This document shows, one piece after another, positions 1 through 64,000 of a DNA stretch of 64,000 bases. Source of the DNA: a bacterium (GTDB taxonomy: Bacteria; SAR324; NAC60-12); assembly GCA_965205865.1 (NCBI GenBank), contig CBDBHR010000030.1, forward strand, positions 896,001 through 960,000, in the 5' to 3' direction. The notes under the pieces were generated by a model, which saw nothing but the letters and a program-made list of their open reading frames with translations, ran no database searches and was not told the DNA's origin. The translations under genes and the position numbers were made by a program. Positions within the stretch are counted from its first letter, which is position 1; every line of letters begins with the position of its first letter.

Positions 1-145
1 GTCCCATGATTTAGAAAGATTTCGAGCGCATTTTCGGACGAGTCGCCCCTGAGGAGATGACCGTTTTTTAAAAAAGGCGGAAGCCATGACCAAACGAGAA
101 TGGAGTCCCAAGAAACCAGGGAGACCTAAAAAAGATAAAAATTAG
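1..145 (+). pseudogene. 3' remnant of REP-associated tyrosine transposase (RAYT/Y1)
   Basis: Translates ...RTSRP*GDDRFLKKAEAMTKREWSPKKPGRPKKDKN*, resembling RAYT C-termini (RPLG..F..........KPGRPK); in-frame TGA at 50-52; followed by end motif AATTAGTAACTGTCCCCGGATTT (140-162), also seen at 7723-7745. Confidence 0.6.
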
Positions 146-164
146 TAACTGTCCCCGGATTTGA

Positions 165-255
165 GGAGGGTTGCTCGTGAGAGGAACAAAAGATTCAAAG
201 CAAAATGCCGGAAAAAACGCGGGGGTGGGCGTCCGATGCAACGGCTTGTTGTGCC
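165..255 (-). repeat. Truncated attC-like site
   Basis: Minus strand GGCACAAC-AAGCCGTTGCATCGGACGCCCACC...GAGCAACCC, similar to the attC at 25743; right arm cut off by the RAYT end. Confidence 0.55.
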
Positions 256-488
256 GGATTTGACCGGGCCCGTTGTTGTCACCAAAGGCCTTGGCATGAA
301 AACGGTAGCACTGGTGGTACGGCATTCCGACTCCGCTCCAGTGACACCCTGCTGAGAGCTCCTTTTCACCGGAATGGAATCCGGTGCCACCATTCCCTCT
401 CAAGACCCCCAAGACCCTGTTTATAGACACCCGCGATTTACGCCCCTCCCAAAATTCGTCCCGCCTGAGTCCCGTCACGGAACGAGAG

Positions 489-614
489 GCACGTTAAGTT
501 CAGCGGTGGCGGGCTCACGCTACTGAAGGTTGTAAAAGCAAGAAATGACGCCTGAGAACAAACCTTTGAACATGCGCCAAATCCCGCCATCCGTTGCAAC
601 ACTTTGTTGAAAGC
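489..614 (-). repeat. attC-like integron cassette recombination site
   Basis: Minus strand GCTTTCAAC-AAAGTGTTGCAACGGATGGCGGG...CCCGCCACCGCTGAACTTAAC-GT; imperfect inverted arms directly after the stop codon of the antitoxin gene. Confidence 0.7.
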
Positions 615-629
615 ATTGTTGTGCAATTT

Positions 630-866
630 TTATAGTCGATCATACTCTTCCGGTGCTCCATCTGGCACTTTAGATAAGGCATTTTCAAACTTGTGACGGT
701 CTCCTCTTTGCGCTCTTTCTTCCAGGTAATCTACTGTCATCAAAGCCGACATTTTCTCTGCTAGAGCAGTAGTAATGAATTGGTTTATCGAAACTCCATC
801 TTGCTTGGCTAATTCCTTTACTTTTTTGTGGATAGACTCAGGAAGTCTCAGACTAATTGCTCCCAT
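630..866 (-). CDS. Ribbon-helix-helix (HicB-like) antitoxin
   Basis: MGAISLRLPESIHKKVKELAKQDGVSINQFITTALAEKMSAL; coupled to upstream PIN toxin gene. Confidence 0.85.
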   Translation of the reverse strand: MGAISLRLPESIHKKVKELAKQDGVSINQFITTALAEKMSALMTVDYLEERAQRGDRHKFENALSKVPDGAPEEYDRL

Positions 867-868
867 TA

Positions 869-1340
869 TCACTCTCCTATATGTTCTAAAAATTCTTTCG
901 GCGTTATGGCTTGGATTCCAAATTGATCGATTCCATTAAAATCTTTAAGGTTGTAGGTAAGAATAAACTTCCCCCTTGCCTTAACCGCTAACTCAAGCAC
1001 AAGATCATTTTTTGGGTCTTTAAGAAATGGTCGCCATAGAAAAAAGATGTCATGTCGGTTAGCTACCTGACATAAATAGTCAAGAATATCGTCAATATAT
1101 TTTTCAGAACTTGATCAATCTGAGCGAGAGCCGGAGATAGACAAAATTGAGGATTTGATCTATAGAGAGTTGAAGTTCACTGCGTTTTGCTACATCTTCA
1201 TACTCAAGCACAAGAGGAACAGAAAGATTAATTTCAAAGCTACCTCCTCCAATAAGGGACAACAGCTTAAATGAAGCTCCTTTTTTTGATTTCAGTGCTG
1301 ATATGAAAACATTTGTATCAATCACAATTTGAGTAGCCAT
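869..1340 (-). pseudogene. PIN-domain toxin, disrupted
   Basis: N-terminus IVIDTNVFISAL...LVLEYEDV; C-terminus IDDILDYLC...WRPFLKDPKNDLVLELAV...ITPKEFL in another frame; ~60 bp of foreign sequence at ~1100-1160 adds a stop and frameshift. Confidence 0.8.
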
Positions 1341-1345
1341 ATTGA

Positions 1346-1375
1346 TGGTATCGCATTTAATACCAAATATGTCAA
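1346..1375 (-). promoter_or_regulatory. Putative TA promoter/operator
   Basis: Minus-strand TTGACA followed by palindrome TGGTAT-N8-ATACCA just before the PIN start codon. Confidence 0.5.
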
Positions 1376-1418
1376 TGTTTTATTTGAGATATTAGAGAAA
1401 TGCTTTAGGATTTGAAGC

Positions 1419-1536
1419 TTCCAACCATTTAGATAAGCGGATTTCCACACACTTCATTAATGGCAAGGAATGATCGTATTGGCAAGGATTTTTGAAACGG
1501 CGAGGATGGAAATTCCGCTTCATCTTTTTGTTGGAC
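1419..1536 (-). repeat. attC-like site
   Basis: Minus strand GTCCAAC-AAAAAGATGAAGCGGAATTTCCA...TGGAAATCCGCTTATCTAAATG-GTTGGAA; arms nearly identical to the site at 34397. Confidence 0.75.
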
Positions 1537-1737
1537 AGAGCCGCGGATTCATGGCAACTACTTTTCTCATGCCTCTGCCCCTATGGAGAACCAATCTTCT
1601 TCTTTGGGCGAAAAGTGAAGGCAAGAGCTCCATTTTTCTTTCTTTACCCACATCTTCTTCTACCCACATTGAAAATCACCTCCCGTGCTAATCCTTGGTT
1701 ATTGGCTTTGGCGGCCTCATAGATGAGGGAGAGCCTC

Positions 1738-2696
1738 CTAAGCGAAGGGGTTGAGCAGTCTGGAGAAGAATCCTCGTTTGCGTTTCACCATCGCGGTGCC
1801 GTAACTGCCCTCTCCGCCCCTGAGCCTGGGATCGAGCAGATCGCGCATGGCATCGCCGAACATGTTGAAGGAGTAGACGACAATCGTCAGGCAAAGCCCC
1901 GGCCACAGGGCTAGATGGGGCACTATCTCCATGTACTGACGTCCTTCCCGGCTGAGCAGACCGCCCCAACTGGGAACCTTGAGGGGCAGACCGAATCCCA
2001 GGAAGCTCAAAGAAGCCTCAGAGATAATCACCCCGCCGATGTTGATGCTGAAGATGATGATGAGGGGGGCCACAATATTGGGCAGGACATGCTGGATAAA
2101 TATTCTCCCCTGGGTGCAGCCAATCGCCTTGGCTGCCTGAAAATACACATTCTCTTTGATACCAATCACAGCGCTGCGGACAATTCTTGAGGCGCTGATG
2201 CCCCCGACGACCCCCAGGACCACGATGATCTGCAGAACCCCCCGTCCCACGATGGACATGATGGTCAACAGCAAGAGCAGTCCCGGAAAAGACATCCAGG
2301 CGTCGACAAAGCGCTGCACCGCCAGGTCCAGTTTGCCGCCAAGGAATCCGGAAATGCCGCCGATCAGGACAGCGACGACAATATTAAGAGTGGTCGCTGC
2401 CAGACCGACCGTTAACGAAAGACGAGCCCCGTGGATCAGGCGGCTGAAGAGGTCTCGCCCTATATGGTCGGTCCCCAGAAAATACTGGGCTGACGGGCCC
2501 TGCAGCATGTCTGACATGTGTATTTCCATATAACCTAAGGGGCCAAAACATCGGCAAAGAGCGCCACCACCATAAAGAGCAAGACGATCATCCCACAGAA
2601 CGTCCCCAGCGGCTTCTCCTTGAGAAGCCTGCTGAAGAAATCCACAAACCGGCCCCGTCGCTTGGGCTCACGGATGGGGAAGGATTTCTCACTCAT
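1738..2696 (-). pseudogene. Opp/Dpp ABC permease (OppC-like), frameshifted
   Basis: GTDHIGRD and EASLSFLG..PSWG motifs; natural start MSEKSF at 2696; apparent 1-bp deletion near 2536 (CCT TAG GTT where paralogues read AP-Y). Confidence 0.8.
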
Positions 2697-3651
2697 ACCG
2701 CACCCTCGGGTCCAGATAGGGATAAATCAGGTCGATCATTAGATTGACCCCTACAACCAAAGTGGCGAAAACCAGGTTGACTCCGGAGACCACCGGGTAG
2801 TCTCGGTCATTGAGGGCATTTACCAAGAGACGCCCGATCCCTGGCAGGTTGAAGATGTTCTCCATGATCACCGCGCCGCCGACCAGGATCGGCAACTGCA
2901 GGCCGATCAGGGTGATAACCGGGATGAGGGCATTTTTGATGGTGTGCCGGATAATCACGACCCGCTCCCTGAGCCCCTTGGACCAGGCGGTGCGGATATA
3001 GTCCTGCCGGAGCACCTCGAGCATCATGGTACGCATCATGCGCATGGTGGCGGCCGCTGAAGCCGTTCCCAGGATCAGGCTAGGAATAAAGAACCCCCAG
3101 AGATTCCCTAGCGGGTCCTCTGTGAAAGAAACAAGTTCCAGCGGCGGCGCCCAGCCCCACCAGATTGCTGGGAAAATCATGACCATAATTCCCAGCCAGA
3201 AGTTAGGGGTTGCCAGGCCGATGATGGCGATGCTACGCCCTACGTAGTCGGCGGCCGTATCCTGGCGAATCGCCGAGTAGATGCCGACGGGCAGCGCTAT
3301 CAAGATTCCGATTACGATTGCCATGACGCCGAGCTCAATGGTTACCGGCAGTCTATCTATTATCTTCTCCTCCACCGCCCCACGGCCCATCAGTGATTCG
3401 CCAAGGGTGCCGTGCAGGAAAATACCTCCTATCCAGCGTGCATACTGCACGTAGACAGGCACGTCTAATCCCAGCCGACGCTCAAGAGCTTCACGGTCAA
3501 TTTCCCCAAAGCCACCCGCGTAATCCATCCTACCCACTATTACGTCTATTACATCGCCCGGGATGAAGCGGACGGAGAGAAAGACCAGGATGGTCAATAT
3601 AAACAAGGTGGGGATTATCAGCAATAACCTCCTGATTATATAGGCTCTCAT
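2689..3651 (-). CDS. Opp/Dpp ABC permease (OppB-like)
   Basis: MRAYIIRRLL, IPGD, QDYIRTAWSKGL, ENIFNLPGIG, DPRVRY. Confidence 0.92.
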   Translation of the reverse strand: MRAYIIRRLLLIIPTLFILTILVFLSVRFIPGDVIDVIVGRMDYAGGFGEIDREALERRLGLDVPVYVQYARWIGGIFLHGTLGESLMGRGAVEEKIIDRLPVTIELGVMAIVIGILIALPVGIYSAIRQDTAADYVGRSIAIIGLATPNFWLGIMVMIFPAIWWGWAPPLELVSFTEDPLGNLWGFFIPSLILGTASAAATMRMMRTMMLEVLRQDYIRTAWSKGLRERVVIIRHTIKNALIPVITLIGLQLPILVGGAVIMENIFNLPGIGRLLVNALNDRDYPVVSGVNLVFATLVVGVNLMIDLIYPYLDPRVRYE

Positions 3652-3675
3652 GTCACACACCTCATTACGATTTCC

Positions 3676-4265
3676 CCCGTCATTCCCGCGAAAAGCCTGC
3701 CCCGGACTGGATCCGGGGCCGGAATCCACCTTCCACGTCTTTCCGGCCCCTTCCACTGAAGGGCGCGGCACTCTCTAAGGTGCGAATGACCCCTGCCAAG
3801 AAACTGGCCTCTCACCGTTTTGGGGAGTCCAGAGGGGTGAAACCCCTTTGAAACGGGGGTTCAAGGGGGTGTCCCCCTTGATTCCCCCCATCATTCCGCC
3901 GAAAGGCGGAATCCACCTCCCCCGTCATTGCGGTGAAAACCGCAATCCACTTAGACGATCCCCTTGCCCGGCTCACACGGCACTCCCTAAGGTGCGCATG
4001 ACCCTTGCCAAAAAAACCTGGCCTCTCACCGTTTTGGGGAGTCCAGAGGGGTGAAACCCCTTTGGAACGGGGGTTCAAGGGGGTGTCCCCCTTGATTCTC
4101 CCCGTCATTCCGCCGAAAGGCGGAATCCAGAGTAATTTCAAATGGTTGCGTTTTCTGGATTCCGGGTCTCCGCCCGGAATGACAGTGAGAAAGCGCTGCT
4201 CGCAATGACATTCCACTCAACCCCGTCATTGCGAGCCCCGATTTATCGGGGCGTGGCAATCTCGT
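3676..4265. repeat. Cluster of REP-like palindromes containing a ~150-bp direct repeat
   Basis: Multiple GTCATT(C/G)C...G(G/C)AATCC hairpins; 3766-3914 repeated at 3979-4128. Confidence 0.75.
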
Positions 4266-4353
4266 CGCCCTCTCCAGGGGTATGGGAGCTGGGAAGCCTG
4301 AACCTCCCAGCTCCCTTTTTCCCTAAGGTCACAAGCCACAAGGGGTGAAACCC

Positions 4354-6153
4354 CTAATGACCCATTGCTTTCTTCAGCTCACTATCAATCCAGAGGCGGG
4401 CGTAGACGGTGTTATACTGACCGCTTCCCAGGAAGTATTCATTGTTGTAGCCTATGACCCACGGCTGGACTGGCAAGAAAATTGGGGGCATAGGACCAAA
4501 TATCGCCCAGAACTTCTCTATCGCATACTGGTGCATCTCTCCAAGAATCCTGTTCTGCTCCTCGATGGTGGTAGCGGCTCCGGCGTCTTCAAACTTGGCG
4601 TTATACCACGAGTCGTTGACATTGGAGGTGTTCCATGGTGCGTCCTTCTGATAGCGCTGTAGGATTACCGATAGGATCCACCTCCCGGCCGCTTCCGCAC
4701 TGATCATTTCGAAATCGTCCTCACTTCTTCTAGCGACAAAGTCCGCTGTTGTCACTACCTGAATCTCGACATCAACGCCAATCTTATTCCAGTATGAAGC
4801 GACTAATTCTACATAGTTCAAATCATAGACATCGCGGTGGTAATGGGTGACCTTGAATCGAACGCCGTCCGCGCCGCGCTTGTATCCGGCCTCATCAAGC
4901 AACGCTTCGGCACCTTCCGGGTCGTAGTCAAAGACCTTCTTGACATCTTCGGGCCACTCTTCAAAATTCGGGATAGCCTCTGTCATATTACGGTTTACCA
5001 GCCCCTGGGGTGTCACATCTGCATAACCCTTATAGTAGGCGTTGTTAATTGTCTCGAGGTCAATGGCCATCTGCATTGCCTTGCGCACCCTGATGTCGTC
5101 AAAGGGCGGCAACTTAACGTTCATACCAAAACCATTCACCGAGTCTCGAGAATACGAATCTATCACGAGTTCGGGGTTAGTCCGCTGCAGGCTCTCTACC
5201 TGGTCGAGAGTCCTGAATGTGTATCCAATATCAACCTTACCTGTGCGCAGTGCCGCCAGTTGTGTTGCCACTTCTGGCATAAACAGGGCCCTTAACTGGT
5301 CAATATACGGCAGGCGGTACTCCGGGTATTTTTCGTCGTAGCCCCAGTAGTCAGGATTCTTGTCCCAGGTGACAGAACTGCCCTCGACATACTCGGTCAG
5401 CATCATGGGTCCGGTGCCGACCAGGTTCCTCCAGTCCGTAACGTCCCCGTGTTCCTTGATGACCTCGGGGGGGTATATCCAAGCAGCGTTCTCGTCGAGG
5501 ATAGCAGCCAGCGCTTGGAGGTTTAGCTGCTTCAGCTTAAAAACAACCGTCCACTTGTCGGTGGCTTCTATCGATTCAAATTCCATACCGGCAAAGCCTA
5601 CAGCATGTTCGCTACGTTCGGTGAAACCGCTGCCCATACCCAACAGACGGTGATAGTTGTATTCGACGTCGTATGCATCTAGCTCCCGACCGTTCATCGG
5701 TGGTTTATCATGCCAGTGAACGCCCTGTCGGACTTTGATGACATACGTCAGTGGGTCGGGCTGCGACCAGCTTTCCGCCAGTTGACCTCTCGTGTTAGTT
5801 GGAACGTTGTGATACTGGAAGTCTTCTATGTCCCTGGGCGTTGCCCAGTCCATCATGACCAGTTTCTCGTTGACGCCACCGCAGTAGCTTTGTGACCATA
5901 CACCAGAGATCACGGCGTCAGGACCCGCCGGCTCATCTGCTAGGGCGAAGGTGAATGTCCCGCCGTATTCAGGAGCAGTCACGACCTTACCTGTGCTGGG
6001 GTCGGTGACATACTTCTTCTCAGCCGCGGCTGTCGGGCCGACCCAGAGGGTTGCGCCCAGAATGAAAGCCAGCAGCACCGAGAGGAGTTTCATGGCAGAC
6101 CTGGGGCCTGCCGGGTTCAGCCCCACGAAGGAGGCGACAAGTTTTTTACTCAT
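4354..6153 (-). CDS. ABC solute-binding protein, family 5 (SBP1)
   Basis: PEYGG, LAESW, GVHWH, GTGP, PFDDIRVRKA motifs; RBS-preceded ATG at 6153, with a further in-frame start at ~6288. Confidence 0.9.
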   Translation of the reverse strand: MSKKLVASFVGLNPAGPRSAMKLLSVLLAFILGATLWVGPTAAAEKKYVTDPSTGKVVTAPEYGGTFTFALADEPAGPDAVISGVWSQSYCGGVNEKLVMMDWATPRDIEDFQYHNVPTNTRGQLAESWSQPDPLTYVIKVRQGVHWHDKPPMNGRELDAYDVEYNYHRLLGMGSGFTERSEHAVGFAGMEFESIEATDKWTVVFKLKQLNLQALAAILDENAAWIYPPEVIKEHGDVTDWRNLVGTGPMMLTEYVEGSSVTWDKNPDYWGYDEKYPEYRLPYIDQLRALFMPEVATQLAALRTGKVDIGYTFRTLDQVESLQRTNPELVIDSYSRDSVNGFGMNVKLPPFDDIRVRKAMQMAIDLETINNAYYKGYADVTPQGLVNRNMTEAIPNFEEWPEDVKKVFDYDPEGAEALLDEAGYKRGADGVRFKVTHYHRDVYDLNYVELVASYWNKIGVDVEIQVVTTADFVARRSEDDFEMISAEAAGRWILSVILQRYQKDAPWNTSNVNDSWYNAKFEDAGAATTIEEQNRILGEMHQYAIEKFWAIFGPMPPIFLPVQPWVIGYNNEYFLGSGQYNTVYARLWIDSELKKAMGH

Positions 6154-6297
6154 AATAACCTCTTTTATTTGAGGGTTTTGAGAATGATTCACCCGCTGTG
6201 GGGCGAATCGGAGTTTCGCGGCGGGCACGGCGCCTGCCACGGGGAACTCTCTGCAGAGGGCGAAAAGTTTCTTCGCGAGCATCTTCATCCGGACTAT

Positions 6298-6708
6298 TTT
6301 TTTGACCAGAATGGGTCTTTTTTGAGGAAAATGAGCGTTTGGAAACCGAGCCCTTCTATTTATATAACGTACCAAGAGCCAGAATATCACCAAAAAAATC
6401 AAATTTTCTCAAAAATTTCCTGAAATTGCTTTCTTTTTTTGACCAGAATGGGTCTTTTTTGAGGAAAATGAGCGTTTGGAAACCGAGCCCTTCTATTTAT
6501 AGAACGTACCAAGAGCCAGAATATCACCAAAAAAATCAAATTTTCTCAAAAATTTCCTGAAATTGCTTTCTTTTTTTGACCAGAATGGGTCTTTTTTGAG
6601 GAAAATGAGCGTTTGGAAACCGAGCCCTTCTATTTATAGAACGTACCAAGAGCCAGAATATCACCAAAAAAATCAAATTTTCTCAAAAATTTCCTGAAAT
6701 TGCTTTCT
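6298..6708. repeat. Three tandem 137-bp direct repeats
   Basis: Units start at 6298, 6435 and 6572; identical except one base; each includes the last ~36 nt of the sigma gene. Confidence 0.95.
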
Positions 6709-7278
6709 GGCGCGGTACAACTGTTGGGCGATCCGGTGCTTTTCCGTTTGGCTCAGTTCCTTTCTAGGAAGCGCCAACTCCTCGGCGGCAAGGGCTTCCA
6801 GGGACAGCCCGTCCCAATAGCAGCGGCGCAGCAGCCGAGCGGTCTGGGGATGCTCGTCTTCCAGTTGTGTCATAGCCTCTCCTGCCCGCTCAATCTTCTC
6901 TTCCTGCAATTCCGCCGACTGGGCCTGCCACCAGGCCTGCATAGAGCGCAGGTCATCCACCTCTTCCGGGGCAGCGAGTTCCGGCTGCCGTTTGTCACGT
7001 CTGATTTGGTCCAGCAGATGATTCTGAACGACTCTGTACAGCCAACCCAGGAAGGCTTTATCGGCCTCGCCTTGGAATTTCTCCAGCTTGCTCTCCCACA
7101 AATCCTTCCAGATTTCCTGAACCACCTCATCGGCCTGATGGAGGCTCCGAAACTTGCCAATCAGCGATTGGGCAGTGTGGAGGATATATGCCCTGTAGTG
7201 TTGGTACAACTCCTCAAAAGCCTCTTCCTTCCCTTGAACGGACCCCTCCAGCAGTACCCGCAATGGTTTCCGGTTCAT
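6673..7278 (-). CDS. ECF-type sigma-70 factor
   Basis: AFEELYQHY, ADEVVQE, FLGWLYRVVQNHLLDQIR (region 2); C-terminal region-4 HTH (GLSLEALA...LYRARKQF). Confidence 0.88.
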   Translation of the reverse strand: MNRKPLRVLLEGSVQGKEEAFEELYQHYRAYILHTAQSLIGKFRSLHQADEVVQEIWKDLWESKLEKFQGEADKAFLGWLYRVVQNHLLDQIRRDKRQPELAAPEEVDDLRSMQAWWQAQSAELQEEKIERAGEAMTQLEDEHPQTARLLRRCYWDGLSLEALAAEELALPRKELSQTEKHRIAQQLYRARKQFQEIFEKI

Positions 7279-7469
7279 CGTTGGACTCGGTTTTGATTTT
7301 CAGCCAAGAACGCCCAAGAACAGCCTCAATATAGGAAAAGCAAGAGGGAAACGCAAGGTGGGGAAAACCGGCCTTGCCATGGAAACCGTTTGCAACTGAT
7401 TTGGAGTCCTTTTTGTTCTAATTGTTCGGCGACTGTCATAAGAACCTCGTGAGCCTCTTCTATCATCGT

Positions 7470-7745
7470 AAATCCGGGGACAGTTACTAATTAATTGCAA
7501 TGGATTCCTTCATTTGATAATGGTTGTAAATAATTATCGAGCATTGAATTTTCACTTCAGCAATGGGAGGTAAGCTAGCCAGGTTAGCGAGAGTGGTACT
7601 TCCAGGGGTCCCCCATCATGTCACCCAAGGAGGGGTTCGCTCCATAAAAATCTTTTCAAGTGACGAGGATCGCAGAGAGTATCTCTCTCTGCTCAACGCG
7701 CATGGAGAAAAAGAAAGATAAAAATTAGTAACTGTCCCCGGATTT
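7470..7745 (+). mobile_element. Internally deleted RAYT-type element with 23-bp terminal inverted repeats
   Basis: AAATCCGGGGACAGTTACTAATT (7470-7492) and its perfect inverse (7723-7745) enclose RAYT N-terminal fragment ARLARVVLPGVPHHVTQGG...DEDRREYL. Confidence 0.75.
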
Positions 7746-7863
7746 TCGAGACTAAATACTCTAAGATTTCTCCGGCGATGGCTGAAGGACTGGCTCAGAA
7801 AATCTACTCCATAGAAGAATTATTGATGATCAGAAGACCATCATAACTTTGTCATACAGTACC
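7746..7863 (+). mobile_element. IS1-family transposase 3' remnant with right end
   Basis: ISPAMAEGLAQKIYSIEELL resembles the IS1-family TPAMA.GL...W...ELL C-terminus; ends ...TACC. Confidence 0.5.
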
Positions 7864-7990
7864 CAGACGGCAATATGCTCGTCCTGTTTCCCTCTTTCGT
7901 GTATGAGAATTACAAGAAATTTAACGAAGAATCGAAGTAGGATTCGACCCGTCGCTCATTAGCCGAGGGGTCATAGCCGCTCATTCTAAT

Positions 7991-9160
7991 CTATCTCAAT
8001 TCCTGTTCAACGAGCCTGGACCAATAGCTCACGCCAAGCGGCAGGATCTCGTCGTTGAAATCGTAGTTTGGATTGTGGACATAACAGCCGCCTGGACCCC
8101 CTTCAACCCCGTTTCCGATAAAAATATAACAACCGGGACGCTGGTTCAGCATCCAGGAAAAATCTTCGGCTCCCATCGTGGGCGGTTCATCACGAAGAAT
8201 GTTTTCAGCCCCAACGATTGCGGCTGCCGCTGCGGCCGCCTTTTCTGTTTCAATCTCTGTATTGATCGTCGGCAGATAACGCCGATCGTAGCTGAATTCG
8301 ATTCCTACCCCATAGGTGACCCCAACGCCTTCAGCGATTTGCCGTAATTCACGCTCGATCATGTCCTGAGTTTTGGGTTTCAACGCGCGAGTGGTGCCTG
8401 ACAGGACAGCCTCTTCCGCAATCACATTCGAAGTATGCCCCGCATGAACCTGGGTAATACTGACGACGGTGGAATCCAGGGGATTGGTCCGGCGAGCCGC
8501 AACTGTCTGGAAAGCATTGATAATCGCCCCAGCGGCAACCACCGGGTCGTTTCCGTGATGGGGGAAGGCGCCGTGGGCGCCAACACCGGTGATCTTGACC
8601 TCAAAGAAATCGGCCGAAGCCATCACCGGACCAGGTTTGACTGCAAACTTGCTAACGGGCAGCCCTGGCGCGTTGTGCATGCCATAGACAGCCTTGCAGG
8701 GGAATTTGTCGAAAAGCCCATCATCCACCATCACCCGCCCGCCGGCGAGGTTTTCCTCTGCTGGCTGAAAAATAAAATGGACGGTGCCATCGAAATGCTT
8801 CGTTTCTGCTAAATAACGTGCCGCACCCAACAACATCGTGGTGTGGCCGTCATGCCCACAACCATGCATTTTGCCCTCGTGGACAGATTTGTGATCGAAC
8901 TCGTTTAGTTCATGAATGTCGAGAGCGTCCATGTCGGCGCGTAAGCCGATCGACTTCGTGCCATTCCCGACTTTCAACGTCCCGACCACACCGGTTTTGG
9001 CAAGACCTCGATGGACTTCGATGCGATAGGATTCAAGCAATTTCGCAACAATTCCCGCAGTACGCTCTTCCTCGAAGGCGGTTTCGGGATGAGCGTGGAT
9101 GTCTCTGCGGATGCGGGTGAGTTCGTCGTGTGATGCTGCAATGCGGTTGTCAATAATCAT
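7991..9160 (-). CDS. M20 amidohydrolase (hippurate hydrolase-like)
   Basis: HAHPE, LRADMDAL, MHGCGHDGH, FQPAEE, MGAEDF motifs. Confidence 0.93.
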   Translation of the reverse strand: MIIDNRIAASHDELTRIRRDIHAHPETAFEEERTAGIVAKLLESYRIEVHRGLAKTGVVGTLKVGNGTKSIGLRADMDALDIHELNEFDHKSVHEGKMHGCGHDGHTTMLLGAARYLAETKHFDGTVHFIFQPAEENLAGGRVMVDDGLFDKFPCKAVYGMHNAPGLPVSKFAVKPGPVMASADFFEVKITGVGAHGAFPHHGNDPVVAAGAIINAFQTVAARRTNPLDSTVVSITQVHAGHTSNVIAEEAVLSGTTRALKPKTQDMIERELRQIAEGVGVTYGVGIEFSYDRRYLPTINTEIETEKAAAAAAAIVGAENILRDEPPTMGAEDFSWMLNQRPGCYIFIGNGVEGGPGGCYVHNPNYDFNDEILPLGVSYWSRLVEQELR

Positions 9161-9313
9161 GTATGTCTCCTCTTTTGATTTAAGTCCCAATGGTACGTCG
9201 TTAGTTTCCGGGCTTATGAAATTATTAGCGCAAATTTTTATTCTCTTTCCAAAAAAAAGTCAATGCGATCCAGCAGTGACTCGCCGGTCGGGAGTTCTAC
9301 TAAATAACACTGA

Positions 9314-10333
9314 TTAACTCGGATGGGTCGGCGCATGCTCGTCCCAAATGCGCCACCAGAGCAAACGCAGTTGTTTGGCTTGGTTTCCGGTTTCTTGTGG
9401 TAGTTGTTCCGCATTGATCGGTTGCACCCCATCGTTATTGATTATGCCCACGGCAAATCGGAATGCATAGTAAGGGACGATTCCCATCCGCAAATCCGTG
9501 ATGACGACCTTATCTTCTTCTTTGCTGACCCTGTAAAACCCTTTACTGAACCATGTTAGTCGCTGCACGGCCCATTGGTTAGAAATTGGTTGCAACAAGG
9601 CAGGTTGGCTTTCAAATCGTCTCCATTGCACTTTTGTTGATTGGTCTAATAATGAATATAATCCATCATAGTAACCATTGTTCTCCATCACAATGATTCG
9701 CCACAAAAGTGAATTGAAAGGAGTCGGAGTGGAGAGAAGACGTTCATAGGAGATGTTTTGCCGTCGCAACGATTTTTCCGCCAAATCATCAATGTAAAAT
9801 TTCGCTCCGACGGTCCAGGTCAAGTAAATACAAGCAAAGGCCAAACCAATCGAATTTAAATGATTTCCGAGGGACGAGGAACGCCGCATCCACAAGGCAC
9901 ACAACAAACCGGTCAATAAGGGTATGGTAATTGCGGGGTCAATGATAAACACGGTGGACCAAGTGACCGGATGACTGGAAAAGGGTAACCAGATTTGCGT
10001 ACCATACACAGTGAAGCAATCCAACAAGGTATGAGTGTAGAAAGCTAAAATGACTAATAAACCCCAGGTCACACGATGGGAGCGAGTGTTTGGATGAATG
10101 CGAAGGATGAACCATACCAGCAATGGCATGGCAAGCGTCATGAAAAAGAAAGAGTGGCTCACACCACGGTGGTAAGTGAAATCGCTCACCGGATCTCCCA
10201 TTGAGAAGAAAACGTCCAGATCGGGAAGCGTACCACACAGCGCACCCCAAAAGGCCGCGCGTCGACCCACTTTCCGCCCTAATACTGCTTCTCCAACAGC
10301 AGCTCCGAGGGTCAATTGCGTGAATGAATCCAT
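9314..10333 (-). CDS. Metal-dependent inner-membrane hydrolase (YdjM-like)
   Basis: MDSFTQ, PDLD, HRGVSHS, HTLLD..T.YGT motifs. Confidence 0.85.
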   Translation of the reverse strand: MDSFTQLTLGAAVGEAVLGRKVGRRAAFWGALCGTLPDLDVFFSMGDPVSDFTYHRGVSHSFFFMTLAMPLLVWFILRIHPNTRSHRVTWGLLVILAFYTHTLLDCFTVYGTQIWLPFSSHPVTWSTVFIIDPAITIPLLTGLLCALWMRRSSSLGNHLNSIGLAFACIYLTWTVGAKFYIDDLAEKSLRRQNISYERLLSTPTPFNSLLWRIIVMENNGYYDGLYSLLDQSTKVQWRRFESQPALLQPISNQWAVQRLTWFSKGFYRVSKEEDKVVITDLRMGIVPYYAFRFAVGIINNDGVQPINAEQLPQETGNQAKQLRLLWWRIWDEHAPTHPS

Positions 10334-10691
10334 AGCGCATGAATTTTTGTTGTTTCTTTTTTGGATAAAAACCTGTTTCGTCCTATTGCAAAAAAGAACT
10401 TTGCCCAACCTCGAGTTTCAGGTGGGAACATCCTGCCAATACTGCCGTGAAGTTGAAAAGTGATGCAAAAGGTAGATTTGCGAATTCCCAAGTAAAAAAT
10501 GGAAACGGTTTATGAATCCCGCTAATTTTTAGGTAACCTATTGAATTTATTGCAATAGATGTGTGAAAGTTTTGTTGACAAAGGGGATGGAACTACTATA
10601 AATTCAATTGGCGGTAGGTGAAGTACTCCAAATATTTAATTGATAGAGGAACCGTTTCAGCCCACCATTTGTGAAGCAGTGTTCCCTTTAA

Positions 10692-12078
10692 TTGGTAAAA
10701 AATTTAAAATCTCATACTAACATGCTTGCCATTCCCAACCAAGCGTTGATCCTCCATAGCATCTACTTAGGCGTGATTGTCGCCCTGATGCTCTCCAACA
10801 GCATGTTCGCATTCACTCTGAGAGAGACGAGCTACTGTTATTATGTAGGATTTATCGCATTTTTAGGAGGGGCGCAGACGCTGGAAAATAAGTTTTTTTA
10901 TGAGTTTTTTGGGCCAATATTATCCCCGTGGAGCCTGAAAGCCTGGCCCATCTTGATGGGTATCAGTCTCTCTTTCGCATATTTGTTTGTGCGTCGTTTT
11001 TTACGCACAAAAGAAAACCTGCCAATTTTCAATTCCTTGCTTGTCGTCCTTTTGGTGATCAGCCTGTTGACCTCTGTGATTGCTGCCATTTTTCCCCAAT
11101 GGTTCTTGTTACAGTTGATGAAAATTTTACTTCTCGTTTGGGCAGTCTTGGCAATTTATGCAGGTGTTCGACGATGGCGGCAAAACTTTCGACCTGCTCG
11201 ATTTTACCTTTTAGCCTGGATTTGCCTGGCAGTCGCGAGCTTTGAGGGATTGTCTTCAGACTCAACGGAAGCGCTAAACGTGGAAGGGATCACATGGAGC
11301 ATTTATTTGAGTTCTTTATTGGCCGTAGTTCTCTTAGCTCTTGCGTTGATAGACTGTCTCAATGCGTCCCGTCAAAAAAGCGAATCCACCTTGAGAGAAA
11401 GATTGGCTGAAGCTGAAAAAGTAATGCGTTTGACCGATATATTCAATCGTTTTGTGCCACATTCAATGATCCAATGTTTACCAAAAAAGCACATCATCGA
11501 TGTTCAGACTGGGAGACTACGTTCAGCAAGAAATGAGTGTGCTGTCAATGGAAATTCAAAATTATCCGGTGCTATCCGCAGGACTATCGCCCCCCGACAA
11601 CCTTGATTTTGTCAACCAGTTTTTAAATGAAATGGGGCCCGTTGTGCGAAACCACAATGGTTTCGTGGGGAAATATAAGGCGACTGGGATAACAGCATTT
11701 TTCCCCGATAAACCTGAAGACGCTGTTGCTGCCGGAAGGAAAATGCTGAAAAGAGTGAAACAACTCAATCAGGATAAAAAAGCAAATGATACGACTATCG
11801 AAATCGGAATCGGCGTTAATTGTGAAGTCCTCCTTCTGGGAATTGTTGGAGAAGTGGGACGCATGGAAGGGGCTGTCATCTCCGATGCGGAAATTGTAGC
11901 GGTCCATTTGCAAGCGCTGACGAAATCGTATCAACGGCCCTTTCTGATTACTGAATACACTCTTGCGGCACTGGTGGAGTCAAACAATCCGTTAATCGAA
12001 TTTGTCGACCGTGTCCGGGTGCCGGGAAAATCGAATTTGATTGATATTTTTGAAGTAAAAAAGAAACCATGGGATTAG
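10692..12078 (+). pseudogene. 7TM-DISM membrane domain plus class III adenylate/guanylate cyclase, frameshifted
   Basis: Hydrophobic 7TM region (PARFYLLAW), RFVP linker, cyclase segment (IGIGVN, GIVGEVGRMEGAVISD); frameshift near 11505. Confidence 0.75.
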
Positions 12079-12098
12079 ACTCTGGTACTTCGTTAGAA

Positions 12099-12815
12099 TC
12101 ACACTCCTAAATAACGGTGCCGAGCATCCAAATCTTCTGCGAGCAATGCCGAATCTCCCGACCATACGATGCGACCCCTCTCTAAAATATAATGATGATC
12201 GGCAAAGCGAAGGAGGGATTCGATGTGTTTGTCGATGACAAGGATTGATTGTCCGGTCTTCTTCAAGACTTCAAGACAGCGCCAGATTTCCTTGCGAATC
12301 AGAGGGGCTAAGCCTTCTGTCGCTTCGTCAAGAATGAGTAAACGGGGATTGGTCATCAAGGCGCGACCGATGGAGAGCATTTGCTGCTCCCCTCCGGAAA
12401 GTTGGTTCCCGCGATATTTTTGGCGCTGTGCCAGGATGGGAAAAATTTGCAAGACCCGTTCGAGGGTCCAGGGAGCAAGGGATCTTGTTTGAACGGAATC
12501 TCAGCGGATTCCTTGCTGTTGCCAGTAGATTTTCCTTGACTGACAAATTGGGGAAAATCTGACGTCCTTCCGGCACCAATCCCACGCCAAGTCGGGCAAT
12601 CCGGTAGGAGGGAAGGTGCTGGATTTCTCTCCCTTCCAGCAGAATTTTTCCTCGATGCGTCGGTGTCAATCCGATGATGGAGCGCACGGTTGTGGTTTTT
12701 CCCATGCCATTGCGTCCCAAAAGAGTGACAGCTTGCCCTTCTTAATTTTGAGATCGATGCCAAATAAAACCTGGCTGCTGCCATAAAACGTTTCGATTTT
12801 TTGCACTTCCAACAT
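12099..12815 (-). pseudogene. livF: Liv-type ABC ATPase (LivF-like), two frameshifts
   Basis: GRNGMGKTT, LSGGEQQML, LILDE spread over three frames (shifts near 12740 and 12480). Confidence 0.8.
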
Positions 12816-13567
12816 CAGAGGACCTCATCGCCCAGATACGCGGTTCGCACGTTTTCGTTGTTACGGATTATTTCCGGGAGTCCGCTGGCAATTACTTTAC
12901 CGTAGACCAGCACGGTCAGACGGTCGGAAAGGGTAAAGACCGCATCCATATCATGCTCGACCAGCAAAATGGTATAGTCGTTTTTCAATGTCCGTAATAG
13001 TTGGATCATCCGGAGCGATTCTTCGGCTCCCATTCCGGCCAAAGGTTCATCCAGGAGCAATAAAACCGGCTCAGAGGCGAGGGTCATGGCGATTTCCAGT
13101 TGACGTTTTTCGCCATGCGCCAGATGACCTGCCAAGGTAGGCGCACGATCGGCCAATCCCACCTGATCGAGAATACGCAAAGCCGGTTCTCGCAGAGTGC
13201 GGTCCGTTTTTGCGGATTTCCAGAAATGAAAGCTGTGCCCTTGTCGAGCCTGCACTGCCAATGCCACATTGTCTTCTGCAGTCAGCGCTTCAAAAATAGA
13301 CGTGATTTGATAAGAACGAGAAATTCCCTGGCGCACCCTTTTGTGGATAGGCCAGTGGGTGATTGACTCTCCTTGAAACAACAGGCTCCCTCCATCGGGG
13401 ATCAATTCACCGGAGAGTTGGGCAATTAAAGTAGTTTTTCCGGCGCCATTGGGACCAATCACGGCGTGCAGTTTGCCTTTCTCCAGTTCCAGGGAAAGCC
13501 CGTCAATTGCTTTGAGCGCGCCAAAATTTTTACGCAACTGGCGGATTTCCAAAATGTTGTCAGCCAT
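12815..13567 (-). CDS. livG: Liv-type ABC ATPase (LivG-like)
   Basis: GPNGAGKTT, LLLDEP, VEHDMD, AYLG. Confidence 0.9.
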   Translation of the reverse strand: MADNILEIRQLRKNFGALKAIDGLSLELEKGKLHAVIGPNGAGKTTLIAQLSGELIPDGGSLLFQGESITHWPIHKRVRQGISRSYQITSIFEALTAEDNVALAVQARQGHSFHFWKSAKTDRTLREPALRILDQVGLADRAPTLAGHLAHGEKRQLEIAMTLASEPVLLLLDEPLAGMGAEESLRMIQLLRTLKNDYTILLVEHDMDAVFTLSDRLTVLVYGKVIASGLPEIIRNNENVRTAYLGDEVL

Positions 13568-14561
13568 GCTCCCTTTCCTCTTCTCCGATAAATAAGCCAT
13601 AAAGGCCGCGCTTACTGAACAAGACCACAAGGATCAGAAATGGTCCGAAATACAACATCCAATGTTCGGTATAAGCGGATAGGATTTCTTCTATGGACAA
13701 AAACGCAATTGCTCCAAACACGGCTCCAAACAGGGTGCCCATTCCCCCCAAAACAACCATGATCAATATTTCTCCGGATTGTGTCCAATGCAGGAGGTCC
13801 GGGCTGACGTATTCCAAATGGTTACTCATCAGGATCCCTGCTAAACCGGCGCCGGCCCCCGAGATTGTGAATGCCGTCAGTTTATATATGTAGGTGGGAA
13901 ACCCCAGGGTTTTCATACGCTGCTCGTTTTGTTCGCACCCTTGGAGCACCATGCCAAAGCGCGCATGAATCAATCGATGGGAGAAGAGGACAAATAGCAA
14001 CAAGAAGGCAAAGCAAATATAGTAGAAGGTCGTGTCGTTGTTGAGGTCCAAGTCGAAAAGCGTGTTACGTTCGTACATGCTCATACCATCATCGCCTCCG
14101 TAAGTTTCCAAAGAAATGAAGAAAAAGAAGAGCATTTGGGCAAAGGCCAGCGTAATCATCAAAAAGTAGACCCCGCTGGTGCGCAGGCTTAAGGCGCCAA
14201 TCACCAAGGCGAACAAAGCGGTCACCACTATGCTGACAGGCCAAGCCAGCAGCGCATCATTGCTACCTGGGATTTCGACAGGCCAACTGAGGAAGGGCGT
14301 TCCCTCCGCATAATGAAAAGCCAGAATGCCCACGCCATAAGTCCCCATTCCGAAAAAAGCAGCATGTCCCAAACTGACCATCCCTCCATATCCCAGAATC
14401 AAGTCGAGACTGACCGCGGCAATTCCATAAATAAGACAACGTCTGAAAAAGGGAATCAGATAGTTTTGATCCAGGATTTCTGCAAGCGGTGGTAAGCAGA
14501 AGAGAAAGGCGAATAAAAAGAAAAGAACAAATTTTTTACGGGTCAGTTTAAGCATTGGCAT
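13560..14561 (-). CDS. livM: Liv-type ABC permease (LivM-like)
   Basis: GMVSLGHAAFFG, YFLMITLAFAQ, VVLGGMGT. Confidence 0.88.
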   Translation of the reverse strand: MPMLKLTRKKFVLFFLFAFLFCLPPLAEILDQNYLIPFFRRCLIYGIAAVSLDLILGYGGMVSLGHAAFFGMGTYGVGILAFHYAEGTPFLSWPVEIPGSNDALLAWPVSIVVTALFALVIGALSLRTSGVYFLMITLAFAQMLFFFFISLETYGGDDGMSMYERNTLFDLDLNNDTTFYYICFAFLLLFVLFSHRLIHARFGMVLQGCEQNEQRMKTLGFPTYIYKLTAFTISGAGAGLAGILMSNHLEYVSPDLLHWTQSGEILIMVVLGGMGTLFGAVFGAIAFLSIEEILSAYTEHWMLYFGPFLILVVLFSKRGLYGLFIGEEEREHG

Positions 14562-15462
14562 GAAACAATCCGGTGGGACGCCACATCAGGACTATGGCCA
14601 TGAGAAGGTAAATAGAAACGGAAGCCAGAGCGCTACCCACGCCGTCTGCATAAGCATTGGACATGAAGAGGCGAAAGAAGGCAGGAAGAAAGGCCCGTCC
14701 CAAGGTATCCACAACTCCCACAATGAGGGCGCCCACAAAAGCGCCGCGAATCGAGCCAATACCGCCAATGACGACAACCACAAAAACCGGAATAAGGATA
14801 TTTTCTCCCATGCCTGCTTCCACCGACATGATTGGTCCGGCCATCACGCCTGCCAATCCTGCCAACATGGCACCCAAGCCAAAAACCAGAGTGTAAAGCA
14901 ATTTGATGTCGACCCCCAGGGCGCCAATCATTTCACGGTTGCTTGCGCCGGCCCGAATCAGCATTCCTGAACGAGTATGGTTGATCAAAATATAGAGAAA
15001 AACAGCCACTGCAATGCCCACTGCAATGATCGCCAAACGATAGGAAGGATAAGGCGCATCCGGCAGGAACTCGATTGCCTGAGAAAAGAGGGGGGGCGCA
15101 TCAAAGAACAAAGCGCTCCGCCCCCAAATCACCTGGACCGCCTCGTTGAAGAAGAAAATCAATCCAAACGTCACCAGCACCTGATCCAGGTGATTGCGTT
15201 CATAGAGCGCACGCGAAGTGAGGATTTCCACCAGTATGCCAACCAGGCCTGTTGCCAGTAGGGCCGCCAGTAAACCCAGCAGGAAATTACCGCTGAGATT
15301 GCTCACCGTAGCGGCTACAAAAGCCCCAATCATATAAAAAGAACCATGAGCCAGATTGATCAGATTCATGATTCCAAAAACCAGGGTTAAGCCGGCAGCC
15401 ATTAAAAACAGCATCACTCCCAGTTGCGCGCCGTTCAGAATTTGTTCAAGCAACAACCACAT
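14548..15462 (-). CDS. livH: Liv-type ABC permease (LivH-like)
   Basis: GLTLVFG, INLAHG, VVIGGIGS. Confidence 0.88.
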   Translation of the reverse strand: MWLLLEQILNGAQLGVMLFLMAAGLTLVFGIMNLINLAHGSFYMIGAFVAATVSNLSGNFLLGLLAALLATGLVGILVEILTSRALYERNHLDQVLVTFGLIFFFNEAVQVIWGRSALFFDAPPLFSQAIEFLPDAPYPSYRLAIIAVGIAVAVFLYILINHTRSGMLIRAGASNREMIGALGVDIKLLYTLVFGLGAMLAGLAGVMAGPIMSVEAGMGENILIPVFVVVVIGGIGSIRGAFVGALIVGVVDTLGRAFLPAFFRLFMSNAYADGVGSALASVSIYLLMAIVLMWRPTGLFHANA

Positions 15463-15467
15463 GTGAA

Positions 15468-16646
15468 TTATAACTCACAATCTCTGGCATAGGCATCCAC
15501 ATGGTTGGTAAAAACTTTTTCAATCGTTTTGTTTGTCAGGCTACCGTCCGCTTTTTTGAAAACTTGACGGAGGTAGAAATCCTGGACAGGATGCTGATTT
15601 TTGCCAAACATGAAATTGCCGCGAACTGATTCGAAATCCGCATTTCTCAGTGCTTCCCGCAGACTGTCCGTGTCCGATACATCGCCATTGAGCGCTTTGA
15701 GAGCGCTGGCGATCAGCAGAGCCGCGTCGTAACCCTGGCTGGCATAGACGGTCGGATACTTGCCGTGTTTTTTACGATAGGCATGCACGAATTGGCGACT
15801 GCTGGGGTTATCAAAGTCGTGATTCCAATGAGTCGTATTATAGAATCCTACCGTCACTTCTCCAATCGCTTTGAGGATGCGTTCATCAAACGACCAGGCG
15901 GGACCGTAGACATTTATTTCTTTATGCAATCCTGCTTGTATGAATTGCTTCATGAAGTTGATACCCATGCCGCCAGGCAGAAAGAAAAAAATGCCTTTGG
16001 GCTTCGCGGCGCGCAAGTTGGAGATTTCTGCGGCATAATCGGATTGTCCCAATTTGACATAGACCTCTCCGCTAACCGACCCTTTGTAAAAACGCTTGAA
16101 TCCGGCAATCATATCCTTTCCTGCCTGGTAATTGACCGAAAGCAGGTAGGTGTCTTCTTTGCCCTTCGTCGTTAAATAATTCCCCATCGCCTCAGGTATG
16201 CCATCGTTCTGCCAGGAGACGTTGAAATAATTTTTATCACAACCTTTGCCGGCAAACTTGGAAGAGCCTGCATTGGGGCTGATAAAGATTTTTCCCTTGC
16301 GGGTTACTTTTGGAACTACGGCATTGAGGACGTTGCTGAAAATGATGCCCGTAACGATATCGACTTTATCACGATTTATGAAGCGCTCGGCAATTTCGAT
16401 GCCTTTTTGCGGTTTTCGGTTGTCATCCTCCACCAATAGTTTGATTTCGATGCCACCGAGGGCGCCTCCTTCTTTCTCCATCGCCAGTATGAAGCCATCT
16501 CGCACTTCCTCGCCCAAATATCCGGATCCCGTGGAGAGCGTTGTGATCATTCCGATTTTAACGGGGGCGGCCGTCAACAGGCTGGAACTGAAAAAGATTC
16601 CACAGACTGCAACCATAAATGATAAATAAATTTTTATTTTTTTCAT
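15468..16646 (-). CDS. Liv-type ABC substrate-binding protein
   Basis: Signal peptide, VKIGMITTLS, LVEDD, QGYDAA; first gene of the liv operon. Confidence 0.88.
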   Translation of the reverse strand: MKKIKIYLSFMVAVCGIFFSSSLLTAAPVKIGMITTLSTGSGYLGEEVRDGFILAMEKEGGALGGIEIKLLVEDDNRKPQKGIEIAERFINRDKVDIVTGIIFSNVLNAVVPKVTRKGKIFISPNAGSSKFAGKGCDKNYFNVSWQNDGIPEAMGNYLTTKGKEDTYLLSVNYQAGKDMIAGFKRFYKGSVSGEVYVKLGQSDYAAEISNLRAAKPKGIFFFLPGGMGINFMKQFIQAGLHKEINVYGPAWSFDERILKAIGEVTVGFYNTTHWNHDFDNPSSRQFVHAYRKKHGKYPTVYASQGYDAALLIASALKALNGDVSDTDSLREALRNADFESVRGNFMFGKNQHPVQDFYLRQVFKKADGSLTNKTIEKVFTNHVDAYARDCEL

Positions 16647-17224
16647 GAAAACTCCCGGGAAAATGTCTCCGCGGCAACCCTTTGCAACCGCAACTGCGTG
16701 GTCGGATAAAATAATTTTCCCTGTCCTTCCTATACCAGGGTCGCAAGTTTCGAAACAACGAGGCCACGTAAATTTCATGATATTGGTTTCTGTGGTTGAG
16801 AAACAAGCTTTTTTTCTCGTAGCTGGCCGGTGATATTTTCAGCCTCATCGGAGAGGAGGAAGGCCAACATTTTGTTCCGACGCAGGATTGGGGACTGCCA
16901 CGTCTGCAGACGTACATTTCCGCGGCAATTGCTGTATCACTCTTGTCGCCACCCTCAGTCACTCGGATCCTGCAGGTATTGTCCTCAGTTGGATGCAAGA
17001 AAATATTCCATGTTGCTGCAGCCAGCTTTGAAAAATATCGCTACGTAATCTGAGTTCGATATAAATCTTCAATAATATGAGTATCCTAGCGTATATTTCA
17101 TCCTCAGATCGATGAACAACTCTTGCGCTTAAAACAATTTCTTATTACCAATACGCAAGTCCGACCCCATTTCTATAAATCTTTTGTTTTGAATAAAAAA
17201 TATTTGAAAATTTTTGTAATTTGC

Positions 17225-17252
17225 TTGCTTTTATAAATATATACTTTATGAT
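17225..17252 (+). promoter_or_regulatory. Putative sigma70 promoter for the structured RNA
   Basis: TTGCTT-N16-TATGAT preceded by an AT-rich tract. Confidence 0.5.
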
Positions 17253-17255
17253 GTA

Positions 17256-17688
17256 GGTGCTCTAATCAAAATAGAGCAAGAGGCCAGGACGGGAATCAAA
17301 CCCGTATGTCAGATATTGCTAGTATCTGATCCTACCTTTGGATACCTGGCCATGTAGAAGTGTTTTGGCGCTGTTACTCTCACGGCCTCTAGAGTCAAGC
17401 TAGAGAAGGCAAACGGAATTGGGACTCCGTCTTGTCTGCCAATTATTTCACTTCTACGGCAGTTTGTCTCTGAGCGTATGCTTATTTCGCCACAGAGACA
17501 ATTAGTATAGAGCGGAGTAAGGGATAAAATTCTATCCCTCTCCGCCTATCTCATTTTAATCTAATTGGTTTGGGGTCACTCATTAGAGGAATAGCCAAGA
17601 AAAAAAACACTTTTCCGTCCATAAATCAGGGTGACCGATTTGCGTGTAGTCCTCAGCATTTGGCACTACAATTTTTGATAAACGCACC
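17256..17688 (+). ncRNA. Candidate large structured ncRNA of unknown family
   Basis: ORF-free; more than 10 helices, two multibranch domains, loop-loop complementarity and 5'/3' end pairing, all read directly from the sequence. Confidence 0.6.
17281..17351 (-). other. tRNA-like cloverleaf (anticodon loop CT-AGC-AA, U73, no CCA)
   Basis: GGCCAGG TA TCC AAAGGTA GGA TC AGATA CTAGCAA TATCT GACAT ACGGG TTTGATT CCCGT CCTGGCC T; all four stems perfectly paired. Confidence 0.6.
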
Positions 17689-17983
17689 ATTTATTTCAAG
17701 AGTTTGAGTCATTCCTTCAAAATGGATCAAAGGAACGCTCCAGTCACTCATCAGGATCAAGGAGTGGGCCGATCTTCAGGTCCGACTCCCCTGGCAAAAT
17801 AATTTGCCCTGGAAAAACATATGTACCTTGTTGTGTCCAATGGTTTGTACAGGCTTTTGGCTCACGGTTCCGTCCGCGTCCATCCCCTTGATGGCTCACC
17901 GCAAGGGCGTTCGAAAATTGTATTGCTTTCATCTGAGGGGTTGGAGACCGCTTTCCAATCAGGCTAATGGCTCGTTGGAAGGT

Positions 17984-18060
17984 GGTCAGGCCTTTAATTA
18001 AATAAAAAGGAAGCAAAAAAACAAGACTCGTTCCTAATCAAATAATCAAAGGCCTGACCC
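17984..18060. repeat. GGTCAGGC-type inverted repeat element
   Basis: GGTCAGGCCTTTAATTA / TAATCAAAGGCCTGACC (16 of 17 complementary); related to the hairpin at 25033. Confidence 0.6.
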
Positions 18061-18154
18061 CCTCTTAAGAACACATTAGAGGATTCCTCCATTTGTCAAG
18101 GGACCGTATTTGAACCGATACTTGCACTGGGGAGCACAACTCGTTTTGATACAA

Positions 18155-20413
18155 ATGGCAAAAAAATCGAAGCAACACAAGAACGTCCATTATCTGGCAC
18201 ATGTTCGTCAAGAGGATGACCACTTCATTCCACACGACCTGGACGAACACTTACGTGGAGTAAGTAAACGAGCAGAAGAGTACGCTCGTGTCTTTGGCAG
18301 CGGAGATTGGGCACAGGTAGCAGGATTGTGGCATGACCTGGGAAAATACAGTGCGGAATTTCAGCAGCGTATCAAGTCAGTGTCTGGTTATGAACCCGAA
18401 GCACATCTTGAAGGTCAGAGTGGTCGAGTTGATCATTCGACCGCTGGGGCACAGTACGCGATTGCGCAATTCGGGTTGCATGGACGGATCTTGGCTTACC
18501 TCATTGCTGGTCATCATACGGGATTGCCGGATTGGCAGTCCAGCGATACTGCCGGTGCGGCGTTAAAAGCAAGACTAGATGATGGCAGACACTTAGAACG
18601 AGCACTAAATCAACCGATTCCTCCTGAGATTCTTTTGCAGCCTAAACCTGATAGCATCCTGCTGGGCAAAGCCAAAGGCTTCACCTTGTGGATACGCATG
18701 TTGTTTTCATGTTTAGTTGACGCAGATTTTTTAGATACCAAAGCGTTCATGGACGCGGACAAGACTGCGCAACGTATAGATACTCTGAGGGTCCAAGAGT
18801 TGTTATCATGTTTCAATACCTACATGGAGAGAAATTTTTCAGAGGTTCCGCAGACGTGCGTGAACTGTACCCGCACCAACGTGCTTCGTCAGTGTCGGGA
18901 CAAATCGCACGAATCACCAGGACTGTTTTCGTTGACAGTTCCTACTGGTGGTGGCAAAACGTTGTCGAGTCTCGCCTTTGCTTTAGAGCATGCTAAACAC
19001 CATGGTAAACGGCGGGTGATTTATGCCATTCCGTATACCAGCATTATCGAACAGACTGCAAACTTTTTCCGCGAAATATTTTCTAATGCTGTCGTTGAAC
19101 ACCATAGTAACCTCGATCCCGAAAAGGAAATGGTGAAAAGCCGCTTGGCAGCAGAGAATTGGGATGCGCCATTGATCGTCACCACCAACGTTCAGTTCTT
19201 CGAGTCGCTTTTTGCCTCTAAAACCAGCCGTTGCCGCAAGTTGCATAACATCGCTGATAGTGTGGTGGTCCTGGACGAGGCTCAACTTCTACCGCCTGAG
19301 TTTTTACAGCCAATTCTCGACGTGATGAATCTACTAGTGCACTATTACGGTGTTACCTTTGTATTATCAACTGCAACCCAACCTGCGTTGAGCACGCTTC
19401 AAACTTTCCAACGTACACTTCGAGGTCTTGAGCAAGTGCGCGAAATCATTGACAACCTGGATACTCTGGATCATGACCTGGAACGCGTTACCGTTTCAAT
19501 GCCGAAAAACTTCCGAAAAACGCAGGAGTGGAACGATATTGCACAGCAGATTCAGCAGCACCCTTCTGTATTGGCAGTGGTTAACTCTCGTTCCGATGCA
19601 CGTGAATTGCACCGGCGGATGCCTGAGGATACGGTGCACTTGTCAGCCCTCATGTGTGGAGAGCATCGCTCACGCATTATCGCCGATGTGAAACAGAGGT
19701 TGTGTGTAGGAAAGGTGCGTGTGGTTAGTACGCAATTGGTAGAAGCCGGCGTGGACTTGGATTTTCCCGTGGTATACCGAGCCCTTGCCGGCCTGGACTC
19801 AATTGCCCAAGCGGCTGGAAGGTGTAATCGCGAAGGTAATCTGAAAGATCGCGAAGGTAATCTGAAAAGGGGTCAAGTTTTTGTATTTATACCGCCTAAA
19901 CCCCCCCCACCCGGAATTTTTCGGCATGCGGCAGACACGACCGTTTCGTTGTTGACAATGAATCCCGACAATCCACTAGAACGGGGTTTATTTCGAAGTT
20001 ACTTCCAGCATTTCTACAAGGGTACTGCATCTCTCGATAAACATGATATAACCAGATTGCTGACACCACAGGGAGACAACGACGATCCATTGAAAGTCCA
20101 GTTTCGCACTGCTGCTTATCGTTTTCAATTAATCGACGACTCGGGCTATCGCAGTATAATTGTGCAATATGGCAGCAGTCCTGCATTAATCTGTCGCTTG
20201 CAGAAAGAAGGTCCGGAACGTTGGCTCATGCGCAAGCTCCAGCGCTACACCGTATCGCTGCCAGAATATCAGTTTCGGAAATTGCTGAGCAACAGCGATG
20301 TGGATGAAATCTATCCCGGCATGTTCGCACAAACTTCGGATGTTCTGTATCACCCAGTAATAGGGGTTTTGGTCGATGACACGAACCTTGATCCAAACGT
20401 TTTGATCAGTTAG
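18155..20413 (+). CDS. cas3: CRISPR-associated HD nuclease/helicase Cas3
   Basis: HDLGK, GHH, DADFLDT, PTGGGKT, DEAQ, SAT, QAAGRCNR; the ORF could also start at 18110. Confidence 0.95.
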   Translation: MAKKSKQHKNVHYLAHVRQEDDHFIPHDLDEHLRGVSKRAEEYARVFGSGDWAQVAGLWHDLGKYSAEFQQRIKSVSGYEPEAHLEGQSGRVDHSTAGAQYAIAQFGLHGRILAYLIAGHHTGLPDWQSSDTAGAALKARLDDGRHLERALNQPIPPEILLQPKPDSILLGKAKGFTLWIRMLFSCLVDADFLDTKAFMDADKTAQRIDTLRVQELLSCFNTYMERNFSEVPQTCVNCTRTNVLRQCRDKSHESPGLFSLTVPTGGGKTLSSLAFALEHAKHHGKRRVIYAIPYTSIIEQTANFFREIFSNAVVEHHSNLDPEKEMVKSRLAAENWDAPLIVTTNVQFFESLFASKTSRCRKLHNIADSVVVLDEAQLLPPEFLQPILDVMNLLVHYYGVTFVLSTATQPALSTLQTFQRTLRGLEQVREIIDNLDTLDHDLERVTVSMPKNFRKTQEWNDIAQQIQQHPSVLAVVNSRSDARELHRRMPEDTVHLSALMCGEHRSRIIADVKQRLCVGKVRVVSTQLVEAGVDLDFPVVYRALAGLDSIAQAAGRCNREGNLKDREGNLKRGQVFVFIPPKPPPPGIFRHAADTTVSLLTMNPDNPLERGLFRSYFQHFYKGTASLDKHDITRLLTPQGDNDDPLKVQFRTAAYRFQLIDDSGYRSIIVQYGSSPALICRLQKEGPERWLMRKLQRYTVSLPEYQFRKLLSNSDVDEIYPGMFAQTSDVLYHPVIGVLVDDTNLDPNVLIS

Positions 20414-20422
20414 GAAAGGGTA

Positions 20423-21154
20423 ATGAAAATCTACTATCTTGAAGTCAGTGGCGACTTTGCTTGTTTCACGCGACCGGAGATGAAGGTCGAGCGTGTCAGT
20501 TATGACGTGATAACGCCTTCGGCTGCGCGTGCCATATTTGAAGCAATTCTTTGGGAACCGGCTATACGCTGGCAGGTGAGAAAGATTGAAGTACTTAAAC
20601 CTATCAAGTGGATCAATCTGCGTCGTAACGAAGTCGGCAGCATTGCTTCGACACACAATATCGAAAGCACGATGAAATCCGGAACCGGTCAGTTAGGGAT
20701 ATATATTGAAGATGAACGCCAACAGCGTGCAGGCTTGTTCCTTCGTGACGTCCAATACCTCATTCATGCGTCGTTCAAGATGCGTGATCCCAGTTCGCAC
20801 AAGCCGAACTTTCCACAGCTGAGTATACGAACGGCGAATGGAGGCGAGTTTGATATGTACAACGAACCGAACCAAGCGGTGAAATTTATGACGATGTTCG
20901 AACGTCGCGCTGCCAAGGGGCAGTGTATTAATCAACCCTATCTAGGCTGTCGTGAATTCGCAGCAGAATTCCGGTTAGTGGAGCCAGGGGACTCACGATC
21001 ACAACCGATTGCTGAGACGCGTGAGTTGGGCTACATGCTGTACGATCTGGACTATCGTAATCTCGCCGATCCCAAGCCACTTTTTTTTCAAGCAAACTTG
21101 GTGAACGGCGTGGTGGACGTTCCAGACTGGGACAGCGAGGAGGTGCGAGGATGA
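20423..21154 (+). CDS. cas5: Type I-C Cas5
   Basis: GDFACFTRPEMKVERVSYDVITPSAARAIFEAILW, PYLGCREF. Confidence 0.95.
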   Translation: MKIYYLEVSGDFACFTRPEMKVERVSYDVITPSAARAIFEAILWEPAIRWQVRKIEVLKPIKWINLRRNEVGSIASTHNIESTMKSGTGQLGIYIEDERQQRAGLFLRDVQYLIHASFKMRDPSSHKPNFPQLSIRTANGGEFDMYNEPNQAVKFMTMFERRAAKGQCINQPYLGCREFAAEFRLVEPGDSRSQPIAETRELGYMLYDLDYRNLADPKPLFFQANLVNGVVDVPDWDSEEVRG

Positions 21155-22953
21155 TTCTGCAAGCGCTCCACGGCTATTACGAAAGGAAAACCAAATCGGT
21201 AGACAACTCAATACCTCCGGAAGGATGGACTCGGCGAGAAATCGACTACGTTTTAGTTCTCAACAATTCGGGTGAATGCGTTAACATTGAAACGGTTTTT
21301 ACAAAGCAAAAAACAAAGATCATAGGCCGGAACGTAATGCTCCCGGCTATAGGTAAACAAGCCCTAAAACATACAAATAGCGGGAAAGATGCAAACCTTC
21401 TCTGGGACAACACGAGTTTTGTTTTTGGAAGGGGAAACAAAGGCAGCTTAAAAATTAAAAGCTTTATATCAACGATTGATGAATGGTTACAGGATTGTCA
21501 CGATGATGAGGGAATCAACTCTGTAAAAATATTCTGTGGAAGGCTAGCAAACAAGCCGGACTGCACTGACCGTCTTTTAGCTAAATTTGATTTGACTGAA
21601 GACTTTGAGAGACGTGATCCTATTGTTGTATTTCGCTTGGTTAGCGATGGTCCGATTTACATACCGGATCGTTCTGCGGTTAGAGCAGCATACGACAAAG
21701 CGCGATTGTTATCTGCTTCTACCAATAAACATGGAACTTGTTTAGTCACTGGTGGAGAGAAAGAGCCAATTACAAGAAACGAAATGGTCATAAAAGGAGT
21801 TTGGGGTGCCCAGACGTCGGGAGCAAACGTCGTTTCATTCAACGAGCGTGCTTTTGAGTCGTACGGAAAGCGAAAACGTCAAGGAGAAAATGCCCCAATC
21901 AGTCAGTCCGTATCTTTCGCTTACACCACGGCGCTCAACCACTTGCTTCACAGAGATTCGCCGCAGCGTCTCCAAATCGGAGATGCGAGTTCGGTGTTCT
22001 GGGCCGACAAACCTACAGAATTGGAAATGGGAATAGTGGACATATTTAGCGAGCCGCCTCAGGATGATCCGGACCGCAACATTAATGCGGTAAGAAGTCT
22101 CTACACTGCCATCGATTCAGGCTTGTTGGAGAAAGACCAAGGCAAAGCAAAATTCTTTGTTCTGGGTCTTGCTCCCAATGCAGCACGTATCGCCATCCGT
22201 TTTTGGTACCACGGCACGGTAGCAGAAATAGCTGGACGGATTAAACAGCACTTCGATGATATGGCTATTGAGCGCTCACCCCGTGATCCGCTCTATCTTT
22301 CGTTGTTTCGCTTGCTGGTATCAGTGGCAACGCAAGGCAAAGCGGACAATATTCCACCGAATCTTGGTGGTGAGTTGATGCGAAGCATTCTCGTAGGTCT
22401 GCCCTATCCATACACACTGCTCTCGGCTGCCGTGCGCCGGATTCGTGCCGAGCAATCGAAAAAACACCCTAAGGGCCGATTTGTTCAGAATGTTACATAT
22501 TCCCGTGCTGCGTTAATCAAAGCTTGCATCAATCGTGCAACCCGTTATTCAAACCCTGTTATGAAGGAGGAACTAAGCATGTCTCTAGACGAATCCAATA
22601 CAAACGTTGGCTACCGGCTGGGTCGACTGTTTGCGGTGTTGGAGAAGATCCAGGAAGAAGCCAATCCTGGAATCAATGCTACCATACGCGATCGTTACTA
22701 CGGTGCAGCGTCGAGTACGCCGGTGATTGTATTCTCGATTCTGCTGAAGCTTAAAAACCATCATCTTTCTAAATTGGAGAAACCCGGCCGTGTAGTGAAT
22801 ATGGAAAAGCGCATCGGTGAAATCATGGAGAATCTCAGCGATTTCCCAGCGCGATTGTCCTTGGAAGACCAGGGTCGCTTCGCTATCGGCTATTATCACC
22901 AACGGCAGAATTTTTTCAAGAAAACTAAATCAACCTTAATGGAAGGAGACTAA
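21151..22953 (+). CDS. cas8c: Type I-C Cas8c (Csd1)
   Basis: [46 protein letters not shown]; probable internal Cas11 start at MSLDESN after AAGGAGG. Confidence 0.93.
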
Positions 22954-22955
22954 AC

Positions 22956-23840
22956 ATGGCAATCGAGAACCGCTACGACTTTGTTTTATTATTTGACGTG
23001 AAAGACGGCAACCCTAATGGTGATCCGGACGCGGGTAATTTGCCACGTGTTGATGCTGAGACCGGGCGTGGGCTTGTGACTGACGTGAGTTTGAAACGCA
23101 AGGTCCGTAACTACGTTGGTATTGTGAAAGAAGAAAAGCCGCCATTTGAAATTTACGTAAAGGAAAAAGCAATCCTCAATAAGCAGCACGAACGCGCCTA
23201 TGAAGCCATTGGCGCTGGTGAATCTCTCAAGGGAGAAGATAAGAAGCGTAAAGGTGGGGACAAAGTAGACGAGGCGCGTGCTTGGATGTGCAAAAATTTT
23301 TATGACGTGCGTACTTTCGGCGCAGTAATGTCTACTGGTGTGAACTGCGGTCAGGTGCGAGGTCCCGTACAACTCACTTTCGCACGTTCGGTGGATCCTA
23401 TCGTTGCCCAGGAACATTCAATTACTCGTATGGCGGTGGCGACGGTGGCGGAATCCGCTAAACAAGAAGGTGACAATCGAACTATGGGCCGCAAACACAC
23501 TGTGCCTTATGGCCTTTACGTAGCGCATGGTTTTGTCTCGGCGCATCTCGCAGATCAAACAAAATTTTCCGATGACGACCTCAATTTATTGTGGAATTCG
23601 CTCGCCGACATGTTTGAACATGATCGTTCAGCCGCACGCGGAGAGATGACAACTCGTGGACTGTATATATTCAAGCACAATTCGCGGCTGGGAAATGCAC
23701 ACGCGCATCGTCTTTTCACATGTATTCAACCCAAGCGGAAAGAAAGTGTCATCGTACCACGAGATTTTGAAGATTATAATATCTCGATTAATAAAAAGAA
23801 CCTGCCCAGTGATGTGAATTTGATTCCTCAAGTAGGTTGA
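22956..23840 (+). CDS. cas7: Type I-C Cas7 (Csd2)
   Basis: [44 protein letters not shown]. Confidence 0.95.
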
Positions 23841-23844
23841 AGGT

Positions 23845-24180
23845 ATGGGTATTCCAACCTTAACTGCATGGTCCGATGATGATCCCATCATGATCTCCGC
23901 CCTGGAGCATTTCAGCTATTGTCCGCGCCAGTGTGCATTGATTCACCAGGAACAGACGTTTGATGAAAATCTGTACACTCTGCGAGGGCGAGCAGTTCAC
24001 GAGCAGGTTGATGAAAAGGAAGTGATTGTTGTTTACCAGAAACGTAAACAGGAAGAAATCCAGCATCCCATCATCGAACGAAAAGTTCCTATTGGACTGA
24101 TTCCTCATGTCCAAGCCCGTTTACTGGCTCGGGTGTTGCGGGGGGATATGGAAGACTATCTGCCCTTTTTGTATCGCTAA
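23845..24180 (+). pseudogene. In-frame cas4(N-terminus)::cas1(C-terminus) deletion fusion
   Basis: ISALEHFSYCPRQCALIH...LRGRAVHEQVD (Cas4) joined near 24015 to KEVIVVYQKRKQEEIQHP...QARLLARVLRGDMEDYLPF (Cas1c). Confidence 0.88.
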
Positions 24181-24212
24181 AAGGTTAGACGGAGGTTGAA
24201 ACAAACAACATA

Positions 24213-24503
24213 ATGCAAGTCTTGATTACGTATGATGTAGCTACAGAACAGAAAGTCGGAAAACGGCGGCTGCGGAGAGTTGCTCAACTGTGCAAGAACT
24301 TCGGCCAGCGGGTGCAAAAGTCTGTCTTCGAGTGTTTGGTCGATCAAGCGCAGTACGAGCAACTGGTTCGATCTCTTGTCAAATGTATTGACGAGAAGGA
24401 GGACAATTTGAGGATTTATCGTTTAAGAGAGCCCAAAGAGCAGTATTGTCAGCACTTTGGAGTAGCTCCTTCGATTAACTTTGATGACCCGCTTTTAGTC
24501 TAA
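24213..24503 (+). CDS. cas2: Cas2
   Basis: LITYDV, RLRRVA..C.NFGQRVQKSVFEC, DNLRIY. Confidence 0.95.
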   Translation: MQVLITYDVATEQKVGKRRLRRVAQLCKNFGQRVQKSVFECLVDQAQYEQLVRSLVKCIDEKEDNLRIYRLREPKEQYCQHFGVAPSINFDDPLLV

Positions 24504-24714
24504 TTAAATGTATCTAAGCTTCGGATCTTGTGAAAAGAGCGAACCTGAAGCGAGGGCATAGAAACGGGCAGGATCGCGATGGCTGTAAGTCCCGGAATTT
24601 TATAGATTTTCTCGTTCCCTGCGTTGTTTCGTTATCAGACTTTCAGGACAGTTCAAGGAGGATCGCGGAAACGAGGGGAAAATCCTAAGCAAATCAACTG
24701 CTTGGGAGGTTAAA

Positions 24715-25027
24715 GTAGCGCTCAACCTCCGGGTTGGGTGAGGATTGAAACTAGCATAATAATATTGAGTTTTTTCATCAAAAAAAGCGTAGCACTCAAC
24801 CTCCGGGTTGGGTGAGGATTGAAACTAGTGTAAGAGGATTGAAACTTGATGAAGTGAGATCAATGAGAGGAGTTCCGAAGTAGCACTCAACCTCCGGGTT
24901 GGGTGAGGATTGAAACATATTCAGATGGTGGATTTGGATGAAAAAATACAGTAGCACTCAACCTCCGGGTTGGGTGAGGATTGAAACTAGTGTAAGAGGA
25001 TTGAAACTTGATGAAGTGAGATCAATG
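24715..25027 (+). CRISPR. Short degenerate CRISPR array with 37-bp repeat GTAGCACTCAACCTCCGGGTTGGGTGAGGATTGAAAC
   Basis: Full repeats at 24715, 24789, 24880 and 24951; 12-bp partial repeats at 24834 and 24996; spacers of 37, 34 and 34 bp; leader between cas2 and 24714. Confidence 0.95.
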
Positions 25028-25032
25028 TGTAT

Positions 25033-25091
25033 TGGGGTCAGGCTTGCATACTTGTATTTCTTCTGAATACAAGTATGCAAGCCTGACCCCA
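25033..25091. repeat. Perfect 26-bp-arm hairpin (REP/REPIN-like)
   Basis: TGGGGTCAGGCTTGCATACTTGTATT, 7-nt loop, exact inverse. Confidence 0.85.
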
Positions 25092-25500
25092 TCTCAACAC
25101 TCTACGGTCGAATCCGCCATCAACGCTCTGGATGCGCACAGACTCGACCGATGTCCGGATCATGGAATCAAGGGGTTCGAACGTTATGTCGCTCTGGCTG
25201 TGCTTGCAAAAAACATCCACCGTCTCGGCACCGTCCTGCGTGAACAACAAAAAGAACGGCAGCGTCGTAAACGAGGACCCTACAAATAAGCGGCCTGAAC
25301 CCAAGAGTGACTCCCCATTCTGAAACAAGAGGGGAGGCCGGGAGGGGGGGCGAGTGTCCAAAAATAGGGAGGTAACAAAAAATTAGGGATCCCAAAGAAA
25401 AACAGCTTCAATTCTCTAAAATATGGCTTGTTCAAAAACAGATGTTCTCGCGGGTTCTACACCTCCTATTAGTAAAATTGTATTTTTCTGTCAGGCACTA
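25092..25500 (+). mobile_element. ISNCY/IS5-like transposase 3' remnant
   Basis: HSTVESAINALDAHRLDRCPDHGIKGFERYVALAVLAKNIHRLG; stop at 25289. Confidence 0.65.
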
Positions 25501-25508
25501 AATAAGGA

Positions 25509-25796
25509 ATGATGATGAACCCAAGAGTTAAAGACGTATCAGCAAATCCAGATTTCACGATCAATCTTACATTTGATAATGGCGAAAAGAAGGTTTTTGA
25601 TATACGACCTTATTTGGATAAAGGAATTTTTAAAGACCTTAAAGATCTTAAGAAATTCAATTCAGTAAAACCTTTTTTGGGAAGTATTCAATGGGATGGT
25701 GGACAAGATTTTTGTCCAGATACCCTGTATTTAGAGAGCTTTGCCCAACAAGACGGTCAAGCCGACGCCCACCACGCCCCTTCGGTCGAAATTTAG
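25509..25796 (+). CDS. DUF2442-family protein (cassette-borne)
   Basis: LTFDNGEKKVFD..PYL..GIF, IQWDGGQDFCPDTLY; 3' end overlaps an attC-like site. Confidence 0.85.
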   Translation: MMMNPRVKDVSANPDFTINLTFDNGEKKVFDIRPYLDKGIFKDLKDLKKFNSVKPFLGSIQWDGGQDFCPDTLYLESFAQQDGQADAHHAPSVEI

Positions 25797-25860
25797 AGTA
25801 AATTTTTAAAATTTACCTCAAGAGCAACCCAAATGGGCGCTGCTCACCTCAGCGTTCCAC
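25743..25860 (+). repeat. attC-like site
   Basis: GCCCAAC-AAGACGGTCAAGCCGACGCCCA...TGGGCGCTGCTCACCTCAGC-GTTCCAC. Confidence 0.65.
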
Positions 25861-26139
25861 CTAACTCGCTACGCTCGCACGTGAACCTTATCGTTCGCTA
25901 GTACAAAATTGGCAGTTGCATTGCTTTTCTTCAGTAGAATACGTTTCTGATTAATCAAATGTTTTTCAAAATTGAAAAATAAATAAAGCGCCGATTTTGT
26001 TAGTTCTGGAAGCACTTTTTCATTGCAACCACTTTCCAGCGCCAGCCGGTGGTTGACCTCGTATTCGTCAAAGGTACCCTCGGCAATGCCCAGCAGCGAT
26101 GGCAACGTCCCCAACCTGTACAGCAGCTTGGGTGCGCAT

Positions 26140-26695
26140 TGACCAAACATTGGAGTTGGAAGAAATTATTCAGGCAGTTTGTCAATTGTATCGCATCACT
26201 GAAAAACAACTCATTGCCAAGGGGAAAGAAAGGAAACTCTCTGAAGCAAGGTCGGTTATTGCCTGGATAGTGCGAGGATCAGAAAATCCAACATTGGAAG
26301 TCTGGGAAGAGCGTTGTGGTCGAGATGGCGTCACCTTAAGCAATGCCATTCGAATTTTGCCAGAACGCGCCAAAACAGGCAAAGATTTGCTAAACAAGAT
26401 GAAAGAGATTGAGGAAAAACGATTAATCTCGTTCGGGTCAATTCCCCGCAACCGCTCGGCGTACCGTTGCTGCGTTGAAAAAAAGATAATCCGACAAAAT
26501 ACTCCGCTTGAGCGAAGCGAAAGTCGAACCTCAACGAGAGAGCTTGATCCGGTCCAAGATAATGTTTTATTCAAGACGGTCTATGTCGATCACAGAGGAT
26601 ATGGAATTATCTGGAATGATGATCTTGATCTAGCAGAATCAGAACTTTGGATTAATGGCGAAACAGCCGAACAAGTTGATGGAGCAGACTTGTGA
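26140..26695 (+). pseudogene. Chimeric remnant: RAYT C-terminal DnaA-like HTH joined to a DUF2442 C-terminus
   Basis: LEEIIQAVCQLYRITEKQL...SEARSVIAW followed by VYVDHRGYGIIWNDDLDLAESELW. Confidence 0.55.
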
Positions 26696-26792
26696 CCCTG
26701 CGTTTTTTTCGAGGGATCGTGCCTGTTTTCTACATTATCGTTTTTCCAAAATTCAGTGATAGGCCACAAGAATGCTCATCATAACGTTGAGA
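26666..26792 (+). repeat. attC-like site
   Basis: GCCGAAC-AAGTTGATGGAGCAGACTTGTG...CACAAGAATGCTCATCATAAC-GTTGAGA. Confidence 0.7.
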
Positions 26793-26980
26793 CACGGACT
26801 AGCATGGGGCGAAGGTGAATAGACGGGAGAATGGATGAGAGAAGCACAAAAGATTGATAGCATCACACATGAAGCGTCCTGTAAGGATGACATAGGACTT
26901 GACATCTTCCGGGGGAGGCGATAGAGATGGTGGACTTTCTTTAGAAGCATCGGTTTAAAAGAATGTGAAAAGGGGACCTA

Positions 26981-28012
26981 ATGGCAAATATCAGCATGGA
27001 AAAAGAAGGATGGATCGAAGGCATGCCTCGGGATGAGCGGGGATACTGGCACCCTGAAAAAGGGACAGGCCCCCCCAGTCCTTTGTTTGCCTGGCCACCC
27101 AAGCCCCTCGCGGCTTTCAAATACCTGTTTGGCTTCCCGGGTTACCTGTATCCGTGGAATATGATCTATTTTGGCATCGCCATAGTCACGTGGCTCTACT
27201 TCCAGCCGGCCTTGTCTCGCTGTGTCACTTTCCAACTCGACTGGATCCTGGAGATGTTTGTCCGCAACCTCGTGCTGCTGGTCGTCATCTATAGTGCCTG
27301 GCACTACTGGCTCTGGACGCGCAAGTCCCAGGGGTTGCAGTACAAATACAACGCCGAGTGGATGGCAACGGGAAAGCGGAGATTTCTCTGGGGGGACCAA
27401 CTGCGCGACAACATCTTCTGGTGTTGTTTTAGCGCCGTTCCGATCTGGACGGCGTATGAAGCGCTGATGATGTGGGCCTACGCCAACGAGCTGCTGCCCT
27501 ACATCGATCCGCGAGAACAGCCGATCTACTTTATCGTGCTGCTGATCTGCATGCCCATGATTCGGATCTTCCACTTATATTGGGTCCATCGTCTCATGCA
27601 CTGGCCTCCGCTCTTCAAGCGGGTGCACTACCTCCATCACAAAAACATCAATATCGGGCCCTGGTCCGGTGTGGCCATGCATCCGATTGAGCACCTGATT
27701 GTTTTCAGCAGTGTACTGATTCACTGGATCTTGCCCTCGCATCCCATCCACATGCTGATGAACACCCAACACAATGCGCTCCCGCCGGCTCAGGGGCATT
27801 CCGGGTTCCAGCAGTTGGTTCTCAAGGGGAACCTCCAGGTTCCCATCAATAACGGTTTCCATCATCTGCATCACCGTCACTTTGAGTGCAACTACGGAGA
27901 ACCCTATATGCCTTTGGATTATTGGTTCGGCACCTATCACGATGGCTCTCCCGAGGCCCAGGAAGCGATCCTGAAGAAGCAAGCCCGGAAAAACATGAGG
28001 TACAGCGCCTAG
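26981..28012 (+). CDS. Sterol desaturase / fatty acid hydroxylase family protein
   Basis: Histidine boxes HRLMH, HYLHH, HPIEH, GHSG, FHHLHHRHF..NYG. Confidence 0.9.
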   Translation: MANISMEKEGWIEGMPRDERGYWHPEKGTGPPSPLFAWPPKPLAAFKYLFGFPGYLYPWNMIYFGIAIVTWLYFQPALSRCVTFQLDWILEMFVRNLVLLVVIYSAWHYWLWTRKSQGLQYKYNAEWMATGKRRFLWGDQLRDNIFWCCFSAVPIWTAYEALMMWAYANELLPYIDPREQPIYFIVLLICMPMIRIFHLYWVHRLMHWPPLFKRVHYLHHKNINIGPWSGVAMHPIEHLIVFSSVLIHWILPSHPIHMLMNTQHNALPPAQGHSGFQQLVLKGNLQVPINNGFHHLHHRHFECNYGEPYMPLDYWFGTYHDGSPEAQEAILKKQARKNMRYSA

Positions 28013-28064
28013 AATGCAATAGCTGACTGAAATGGATGTTTGACTACGGGCTCCTTTGGTGCGC

Positions 28065-29003
28065 TTACCAGTTGAAAGGGGAGAGGAGCCGGGCCAGGAA
28101 GCCGCGTTTGCGTTTTCCTGCAGCACCGTAACTGCCCTGCCCGCCCCGCAGCCGCGGATCGAGCAGGTCCCTGAGGGCATCTCCGAACATGTTGAAGGAG
28201 TAGACGACAATCGTCAAGAAAAGCCCCGGCCAGAGCGCCAGCCAGGGGGCCTGCTCCATGTACTTGCGCCCTTCCCGGCTGAGCAGACCTCCCCAGCTGG
28301 GAACGTCCGGTGGCAGACCGAATCCGAGAAAGCTCAGCGACGCTTCAGACAGGATGACCGCCCCGATGTTGATCGAGAAGATGATGATGACAGGCGCCAT
28401 GATATTGGGCAGCACATGGCGGATCAGGATTTGGCTCGTGGGGGTGCCCACGGCCCGGGCTGCCAGAAAATAATCATTCTCTTTGATGCCGATCACGGCA
28501 CTCCGGACGACTCTTGAGCTACCGATGCCCCCTGTTACCCCCAGGACCACGATGATCTGAGGCAGACCCCGCCCCACGATAGACATGATGGTCAGCAGGA
28601 GCAGCAGTCCCGGGAAGGCCATCCAGGCATCAACAAAGCGCTGCGCAGCCAAGTCCAATTTACCACCAAGGAATCCTGAAATGCCGCCGATCAGCACAGC
28701 GACGACAACATTTAGAGCGGTCGCCGCCAGACCGACCACTATGGAAATACGAGCCCCGATGATCAGGCGGCTGAGTAAGTCTCGTCCCATCTGGTCGGTC
28801 CCCAGCAGATACCGGACGGATGAGCCCGTCATCCGGTCTCTCAGGTGCATTTCCTTAAAGGGATAAGGCGCCAGCGCATCGGCAAAGAGCGCCACCAGAA
28901 TCAAGAGCAAGACGATCATCCCGCAGGCCGTCCCCAGGGGCTGCTCCTTGAGCAGCCTGATCAAGAATGCAGCCAGCCGGCCCCGTCGCTTGGGTTCATT
29001 CAT
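28065..29003 (-). CDS. OppC-like ABC permease
   Basis: GTDQMGRD, EASLSFLG, PSWG; paralogue of 1738-2696. Confidence 0.92.
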   Translation of the reverse strand: MNEPKRRGRLAAFLIRLLKEQPLGTACGMIVLLLILVALFADALAPYPFKEMHLRDRMTGSSVRYLLGTDQMGRDLLSRLIIGARISIVVGLAATALNVVVAVLIGGISGFLGGKLDLAAQRFVDAWMAFPGLLLLLTIMSIVGRGLPQIIVVLGVTGGIGSSRVVRSAVIGIKENDYFLAARAVGTPTSQILIRHVLPNIMAPVIIIFSINIGAVILSEASLSFLGFGLPPDVPSWGGLLSREGRKYMEQAPWLALWPGLFLTIVVYSFNMFGDALRDLLDPRLRGGQGSYGAAGKRKRGFLARLLSPFNW

Positions 29004-30006
29004 ACCGCACCCTCGGGTCCAGGAAAGCATATAACAGGTCGATGATGAGATTGATCACCAAAACCGCAGTAGCAAAAATCAGGTTTATTGCGGAGACTAC
29101 CGGATAGTCTCTGCTTTCGAGGGCATCCACCATGAGACGCCCGAGCCCCGGCAGGTTAAAGATGTTCTCCATGATCACGGCGCCCCCGATCAGGAGGGGG
29201 AGCTGCAGGCCGATCAAGGTCACGACTGGGATGAGCGCATTCTTGACGGTGTGCCGCACGACAACCACCCGCTCCCTGAGACCCTTCGACCACGCCGTCC
29301 TGATGTAGTCCTGCCGGAGCACCTCCAGCATCATGGTGCGCGTCATCCGCATGGTAGCGGCAGACATGGCTGTCCCCAGAATCACGGCCGGAATGAGGAA
29401 CATCCCAAGATTCCCCAGCGGGTCTTCCTTGAAGGGAATCAGCTCCATCGATGGCGACCAGCCCCACCAGATTGCCGGGTAGAGCATGACCATAAGTGCC
29501 AGCCAGAAGTTGGGCGCTGCCAGGCCGATGACGGCGACGGTGCGTCCCACATAGTCGGTGGCGGTATTGCGGCGAATCGCCGAGTAGATGCCGACGGGCA
29601 GGGCTATCAAGAACCCGATTACGATCGCCAGGAAACCAAGCTCAATGGTTATTGGCAATCTACCTATTATCATCTCGTCTATCGTAGAAAAACCGCCAAT
29701 CAGTGGTTTGCCAAGGGTGCCCTGGAGGAGACCTTTAAAGTGGGACTCACCGGTAATCCAGTCAGGGGTAGGCAACACTCCTATCCAGCGTCCATACTGC
29801 ACGTAGACCGGCACGTCCAGTCCCAGCATACGCTCGAGCCTTTCGCGGTTTATACCCTCACCCACGGCATGCCATGCTGACATCTCAACCATCAATACGT
29901 CTATGACATCGCCCGGGATGAAGCGTACCGAGAGAAAGACGATGATGGTCAATAGTAAGAGGGTGGGGATGATCAGCAATAACCGCCTGATGAGATAGGC
30001 TCTCAT
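28996..30006 (-). CDS. OppB-like ABC permease
   Basis: MRAYLIRRLL, QDYIRTAWSKGL, DPRVRY. Confidence 0.92.
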   Translation of the reverse strand: MRAYLIRRLLLIIPTLLLLTIIVFLSVRFIPGDVIDVLMVEMSAWHAVGEGINRERLERMLGLDVPVYVQYGRWIGVLPTPDWITGESHFKGLLQGTLGKPLIGGFSTIDEMIIGRLPITIELGFLAIVIGFLIALPVGIYSAIRRNTATDYVGRTVAVIGLAAPNFWLALMVMLYPAIWWGWSPSMELIPFKEDPLGNLGMFLIPAVILGTAMSAATMRMTRTMMLEVLRQDYIRTAWSKGLRERVVVVRHTVKNALIPVVTLIGLQLPLLIGGAVIMENIFNLPGLGRLMVDALESRDYPVVSAINLIFATAVLVINLIIDLLYAFLDPRVRYE

Positions 30007-30056
30007 CTCACACTCCTTATCAGTCGCAAGTTTAGCCCTATTCTCGTGTGTTCCCG

Positions 30057-30256
30057 CTTCCCGAATGCGGAACACGCGGACGGCCCCTTTCGCAAAGGGA
30101 GGCCACGGGGGATTTCAAAGGCTGTAAAATCCCCCCTTCCCGAATGCGGATCACGCGGACGGCCCCTTTCGCAAAGGGAGGCCACGGGGGATTTCAAAGG
30201 CTGTAAAATCCCCCCTTCCCGAATGCGGATCACGCGGACGACCCTTTTTCCAAGGG
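30057..30256. repeat. About 2.5 tandem copies of a 79-bp palindromic unit
   Basis: CCGAATGCGG recurs at 30061, 30140 and 30219; unit contains GGGGGATTT...AAATCCCCC and CCCTTT-CGC-AAAGGG hairpins. Confidence 0.9.
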
Positions 30257-30272
30257 TGATGCCCGTCAAGCA

Positions 30273-32111
30273 CTAATGCCCCATTGATTTCTTCAACTCC
30301 TGATCAATCCAGAGGCGGGCAAAGTGTGTATTACGTTCAGAGTATCCCAGACTCCATTCACCGGCATAACCCTCGACCCACGGCTGGCTCACGCTAAAAT
30401 GAGGGGATTGGGCTCTAACCAGGCCCCAGTGCTCCCTTACAGTTTTCTCATCGACCTGTCGATGATAGCTCATCCACTCCTCCGCTGTGGTAGCATTCGC
30501 CATGCCGGCCATCAGGGCGTCCATTTCCGGGTCTTTCGCTTTGCTCCAGCTCCAATTATACTTGGAGGGGGTAAGTACTATCGCATATACATACGTGCCG
30601 GGGACAGCTAGCGGATATGCCGCCCAATTACTCGTCACGAACTCCATCGTCTCCGCCTCGACGATAGGTAGCAACTCAGGGTCAGTAATCACAACCATCT
30701 CGCTATTAATGCCAATGGCGTCGAAGTACGCCAAGATGATTTCTGAATAGTCCTCGTCGTACCTCGCGAAATGGCCAAACTTGACCGTCATTCTATAGCC
30801 GTCGGCGCCACGTGGATATCCAGCCGCATCAAGGAGTTCCTCGGCCCTTTCCGGATTATAGGTATATTCTGCCTTAATCTCGTCGGGCCAGTCTTCATAT
30901 GGCCAGGCAAACCCTGTAGAAGATTGAGCTAAAAACCCATGAGGGCCTGCAATTCCCCAACCCTTAAAGAAGGTATCGGCAATTGTCTCGTGGTCCAGTG
31001 ACATCTGCAGTGCCTTGCGCACATTGACGTCGTCAAAGGGCGGCAGAGACTGGTTAAAAACATCACCTCCAAATGCACGATAAATGGGCCAGAACTCGAT
31101 TTCAGGGTTGGTCTTCTGGAGGCTGGTTATATGGTCGATATTGGATATTTGAGCGTCGCCGGTATTACTTATCATATCAATCCTACCCGTGCGCATTGCC
31201 GCCAGACGTGCTGAATCGTCTGGTATAAGGAGGGACCTTAACACGTCAATATAGGGCAGGCGGTTCTCCGGGAATTTTTCGTCGTAACCCCAGTAGTTGG
31301 GATTCTTCTCCCAGGTTGCCGAGCTGCCCTCGACGTGATCAGTCAGTCGATAGGGCCCGGTGCCGACCACGTTTCGCCAATCCGCATAGTCTCCGTATTT
31401 CTCGATTACCTCGGGGGCTAATATGTAATTAGCGTTGTGGGTCATAGCAAACAACAAATCGGGTTTAGGCTTCGCCAGCTTAAACTCAACCGTCCATTCG
31501 TCGGTGGCCGTTACCGATGATTCCTCTAGACCCTGAGTCATATATCCCAGGGGGCTGGGTCCGTCTTCGGTGAAATCGCCCTGACCCAAATAACGGTGAT
31601 AGTTAAATACCACATCATCGGCAGTCAGCTCCCGACCGTTCATCGGCGCCTTATCATGCCAGTAAACGCCCTGGCGGATGTGGAAGATGAACGTTGTGGC
31701 GTCGGGCATTTCCCAGCTTTCAGCCAGAGCCCCTCTGTACATCTCCGGGCCCGTATAAGTCCAGGCCAGGTCAACCACCTTTTCCCTGGATACTGCCCAG
31801 TCGCCGAAGGCTAGCTTCTCATTAACGCCACTGATGAAGTGAGGCCCCCAGCCACCAACCGAATACGGGTCAGTACTCTTAGGGAACTGCTTATGGGCCC
31901 AGGTGAGTGTCCCGCCATACTGTGGCGCAGTCCATGTCATGCCGGTGGCGGGGTCCGTCACATACTCCTGGGCTGCGGCCGGACTGACCCAAAAGGCGGC
32001 CACCATCAGGGTGAAGGTGAGCAACAAGGATTGCAATTTTGCAGCAGACCAAACGCCTGCCGGGTTCAGCCCCACGAGGGAGGCAACAAATTTCATTTTT
32101 TTCGTTTGCAT
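30273..32111 (-). CDS. ABC solute-binding protein, family 5 (SBP2)
   Basis: PQYGG, LAESW, GTGPY, PFDDVNVRKA. Confidence 0.92.
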   Translation of the reverse strand: MQTKKMKFVASLVGLNPAGVWSAAKLQSLLLTFTLMVAAFWVSPAAAQEYVTDPATGMTWTAPQYGGTLTWAHKQFPKSTDPYSVGGWGPHFISGVNEKLAFGDWAVSREKVVDLAWTYTGPEMYRGALAESWEMPDATTFIFHIRQGVYWHDKAPMNGRELTADDVVFNYHRYLGQGDFTEDGPSPLGYMTQGLEESSVTATDEWTVEFKLAKPKPDLLFAMTHNANYILAPEVIEKYGDYADWRNVVGTGPYRLTDHVEGSSATWEKNPNYWGYDEKFPENRLPYIDVLRSLLIPDDSARLAAMRTGRIDMISNTGDAQISNIDHITSLQKTNPEIEFWPIYRAFGGDVFNQSLPPFDDVNVRKALQMSLDHETIADTFFKGWGIAGPHGFLAQSSTGFAWPYEDWPDEIKAEYTYNPERAEELLDAAGYPRGADGYRMTVKFGHFARYDEDYSEIILAYFDAIGINSEMVVITDPELLPIVEAETMEFVTSNWAAYPLAVPGTYVYAIVLTPSKYNWSWSKAKDPEMDALMAGMANATTAEEWMSYHRQVDEKTVREHWGLVRAQSPHFSVSQPWVEGYAGEWSLGYSERNTHFARLWIDQELKKSMGH

Positions 32112-32295
32112 AACATTACTCCATATTACAAATTAATCATTCCCCACCTGCTTCACTCACTCGAGCGGGAAGCCTTCTCGGAGGACCCTTTCGAACTTTC
32201 CACTCCCGAGTCATTCAGATGGGATGAGCACAAGATTGCTCAGGAAGGTGATTTTTTTCATGTGATCGCTTTCCCAAACCATCTTACTAAAATAC

Positions 32296-32324
32296 AGTAT
32301 GCAGGAGGAGGAGGAAGATGTCAA
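32296..32324 (-). promoter_or_regulatory. Putative sigma70 promoter of the SBP2 operon
   Basis: TTGACA-N17-CATACT; identical copy at 38884-38912. Confidence 0.6.
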
Positions 32325-32547
32325 CTCCCTGAGTTAACTTTTTTTCAAAAAGCGTTGGCTTGCCGGGTGCGTGTTACCATCAAGATACTGATATTCTTGA
32401 TTATATTTAGAATCTCCTCCCTTTCTTTTTTTTGCCCCCTTCTTGATCTCCTTATACAAATGCCAGATTTTTCTTGATCTCTCAATAAAAAACACACTAA
32501 TGTGTAATTATGAGAGTAATATGGCAAATCATAAAATTGAGAAATGA

Positions 32548-32730
32548 ATGACAAAAAGAGAACTGGAAAAACGATTAAAGGAGGCTGGATTCGTCAAAAG
32601 AGGGGGTGGGAGACATGATATATGGATCAAACCTGGATTTCCTCCTATTCCAGGATATAGACATTAAGGGGATATTCCTCCGGGACTCAATACTATTTTT
32701 AAAAACGCGGGACTGAAGGGGGATCAATGA
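32548..32730 (+). pseudogene. hicA: HicA toxin with a premature stop
   Basis: MTKRELEKRLKEAGFVKRGGGRHDIW...RH*GDIPPG..TIFKNAGL; partner gene truncated after MKYYY. Confidence 0.75.
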
Positions 32731-32923
32731 AATATTACTATATTTTGTGGTTCCTCTTCCAATTTCATCGTCGCTCAAGGCCCCTGATTTGAGTGACGGA
32801 GTGTGGGTGAGGATGGGGTCACCCTTCATGTTCCTGAAAACGAAGCTGAAAAAGCAGTGACCGAGGCAGAAGAATTGTTAGGGGCTCTCCAAAAAATTCT
32901 AGAAAACAGCGAGCCATAAAAAA

Positions 32924-33047
32924 GTCTGACAAGAGGTTCCAGGCGATGTGAGGGGTGCGCTCTTTTCCAAAGTTTGTGCCAGCTTGTCAAGTGGTGTCTT
33001 TTCCATCGTTTTCCTTCCCCCTCACAAGCCCGAACTTTGCGTTCTAA
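32924..33047 (+). repeat. attC-like site
   Basis: GTCTGAC-AAGAGGTTCCAGGCGATGTGAGGGG...CCCCTCACAAGCCCGAACTTTGC-GTTCTAA. Confidence 0.65.
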
Positions 33048-33229
33048 ATCCTCAGCACTTTGAATGATCGGATAGAATTGACAGTTAAAAAGTTATATAG
33101 TCCATAAAAGAATACAAAGAAATTGATAAATATTCCCACCTTTATAAAAGATTTAAGGTAAGATAGAAGCGAATCTATAAAATTCTTTGTGCTCAACCTT
33201 TGAAACCTGTGAAACCTAAATGAAAAGAG

Positions 33230-33712
33230 GTGGAAATGAACTGGGAAACCATATGCGCAGATCCTAATTTAAAGGATTTGCCTTACAAAGTAGAACTTAA
33301 TGCAAAAGGTCAGATTATTATGAGTCCGGCAAAGCTGTATCATGGAAGATTTCAAAGTGAAATAGTTCATATTTTAAAGACTTTACTAACTGAGGGAGAA
33401 GTAGTTACCGAGTGCGCAATTAAGACAAGTGATAGCACGAAGGTAGCCGATGTAGCTTGGTTCTCTAAAGAAAGATGGGAACGAGTAAAAGATGAGTTCG
33501 ATGCTTCTATTGCCCCTGAAATATGTATCGAAATTATGTCTCACAGCAATACTCAAGAAGAATTAGAAAATAAAAAACGTCTCTATTTAGAAGCTGGAGC
33601 AAAGGAATTTTGGGTATGCAGTGAAGAAGGTAACATGCGATTTTATGATAAACAACGGGAATTAACCTTGTCTGATCTTGTCGCTCAATTTCCTCAGAAT
33701 GTTGATCAATGA
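33230..33712 (+). CDS. Uma2-family (PD-(D/E)xK) endonuclease, cassette-borne
   Basis: GQIIMSPA, KVADVAW, APEICIEIMS, YLEAGAKEFWV. Confidence 0.9.
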   Translation: MEMNWETICADPNLKDLPYKVELNAKGQIIMSPAKLYHGRFQSEIVHILKTLLTEGEVVTECAIKTSDSTKVADVAWFSKERWERVKDEFDASIAPEICIEIMSHSNTQEELENKKRLYLEAGAKEFWVCSEEGNMRFYDKQRELTLSDLVAQFPQNVDQ

Positions 33713-33764
33713 GGGTTGAGTTTATTTTCAAAACTGTTGAATTAGGGTAGAATGAAAAACAGTT

Positions 33765-33795
33765 TTAGAACAAGCTGCTCCAGTTGACCGCCAGC
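33765..33795 (+). repeat. Left arm of a truncated attC-like site
   Basis: TTAGAAC-AAGCTGCTCCAGTTGACCGCC; core is the exact complement of GTTCTAA at 33041. Confidence 0.6.
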
Positions 33796-34396
33796 AAATC
33801 TCTCCTTGAATACTTTGTTTGTTCTCTTTTATACTTTTAGCGCAACCATGACAACTCCTGCAAACTGCATATCCCACCCCCCGGCTTTATTTCAGGGCGT
33901 TATTGGGGGCTTTATTCCAACAGCGCCCAAAAACGAGATTATGCGAAATGCCGGAGTGCTTTGGGACAGAAAGAAGGGGAGGAACAAAAAAAAGATGGGG
34001 ATTGGCAAAAGGTGTTGGTGGCGTGTTTGCCGCAAGATCAAACACCTGCCTGGTTGTGTCCGGTTTGCCAAAAGTTTTTAATCCACAAGCCCCTGGACGA
34101 ATCTTCCCCTCTTGCCCACTCAGGAGATGCTCCTTTAAAAGTGACTCTCATTATCTAAGAAAAGAGAACTCCTCGTTGAGGGAAGAGGGAGACGTCTGCC
34201 CAAAAAACGCTGAAACGCCTGGAAGAGCCTTCTTGAAGGAAGAAAATGCCCAATGGAACAGAAATTTGCTTTAAAACACCGGTTCCCTCGAGGAAATAGG
34301 AGGTAATTTCCTTGCGATTTCAGCCAAAGGGAGTGACTGAATCTCCATAGCAAAGGAGAGGAAGAATCAACCCCTTCCCTTCGGACCCGCGGCTCC

Positions 34397-34476
34397 GTCC
34401 AACAAAAAGATGAAGCGGACTTTCCATCCTTGCTATTAGTGAAGGGAGTGGAAAGCCGCTTATCTAAACGTTAGCA
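34397..34476 (+). repeat. attC-like site (80 bp)
   Basis: GTCCAAC-AAAAAGATGAAGCGGACTTTCCA...TGGAAAGCCGCTTATCTAAAC-GTTAGCA; ATG follows at 34479. Confidence 0.8.
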
Positions 34477-34607
34477 CTATGAATAATCCAGGTCTAAAAA
34501 AAGGAATAGAAGCTCTGGGCTTGATTCTTTCCAATGATCCAATCTTGACGCAGCAGAAAAAACAGCGATTCTCAGGAAGGAAAAAGGGAGGGGCTCCTTT
34601 GGTGCGC

Positions 34608-35552
34608 TTACCAATTGAAAGGGTGGAGCAGTCGGGCCAGGAGGCCTCGTTTGCGTTTCCTCTTTGCAGCGCCATAACTGCCCTGGCCTCCGCGCATCCG
34701 GGGGTCGAGCAGATCCCTGAGGGCGTCACCGAACATGTTGAGGGAATAGACGGTAATCGTCAGGCAAAGCCCGGGCCAGAGCGCCAGCCAGGGCGCCTGC
34801 TCCATGTACTTGCGCCCTTCCCGGCTGAGCAGACTCCCCCAGCTGGGAATCCCGACGGGCAGCCCGTATCCGAGAAAGCTCAGCGAGGCCTCGGCAATGA
34901 TGACACCGCCAATGTTGATTGAGAAGATGATGAGGATCGGCGCCATGATATTGGGCAGGACATGCCGTATGAGGATTTGGCTCGTGGAGGTGCCCACGGC
35001 CCGGGCTGCCAGAAAATAGTCATTCTCCTTGACACCAATCACAGCCCCTCGGACGACTCGGGAACCCCCGATGCCTCCGGTGATGCCCAGCACCACGATG
35101 ATCTGGAGGAGCCCCTCTCCCACGATGGACATGATGGTCAACAAGATCAGCAGCCCCGGGAAGGCCATCCAGGCATCGACAAAGCGTTGCGCAGCCAGGT
35201 CCACTTTCCCTCCCAGGAATCCGGAAGTGACGCCGATCAGGACAGCGACGAGCACATTGAGCGTGGTCGCAGCCAGACCGACCAGCATGGAAACCCGAGC
35301 CCCGAAAATCAGACGGCTCAACAAGTCTCGCCCTATATGGTCGGTCCCCAGCGGATACTGGGCGGATGAGCCCGTCATCCGGTCTCTCAGGTGCATTTCA
35401 TCAAAGGGATAAGGCGCCAGCGCATCGGCAAAGATCGCCACCAGAATCAAGAGCAAGACGATCATCCCGCAGGCCGTCCCCAGGGGCTGCTCCTCGAGCA
35501 GCCTGATAAAGAATGCAGCCAGCCGTCCCCGTCGCTTGGGCTCATTATTCAT
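34608..35552 (-). CDS. OppC-like ABC permease
   Basis: GTDHIGRD, EASLSFLG, PSWG. Confidence 0.92.
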   Translation of the reverse strand: MNNEPKRRGRLAAFFIRLLEEQPLGTACGMIVLLLILVAIFADALAPYPFDEMHLRDRMTGSSAQYPLGTDHIGRDLLSRLIFGARVSMLVGLAATTLNVLVAVLIGVTSGFLGGKVDLAAQRFVDAWMAFPGLLILLTIMSIVGEGLLQIIVVLGITGGIGGSRVVRGAVIGVKENDYFLAARAVGTSTSQILIRHVLPNIMAPILIIFSINIGGVIIAEASLSFLGYGLPVGIPSWGSLLSREGRKYMEQAPWLALWPGLCLTITVYSLNMFGDALRDLLDPRMRGGQGSYGAAKRKRKRGLLARLLHPFNW

Positions 35553-36504
35553 ACCGCACCCTCGGGTCCAAGTAAGCATAAATCAGGTCGATCATGAGAT
35601 TGATTCCCACCACTGTAGTGGCGAAGAGCAGGTTGATTCCGGAGACCAGCGGGTAGTCTCGGATTTCGAGGGCATCCAGCATGAGCCTCCCTAACCCTGG
35701 CAGGACAAATATGTTCTCCATGATCACGGCGCCGCCGATCAGGATCGGCAACTGCAGACCGATCAGGGACACCACCGGGATGAGGGCATTTTTGATGGCG
35801 TGCCGGATTACCACGATCCGCTCCTTGAGCCCCTTGGACCAGGCGGTGCGGATATAGTCCTGCCGGAGCACCTCGAGCATCATGGTGCGGGTCATCCGCA
35901 TGGTGGCGGCCGCTGAGGCCGTCCCCAGAATCAGGCTGGGAATGAGGAACATGCCGAGATTGCCCAGCGGGTCTTCGGAGAAAGGAATCAGCTGCATCGG
36001 TGGCGACCAGGACCACCAGAGGGCCGGGTAGATCATGACCATCAAGCCCAGCCAGAAGTTCGGCGTGGCCAGGCCGATGATGGCGAAGGAGCGCCCCAGG
36101 TAGTCGGCGGCCGTATTCTGGCGAATCGCCGAGTAGATGCCCACCGGCAGCGCAATCAGGAATCCAATGACGAGGGCCAGGACGCCAAGCTCCAGGGTGA
36201 CGGGCAATCTGGCCAGGATCTGTTTCTCGATGGTGAAACCACCGAGCAGTGAGTCGCCCAGGGTGCCGTGCAGCAAAATACCGCCCACCCAGCGGCCATA
36301 CTGCACGTAGACCGGCACGTCCAAGCCTAACCTACGCTCAAGCGTTTCACGGTCGATGGGCCCACTCCCCATGTATGCCAAATCGCCCATCATGATGTCG
36401 ATGATGTCGCCCGGGATGAAGCGTACGGAGAGAAAGACAAGAATCGTCACGATGAACAGCGTGGGGATCATGAGCAGTATCCTCCTGGTGATATACGCGC
36501 TCAT
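35545..36504 (-). CDS. OppB-like ABC permease
   Basis: MSAYITRRIL, QDYIRTAWSKGL, DPRVRY. Confidence 0.92.
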   Translation of the reverse strand: MSAYITRRILLMIPTLFIVTILVFLSVRFIPGDIIDIMMGDLAYMGSGPIDRETLERRLGLDVPVYVQYGRWVGGILLHGTLGDSLLGGFTIEKQILARLPVTLELGVLALVIGFLIALPVGIYSAIRQNTAADYLGRSFAIIGLATPNFWLGLMVMIYPALWWSWSPPMQLIPFSEDPLGNLGMFLIPSLILGTASAAATMRMTRTMMLEVLRQDYIRTAWSKGLKERIVVIRHAIKNALIPVVSLIGLQLPILIGGAVIMENIFVLPGLGRLMLDALEIRDYPLVSGINLLFATTVVGINLMIDLIYAYLDPRVRYE

Positions 36505-36600
36505 TCCCCACACCTCATCGTTGTTCGGTTTAGATGGGACGGCGGCCCTCCGCCACCGTCCCACCATTCACTGTCTTGTTACTGCGTCTGAAGGCGGATA

Positions 36601-38703
36601 CTAGAAGCCCATCTCCTTCTTCAGATCTTGATCGATCCAGAGGCGGGCGAAGATGGGAAGTCGGTGCTGGCCCCCAAAGTGAACTTCTCCGTTATAACCT
36701 GTGACCCACGGCTGGAGCGCCATGTACTTTCCAGCTTTAGGACCCCATACATATGAATGCTTCTCTATCATGTACATATCTGCCTCTCTCGACAGCCTCT
36801 GCCGCTCTGCAATCGAGGTAGCGGATTCAGCGGCTTCAATCATGGCGTCCAACTCAGCGACCTTGAATCCGGGAACGTTCCAAATGGACGTCGAGTGACC
36901 TCCATGGCGTAGAACGTTTGCAGCACCAAAAGGAGCATTCCAGCCGGTAACCACCATAGCCATACCTCCATAGTCCCTTTCTGTAACCAGAGGGATAAAC
37001 TGAGGTCGGTCCATCGCCCTAATCTCTACATCAACGCCAATTGCCTTCAAGTATCCTGCGACTATCTCAGCGTACCCCAAATCTGCTTCACTGCTTTGGT
37101 TCAAGACTGTCTTGAATCTAACGCCGTCGGCGCCGCGTTTATATCCGGCCTCATCAAGCAACGCTTCTGCCCCTTCCGGGTCATACATATAGCCCTTCTT
37201 GACCTCGTCGGGCCACTCGTCAAACGGCGTGTAGTACCCTTTGAGAGCTTCCCCCACCATCCCCTGAGGTTGCCACTTTGCAGTGCCCTTGTAGTAGGTA
37301 TCGTTAATGGCCTTCAGGTTCAATGCCATCTGCGTCGCCTTGCGCACCCTGATGTCGTCAAAAGGCGGCTTGGTCGTGTTAAGGGCGAAAGAGTTTTCCG
37401 AACGATCCCACCACGGGATCAGCTCGATTTCAGGGTTGTTCTTCCGGAGGCTATCAAGCACGTCGGCCGACACGATATCAGAGACCCCAGCAGGGAAACC
37501 CAGGAAATCAATCTTACCCGAGCGCAGCCCCGCTATGCGTGTGGCTTCCTCCATGATGAAAAGGCCCACTAACTCGTCAGTGTAAGGTAAGCGGTTTTGC
37601 GGGTACTTTTCGTCGTAGCCCCAGTAGTCGGGATTCTTGGTGTGGGTGATAGACGTGCCTTGGACCCAGTCAGTCAGCTCATAGGGCCCAGTGCCGACGA
37701 AGTTCCTCCAATCCGAAATGTCGCCATGTTGCTTGATTACCTCGGGGGGCAATATAAACGACATATAGCCAAAGAAGATAATAGTCGGTGCAGCGAAGTT
37801 TGGCTCCTTCAGCTTAATAACAACCGTCCATTTGTCGGTGGCCGTTACCGATTCGATTCCTATACCCAGCAGTTGGGAAACGGGGCTAGGTTCGGTGAAG
37901 CCGCTGCCCAGGCCCAAGATTCGGTGATAGTTGTACTCGATATCTTGGGCAGTCAGCTCCCGACCGTTCATCGGTGCCTTATTATGCCAGCGAACGCCCT
38001 TGCGGATGTGGAAGATGAACGTTGTGTCGTCGGGCATTTCCCAGCTTTCAGCCAGTTGCCCTGCCGCGAACTCTAACGGGATGTACTGGCTCGAGAAGTC
38101 ATATTCGTCCCTATCTACTGCCCAATTGACAATAACTAGCTGGTCTGCAACGCCAGCCATGGCCAGTCCTGCGCTGCCGTACACAAGGGTATCAGCACTC
38201 GGTGGCTCCAGCATAGTGGCAAAGGTCAAAGTCCCGCCATACTCAGGTGCAGTCACCATTTTGCCAGTACTGGGGTCTTTAACCATTTTCTTCTCAGCCG
38301 CGACGGCTGAACTGACCCCGAGGGTGGCCACCATCAGGGTGAGGGTGAGCAACAAAGATTGCAGTTTTGCAGCAGACCAAACGCCTGCCGGGTTCAGCCC
38401 CACGAGGGAGGCAACAAGTTGCTTTATACTACGCATAGTGACCTCGTTTAATTGAGGGTGGAAAGAACGATTCACCCATGGGGCGAATCGGATTTTCGCA
38501 GCAGACACCGCGCCTGCCACGATCAGCCCCACGAGGGGGGCGAAAAGGTTCTTCAAAGCCATAGACACTCCTTTATAAGAGATTGAAAATAATTCACCCA
38601 ACCATTGAACGAATCGGATTTTTGCAGCAGACACGACGTCTGCCACGATCAACCCCACCAAAAGGGTGAGGCATAACGAAAACAATTTATTCGGTTTCAT
38701 CAT
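36601..38703 (-). CDS. ABC solute-binding protein, family 5 (SBP3), with three stacked leaders
   Basis: PEYGG, LAESW, GTGPY, PFDDIRVRKA; in-frame RBS+ATG at 38703, 38562 and 38436. Confidence 0.9.
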   Translation of the reverse strand: MMKPNKLFSLCLTLLVGLIVADVVSAAKIRFVQWLGELFSISYKGVSMALKNLFAPLVGLIVAGAVSAAKIRFAPWVNRSFHPQLNEVTMRSIKQLVASLVGLNPAGVWSAAKLQSLLLTLTLMVATLGVSSAVAAEKKMVKDPSTGKMVTAPEYGGTLTFATMLEPPSADTLVYGSAGLAMAGVADQLVIVNWAVDRDEYDFSSQYIPLEFAAGQLAESWEMPDDTTFIFHIRKGVRWHNKAPMNGRELTAQDIEYNYHRILGLGSGFTEPSPVSQLLGIGIESVTATDKWTVVIKLKEPNFAAPTIIFFGYMSFILPPEVIKQHGDISDWRNFVGTGPYELTDWVQGTSITHTKNPDYWGYDEKYPQNRLPYTDELVGLFIMEEATRIAGLRSGKIDFLGFPAGVSDIVSADVLDSLRKNNPEIELIPWWDRSENSFALNTTKPPFDDIRVRKATQMALNLKAINDTYYKGTAKWQPQGMVGEALKGYYTPFDEWPDEVKKGYMYDPEGAEALLDEAGYKRGADGVRFKTVLNQSSEADLGYAEIVAGYLKAIGVDVEIRAMDRPQFIPLVTERDYGGMAMVVTGWNAPFGAANVLRHGGHSTSIWNVPGFKVAELDAMIEAAESATSIAERQRLSREADMYMIEKHSYVWGPKAGKYMALQPWVTGYNGEVHFGGQHRLPIFARLWIDQDLKKEMGF

Positions 38704-39129
38704 ATTACTCCTATTACGGATTAATCATTCCCCACCTGCTTCCCTCACTCGAGCGGGAAGCCTTCTCGGAGGACCCTTTCGAACTTTCCACTGACGAGTC
38801 ATTCAGATGGGATGAGCACAAGATTGCTCAGGAAGGTGATTTTTTTCATGTGATCGCGTTCCCAAACCATCCTACTAAAATACAGTATGCAGGAGGAGGA
38901 GGAAGATGTCAATTCCCTGAGTTAACTTTTTTTCAAAAAGCGTTGGCTTGCCGGGTGCGTGTTACCATCAAGATACTGATATTAATGATTATTTTTAGAA
39001 TCTCCTCCCTTTCTTTTTTTTGCCCCCTTCTTGATCTCCTTATACAAATGCCAGATTTTTCTTGATCTCTCAATAAAACACACACTAATGTGTAATTATG
39101 AGAGTAATATGGCAAATCATAAAATTGAG
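38704..39129. repeat. Near-identical copy of 32112-32541 (SBP upstream region)
   Basis: Direct comparison shows only scattered substitutions over ~420 bp. Confidence 0.92.
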
Positions 39130-41095
39130 GTAACTATTTAGGTCTCTGAAAAACCCGTTTATTAAATATCGTTAAAAAAGATTCCCGGAGAGGATCGATC
39201 GTTTTCAAGTCCTCCCACGATATTGTTCAATCGATCGGAAACCCTCTTCTTTCATAAACACAACTTAACGAAGACGTGATTATAACACAATAAAATGTAA
39301 TGTCAACCCCCCAAGGCAAAATAAATGCGGGATTCAAAAAAAAAGTAACTATACTCTGAACGGGTTTAAATTTCACTTTTCAAAATTCCTGTTATTCCGA
39401 GCTAAAGGGGCTGCCTAAGCAAGAATCTCATGGGAATCAAGAAGATCCTTCGGTTCCCTCAGGATGACAAAAAAATGAAGAAATCATATGTTCACAGTAT
39501 ATTTAGGTCCTTTATGGGGACCTTAATTATAAAGGAGTTGCCAGAGGATGCAAAGCCTGAGTGAGCAAATCGAGGATGGATTTTCCCTGTTTTCTGGTAG
39601 TGGAAATGGCTCCCCGGATGATACAAAAAGCCTGAGATCCTTCAGCCGTTCGAAAGCCGCCGGAGATTTTTTGTTTCAGTTTAACCATGCGCACATCTCG
39701 CTCGGCTTGGTTGTTGTCAAAAGGAACCCGGAAGTCATCCATGAATAACAAGTTTTCCTTTTCATAGAGGATCAAGCGATCGAGTAAATTTTTGGCTTTG
39801 CTCTGTTTGGGGCGTCCTCGTTTCTTTGTTTGAGGAGGGGGAGGATAGAGCTCAAGGGCTTCTTGGGTGATATCACGATAGCGTTGCCGGAAGTGATCTA
39901 GTTGGACTGGACTCAAAGCAGATTGTTCTTTGAACTTGGCTTGGTCTACTTGCTTTTTGATCTCTACCAGTAAGTCGCTCATCTCCTGAGCCCACAAGGC
40001 CTTTTCTTGTTGATAGGCCCGAGAGAGTTCACGTAAATGATGCGCATTGCAAAAGCCATGATCACACTCATAATGCTGGTAGCTCTCCCAGTGATCATGA
40101 ATGGCTGTCTTTTCAAACTGAGGCAGGATACCGGCGGCATCCATTCCGGCTTGACCCCGTTTGTCGTGGATAAAATAAAAGGTCAGCTCTTCGGTAGAGG
40201 CTGAATGAAGCCAGCGACGTTGTTTGTTTTCAAACAGAGAGGTTTCATCAAAATGAACCACCTCCGATTGAATCAGAGCTTCAGCCACTTGTTGTTGGAA
40301 GGGATAAAGCCTATGGGCGGCTTGCTGGAGGCTAGCATAAATCGTGGCCGCATTGAGCGGCTGGCCGAACAGATCCTCAAAAAATTGCTGGCATCGATCA
40401 AAGGGCAGAAACTGATATTGATTGAGATAAACCGCTAAGCCTTTGATCCGGGGACCATATTGAGTGGGTGCCTTTATCCCTGCTGGAAAGCTCGAGTGAT
40501 TCAGATGCCGGCAGCAGGGACAAATTTTTTGTTCCACCTGGTGCTCGGTGACCTCTAATTGGAGCGGGGGAAGATCAAACACTTGGCGTTTATGCCTCGC
40601 CTCAACCACAACCTGGGATAAATCTTCTCCACAGGTTTCACAGGTGCTGGGAGAATGGGACTCCACCTGATCCGGTGATTCACTGAAAGCCAAATGATGG
40701 CCTCTATGACCGGGTTGACCTCCGCGAGAGCGACCCCTGCTTTTACGTAAGCTTTTGTTCTTTCGACTTTGATCGGTGGAAGGAGGTTTACTTGAGTTTT
40801 GGCTGTTGAGAGCCAACTGATCCCGAAGTTGCTTATTTTCTGTTTCGAGAGCTTCAATACGCTTATTTTCTATTTCGAGACGTTCGAGGAGTTTTAATCG
40901 CTCTTTCTTCCATTGATCCCGTTCTTCTTCAAAGAGTTGACAGGCTTCTTGAAGAGCCTCAAGGAGGGAAGTCGATGAAATGGAATTAATATATTTTTTT
41001 TGAAATTTCGAGAGCATAAAATCCTTCCTGAATTTTATGCTATGCAAATTCCGTGCTTAAATCGAAGGGGTCTCTAAAGAAACCTAAATAGTTAC
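39130..41095 (-). mobile_element. IS66-family element (single-ORF, ISBst12-like)
   Basis: Terminal IRs GTAACTATTTAGGT / ACCTAAATAGTTAC; 8-bp TSD AAATTGAG at 39122-39129 and 41096-41103. Confidence 0.92.
39527..41047 (-). CDS. IS66 transposase
   Basis: NSQNSSKPPSTD, GGQPGH.G, zinc finger, HFDET, CNAHHLREL, FDNNQAERDVR. Confidence 0.93.
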   Translation of the reverse strand: MHSIKFRKDFMLSKFQKKYINSISSTSLLEALQEACQLFEEERDQWKKERLKLLERLEIENKRIEALETENKQLRDQLALNSQNSSKPPSTDQSRKNKSLRKSRGRSRGGQPGHRGHHLAFSESPDQVESHSPSTCETCGEDLSQVVVEARHKRQVFDLPPLQLEVTEHQVEQKICPCCRHLNHSSFPAGIKAPTQYGPRIKGLAVYLNQYQFLPFDRCQQFFEDLFGQPLNAATIYASLQQAAHRLYPFQQQVAEALIQSEVVHFDETSLFENKQRRWLHSASTEELTFYFIHDKRGQAGMDAAGILPQFEKTAIHDHWESYQHYECDHGFCNAHHLRELSRAYQQEKALWAQEMSDLLVEIKKQVDQAKFKEQSALSPVQLDHFRQRYRDITQEALELYPPPPQTKKRGRPKQSKAKNLLDRLILYEKENLLFMDDFRVPFDNNQAERDVRMVKLKQKISGGFRTAEGSQAFCIIRGAISTTRKQGKSILDLLTQALHPLATPL

Positions 41096-41109
41096 AAATT
41101 GAGAAATGA

Positions 41110-41157
41110 ATGACAAAAAGAGAACTGGAAAAACTATTAAAGGAGGCTGGATTCGTC
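41110..41157 (+). pseudogene. hicA: Truncated second hicA copy
   Basis: MTKRELEKLLKEAGFV, matching 32548, then breaks off. Confidence 0.65.
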
Positions 41158-41620
41158 CGTTCACCCTCTGCCCCCAAACCAATCGCTTCCAAATGCTGCT
41201 TTGGCACCAAGCAGTCAAGCTCGCCAGTATCGACTAAGAACAATCCTTCCCAAGTCCTGTCCGGATCCGCAGGATTGCGAAAGGTTGCGGTTACATGAGT
41301 CAATCCCATTAAACATACCTTTCTAACTCGAAGAGCGATCTACATAATTTTCAACTTTCTCACTGAGCATCCTGAGAGTCCAACGCTCATGACCTTCCGG
41401 ACTTTCATAACAGGCAGAGGTATCGAATTCTTATCCGGACTCACTGCCGTCGAACCGTGCTTTTCGTTCCCACGGCCTTCAGCAGAACGGCCGGCAACTT
41501 CTTCAGTTCTTCGTTGCGCGGGTTCACCTCGAATCCGCCGGATTCCAAAGCGGTAACGCCGAGCAATGGCTCCGCCCCTTCATCCCCGTACGCGACAGTC
41601 CCGCCAACGATTTCTCTCTA
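41158..41620 (-). pseudogene. Fragments of clan AA aspartic protease genes
   Basis: N-terminal piece MGLTHV...FLVDTG at 41309-41158; C-terminal piece AEPLLGVTALES.GFEVNPRNEELKKLP at ~41620-41480. Confidence 0.7.
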
Positions 41621-41914
41621 AATTCAGGCAATCGCCGAATTCACCGACATTGCCTGAACTTTCCTTGATGCCAATGATGTTCGCTTGTCGTGAGAGTGCT
41701 TCGACATTTCCCTGTCCGGATTGATGAACAAATCCTGTCTGCTACTCTACCCTTTGGTTGTCAGACGACCGATTTTCGTACGAGATTGAGAGGTTGCGCT
41801 TTTTCGGCAATTGGAAGCGCTACAAGACTGTTTGTCCGGGAGATTGGAATGAAATAAGGAAGGAGAGGGTTCCCGCTTGATCGATTGAACAATACCCTGG
41901 GAGGAAGTGAAGTG

Positions 41915-41986
41915 ATGGATCCTCCCCGGGAATCTTTTTTCACCGATATTGAAATAAACGGGTTTTTCAGAAACCTGAATAGTTAC
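41915..41986. mobile_element. Orphan IS66 end
   Basis: Diverged reverse complement of 39130-39200, ending ACCTGAATAGTTAC. Confidence 0.7.
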
Positions 41987-42054
41987 GTTCAAATTATGAT
42001 AAACTTCATTACTATCACAACCCTCGGAGACTGTCTGTTTTACATAGTAACTAT

Positions 42055-42248
42055 CTGGACTTTGGACATTCGATTTGTTCTTTTAATTTTTATTATACAA
42101 TAATATCAGTTGGTTGAAATTCTGTAAAAAATTAATACAGGTTGCTGTTTTCCGTTTTTGATGATACGACCTGTATTAATTCCAATACAGATTCGTAAGA
42201 CATTGATTTTATTAAACCCAAAAGTTGGATAAAATGTTCAAAGTCGAG
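42055..42248. mobile_element. MITE
   Basis: IRs CTGGACTTTGGACATT / AATGTTCAAAGTCGAG (14 of 16 complementary); flanking direct repeat TAACTAT. Confidence 0.7.
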
Positions 42249-42306
42249 TAACTATGTGGATGGCGAAAATAAGTTTAAAGCTATTCACATCCGACAATAT
42301 GCGCAT

Positions 42307-42383
42307 GTGTCGTTCCGGGCTCGACCCGGAATCCGGGTGGCTTTTAGTGAACCCTGGATGCCGGATCAAGTCCGGCATGACAC
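42307..42383. repeat. REP-like double palindrome
   Basis: GTGTCGTTCCGGGCTCGACCCGGAATCC ... GGATGCCGGATCAAGTCCGGCATGACAC. Confidence 0.75.
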
Positions 42384-42677
42384 TGAAGCTGTAAACAAAT
42401 TTTTGCCACAGTCTACTAGCGAATAATTTATAATAATTTTAGTTAGTTACAAAAAAGAATACGATGCGGAATATAACAGGGTTTTGAAGGGGCCTGCTAT
42501 CCCCATCAATATGGGTACTATTCCCCCTTTACCTACACCTGGATAGACAAAGAATAAGTTCAAAAAGGACCGAGAGTCTGAAGGCAGTGCTGCCGTCTGA
42601 GGCGGTGGCACGGCCGATTTTATGAATGTTTGTTCGTGTACAGCTGTACACACTCATGCTTTAACAGGATTAAAACA

Positions 42678-44000
42678 ATGAATACGCATCAAACTCCCCC
42701 AGAATTCCTGCCTGAGAATGTACAGGCGAACAGCCCCGAAGACGAACAGCTTTATACCCACCTGCTCAAGGCAAATGAACCGCGCCAAAGTTTTGCCGGG
42801 CAAGGCTTTGTTTTTACGCCCAGCACCTCTGGCAATGAGAACGGCGTGGACCTGAATGACGACTCGCTGTATTACAACACGCAAGGGAGCGCCAAGGAGT
42901 ACTGGGCCGCTCACGGGCCACTTCCTGCTCCGACTAAAGATCTGCGTCAGCTTCGCAACGACTTCCGCGAGTTTGGTTATTGTTTGATTGAAGAGGCCCT
43001 CAGCAAAGAGCAGTTGAGCACCATACGCACCAGGGTAGTGGAGCAGGCGGCAGGAGAATGCCTGGCCGGGGTCGGGTTCCATTATGCAGGGGGGGCCGGG
43101 ACCGGAAAGACGACACATGCTACGCAGTTTGTTACCTGCCTGGTCAACAAAGGCGACTGCTTCCGGGGATTCATGGAGCACGACCCTGCAGTGGTTCAGG
43201 CCGGCCCTTTGATTGAGCAACTGCTCAACGAGACGGTTGGGCATGACTTCATCATTACATCATTTATCTCCATCATCGCTTCTCGAGGCGGGCACCCGCA
43301 ATCGTTGCACCAAGACAGCGGCCAACTGCAAACCGAAGCCCCGCTGCTGTGCAACCACCTTGTGTTTTTGGACGACGTGAACTATTTCAACGGAGGCACC
43401 ATGATTGTACCCCGCAGCCACAAAATTCTATATCAAAGTGGCAATCACAGGCCCGTTAAGCAACTCCCACCGGCCATCAGTCTCGAGGCCAGGGCCGGGA
43501 CCATCATGATGATGGACGGTCACACCCTTCATGGAACCGGCATCAACCAAACTGAAAAACCGCGGCACGTCCTGGTCATGGCCTGCATGAAACCATGGAT
43601 GAGGACCCAGGAAATCTTTCCATTCAGTCTGGACCCCGAAGTGTTGGCCAACGCCTCCTTAAAGCTGTTACAACGACTTTGTTTCGTGGGTAATGGTATC
43701 GGTGGGATTGAAGGCCATGGTCAGGAGCCAGGGGTTCTTCGTGGTATGCGGCAGGCCATGGATGCGGGAAACTACGTGCGTATCGGCGAACTCAGCCCTT
43801 CCTCCGGCAAAGAAGAACTCACCCGAGATTATACGTGGCGGTCAACGACGACGGGGTGGAGAGCCGCGCTGAATCAGCCGGAAAGGCGATATCCCGCGGA
43901 AAAGCTCTGGGAAAGCAATGACCCGCTGGAACAGACTCCGGTGGATGAGCGACACAAGGTCTTACAGGAGGCAACACAAAGCAAGATGGAAAGTCATTGA
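42678..44000 (+). CDS. Phytanoyl-CoA dioxygenase family (Fe/2-oxoglutarate) protein
   Basis: FGYCLIEEAL, LHQD, GGTMIVPRSH, LHGTG..N...R. Confidence 0.85.
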   Translation: MNTHQTPPEFLPENVQANSPEDEQLYTHLLKANEPRQSFAGQGFVFTPSTSGNENGVDLNDDSLYYNTQGSAKEYWAAHGPLPAPTKDLRQLRNDFREFGYCLIEEALSKEQLSTIRTRVVEQAAGECLAGVGFHYAGGAGTGKTTHATQFVTCLVNKGDCFRGFMEHDPAVVQAGPLIEQLLNETVGHDFIITSFISIIASRGGHPQSLHQDSGQLQTEAPLLCNHLVFLDDVNYFNGGTMIVPRSHKILYQSGNHRPVKQLPPAISLEARAGTIMMMDGHTLHGTGINQTEKPRHVLVMACMKPWMRTQEIFPFSLDPEVLANASLKLLQRLCFVGNGIGGIEGHGQEPGVLRGMRQAMDAGNYVRIGELSPSSGKEELTRDYTWRSTTTGWRAALNQPERRYPAEKLWESNDPLEQTPVDERHKVLQEATQSKMESH

Positions 44001-44344
44001 AAAACTCTAATATTGAAATTCTAACAATGCTATCTTTAGATTAAACGAATGGAAAAGGGAGGGTAACCCCCCCCCCAATACATTACCGCGGAGATCATCG
44101 ACCTGCATGGAGGCTACGGGGCCAAGGTATGATCTCGCTATTCCTAGACGGAGGTTTTATGGGAAAAGTTCAACAAAACCCGATACCCAAACAAGAGATA
44201 CCGACCGAATTCCTCATTGCCCACGCGCGGACTGCCATACGTGTAGCAGGCGGCTAGCGAATCACGTTCCAATTCTTCGCATGCGACTACTGCAAGAGCG
44301 CCACCTTCCTCTTTTTATTCAGAATTGCTCAACTCGAATAAGAG

Positions 44345-44656
44345 TTAAAGCAGGGACGCCAGGCTCGGTAATTTTTGAGCAATATTGACTGCTGTTTTTC
44401 CGAGAGCTTTCACTTGTTTCACCAAGGCGGCCTGGTCGAGATTTTGTTGCGTCGCTTCCTGCACGAGCGCAATCATGCGTTCATACTCTTTCTGGTCAGT
44501 GACACCGGGCGTAATAGCGTCGATTGCTTCGGGAGACAGGGCGCGCAATTCTTTGTAAGTCTGCGCATGAGATCCTTGCAGCGTCGCTTCAGCGCGGTCC
44601 GCAGCACGTTCCATCTCCGCAAACATGGATTTTAAATCTATTGAGGGCATTGTCAC
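44345..44656 (-). CDS. Hypothetical helical protein
   Basis: 103-aa ORF with AAGGAG RBS; no recognised motif. Confidence 0.65.
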   Translation of the reverse strand: MTMPSIDLKSMFAEMERAADRAEATLQGSHAQTYKELRALSPEAIDAITPGVTDQKEYERMIALVQEATQQNLDQAALVKQVKALGKTAVNIAQKLPSLASLL

Positions 44657-44702
44657 CTACTCCTTGATATTTTGTTCCAATTCAGAATTTCAAATCGTAA
44701 TT

Positions 44703-45536
44703 TCAGTGAAGCAATTCAGCTTTTAGCGCCTCGATTTTTTCATCGATTTCCTTCACTTTTTCCGCGGCGTCTTGCAAAGTCGTATTGATCTCACGTCCCT
44801 TGGCGACGAATTCGGCTATCCGGTTTGATATGTTGGCGGTCGTCACTATGATTTTTTCACGCACATTCTCGAGCCCGACTTGCGCGAGAATTTCGTTCTG
44901 CGTATCACGAACATTTCGCACAGACGCCAAATGCCCGACAACGACAGCATGCGCTGCCTGTATCTGGTGATGCGCCGCGTCGATTTCGGCAATTACGCGA
45001 CGTTGCTGTTCCGCAACCGGCGTAAGAATCTCTTTCCTTTTCTTTTCAATGCGCTCCGTTGCGACCTGTACGAATTGTGTCATCACGGGTAGAAGTGAAT
45101 CAGGATCGGATTTGATGATTTTGCGTATTTTCGAGGCGAGTTTGAATTCTTTTGCGAAGGCCTTTATAAATTCTCGCCGGTAAGTCTCGTCGATAAAGTG
45201 ATTGATGTCTGTTTCAATCTTAGCGAAATGTAACTGCGCCAACTCCCTGTGAGCCCTGTGAACCTCTTCGAGGTCCCTACCGACGGTGTTCGACAACTCG
45301 AGCATCTCTCGCGTTGAGGTGTCACATGCCGTAAATGCGACAGCGACGACAATGCATACCAAATACAACAACACTTCAAAGTCGATGCTATTTTTCTGAT
45401 CAATCAACATTCGAGAACACCCAAATTCCTTGCTTCGCTTTTTCAGTAAAATTTCAGCTTTCACCAAGTACGTCATGCTGACCTCGATTCGTCTCAGTTC
45501 CAACATCATTTTATTCTTTGTACTTAAAAAACTCAC
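44703..45536 (-). CDS. Hypothetical coiled-coil lipoprotein (start uncertain)
   Basis: Hydrophobic stretch with lipobox-like FTA-C, then amphipathic helices. Confidence 0.6.
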   Translation of the reverse strand: MSFLSTKNKMMLELRRIEVSMTYLVKAEILLKKRSKEFGCSRMLIDQKNSIDFEVLLYLVCIVVAVAFTACDTSTREMLELSNTVGRDLEEVHRAHRELAQLHFAKIETDINHFIDETYRREFIKAFAKEFKLASKIRKIIKSDPDSLLPVMTQFVQVATERIEKKRKEILTPVAEQQRRVIAEIDAAHHQIQAAHAVVVGHLASVRNVRDTQNEILAQVGLENVREKIIVTTANISNRIAEFVAKGREINTTLQDAAEKVKEIDEKIEALKAELLH

Positions 45537-45751
45537 GCCTGAATCCTGTAATCAGATGACAATCAAACATGAAATGGTAATATACTCAAATAGTTAACAC
45601 AGGAATCAACATTTTGAAAGATCACATTTTCATGAAGAACAAAGGTAGCACAAGATCGGCAAGAACATCAGTAAAAAATATCAATATCAGCCAGGGAGGC
45701 AGAGACCTCCCCTAGCCCCAAATACGCAATTATTTTACCCAACAGCTTCTT

Positions 45752-46441
45752 GTGGAACACCAGCCTATGAGCCCTTTGCAGGATTCTTTTTATGACCGGG
45801 ATGCGCGAGTCGTTGCCCGTGAATTGCTGGGGAAGGTTATCCGGCACCACTGCCAGGGTATCTGGTTGTCTGCCATGATTGTAGAAACAGAAGCATATTA
45901 TCAGAGAGAAAGAGGCAGTCATGCGTCATTGGGATTCACTGAAAAACGCAAAGCCCTTTTTATGGCGCCAGGTACCATCTACATGTACTATGCCCGTGGT
46001 GGAGATTCGTTGAACGTGAGCTGTCGAGGAGCCGGAAATGCCGTATTGATCAAGGCATGTTCTCTCTATTGTGATAAAAAGACGCCGCCTCAAATGATCC
46101 ACGTGATGCAGCAGCGCAATCCCCCCAATAATAGTCTGCGACCTCGAGCCCTCCATCGTATCTGTTCCGGACAAACTCTGCTCTGTCGATCGTTGGGGCT
46201 GAAGGTCCCTGAATGGGATCAAAAACCTTTCGACCCCACCTGTTTTCTGGTGGATGACGTCGGATATCGTCCTCAAAAACTTATTCAATCCCGCCGTTTG
46301 GGAATTCCCAAAGGACGTGATGAGCATTTGCTTTACCGATGGATCGATTTCGATAAAGCCGCTTCTGCCACGAGCAACCCCTTACGCAAACGAAGCTACC
46401 AAGAAGGGAGAGACTACAAAATTGTGAGGGTCGCCTATTGA
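45752..46441 (+). CDS. DNA-3-methyladenine glycosylase (MPG/AAG family)
   Basis: VARELLGK, IVETEAY, PGTIYMY, AVLIKA, RLGI. Confidence 0.88.
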   Translation: MEHQPMSPLQDSFYDRDARVVARELLGKVIRHHCQGIWLSAMIVETEAYYQRERGSHASLGFTEKRKALFMAPGTIYMYYARGGDSLNVSCRGAGNAVLIKACSLYCDKKTPPQMIHVMQQRNPPNNSLRPRALHRICSGQTLLCRSLGLKVPEWDQKPFDPTCFLVDDVGYRPQKLIQSRRLGIPKGRDEHLLYRWIDFDKAASATSNPLRKRSYQEGRDYKIVRVAY

Positions 46442-46541
46442 GGAGATGTATGTTTTTGACATACTTAAGGAGGCGTTGGAATGCTCCCACAACTTGATCC
46501 GCAACCCCTTACCCCTTCATGCGAATTTGCTGAGATGCCGC

Positions 46542-46820
46542 TTAAAATCCCCCTGCAATGGAAGGAACGATTTGGATGTTGTCTCCCGATTCGATTTTGG
46601 TATCCAAATTTTCCGCATAGCGAATGTCTTCATCATTGAGATACACATTGATGAAACTGCGCACTTTTCCATTTTCTTCATATAGATGCTGTTTCAGCTC
46701 CTGATATTGTTCACACAACCCCTGAAATGCTTCGCCCACTGTGGCGCCTTCCACGAGAATCTCGTTCTGATTGTTCGCATATTTTTGCAATGCAGAGGGA
46801 ATTTCGATGATTGCAGACAT
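46542..46820 (-). CDS. MoaD/ThiS/CysO-like sulfur carrier
   Basis: FINVYLNDEDIRY...IVPSIAGGF*. Confidence 0.9.
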   Translation of the reverse strand: MSAIIEIPSALQKYANNQNEILVEGATVGEAFQGLCEQYQELKQHLYEENGKVRSFINVYLNDEDIRYAENLDTKIESGDNIQIVPSIAGGF

Positions 46821-46857
46821 AAACCTCCTTGAGTGAATCAGTTAACAATACTTCTGG

Positions 46858-47769
46858 TTAGTCATCCCAAAAGCGTTCTTCAAGATATTTGTCCCCATTG
46901 TCGGGAATAATCGTGACCACTATGTCTTCGGGATGCTCCTCCGCGACCTGCAGTGCGGCTACCACGGCCGCTCCGCCGGAAATTCCAATCAGGATTCCTT
47001 CCTGCAATGCCAGCGCTTTTAGCATTTGGTAGGCATCCTCGGTTCGGCATACCATTTTTCGGTCTGCAAAGTGGGGGTCATAAAATTCGGGAACAATGGC
47101 CGTTTCCATGTGCTTTAAACCTTCCAACCCGTGAAACGGCGAATCGGGTTGCACTTCAATCGCCCGGATCCGGGAATTGATTGATTTCAAATATCGTCCC
47201 ACACCCATAAATGTCCCGGACGTACCCAAGGTGGCGACAAAATGGCTGACCCGGCTCCGGGTTTGCTTATAAATTTCAGGGCCGGTCGTCTCAAAATGCG
47301 CTTTCCAGTTATTTTCATTGCTGTATTGATCGGGATAGTAATAGTGTTCCGGATGATCGGCATAGAGTTGTCGAACCGTTTCGATGGCGCCATCCGATCC
47401 TCTCAATGGATCGCTAAAAACGAGTTCCGCTCCATAAACCCGCAAGATGCGGATTCGAGAGGCGGTGACGTTGCCGGGAATACACAATTTGACTTTGTAG
47501 CCCAGCAATGCGCCAATCATGGCATATGCAATCCCCGTGTTCCCGGACGTTGCGTCGAGAATGATCTTTTCCGCAGTCAATTCTCCCGAATCGATGGCAC
47601 TCTTCACCATATGAAAGGCAGCACGGTCTTTCACGGAACGCCCCGGATTGTACCACTCTGCTTTGGCGTACAAATTTCCCCGGGGGCAGATTTTTGCCAA
47701 ATGCAAAAGAGGCGTATTCCCGATTGATTTTAGATAATTGACACCAATGCCATTGTTGTTTAAAGTCAT
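46858..47769 (-). CDS. cysM: PLP-dependent cysteine synthase (CysM-like)
   Basis: IGNTPL, NPGRSVKDR, ATSGNTG, GTSGT. Confidence 0.85.
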   Translation of the reverse strand: MTLNNNGIGVNYLKSIGNTPLLHLAKICPRGNLYAKAEWYNPGRSVKDRAAFHMVKSAIDSGELTAEKIILDATSGNTGIAYAMIGALLGYKVKLCIPGNVTASRIRILRVYGAELVFSDPLRGSDGAIETVRQLYADHPEHYYYPDQYSNENNWKAHFETTGPEIYKQTRSRVSHFVATLGTSGTFMGVGRYLKSINSRIRAIEVQPDSPFHGLEGLKHMETAIVPEFYDPHFADRKMVCRTEDAYQMLKALALQEGILIGISGGAAVVAALQVAEEHPEDIVVTIIPDNGDKYLEERFWDD

Positions 47770-47980
47770 TTCAGAAATAATTTACCCGGAAAGCGGAGAT
47801 TGACACATCATAGTTGGAGCTGACTTCTTTTATTTCAAGGGACTATCTACTGCCGCCTTTGCGGTATTCGGGATATTCGAATTCTGGCTCAAAAAGCAGA
47901 TCATATTGAAGCAAAATTGATTTTATTGCAATAATGATTGAATTTTATTTTATTTAAAATCGTCAACAACGAAGAAGGCT

Positions 47981-49393
47981 ATGAAGGATTTTGAATTCTT
48001 TGAGCAACTGTATCAATATTTGTCGAATCTCCCACAATTCTCGCAACTGCAAAGATACAAGGACTCTTCCCTTATCGTCTCTGAAATCCCGAAACCGACG
48101 GTGCTCTATGACATTTATTTGGACAGGCTCCTGAGCCTCCTGGAAATTCCCCGAAACTCCGTCTCGCGCCATAAAGAGTTGTATTTTCTTTACCAATTGA
48201 TTCGTACGGTCGATCCTCACTACTTCACAAAGGAGTTGCTATCAGATGCTCTTTTCCGGTGTTATTCCCTGACGCCCCATCAAAAAAAACTCTTGCTCAA
48301 ATTCCTCTTTGCGTTTTTTGAGGTGCTGGTGCAATCCGAATTTTTCAAAACCGGCGACACTCACGTCACGGAGGAAGAGTTGGAAAAATGGCAACGCGCC
48401 CTTCCCGAGGGAAATGCCTGGAAAGTTGCTGAAATGTTTCGGGATTGGGGTGCCGGACTTGCTGTCAGTTGGTCCGGGTATCGCGTCTGGCACCGCTATA
48501 AACATGGCACTCTGCCTGCCGCTACCGATGACCCTTGGCGGTGGCGGCAGCTTTGCGCCGCTTGGGCTGATAAACAGAATGAATCCCAAATCTATCCGGA
48601 CCTGCTGGCCCAGGCATTTTCCGGAGAGTTTTCCCATCTGGGAATCCGGGGATATTGTGGAGAAACGCCTGATTGTCTCCATTGCCCCTTGCAAACCTCC
48701 TGTGATTGGAACAACAAGGCTTATTCGCTTGTAGAAAAGGAGGCGGTACCCGTAGTCATTCAGAAGCAAAAGATCGATGAGTTGTCAACTGCAACATTGG
48801 CTGCCTGGTTGTTTGCCGTAGAACAGCAGGATTACGAAAAATTGGAGAGCCAACTCTCCGAGAAACAAAACTCTTCACAAAATCCATTGCGCGCTCTGGA
48901 TCAAAAAACGGTCTATGAATTGGGAGAGACCCTGCCTCGGGTGGAATTGTTTGGCGAGAAAATGAAAGCGCTGCTGGAATTGTGCAAGCGTTACAACGAA
49001 GAAAAATTGATTCCCGGCGATCCATTCAGTTGCAGCGCGGATATTTTTCAGCATTTCCGATTTCAACTGCGTGATCTCAAGCAGGAAGTCTTCATTTTAG
49101 TCCTGCTCGATAACAAACACCAGTACCTCATCGAAAAAATAATTACCAAAGGGACCCTCAACAAAAGCCTGGTCCATCCACGAGAAGTGTTCAGTGCGGC
49201 TATAGAAAACCGGGCAGCGGCAATTATCTGCGTCCACAATCACCCCTCGGGAGATCCCAAAGCCTCGGAGGATGATATTCAAATCACTCGACGCCTGCAA
49301 GAGGTCGGAAAAATCGTCGGAATTCCTTTGTTGGATCATATCATTGTCGGCAACGACCGCCATTTCAGCTTTGCCGACGAAGGGTTGTTGTGA
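47981..49393 (+). CDS. radC: RadC (JAB/MPN) protein with long N-terminal extension
   Basis: LVHPREVF, HNHPSGD...SEDD, LLDHII. Confidence 0.85.
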   Translation: MKDFEFFEQLYQYLSNLPQFSQLQRYKDSSLIVSEIPKPTVLYDIYLDRLLSLLEIPRNSVSRHKELYFLYQLIRTVDPHYFTKELLSDALFRCYSLTPHQKKLLLKFLFAFFEVLVQSEFFKTGDTHVTEEELEKWQRALPEGNAWKVAEMFRDWGAGLAVSWSGYRVWHRYKHGTLPAATDDPWRWRQLCAAWADKQNESQIYPDLLAQAFSGEFSHLGIRGYCGETPDCLHCPLQTSCDWNNKAYSLVEKEAVPVVIQKQKIDELSTATLAAWLFAVEQQDYEKLESQLSEKQNSSQNPLRALDQKTVYELGETLPRVELFGEKMKALLELCKRYNEEKLIPGDPFSCSADIFQHFRFQLRDLKQEVFILVLLDNKHQYLIEKIITKGTLNKSLVHPREVFSAAIENRAAAIICVHNHPSGDPKASEDDIQITRRLQEVGKIVGIPLLDHIIVGNDRHFSFADEGLL

Positions 49394-49974
49394 AAAACGT
49401 GCAGGATCACTATTTCCACAGAGCGAAGAAAGAAGGGTACGTGGCCCGCTCTGTCTATAAATTGCAGGAAATCGATCAAAAACACCGCCTGTTGAAAAAA
49501 CGGGACCGGGTTCTGGATTTGGGATGCGCGCCGGGGTCATGGTTACAATACGCTGCCCGCAAAGTTGGTTCCCAGGGTGATGTGCTGGGTTTGGACGTCA
49601 TGCCGGTGACAATTGCGCTTCCTCCTCACGTCAACCTGCTGCAGTCCGACATATTCGAATACCAGACCGCTGAAACCCATTGGCGCTATTTTGATATCAT
49701 TCTCAGTGATATGGCTCCTCGCACCACCGGCATCTCCTCTGTCGATTGCCAACGTTCTTACAATCTATGTGAACAAGCCCTCCATCTGTCGGGACAAGTT
49801 CTCAGACCGAACGGTTCCTTGCTCGTGAAAATGCTGCAGGGAGACTTGTTATCGCAGCTACGCCAGCAGTTTCAGAAACAATTTCAAACCGTCAAAATTT
49901 GCAAGCCTCCCAGTTCCCGGCAGGAAAGCGTGGAAATTTTTCTCCTCGGAAAAGAATATCGTTGTCCTCAATGA
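49390..49974 (+). CDS. rlmE: 23S rRNA 2'-O-methyltransferase RlmE/FtsJ
   Basis: RSVYKL, DLGCAPGSW, SDMAP, KPPSSR.ES.E. Confidence 0.92.
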   Translation: MKNVQDHYFHRAKKEGYVARSVYKLQEIDQKHRLLKKRDRVLDLGCAPGSWLQYAARKVGSQGDVLGLDVMPVTIALPPHVNLLQSDIFEYQTAETHWRYFDIILSDMAPRTTGISSVDCQRSYNLCEQALHLSGQVLRPNGSLLVKMLQGDLLSQLRQQFQKQFQTVKICKPPSSRQESVEIFLLGKEYRCPQ

Positions 49975-50126
49975 AATATTGTATTCCGCGTTTGCATCTT
50001 CTATCTCGACAAAGTAAAAGACTCGAGGAACGAGTCGGAGACCAAACACTTTAAAGAAAATCTCTTCATGGCAAACAAAGAGACATGATCGCGAGATCAA
50101 AAAATAGATCACAAATCCAAAAGAAA

Positions 50127-51536
50127 ATGTCCCTCATTCATCCACCTGTAAAGCAAATATACTTCATAGGTATCTGTGGAACAGCCATGGCGCCTCTGGC
50201 AGTACTGCTCAAAAAACGCGGCTACCGGGTGAGGGGCTCTGATCAGAATATTTACCCTCCGATGAGCACTTTCCTGGAGCAGCATAACATCTCCATTCTC
50301 AACGGATTCCATGAAGACCATTTGCAAGATTCGCCGGATTTAGTGGTCATTGGCAATACGATGTTCCGTGGGAATCCGGAAGTGGAAAAGGTGTTGGATG
50401 CCGGGATGCTTTATTTTTCGATGCCAGAATTGCTGCGTGAATTTTTTATCCGGGGGAAGACATCCCTGGTGGTGACAGGAACCCACGGAAAGACAACCAC
50501 CACGTCGATGTTGGCTTGGATCTTTGAATGCGCGGGAAAAAATCCGGGGTTTCTCATTGGAGGGATTCCTGAAAATTTTGGCAGCAGTTGCCGGGAAAGT
50601 GGAGGAGAGTATTTTATTACCGAGGGCGACGAGTACGATACGGTTTTTTATGACAAACGCTCCAAATTCTTTCATTATCAGCCCCACCAACTTCTCATCA
50701 ACAATATTGAATTCGATCATGCGGATATCTTCGCGTCGCTGGAGGAAATTCTAAACGCGTTCCGGCTTTTACTACGGCTCGTTCCCCGCAACGGACTGAT
50801 TGTCGTCAATGGGGATGATGAGAATGCGATGGCGGTGATTGAATCCCGGCACTCACCCTGCATTTCCTTTGGTTTGGGTTGCCATTGTGACGCGCAAGCG
50901 CAAAATCTACATGTCACTCCCAAAGGCACTGCCTTTTCCTTGAAATGGCCGGGACGTTGTGAATATGATTTCCACGTTCCCCTATTTGGTGAATTCAATG
51001 TCCGAAATGCAACGGGCGCCCTGGTCTTGGCCCTCTACAATGGCATTGCATTGGAAGTGATTCAAAAGGCCTTCGATCGATTCTCCAACGTCAAGCGTCG
51101 TCAGGAATTGAGGGGTATTCGCCAGGGAGTGCACGTTTACGATGATTTCGCGCATCATCCCACGGCAGTGAGAGAAACTCTGCAGGCACTCCGGCAAAAG
51201 CACCCGCATCAGCGTCTGATTGCTGTTTTTGAACCCCGCAGCAATACCAGTGTTTTGAAAATCCATCAAACTCACTTGATTGCCTCCTTCGAGCAAGCGG
51301 ATGAAGTTTTGCTGGCCTATCCTCACCGAATGGAGCAAATTCCTTGCAGCGAACGTCTGGACGTGGAAATGATTGTTTCCAGCATCCAACAACAGGGTAA
51401 AAATGCGGCCGCATTTCATAAACCCTCTGAAATCATTCAACACTTGACGCAATACAGTCAGAACGGAGATGTCGTTTTGGTCATGAGTAATGGAAAATTT
51501 GGCAATATTCATCAATTACTATTAGAATCCCTGTGA
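50127..51536 (+). CDS. mpl: Murein peptide ligase Mpl
   Basis: GICGTAM, GTHGKTTT, EGDEYD, DDFAHHPT, FEPRSN. Confidence 0.9.
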   Translation: MSLIHPPVKQIYFIGICGTAMAPLAVLLKKRGYRVRGSDQNIYPPMSTFLEQHNISILNGFHEDHLQDSPDLVVIGNTMFRGNPEVEKVLDAGMLYFSMPELLREFFIRGKTSLVVTGTHGKTTTTSMLAWIFECAGKNPGFLIGGIPENFGSSCRESGGEYFITEGDEYDTVFYDKRSKFFHYQPHQLLINNIEFDHADIFASLEEILNAFRLLLRLVPRNGLIVVNGDDENAMAVIESRHSPCISFGLGCHCDAQAQNLHVTPKGTAFSLKWPGRCEYDFHVPLFGEFNVRNATGALVLALYNGIALEVIQKAFDRFSNVKRRQELRGIRQGVHVYDDFAHHPTAVRETLQALRQKHPHQRLIAVFEPRSNTSVLKIHQTHLIASFEQADEVLLAYPHRMEQIPCSERLDVEMIVSSIQQQGKNAAAFHKPSEIIQHLTQYSQNGDVVLVMSNGKFGNIHQLLLESL

Positions 51537-52921
51537 CTACGCGGAGCCTCTCTAACCTGGAAGACCGGATGTCCCGAGAAAAAAAAAATGCATCCGCATT
51601 GGCGCGCGGGAAGCAAGAATTTTATTCGCCTGAAGAACTGGAAGCGCTTGAAAAGCGGGGGGTGTCACTCCCTTCCCCTTTCCATGTCTGCCTGGGCCGT
51701 GAGGTGCCATTGCAGCATGTTGGCAAAGGAACGGTGCTTTATCCTTTCAGCCGGATCACGGGCAGTCGAACCTGCATCCATCCCAAAGCTCAAATCGGAC
51801 CTCGAGGGGCGGTGGTGCTGGAAAACAGTACAGTGGGCACGGAGTCGGTGATCGGCAATCAGGGACCTGTCAGTTTAATTGACAGCCACACCGGTCCCCA
51901 AACCGTTTTGGGAAGCGGAACAGCCGAACAGACAGTTTTTTTGGGAAAAGAGACGCGAACCAATGATTTCACCACCGGTGTTGGTTTCCGAGCGCGCAAA
52001 GGAACACTCTATGAAGAAGACGCGTCTTCCGCGCAGCATACCGATACCAAAATGACTATTTTATCCCCTTGGGTCACCTTGGGAAGCAATCTCAATCTTT
52101 GCGATTTGATACTGACAGGCGGCATGGGTCCGGAAATAGGTAAATTTACGGAAGTAGGAAGCGGAACGGTTCACTTCAACTTTACTATCCGGGGGGACAA
52201 AGCGACGGCGTCTTTATTCGGCAATGTGCCGGCCGGCGTATTTTTACGGGAAAAACGTTTATTCGTTGGAGGCAACAATAGTCTGCTCGGGCCACTGCAA
52301 GCGGAGTTTGGCGCCTTGACCGCAGCGGGCGCGCGCATTGCAGGCGATTTAAAAAAAGGCTTGAATTTGGGACAAGCGCTGCCCGTGGGGGAGCGGGAAT
52401 ACGATCCCCGGGTATTCTTCAAAAGCAAGGAAATCGTGGAACGGCAGGTGCACTTCGTTGCGCAATTGGTCGCCTTGTTTCACTGGTATGAAGCAGTGCG
52501 TTTTCGTCTCGCGCAATCGGACCCGGAACGATTGACTCTCTATCAAGCGGCACAGCAAATCCTCGTTTTGAATATTCACGAGCGTATCACCCAAATTGGA
52601 TCTTTTATAGAAGCCCTGGAAACCTCCATTCATCTTCTCCGGCAACAACCCCTTCCCCTTCGCGAAACCATCAAAGAACAAAAAATCCTGCTGCAGCACT
52701 GGCCCCGATTGAAACGGCATTTACAAGGTTTTGAAGAACATTTCCGGGAAATTCCTTCCCTGCTGGCCAATGCCTTGCAGGAGAGCGCCTGCCGTCACGG
52801 TCCTCACTATACCCGGATCATCCGAAATTTGCCCCGAAACTGCAAAGATTCAGGAAAATCCTGGCTCGAATCCATCGTTCACCGCAGTGAGTATTTTTTC
52901 AAAAGTGAACTGAAGTTTTAG
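51533..52921 (+). CDS. GlmU C-terminal-like (hexapeptide/LbH) hypothetical protein
   Basis: Gly-rich beta-helix-like repeats, EVGSGTVHFNF, FVGGN; no N-terminal nucleotidyltransferase motif. Confidence 0.6.
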   Translation: MTTRSLSNLEDRMSREKKNASALARGKQEFYSPEELEALEKRGVSLPSPFHVCLGREVPLQHVGKGTVLYPFSRITGSRTCIHPKAQIGPRGAVVLENSTVGTESVIGNQGPVSLIDSHTGPQTVLGSGTAEQTVFLGKETRTNDFTTGVGFRARKGTLYEEDASSAQHTDTKMTILSPWVTLGSNLNLCDLILTGGMGPEIGKFTEVGSGTVHFNFTIRGDKATASLFGNVPAGVFLREKRLFVGGNNSLLGPLQAEFGALTAAGARIAGDLKKGLNLGQALPVGEREYDPRVFFKSKEIVERQVHFVAQLVALFHWYEAVRFRLAQSDPERLTLYQAAQQILVLNIHERITQIGSFIEALETSIHLLRQQPLPLRETIKEQKILLQHWPRLKRHLQGFEEHFREIPSLLANALQESACRHGPHYTRIIRNLPRNCKDSGKSWLESIVHRSEYFFKSELKF

Positions 52922-53031
52922 ATTTAAAGAAATTTTCAAGCTATAATGTCGCAGTTGAAAGTCATGCTTGAAGATGAACAAGGTCTCAAAGTGGTCCAAA
53001 CAGAATTCCATCTCCGGGAGCCATTGCGGGT

Positions 53032-54324
53032 ATGACGCTCAAGGGTAAAACAATTGAGTTTGAGACCGAAAAACTGGTTTTTGGGGGGACTGCGCTTGGC
53101 CGTTACCAGAACAAAGTCGTTTTTGTTTACAATGCCTTGCCAGGAGAGCGGGTCAAAGCCTGGGTCAACCAGGACAAACGGGATTATGCTCATGCCATTG
53201 TCACCGACGTTCTTGTCGCCTCTCCTTTTCGCCAGAATCCGCCGGAAGCCCATTTTTTATCCTGCAGTCCCTGGCAGATCATGGACCTTGTCCGGGAGAA
53301 CTTCTGGAAGCAGGAAATTATCCTGGAAGTGTTTCGGTCGATTGCAGGACTGGAATGGGAAGACATTAAGTTAAACGCGGAGGAGCAGCGATTTCATTAT
53401 CGCAATAAAATGGAGTTCAGTTTCCAGGAGGAATCGGGAAAAGTCTCGCTTGCCTTTTTCAAACGGGGACAAAAGCGAAAAGAAGCAATTCCTCAATGCA
53501 TCCTCGCGCATTCCGCCATCAATGAAGTGGCGCTGGAGGTGGTGGAAACATCGAATCGTTTCCGGGTTCCGGCGTCTTCTCTGAAAACCATGATCCTGCG
53601 CGGCAATCAGGCCGGAGAGATCATTGCGGCTTTATTTTGCAAAGATCCGCAAATCTCCCTAATGCCGGAAATCTCTGCGGACAGCGCCCTGAAAGGCTTC
53701 AGTCTTCATTATTCCGATCCTCGAAGTCCTGCTTCGGTTTCCACGGAGCTCTTATCCGGGCAGGGGGCTACCTATTTAACAGAGCGCGTGTTGGGGAAAC
53801 CGATGAGATTTGGAGTGATGAGCTTCTTTCAAGTGAATGTGACTTTATTCGAAAAAGTGCTGGAATCCATAAAAACTTTTGTGTCGGGTGAAGATGTCTT
53901 GGACTATTATTGCGGGGTTGGCGCCATTGGGATTGCGCTTTGTGAGGTGTTGAAGAGCTGCGTCATGGTGGACAGCAGTGAAGACTCCATTTTGAATGCT
54001 CAGGCAAATATTCAACTCAACGAACTGGCGCATTTTTCTGCTTATTGTGGCAAAGCGGAAAAACTCCTCGAGCACATTGTTCCTCATAAGGTGATCATCA
54101 TCGATCCTCCACGGAGCGGGATGCACCCCAAAGTGCTCAGGGTTTTACGGGAAAATCCACCCAAGCGCATTGTTTACCTTTCCTGTAACATTTCCACCTG
54201 CGCCAGAGATCTGAAGCAATTGGACAGAGAGTACCACCTGGTTCATAAGGAAGCTTACAATTTCTTTCCGGCAACCCCTCATATCGAATTTCTCGCAGTT
54301 CTCGATCGTAAAAAACCAGCATGA
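53032..54324 (+). CDS. rlmD: 23S rRNA m5U methyltransferase (RlmD/TrmA family)
   Basis: TRAM domain, YRNKMEF, SFFQVN, DYYCGVG, DPPRSG, YLSCN, FP.TPHIE. Confidence 0.88.
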   Translation: MTLKGKTIEFETEKLVFGGTALGRYQNKVVFVYNALPGERVKAWVNQDKRDYAHAIVTDVLVASPFRQNPPEAHFLSCSPWQIMDLVRENFWKQEIILEVFRSIAGLEWEDIKLNAEEQRFHYRNKMEFSFQEESGKVSLAFFKRGQKRKEAIPQCILAHSAINEVALEVVETSNRFRVPASSLKTMILRGNQAGEIIAALFCKDPQISLMPEISADSALKGFSLHYSDPRSPASVSTELLSGQGATYLTERVLGKPMRFGVMSFFQVNVTLFEKVLESIKTFVSGEDVLDYYCGVGAIGIALCEVLKSCVMVDSSEDSILNAQANIQLNELAHFSAYCGKAEKLLEHIVPHKVIIIDPPRSGMHPKVLRVLRENPPKRIVYLSCNISTCARDLKQLDREYHLVHKEAYNFFPATPHIEFLAVLDRKKPA

Positions 54325-54342
54325 GGACTATTGATGGAGGGA

Positions 54343-57054
54343 TCAAGACTTGAGGCGTTTGATCAAATCATGAAGATAAGTCTGCGATTGCAGGGGAGTC
54401 ATGTTGTTGAGTTCAAGCTCTTGTAATTCCCGAAGAAAGGGTGACTCATCGACAAACAGGTTCAGTTGCTCCGGGACTGGAGTCTGGTAGACCGGGGCGG
54501 GTTCTTTGACCTGCTTTTTGGGAGCAAGTGGGGAGGGTTGCTTTGCGCGACTGATGGGTTGGGGGAGGTGCGCTTCCAGGGAGGCCGATTCGAGTTTTGC
54601 CATCACCTCTATTGCCCGTTCGATAACAGAAGCCGGTAAGCCGGCCAACTTAGCCACCTGCACGCCATAGCTTTTATCCGCTTCACCCGGAACCACTTTG
54701 CGCATAAAAATAATCTGATCAGCTTCTTCTTTGATCAAGATATTGAAATTTTTCACCTTTTTCAATTGTTGCGCAATCGCGGTCATTTCGTGATAGTGGG
54801 TGGCGCAAAGGGTCAACGCTCCCTGGTTGTGCAGGTATTCCACAATCGACCAGGCGAGGCTGATGCCATCAAAGGTACTGGTTCCCCGGCCAATTTCATC
54901 GAGTATGATCAAACTGCGATCTGTCGCGTTGTTCAAAATAGCGGCGGCTTCGTTCATCTCGACCATGAAGGTGCTTTCTCCTTGACTGAGCTTGTCTGTG
55001 GCGCCGACTCGGGTAAAAACGCGGTCAACAATGGAAAATTCTGCGCAATCCGCAGGAATATAACTACCACATTGAGCCATCAGTACGATGAGGGCCACCT
55101 GGCGCATCAGGGTGGATTTGCCCGCCATGTTGGGACCGGTGATCAACATGATTTGCTGGTTGCTTTCATTCAGTTCCACGTCATTGGGAATGAAAGGTTC
55201 CTCAAAATCAATTTGTTCGATCACCGGGTGGCGACTCCCTTGTAAGCGCAATTGCCGCGCGGCATGCAATGAATGGAGTTGTGGACGAACATAATTATTG
55301 TTCTCTGCCACATAAGTCAAACTGGCCAACGCATCGAGCGTTGCAATATCGAGCGACGTTTTTTGAATGCGGGCCATGCGAGTCACCAGGATTTGTTTCA
55401 ATTGCCGGAACAACTCATACTCCAATTCACAAATTCGTTCTTCCGCGCCAAGAATTTTTTCTTCCAGTTCTTTCAATTCGGGAGTGACGTAACGCTCCGC
55501 ATTGACCAGCGTTTGTTTGCGAATGTATCGTTCAGGGACGTCTCCTCGACGCGTATTGCTCACTTCCAGATAATATCCGAACACTTTGTTGTATCCGATT
55601 TTCAGGGAAGAGAGACCTGTTAGTTCACGCTCTTTCTCCACCAACGCATTGAGGATTTGCCTGGTATTGCGGGAAAGGGCGCGGAGTCCATCCAACTCCT
55701 CCGAGAGACCATCCGCCATGAAATTGCCTTCCCGAAGTTTGCTGGCCGGTTCTGGCAATAATTGTGTCTCGAGCAGTTGCAACACGTCTTGCAAAGGATC
55801 GAACTGTTGTTGAATCTCTTGAAGTAATGGAGATTGGAGGTATTGGAGGAAGTCGGGCAATTCAGTGACGGGAAACAAAGATTCTCTCAGTCCCACCAAA
55901 TCGTTGATGCCGGCAACAGGCAGGCTGATACGTCCGGCAATTCGTGGCAGGTCTTGGATCCGCTTCAATTGGGTACGCAGTTCTACGCAGAGAATAAACT
56001 GGTTGCGCAATTCTTCAATGCTCTCAAAACGCCTCTCGATTTGCTCCTTGTCCAACAAAGGTTGACGCAGCCACTGCCTCAAAAGTCGGGCCCCCATGGC
56101 GGTGCAGGTCTGGTTGAGCACTCCAAACAGGGTATGCCGGTCATTCCCGCCGTGGCTTTCGTATATTTCCAAATTGGATATGGTGGTCTCGTCCAGCAGC
56201 ATGAAATTTTCAAAGGAGTGCTGCTTGATGTGGGTTATATGGTGAAGGTCACTTTTTTGAGTTTCAGCGAGATAGCGTAAAAGCGCTCCTGCTGCTGCAA
56301 TTCCGGAAACTCGAGAAGCGATACCGAAGCCTGACAGGTTGAGAGTCTTGAAATGCGATTTGAGCAATTTTTCTGCAGCATCCTGGTCGAAATAATAAGG
56401 ATCCAGAAAACTCATAGCGGGCGGAGGTTGCGACGCTTTTTGAAGCAACCTTTCCATTTGTCGGGTGAAATCTTCTAAAAATTCGCTTTCTGCGGGAGAA
56501 CGGCTTTGGGAAAATAAGATTTCCTGAGGCGCCACTTGAAAGAGAAAATCGTAAATACGGGTCATTTCGCTGAGAGAGAACTCCAGTAATTCAAATTCTC
56601 CGGTGGATACGTCCACTAAGGCCAATCCCATACAATGACGCTGTATCACGAGACAGACGGCTACCAGGTAATGGTTGCGGTCCGCATGGATCAACTGGGG
56701 AGAAACCGTCGTACCGGGCGTGACAATGCGGACAATATCCCGTTTGACGAGTCCTTTTGCCTGAGCCGGATCTTGCATTTGTTCACAGATGGCAACCTTG
56801 AACCCGGCTGCCGTCAGTTTATTCAAATACTGTTCATAAGCGTGAAAAGGAACCCCGCACATCGGTATGGCGTTTTTCCTGTTTTTATCCCGCGAAGTCA
56901 ATGCTATCTGAAGGACTTTGGCGGCACGCACGGCATCTTCACCAAACATTTCGTAAAAATCCCCCATGCGGAAAAATAAAATTTTGTCGGGATGTTCATT
57001 TTTCAGAGCATTGAATTGCCGCATCATCGGCGTTTCTGCTTCAGGAATCCTCAT
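54343..57054 (-). CDS. mutS: DNA mismatch repair protein MutS
   Basis: TPMMRQ, GDFYEMF, TGPNMAGKST, STFMVEM, DEIGRGTST. Confidence 0.97.
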   Translation of the reverse strand: MRIPEAETPMMRQFNALKNEHPDKILFFRMGDFYEMFGEDAVRAAKVLQIALTSRDKNRKNAIPMCGVPFHAYEQYLNKLTAAGFKVAICEQMQDPAQAKGLVKRDIVRIVTPGTTVSPQLIHADRNHYLVAVCLVIQRHCMGLALVDVSTGEFELLEFSLSEMTRIYDFLFQVAPQEILFSQSRSPAESEFLEDFTRQMERLLQKASQPPPAMSFLDPYYFDQDAAEKLLKSHFKTLNLSGFGIASRVSGIAAAGALLRYLAETQKSDLHHITHIKQHSFENFMLLDETTISNLEIYESHGGNDRHTLFGVLNQTCTAMGARLLRQWLRQPLLDKEQIERRFESIEELRNQFILCVELRTQLKRIQDLPRIAGRISLPVAGINDLVGLRESLFPVTELPDFLQYLQSPLLQEIQQQFDPLQDVLQLLETQLLPEPASKLREGNFMADGLSEELDGLRALSRNTRQILNALVEKERELTGLSSLKIGYNKVFGYYLEVSNTRRGDVPERYIRKQTLVNAERYVTPELKELEEKILGAEERICELEYELFRQLKQILVTRMARIQKTSLDIATLDALASLTYVAENNNYVRPQLHSLHAARQLRLQGSRHPVIEQIDFEEPFIPNDVELNESNQQIMLITGPNMAGKSTLMRQVALIVLMAQCGSYIPADCAEFSIVDRVFTRVGATDKLSQGESTFMVEMNEAAAILNNATDRSLIILDEIGRGTSTFDGISLAWSIVEYLHNQGALTLCATHYHEMTAIAQQLKKVKNFNILIKEEADQIIFMRKVVPGEADKSYGVQVAKLAGLPASVIERAIEVMAKLESASLEAHLPQPISRAKQPSPLAPKKQVKEPAPVYQTPVPEQLNLFVDESPFLRELQELELNNMTPLQSQTYLHDLIKRLKS

Positions 57055-57267
57055 TGTTTCCTGTTTCCATGGTCATTTGAAGTTCTTGGCTCGTTTCCCA
57101 CTCAATGGATGCGCGGGCATTAGCAATCTCAGGTTTATAGAACCTCTCCTTGTTTGTCAAATTGGATTATGTTGAATAAATCCCTTGCTTTGTATAAGCT
57201 CGATTTTTAATCCCAATGGCATTTTGTTCCGTCCCTTTCCACTCGAGAGTATTTCCGGGGAGTGATT

Positions 57268-57807
57268 ATGCTTTCTTTCAAAGCATTGCATATTATTGCA
57301 GTCGTGGTTTGGTTCAGTGGTCTGTTTTATATCGGGCGCTTGTTTGTTTACCATCAGGAAGCCAACCAGCGTGCCGAAGCGGAACGCCGGGTTTTGAAAC
57401 CACAATTTGCCCTGATGGAAAAGCGGCTCTGGTATGCAATCACCTGGCCCGGAATGATAGGCACCGTCATCACGGGGTTAATGCTTCTTTATTATTGGGG
57501 AATCCCGGGATGGATCCATGCCAAACTAATCCTGGTTGCCATCTTACTCGGCTATCATGGAGCCTGTGGCAGCGTGAGACGGCAGCTTTTGAGCGATCGC
57601 TGTTCCTGGAGTAGCCGAAAATTGAGGATGTTCAATGAAATCCCTTCATTGCTCTTGGTGACAATTGTGTTTGCGGTGGTATTGAAGGAGCAACTATCGT
57701 GGCCGATTTTATTGTTGGGAATTGCCGGATTGGCAATGGTCATTATGGGTGCGGCGCAATTGTATGCCAAAGTGAGAAAACGCCGGATTGACACCACGTC
57801 ATCGTAA
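57268..57807 (+). CDS. hemJ: Protoporphyrinogen oxidase HemJ
   Basis: KALHII.VV.WFSGLFY..RLFVYH, MEKRL, W.HAKL, NEIP. Confidence 0.92.
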   Translation: MLSFKALHIIAVVVWFSGLFYIGRLFVYHQEANQRAEAERRVLKPQFALMEKRLWYAITWPGMIGTVITGLMLLYYWGIPGWIHAKLILVAILLGYHGACGSVRRQLLSDRCSWSSRKLRMFNEIPSLLLVTIVFAVVLKEQLSWPILLLGIAGLAMVIMGAAQLYAKVRKRRIDTTSS

Positions 57808-58025
57808 CTTCAAGTCCTTATCTGCTGAATGCCCAAGCTCCCTATTGGAAAATAATAGATGGAGAGTGCTCACTCCCACACAACGGCTTTGTAGTGAGCG
57901 GCATCCGGCAGCTTTTGATTGAAATCCGGGCTTTAAATTGAGCGAAAATGTATTGAGATGTCAACCCATATAAGGCCCCTAAAGGGTCTTGATATGAATT
58001 GAAACGGCTGAGCCACTGAAATTAT

Positions 58026-58102
<77 letters not shown>

Positions 58103-58116
58103 ATGTTGAGGGATTT

Positions 58117-58193
58117 TGGAGCGGGAGACGAGCTTCGAACTCGCGACCCTCAGCTTGGAAGGCTGACGCTCTGGCCAACTGAGCTACTCCCGC
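58117..58193 (-). tRNA. tRNA-Gly(TCC)
   Basis: GCGGGAG...TCAGC-CTTCCAA-GCTGA...TTCGAA...CTCCCGC TCCA. Confidence 0.95.
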
Positions 58194-58420
58194 TCTGCAA
58201 AAAAAAAGATTAGATAGTTTTTATAAAGATGTCAAGATTTTTTTGTGATTATCCGCAAAAGTCCGTGCCCTCTGAAAAGGGCAAGCGCAAGGGTTGCCCC
58301 TACCATGGAAAAACAATGCGCCCCTATCCCCACGAAAATCCGAAGTTCAGATACACCCTCTCCAAGGAATTCGTGGTCCCCAAAATTACCATCTGAGGAC
58401 TAGTTGGTAGAGTCTGGCTC

Positions 58421-59341
58421 TCAGAAGCGGACGATCGCTCTGTTTTGATAACGGAGATCAATAGAGCTCAGCGGTTTTCCGGATTGTTGGAGTTGGGAAT
58501 ATATTTTTTCAAAAGTCCTTATTTTTTCCAGATAATTCTTATGGCCCAATTGAACGAGCAGGGGAGGATCTCGTAGTTTTAGTTTCAAATTGAGTGGGTC
58601 GGCGACATCCAGTTCGGCAAATTGATCCCAGGGAAGTGCTGATTCCCGCATCAAATTGAGCAGTTCCCTTCCTTGTTCGAGACCGGCAGAGACGATTGGT
58701 TGTCCCGGATGGATCGCATCTTTTTTGATTCCGGTGAGGGCGAAAGACGGTTGAGGCAGGGAGGTGGATACAGTTTGTATGGGATGCAATTGTTCGTCGA
58801 TGAGATAGTAGGCGTCCTCAGCTTTTAAATAGGCATAAGGGCGGCGTTCTTTTATAAAAATGAAAATGGTATCAGGGAACAATTTGCGAACCAGAGCCTG
58901 TTTTATCAAGGGGTGTTGATTGAGTTGGCTGAGCATTTGATAAGCATCGATTTGATGGAATTCGAGGTGGGAGTCGATGCCTGCGATTTGATAAACATTG
59001 GCAGGCGTGAGGGTTGTGTGGCCTTGCAAATGGATTTGAATTGATGACTGCCGCAAAAATGGCGGGTACAGCCAGATTATTCCACTCAGCATCCAAAGCA
59101 AGAAAACAAAAGTGGCAAATCCAATGATTTTTTTGTGCCAGGATCGTATCAGGTTAATTGGCAGGGTATACAAGTGTCCCGGAATGATGATTTTTTGCAA
59201 AAGCAGGGGCCGCGTCCTGTAGTGTCGGGACTTTTCTTTGGGAGTGATTCCCAGCTTCTTTCCGTAGCGGATATTATATTTCAGGTGACGAGGTCGAATT
59301 GTGGCGCGGCGTTTCCTGACGTGGTCCTTGAGATCTTCCAT
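58421..59341 (-). CDS. ftsQ: Cell division protein FtsQ/DivIB
   Basis: One TM segment, POTRA domain (HPLIKQA.VRK.FPDTI.I.IKER), IDLRY; follows murB. Confidence 0.85.
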   Translation of the reverse strand: MEDLKDHVRKRRATIRPRHLKYNIRYGKKLGITPKEKSRHYRTRPLLLQKIIIPGHLYTLPINLIRSWHKKIIGFATFVFLLWMLSGIIWLYPPFLRQSSIQIHLQGHTTLTPANVYQIAGIDSHLEFHQIDAYQMLSQLNQHPLIKQALVRKLFPDTIFIFIKERRPYAYLKAEDAYYLIDEQLHPIQTVSTSLPQPSFALTGIKKDAIHPGQPIVSAGLEQGRELLNLMRESALPWDQFAELDVADPLNLKLKLRDPPLLVQLGHKNYLEKIRTFEKIYSQLQQSGKPLSSIDLRYQNRAIVRF

Positions 59342-59347
59342 AAATCT

Positions 59348-60298
59348 CTACCGGCTTCGGGTGACGATTTGCACTTCCGGCTCCAGTTCGATCTGGTATG
59401 CCTTCCAGACCTTTTCCCGGGCTAAACGCATCAAGGCTAATACGTCCTTTGTTTTGGCATTGCCGAGATTGACGATGAAATTGCTATGCAGTTCGCTGAT
59501 TTGCGCATCCCCCCTGCAATGTCCCTTCAGTCCTACGGATTCAATCAATTCGGCAGCATAGGCTTCCGTAGGGTTCTTAAAAACAGAACCACAGTTAGGA
59601 ATCCGTCTCGGTTGTTTTTCTTCACGAAAAGTTTGATACTCCTCGATTCTTCGACTGACCGTTTCAGAATCAGAAGCATCCATTTGAAAGAGAGCAGAAG
59701 TAATAACGGCGCCCAATTTCCCATTCAAGGGAGAATATCGATAGTCAAAATCAATCAAAGCCCCTTCTGTTTGATGCGAACGGCCTTCCATGTCGATCCA
59801 CCAGACTTTTTTCAGGTGATCGCGAATTTCTTTGCCATGGGCCCCTGCGTTCATGGCAATTGCGCCTCCGATACATCCGGGGACTCCAATCAAAAATTCG
59901 AGACCACTCCATCCCGGAGCAATGCAGCGTTGAGCCAATGTCACATCAGCCAGGGCGGCACCCGCATAAATTTCCCGTTGCTGCGGAAACGTCTCCCAAT
60001 GTTTGAAAGAGGCGGACAGGCGCAGAACAATCCCAGGCCATCTTTCATCCGGAAGGATCAAATTAGAACCTTTGCCCAGGATAAACCAAGGAATCTCATT
60101 CTGCTGCGCAAAAGGCAACAGTCGAGACAAATCCTGCTGATTCGCCACGTCAATGAAACAGGCCGCGTCTCCCCCCACTCGCAAAGTATTGAAGCGTTTT
60201 AAAGAGTGAGACCAGTGTAATTTGGACTGCAAGGGCAAATCGAGCAGTTTTGATTTCCATCTTTCCGCCACCTTCTGCTGAATTCTTTCTTCATGCAT
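59348..60298 (-). CDS. murB: UDP-N-acetylenolpyruvoylglucosamine reductase
   Basis: TLRVGG, GKGSN, GLEF..G.PG..GGAI.MNAGA, CGSVFKNP, LEPEV. Confidence 0.95.
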   Translation of the reverse strand: MHEERIQQKVAERWKSKLLDLPLQSKLHWSHSLKRFNTLRVGGDAACFIDVANQQDLSRLLPFAQQNEIPWFILGKGSNLILPDERWPGIVLRLSASFKHWETFPQQREIYAGAALADVTLAQRCIAPGWSGLEFLIGVPGCIGGAIAMNAGAHGKEIRDHLKKVWWIDMEGRSHQTEGALIDFDYRYSPLNGKLGAVITSALFQMDASDSETVSRRIEEYQTFREEKQPRRIPNCGSVFKNPTEAYAAELIESVGLKGHCRGDAQISELHSNFIVNLGNAKTKDVLALMRLAREKVWKAYQIELEPEVQIVTRSR

Positions 60299-60313
60299 AC
60301 GCGCCCCATGGGT

Positions 60314-60652
60314 TCAAAAGGTCTCGAGAGGAACGTTTTTGAGCAATTCTTCCAAATTGTAGTAGGCTCGAGTTGCCGGGTGAAAAATATGGACAACGAC
60401 GTCCTCATAGTCCATTAAAATCCAGCTCCCTTCCGCGTATCCTTCAATACAGAGTGGCTTGATGCTGATTTTGCTCAATTCTTCTTTAATACGATCGGCG
60501 ATCCCTTTGACATGTCCCTGAGAGCGTCCCTGACAAATGAGAACATAATCCGTGATGGAAGATTGTCCTTTGACGTTCAACAAAACGATTTTTTCCGCTT
60601 TGACCCCTTGAGCAGCCTTCACGAGTGCTTTTGCTCGTTCTTCTCCGGTCAA
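60314..60652 (-). CDS. rsfS: Ribosome silencing factor
   Basis: WILMDYEDVVVHIF...RAYYNLEEL. Confidence 0.92.
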   Translation of the reverse strand: MTGEERAKALVKAAQGVKAEKIVLLNVKGQSSITDYVLICQGRSQGHVKGIADRIKEELSKISIKPLCIEGYAEGSWILMDYEDVVVHIFHPATRAYYNLEELLKNVPLETF

Positions 60653-60695
60653 TCATGCCTCCAATGAGTGTTTTCTTGAAAACTAGTATAATTTT

Positions 60696-61631
60696 TCATA
60701 ATACTGCCATTTGTCCCTGCCAGACGTCATGGGTCAGCATGTAATCTTCAATGAATTGGGTGGGGCGCATTTTTTCTTTGGTCCATGCGGGCGCGATCAA
60801 TTCGTCCCATCTCGAGGCAACCGCAACCAAGCGATGGACTGCAATTCGAGGTGATAAGTGTTTCAAAAACACAGACACTTTACGACTGTAATCGTCCAGC
60901 CCCACCGGGTGGAATAAACCTTGGTCGTACAAATCAGCCAAAGGCGTATTTTTCAAAACGTGAAGGTTGTGCAATTTTACGCCGTGAATGCCCAAGTCTG
61001 AAAGCACGCCAGCGGTTTCACCGAGTTGTTGGTCCGTTTCACCAGGGAGTCCGAACATCAGATGGCAACAAATATCGACTTTTGGCAATGATTTTAATTT
61101 TTGAATGGCTTGGATAGAGCATTTACTGTCGTGTCCTCTTGATAAAAAGAGTAACTGTTGATCATCCAGAGTCTGCACGCCTAACTCCACCGAGACAAAA
61201 TGGCTTTCGGAAATATCATCGAGAATTCGTAAAATTCCAGGTGGCAGACAATCGGGACGAGTGCCGACCACAATCCCGATAACGTCGTTCTCCCGCAAAA
61301 CGGAGCGGAACATGGCGGCCAACTCTTTGACCCTCCCGAAGGTATTGGTGTACGATTGAAAATAGACGAGGAATTTTTTTGCCTTGTACCGCTCACGAAT
61401 CGCGTTCTGATGCAAAGCGATTTGTTCTTTCAAGGATTTACCGGCATCGGCATGATAGGCTGCCGCCCCCCATTCATCGCAGAACGTACAAATTTTCATC
61501 CCCTTGATTCCCTGACGGTTGGGGCAGGTTCGCGCTATTGAAACACTGATCTTGTAAACGCGTTGATTGAATAAATGGCGGTAACGTTGGCTTAAAGGAT
61601 AGTATCGTTTATTGTGATCAAACGAAGGCAT
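60696..61631 (-). CDS. Radical SAM protein (YhcC/TIGR01212-like)
   Basis: TCPNR...CTFC, YFQSYTNT, GTRPDC, ELGVQT, RGH, VKLHNL. Confidence 0.88.
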   Translation of the reverse strand: MPSFDHNKRYYPLSQRYRHLFNQRVYKISVSIARTCPNRQGIKGMKICTFCDEWGAAAYHADAGKSLKEQIALHQNAIRERYKAKKFLVYFQSYTNTFGRVKELAAMFRSVLRENDVIGIVVGTRPDCLPPGILRILDDISESHFVSVELGVQTLDDQQLLFLSRGHDSKCSIQAIQKLKSLPKVDICCHLMFGLPGETDQQLGETAGVLSDLGIHGVKLHNLHVLKNTPLADLYDQGLFHPVGLDDYSRKVSVFLKHLSPRIAVHRLVAVASRWDELIAPAWTKEKMRPTQFIEDYMLTHDVWQGQMAVL

Positions 61632-61810
61632 CGGATACGCTTGTCTTTCTGGTTCATGACGATTATTTTATGGCAACTGCCGGAAATTTGCTTTCAGTGC
61701 CATGACATCCGCCCCTGGAGTGAAGCAAAAAAAAGAATAGCTCAAAGAGCAACCACTGGCAAGTTGGGATTCGCCAGGAAACAGCAAGACCACTATTTTC
61801 GAGAGGGGAC

Positions 61811-62527
61811 ATGTCCTACCAATTGCCTGAAGATTCTGAAAAAGCAAAATACGTTCAACAAAAATTCAGTGAAATTGCACCCAAATACGATCTTTTCAAT
61901 GATTTGATTACCTGCGGATTGCATCGTTATTGGAAACAATTCGTAGTTCGGCAAGTAGGGGTCATCGCGGGAGGAAGATACCTGGATTTATGCTGCGGTA
62001 CGGCCGACATTGCTCGTCGTCTTCAACATATGATCCCCCAGGGGTCGGTCTTTGCTTTGGATTTTTCCCGAGCCATGCTGGAAATTGCCCGGCAGTCTCG
62101 TTATGCCAGGGGAAGATCAATGATTTTTCTGCAAGCGGATGCCACCCGGATGCCATTCGTAAGCGGATCGATAGATGCAGTGACAATTGGTTATGGATTG
62201 CGCAATGTCAGTGATCTTTCGACTTGCCTTGCCCAAATTCTCAGGGTTCTCAAGCCGGGAGGGGCGTTGGTCAGTCTGGACGTGGGGAAAGTACGAGTGC
62301 CGGTACTTTTCGAGTTGAGCCAGTTTTATCTATTTCAAGTCATTCCCCGTTTGGGAAAGCTCTTGTATCGCCAGCAGGACATGTTTGATTATCTGCCACA
62401 TTCCACGAGCAATTACCCCAATCAGGAAACCCTCAAACAGCTCATGCTAGTCAGTGGGTTCAAACAAGTCGACGTTTTTGATTTTCTTTGGGGCGCTTCC
62501 ACGGTCCACGTGGCCTACAAACCCTGA
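61811..62527 (+). CDS. ubiE: Ubiquinone/menaquinone methyltransferase
   Basis: IAPKYD..ND..T.GLHR.WK, DLCCGTAD, YGLRNV, RVLKPGG. Confidence 0.9.
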   Translation: MSYQLPEDSEKAKYVQQKFSEIAPKYDLFNDLITCGLHRYWKQFVVRQVGVIAGGRYLDLCCGTADIARRLQHMIPQGSVFALDFSRAMLEIARQSRYARGRSMIFLQADATRMPFVSGSIDAVTIGYGLRNVSDLSTCLAQILRVLKPGGALVSLDVGKVRVPVLFELSQFYLFQVIPRLGKLLYRQQDMFDYLPHSTSNYPNQETLKQLMLVSGFKQVDVFDFLWGASTVHVAYKP

Positions 62528-62582
62528 TTGGTATATCAAAAATTGCTCAATTATGGATTTCCGGGGCTTTTACAATACCGGA

Positions 62583-64000
62583 TCAGCTCATCCAGTCGGG
62601 ATTGTTGGGATTGACCCATTTGGTGGTCACCTTTTTGTTTTTGGTCCAAAAAATCATGCCATCTTCTCCAGTGATATCACCCGTACCAAATTTTGAATCA
62701 TTCCATCCCCCAAAGGAAAAAGGTTCACGAGGAACCGGCACTCCGATATTCACTCCAATCATTCCCGAACTGGCATGTTGGGCCAGGTATTCCGCAGGCG
62801 CGCCGGAACAGGTAAAGATGGATGCCGCATTGCCATAGGGACTTTTGTTTTCGATTTCAACCGCCTCTTGTAAGGTATCTACATGGACAATGGAGAGCAC
62901 AGGACCGAATATTTCATCGTGAGCGGCCGGCATTTCCGTGGTTACATTGTCGATGATGGTGGGGCCGACCCAATAGCCATCTTCGCTGCCTTCGATATAA
63001 TTTTCCGGCTTGGCCCGGCGTCCATCCACTGAGATCGTAGCCCCCATTTCTTCCGCCTGACTGATATAAGAATTGATGCGCTCAACACCAGCTTTGTTGA
63101 TGATGGCTCCTTGCTCATGTCCGACCTTGACCGATTCGGCATACTCAACCATTTTGTTGATAATGCTATCACAATTCCCCACGGCGACCATCAGACTGGC
63201 AGCCATGCAACGTTGACCTGCGCAACCGATTGCAGAATTGACGATTTGTGAGGGCGCGTAGTTCAAATTGGCATCCGGCATACAAATCAAATGATTTTTA
63301 GCGCCACCCAGGGCCAGCACCGCTTTGCCCGCCGCAGTCCCTCGTTGATAGACAATTCTTGCCACTTTGGAGGAACCAACGAAACTGATCGCTTCGATAT
63401 CAGCATGATCGCAGATCCCCTCAACCACATCCGCCGATCCACAGACAACATTGAAAACCCCATCGGGTAACCCGGCTTCCCGGAACAATTCACCCATCCG
63501 TAAAGCCGAAAGCGGCACTTGCTCGGAAGGCTTCAGAATCATCGTATTGCCCACCGTCAAAGCAATAGGCACCGTCCACATCGGTACCATAAATGGAAAA
63601 TTGAAAGGCGTGATTGAAGCGACCACTCCCAGAGCTTCACGAACCATGCGGCATGTCACGCCATTGCTCACTTCCTGGAAGTCCCCCGCAATTTTATTGG
63701 GAAGTGAAAGGCCGTATTCCAACACTTCCACTCCTTTCATAATTCCAGCTTCGGATTCGCTCAACAGTTTGCCATTTTCCGTTGAAACCAAATGGCTCAA
63801 CTCTTCTATGTTTTGCTCAATCAATTGTTTGAAACGAAACATGACCTGCACCCGTGCCTTGATATTGGTATCTCTCCAGCCAGGGAATGCCTTTTTCGCG
63901 ACTGCGACCGCCTGGTCCACATCACCCGGAGTGCCGATGGGATATTCGCCAATCACCTCTCCCGTGTAAGGAGTGTAGATCTTTCCATATTGATTGGCGC
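62583..64000 (-). CDS. mmsA: CoA-acylating methylmalonate-semialdehyde dehydrogenase (5' end outside window)
   Basis: TPFNFP, LKPSE, SFVGSS, GAKNH, AGQRCMA, EIFGPV, GVPVPREPFSFGGW. Confidence 0.92.
   Translation of the reverse strand, partial: ANQYGKIYTPYTGEVIGEYPIGTPGDVDQAVAVAKKAFPGWRDTNIKARVQVMFRFKQLIEQNIEELSHLVSTENGKLLSESEAGIMKGVEVLEYGLSLPNKIAGDFQEVSNGVTCRMVREALGVVASITPFNFPFMVPMWTVPIALTVGNTMILKPSEQVPLSALRMGELFREAGLPDGVFNVVCGSADVVEGICDHADIEAISFVGSSKVARIVYQRGTAAGKAVLALGGAKNHLICMPDANLNYAPSQIVNSAIGCAGQRCMAASLMVAVGNCDSIINKMVEYAESVKVGHEQGAIINKAGVERINSYISQAEEMGATISVDGRRAKPENYIEGSEDGYWVGPTIIDNVTTEMPAAHDEIFGPVLSIVHVDTLQEAVEIENKSPYGNAASIFTCSGAPAEYLAQHASSGMIGVNIGVPVPREPFSFGGWNDSKFGTGDITGEDGMIFWTKNKKVTTKWVNPNNPDWMS

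Follow-up and report, generated by a model that had tools for sequence, protein, structure and literature searches.

When the minus strand of positions 17281–17351 is folded, a tRNA-like cloverleaf is obtained, and ARAGORN calls a tRNA-Ala(agc) there (17280..17351, minus strand). The question raised by this locus is whether the cloverleaf is a decoding tRNA, a mimic of a tRNA or a part of some other RNA. We analyzed it within the window, that is, the whole stretch of 64,000 nt of bacterial DNA, starting from a reading made from the letters alone (the sequence-only reading), and our own re-reading of the sequence agreed with its description of the minus-strand cloverleaf.

Sequence and structure of the cloverleaf

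On the minus strand, the acceptor stem consists of 7 bp (GGCCAGG/CCUGGCC) and is followed by U8 and A9. The D arm has a 3-bp stem and the loop AAAGGUA, which contains GG, and the anticodon arm has a 6-bp stem (7 bp with the flanking U-A pair included) and the loop CU-AGC-AA. Between this arm and the T arm lies a short variable region; the T stem has 5 bp (ACGGG/CCCGU, including G53:C61). C56 and A58 are universal in tRNA T loops; the T loop observed here, UUUGAUU, has A58 and carries U instead of C56. At the 3' end, the discriminator is U73 and CCA is absent.

As a control for the ARAGORN call, the 4.74-Mb genome was reversed without complementing. This control yielded 0 calls, compared with 48 on the real genome, and the cloverleaf shape is therefore not a chance product. 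The minimum free energy (MFE) structure of the 76-nt cloverleaf stretch was the cloverleaf, with energies of -27.4 kcal/mol (z -3.0) on the minus strand and -31.4 kcal/mol (z -4.9) on the plus strand. In an Rfam scan at gathering thresholds, the cloverleaf was unmatched (the gathering score of the tRNA family RF00005 is 29 bits), and two real tRNAs near 58 kb scored 63–67 bits in the same scan. With E values of up to 10, tRNA-Sec was the member of the tRNA clan that matched the cloverleaf best, with 21.9 bits (E 0.22) and a cut-off of 47. The identity pair of tRNA-Ala is G3:U70, and the sequence-only reading had noted its absence correctly, position 3:70 being C:G. The genome already carries tRNA-Ala genes with GGC and UGC anticodons, as called by ARAGORN.

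CCA is encoded in 44 of the 48 ARAGORN calls, and the cloverleaf is among the four without it. The other calls without CCA are C30:541638–541712, C28:90179–90265 and C29:633713–633801. The first is a 75-nt tRNA-Phe(gaa) that ends in ACC and has nearly the same acceptor stem as the cloverleaf, and the other two are over-long calls (87 and 89 nt), which may be pseudo-tRNAs or false calls.

A conserved block restricted to one genus

The cloverleaf sits within a sharply bounded conserved block of ~300 nt (17258–17556). Using a 281-nt query around the cloverleaf, we found matches in 2 of 41 related genomes, namely the genome of the window and G001. The latter is the sole other species of the genus in the genome set, and only two full element sequences were available for comparison. 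Conservation with G001 begins at 17258 and ceases near 17556; within these bounds the mean column identity is 91%, and the flanks are unalignable.

The element is single-copy in each of the two genomes. The neighbors of the block in G001 are a fumarylacetoacetase-family (FAH) gene on one side and folK on the other, both identified by translations and tblastn. The corresponding folK–FAH pair of our genome is on another contig, where the spacer is different and the block is absent. Here, the element lies within a non-coding stretch of 1.3 kb that is flanked by a Peripla_BP_6 solute-binding gene and a type I-C cas3, and left-hand synteny with G001 stops at 16817.

We further searched for the element in genomes of the family (45), the order (64) and the phylum (88), including many incomplete ones, with a covariance model, R1, built on 17279–17460. 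The full element (225–226 bits) was found only in our genome and in G001 among the 88 phylum genomes. Exact-pattern scans of the genome contig collection yielded G001 only, and scans of the metagenome contigs (two patterns) and the viral contigs gave no match; the element was likewise unmatched by blastn against the phage and plasmid collections. When 16500–18200 was compared with Rfam 15 at E values of up to 10, nothing was found over 17258–17556 except the weak tRNA-Sec match. We rejected an identity with 6S RNA, RNase P RNA, SRP RNA or tmRNA, as all four genes are located elsewhere in the genome, and we rejected the small open reading frames in the cloverleaf (7 codons on the plus strand, 14 codons on the minus strand), which are not kept in G001. 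Nothing on this RNA was found in the open-access literature. The element is an unannotated RNA, restricted to one genus among the genomes searched.

Expression of the element

Part of the stretch is contained in 17 public runs, 8 of which are recorded as RNA, and four runs were aligned to positions 16950–17850. As these data are contigs, each has a single depth figure, and neither the strand nor the exact ends can be read from them. Over 17260–17570, the summed contig depth was 584–12,170 in run X2, ~582 in X3 and 720–2,416 in X8, and most flanking bins had depths of 0–30, with the exception of a dispersed repeat at 17046–17105. In X1, the kind of which was guessed, the depth was 4.4. The element is a highly expressed RNA, the expression of which was far above that of the flanks in three RNA runs from two studies. 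The repeat at 17046–17105 is ~60 nt long and has 72 BLAST rows genome-wide, including itself, at 84–95% identity; it is also present in RNA-run contigs with differing flanks.

The boundary between the cloverleaf and the domain that follows it is spanned by contigs from three studies (X8, 17279–17578; X1, 17277–17516; X3, 17149–17491). The earlier claim that the cloverleaf is part of a larger RNA is upheld by these contigs and by the ~300-nt block, whereas the accompanying claim, that the cloverleaf is antisense to that RNA, is only probable. Other X2 contigs diverge from the window at 17274, 17290 and 17385, and could be strain variants or library chimeras.

Architecture and conservation of the structure

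Read on the plus strand, the element begins with a 5' hairpin (17258–17278) that has a 6–7 bp stem and a 7–9 nt loop. In G001 the stem of this hairpin is the same except for the loop-closing pair, which is changed together with two loop positions. It is followed by a first four-way junction (17282–17351), which is the cloverleaf as it appears on the plus strand, and by a second four-way junction (17355–17457), in which three hairpins lie within a 9-bp closing helix (17355–17363 with 17449–17457) and a 5-bp helix. Both species have the same loop, AGUCAAG (17393–17399), in the second junction. A further hairpin (17464–17501) has a 9-bp outer stem, a 3-bp inner stem and an 11-nt loop, and the two innermost pairs of its outer stem are broken in G001. 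The element ends in a terminator-like structure (17507–17566), that is, a long interrupted G+C-rich hairpin (17507–17549) and a U-rich tail. Nearly two thirds of the bases of the element are paired, and the free bases are found in short hairpin loops.

We compared the folding energies of the element with those of shuffled sequences for both strands and both species, and the element was much more stable throughout. In our genome, the values were -119.4 kcal/mol (z -7.85) for the plus strand and -111.5 kcal/mol (z -7.04) for the minus strand, and in G001 they were -108.5 kcal/mol (z -6.26) and -101.1 kcal/mol (z -3.68), respectively. We also counted the differences between the two species at paired and unpaired positions. 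On the MFE structure of our element, 15 of 196 paired and 27 of 103 unpaired positions differed (P = 3e-5). On the consensus structure, which was derived from the same two-species alignment so that these contrasts are partly circular, 4 of 168 paired and 35 of 123 unpaired positions differed, and the four paired differences make up two compensatory changes from C-G to U-A. The same structure gave 0 differences in 38 paired columns of the cloverleaf, compared with 9 in 33 unpaired columns (P = 5e-4), which bears out the remark of the sequence-only reading that the perfect stems argue against simple decay.

One of the compensatory changes, from C-G in our genome to U-A in G001, is at 17369/17438 in the second junction, and the other is at 17475/17489 in the hairpin 17464–17501. 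Position 17369 reads U opposite an unchanged G17438 in all four runs examined, and U·G is the intermediate of a change from C-G to U-A. Taken together, these substitution patterns indicate that the structure of the element is under selection.

Departure of the cloverleaf from tRNA identity

The copy in our genome is called by ARAGORN, which by default is silent on the G001 copy. The latter is called only at thresholds of 95%, in line with the relaxed cut-offs proposed in the sequence-only reading, and then as a tRNA-Thr(agt); it carries C33, and its anticodon stem contains two mismatches. No change is seen in the acceptor, T and D stems of G001, and G18 G19 and U8 are kept on the minus strand of both species. 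In the T loop, however, each copy has changed a different universal position, since G001 has UUCGGUU with G58 and our copy has U56. These T-loop departures suggest that tRNA identity has been under weaker constraint since the two species diverged.

The anticodon arm of G001 is rebuilt on the plus strand as a different 8-bp hairpin with a shifted register and a UCUU loop. Four of the five substitutions in this arm (17308, 17313, 17318 and 17321) create or improve pairs of the new hairpin, which includes a U·G pair that would be A·C on the minus strand. This pattern indicates that selection keeps a hairpin at the position of the anticodon arm and not the anticodon loop itself.

A decoding tRNA-Ala(AGC) was accordingly rejected on the basis of the sub-threshold Rfam score, C3:G70, the lack of CCA, U56 in one copy and G58 in the other, and an anticodon arm that is not conserved in G001. 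In this respect the sequence-only reading was borne out. Its proposal of a mimic, decoy or bait for tRNA-targeting enzymes, in contrast, was not supported, since the G001 copy has AGU at the anticodon position, C33, two stem mismatches and changes in the T loop. The comparison that it had named as decisive against its view, homologues that keep the stems and randomize the tRNA-consensus loop bases, largely describes G001, although this is a single homologue and G18 G19 are kept.

Derivation from a tRNA gene

Apart from the two full elements, all matches of R1 (29.7–38.6 bits) were real tRNA-Cys(GCA) genes on the opposite strand (7 of 7, from seven genomes). The ARAGORN call with its clean reversed-genome control and these antisense tRNA-Cys matches together indicate that the cloverleaf module is derived from a tRNA gene. 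With bacterial tRNA-Cys(GCA), it shares a length of 72–74 nt, a D arm with a 3-bp stem and a short loop, a variable region of 4 nt, the G1-C72/G2-C71/C3-G70 start and U73. It differs from them in its anticodon loop (CUAGCAA instead of CUGCAAA), in its anticodon stem of 6–7 bp, in the absence of CCA and in being embedded in a 300-nt RNA that is probably read on the other strand.

The identity elements of tRNA-Cys are the U73 discriminator and the GCA anticodon. We rejected a tRNA-Cys identity, as U73 is found without GCA: the anticodon position holds AGC in our genome and AGU in G001. In pairwise comparisons with tRNAs of the same genome, the identity was 53/72 for tRNA-Cys and 52/72 for the tRNA-Phe at C30:541638. 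In a multiple alignment, the cloverleaf matched tRNA-Cys genes at 42–44 of 71–72 positions, whereas tRNA-Cys genes matched each other at 66/72 or better. The shape thus points to tRNA-Cys as the parent, tRNA-Phe is about equal by plain identity, and the parent is uncertain. A role of the plus-strand RNA as an antisense to real tRNA-Cys was rejected, because the alignment contained no long contiguous complementarity.

Strand of transcription

The transcript is probably the plus strand. Promoter-like elements were seen by eye on this strand at 17225–17252, where TTGCTT (17225–17230) is separated by a 16-nt spacer from TATGAT (17247–17252). They follow a very A+T-rich stretch and lie 5–7 nt before the block in both species; in G001, TTGTTT, 16 nt and TATTAT are found at an equal distance from the block start in flanks that are otherwise unalignable. 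At the other end of the block, a G+C-rich hairpin and a U-rich tail were observed, again by eye, in both species. A consensus scan listed neither signal: the first hexamer, TTGCTT, matches at only 3/6 positions, and the terminator was probably omitted owing to the bulges that interrupt its stem. What the scan did list was a promoter-like site on the minus strand (17699–17671), which precedes the block when that strand is read; in total, the scan found three sites in the region, compared with 2.1 expected by chance.

Four observations favor the plus strand. The MFE of this strand is lower by 7.9 kcal/mol in our genome and by 7.4 kcal/mol in G001. Three invariant G·U pairs on the plus strand would be A·C on the minus strand. 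The variant U17369 stands opposite G17438. Finally, the folK stop of G001 is only 18 nt from the right end of the block, so that a minus-strand promoter would have to lie inside folK. On the other side, RNAalifold slightly favors the minus strand by consensus energy (-96.8 versus -94.35), a difference that is not decisive alone, and six single-sided changes from G·U to Watson–Crick pairs fit minus-strand helices.

We also considered, as an unlikely though serious alternative, that the transcript comes from the minus strand, with a tRNA-Cys-like module at its end that is recognized by RNase P, 3' trimming and the CCA-adding enzyme. The module would then be a processing or stabilizing signal, or a tRNA-like decoy that is released. 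MALAT1/mascRNA offers a parallel for such a tRNA-like 3' processing module. Every tRNA-consensus feature (U8, G18 G19 and the T-loop-like sequence) is found on the minus strand only; G18 G19 and U8 are kept in both species, and G19 can pair with position 56 in both (U in our copy, C in G001). In addition, two RNA-run contigs end at 17277 and 17279, which is 2–4 nt past the discriminator base, and the element of G001 lies after folK on the same strand, so that read-through could supply its transcription. The promoter-like site at 17699–17671 and the slightly better consensus energy from the alignment are further points in its favor. However, the anticodon arm and loop are not conserved, the universal C56 and A58 are changed in our copy and in G001, respectively, and ARAGORN misses the G001 copy at its default setting. 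Single-sequence folds favor the plus strand in both species, and the minus-strand fold of G001 is ill-defined (z -3.7, with an MFE structure that differs from the centroid). Nothing is conserved where the minus-strand promoter would lie. As for processing, abundant contigs continue through the predicted RNase P site at 17351/17352, and the contig with its end at 17279 agrees with the genome at that end, so it shows no added CCA.

Less probable explanations: a decaying pseudo-tRNA or a mobile element

The cloverleaf might also contribute nothing to the RNA. In such a case, it would be a decaying pseudo-tRNA beside or within a real small RNA that consists of the second domain and the 3' hairpins. 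The mutation of universal positions, the eroded anticodon arm of G001 and the lack of CCA agree with such decay. We nevertheless regard it as improbable, because none of the 38 paired columns differ, compared with 9 of the 33 unpaired columns (P = 5e-4, with the structure taken from the same alignment), because the anticodon arm in G001 has been rebuilt rather than lost, and because the divergence of the cloverleaf does not exceed that of the remainder of the block (9 differences in 71 columns, compared with ~10 in the 103 positions of the second domain), in surroundings of intergenic DNA that is unalignable.

Another explanation, which we consider very improbable, is that a mobile element left the block behind or carried it as cargo. 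The block would then be a tRNA-like attachment site, a unit resembling a MITE, or a small element of ~630 bp in circular or tandem form. The element lies at different loci in the two species, and our copy is at a synteny break near insertion-sequence debris and dispersed repeats. Moreover, in a 661-nt contig of X3, position 17645 is joined to 17149 via 135 letters that are absent from the window, and the contig ends overlap by 30 nt. This join may reflect a circle or a tandem repeat of ~631 nt in a related strain, and a weak inverted repeat (12/16) is present at its ends (17153–17168 and 17630–17645). The flanking repeats could give the same join as an assembly artefact, however, and each genome has one copy. 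The homology with G001 spans the 300-nt RNA only and not 17149–17645, no match was found in the phage, plasmid, viral-contig or metagenome-contig collections, and the IS110 loci of our genome have no similarity to the RNA. A link to IS110 bridge RNAs was rejected for the RNA itself, as neither R1 nor blastn found similarity to six IS110 loci.

Neighboring DNA

The 400 nt to the right of the RNA (17576–17973) are 71.5% identical to C29:660597–660981, which lies ~200 nt upstream of a truncated IS110-family transposase gene. The stretch 17576–17973 may be a relic of an IS110 left end, and it has no similarity to the RNA itself. A paralogue of the RNA beside the 71%-identical stretch on C29 was rejected, since R1 without filters gave at most 8 bits there. 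An 85-nt hairpin repeat (17977–18063) has tens of genomic copies and drew spurious Rfam microRNA matches; one copy is ~100 nt upstream of a truncated IS110-family open reading frame at C30:218730.

Further to the right, 18110–24987 holds a type I-C effector cassette by Pfam (Cas3, Cas5, Csd1/Cas8c and Cas7), followed by a CRISPR array of four repeats at 24713–24987. There is no open reading frame of at least 140 amino acids between cas7 and the array, and cas4, cas1 and cas2 seem to be missing. The best G001 match to Cas3 is just 41% identical and is located elsewhere.

A probable tRNA-derived module in a structured small RNA

The explanation that we favor, with somewhat better than even confidence, is that a tRNA-derived module has been built into a structured small RNA of ~300 nt, which is genus-restricted, single-copy, highly expressed and most likely transcribed from the plus strand. 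According to this explanation, a tRNA gene would have been captured as a structural module, and its tRNA-like face would be the complement of the plus-strand RNA. Selection would keep a stable four-way junction, that is, the acceptor, T and D stems and some hairpin in the position of the anticodon arm, and the RNA would neither decode nor serve as a conserved mimic of a tRNA. We infer that it may instead be a stable RNA with a structural or protein-binding role, comparable to 6S, Y and CsrB-type RNAs. Since about two thirds of the element are paired and its invariant free bases are in short loops, recognition by a protein or by loop–loop contacts would fit better than a linear seed, and a role as a structural or protein-binding small RNA is our best guess.

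Larger, abundant bacterial RNAs with a tRNA-shaped module are represented by tmRNA and the bacterial Y RNA YrlA, in which the tRNA features are conserved and functional in the sense strand. The element shares with them a tRNA-shaped module inside a larger, abundant RNA, but it is unmatched in Rfam, its tRNA features are not conserved, its module is probably in the opposite orientation, and the tmRNA of this genome is encoded elsewhere. With the msr-msd RNAs of retrons it has in common that it is a structured non-coding RNA. The sequence-only reading had raised the idea of an msDNA-type reverse-transcribed cDNA, which found no local support: there is no reverse transcriptase among the 17 open reading frames scanned with Pfam at 8–28 kb (7991–28012), and the neighbors of the element in G001 are an FAH-family gene and folK. 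To our knowledge, no bacterial example has been described in which a tRNA scaffold is read antisense to the old tRNA in a new RNA, and none was found in the open-access literature. A tRNA-shaped product outside translation is also represented by tRNA(Other) of Bacillus cereus, reportedly a pseudo-tRNA that acts as a small RNA and whose gene is located beside a genomic island (PMC3399842). That RNA is tRNA-sized and in the tRNA sense, whereas the cloverleaf here is one domain of a larger RNA and its loops are not conserved. The element belongs to none of these known RNAs.

As a more far-reaching and rather doubtful proposal, the element might be a young, genus-specific, abundant RNA born by the capture of a tRNA gene, either as an antisense, mirror-image scaffold or, in the tRNA sense, as an RNA whose 3' module resembles tRNA-Cys and is handled by the enzymes of tRNA processing. 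If the latter form were true, the element would be the bacterial equivalent of MALAT1/mascRNA, or would act as a decoy for toxins that target tRNAs.

For the annotation of this genome, the result removes a false call of tRNA-Ala(AGC), and the speculative decoy gives way to an unannotated RNA of ~300 nt, the depth of which in matching metatranscriptome contigs is far above that of the flanking DNA. The favored explanation would make the locus a natural case in which a tRNA gene became a structural module, with stems that are frozen, loops that drift and one arm that has been rebuilt in a new register. As the element is confined to one genus and lies at different loci in its two species, it may inform how new small RNA genes arise and move.
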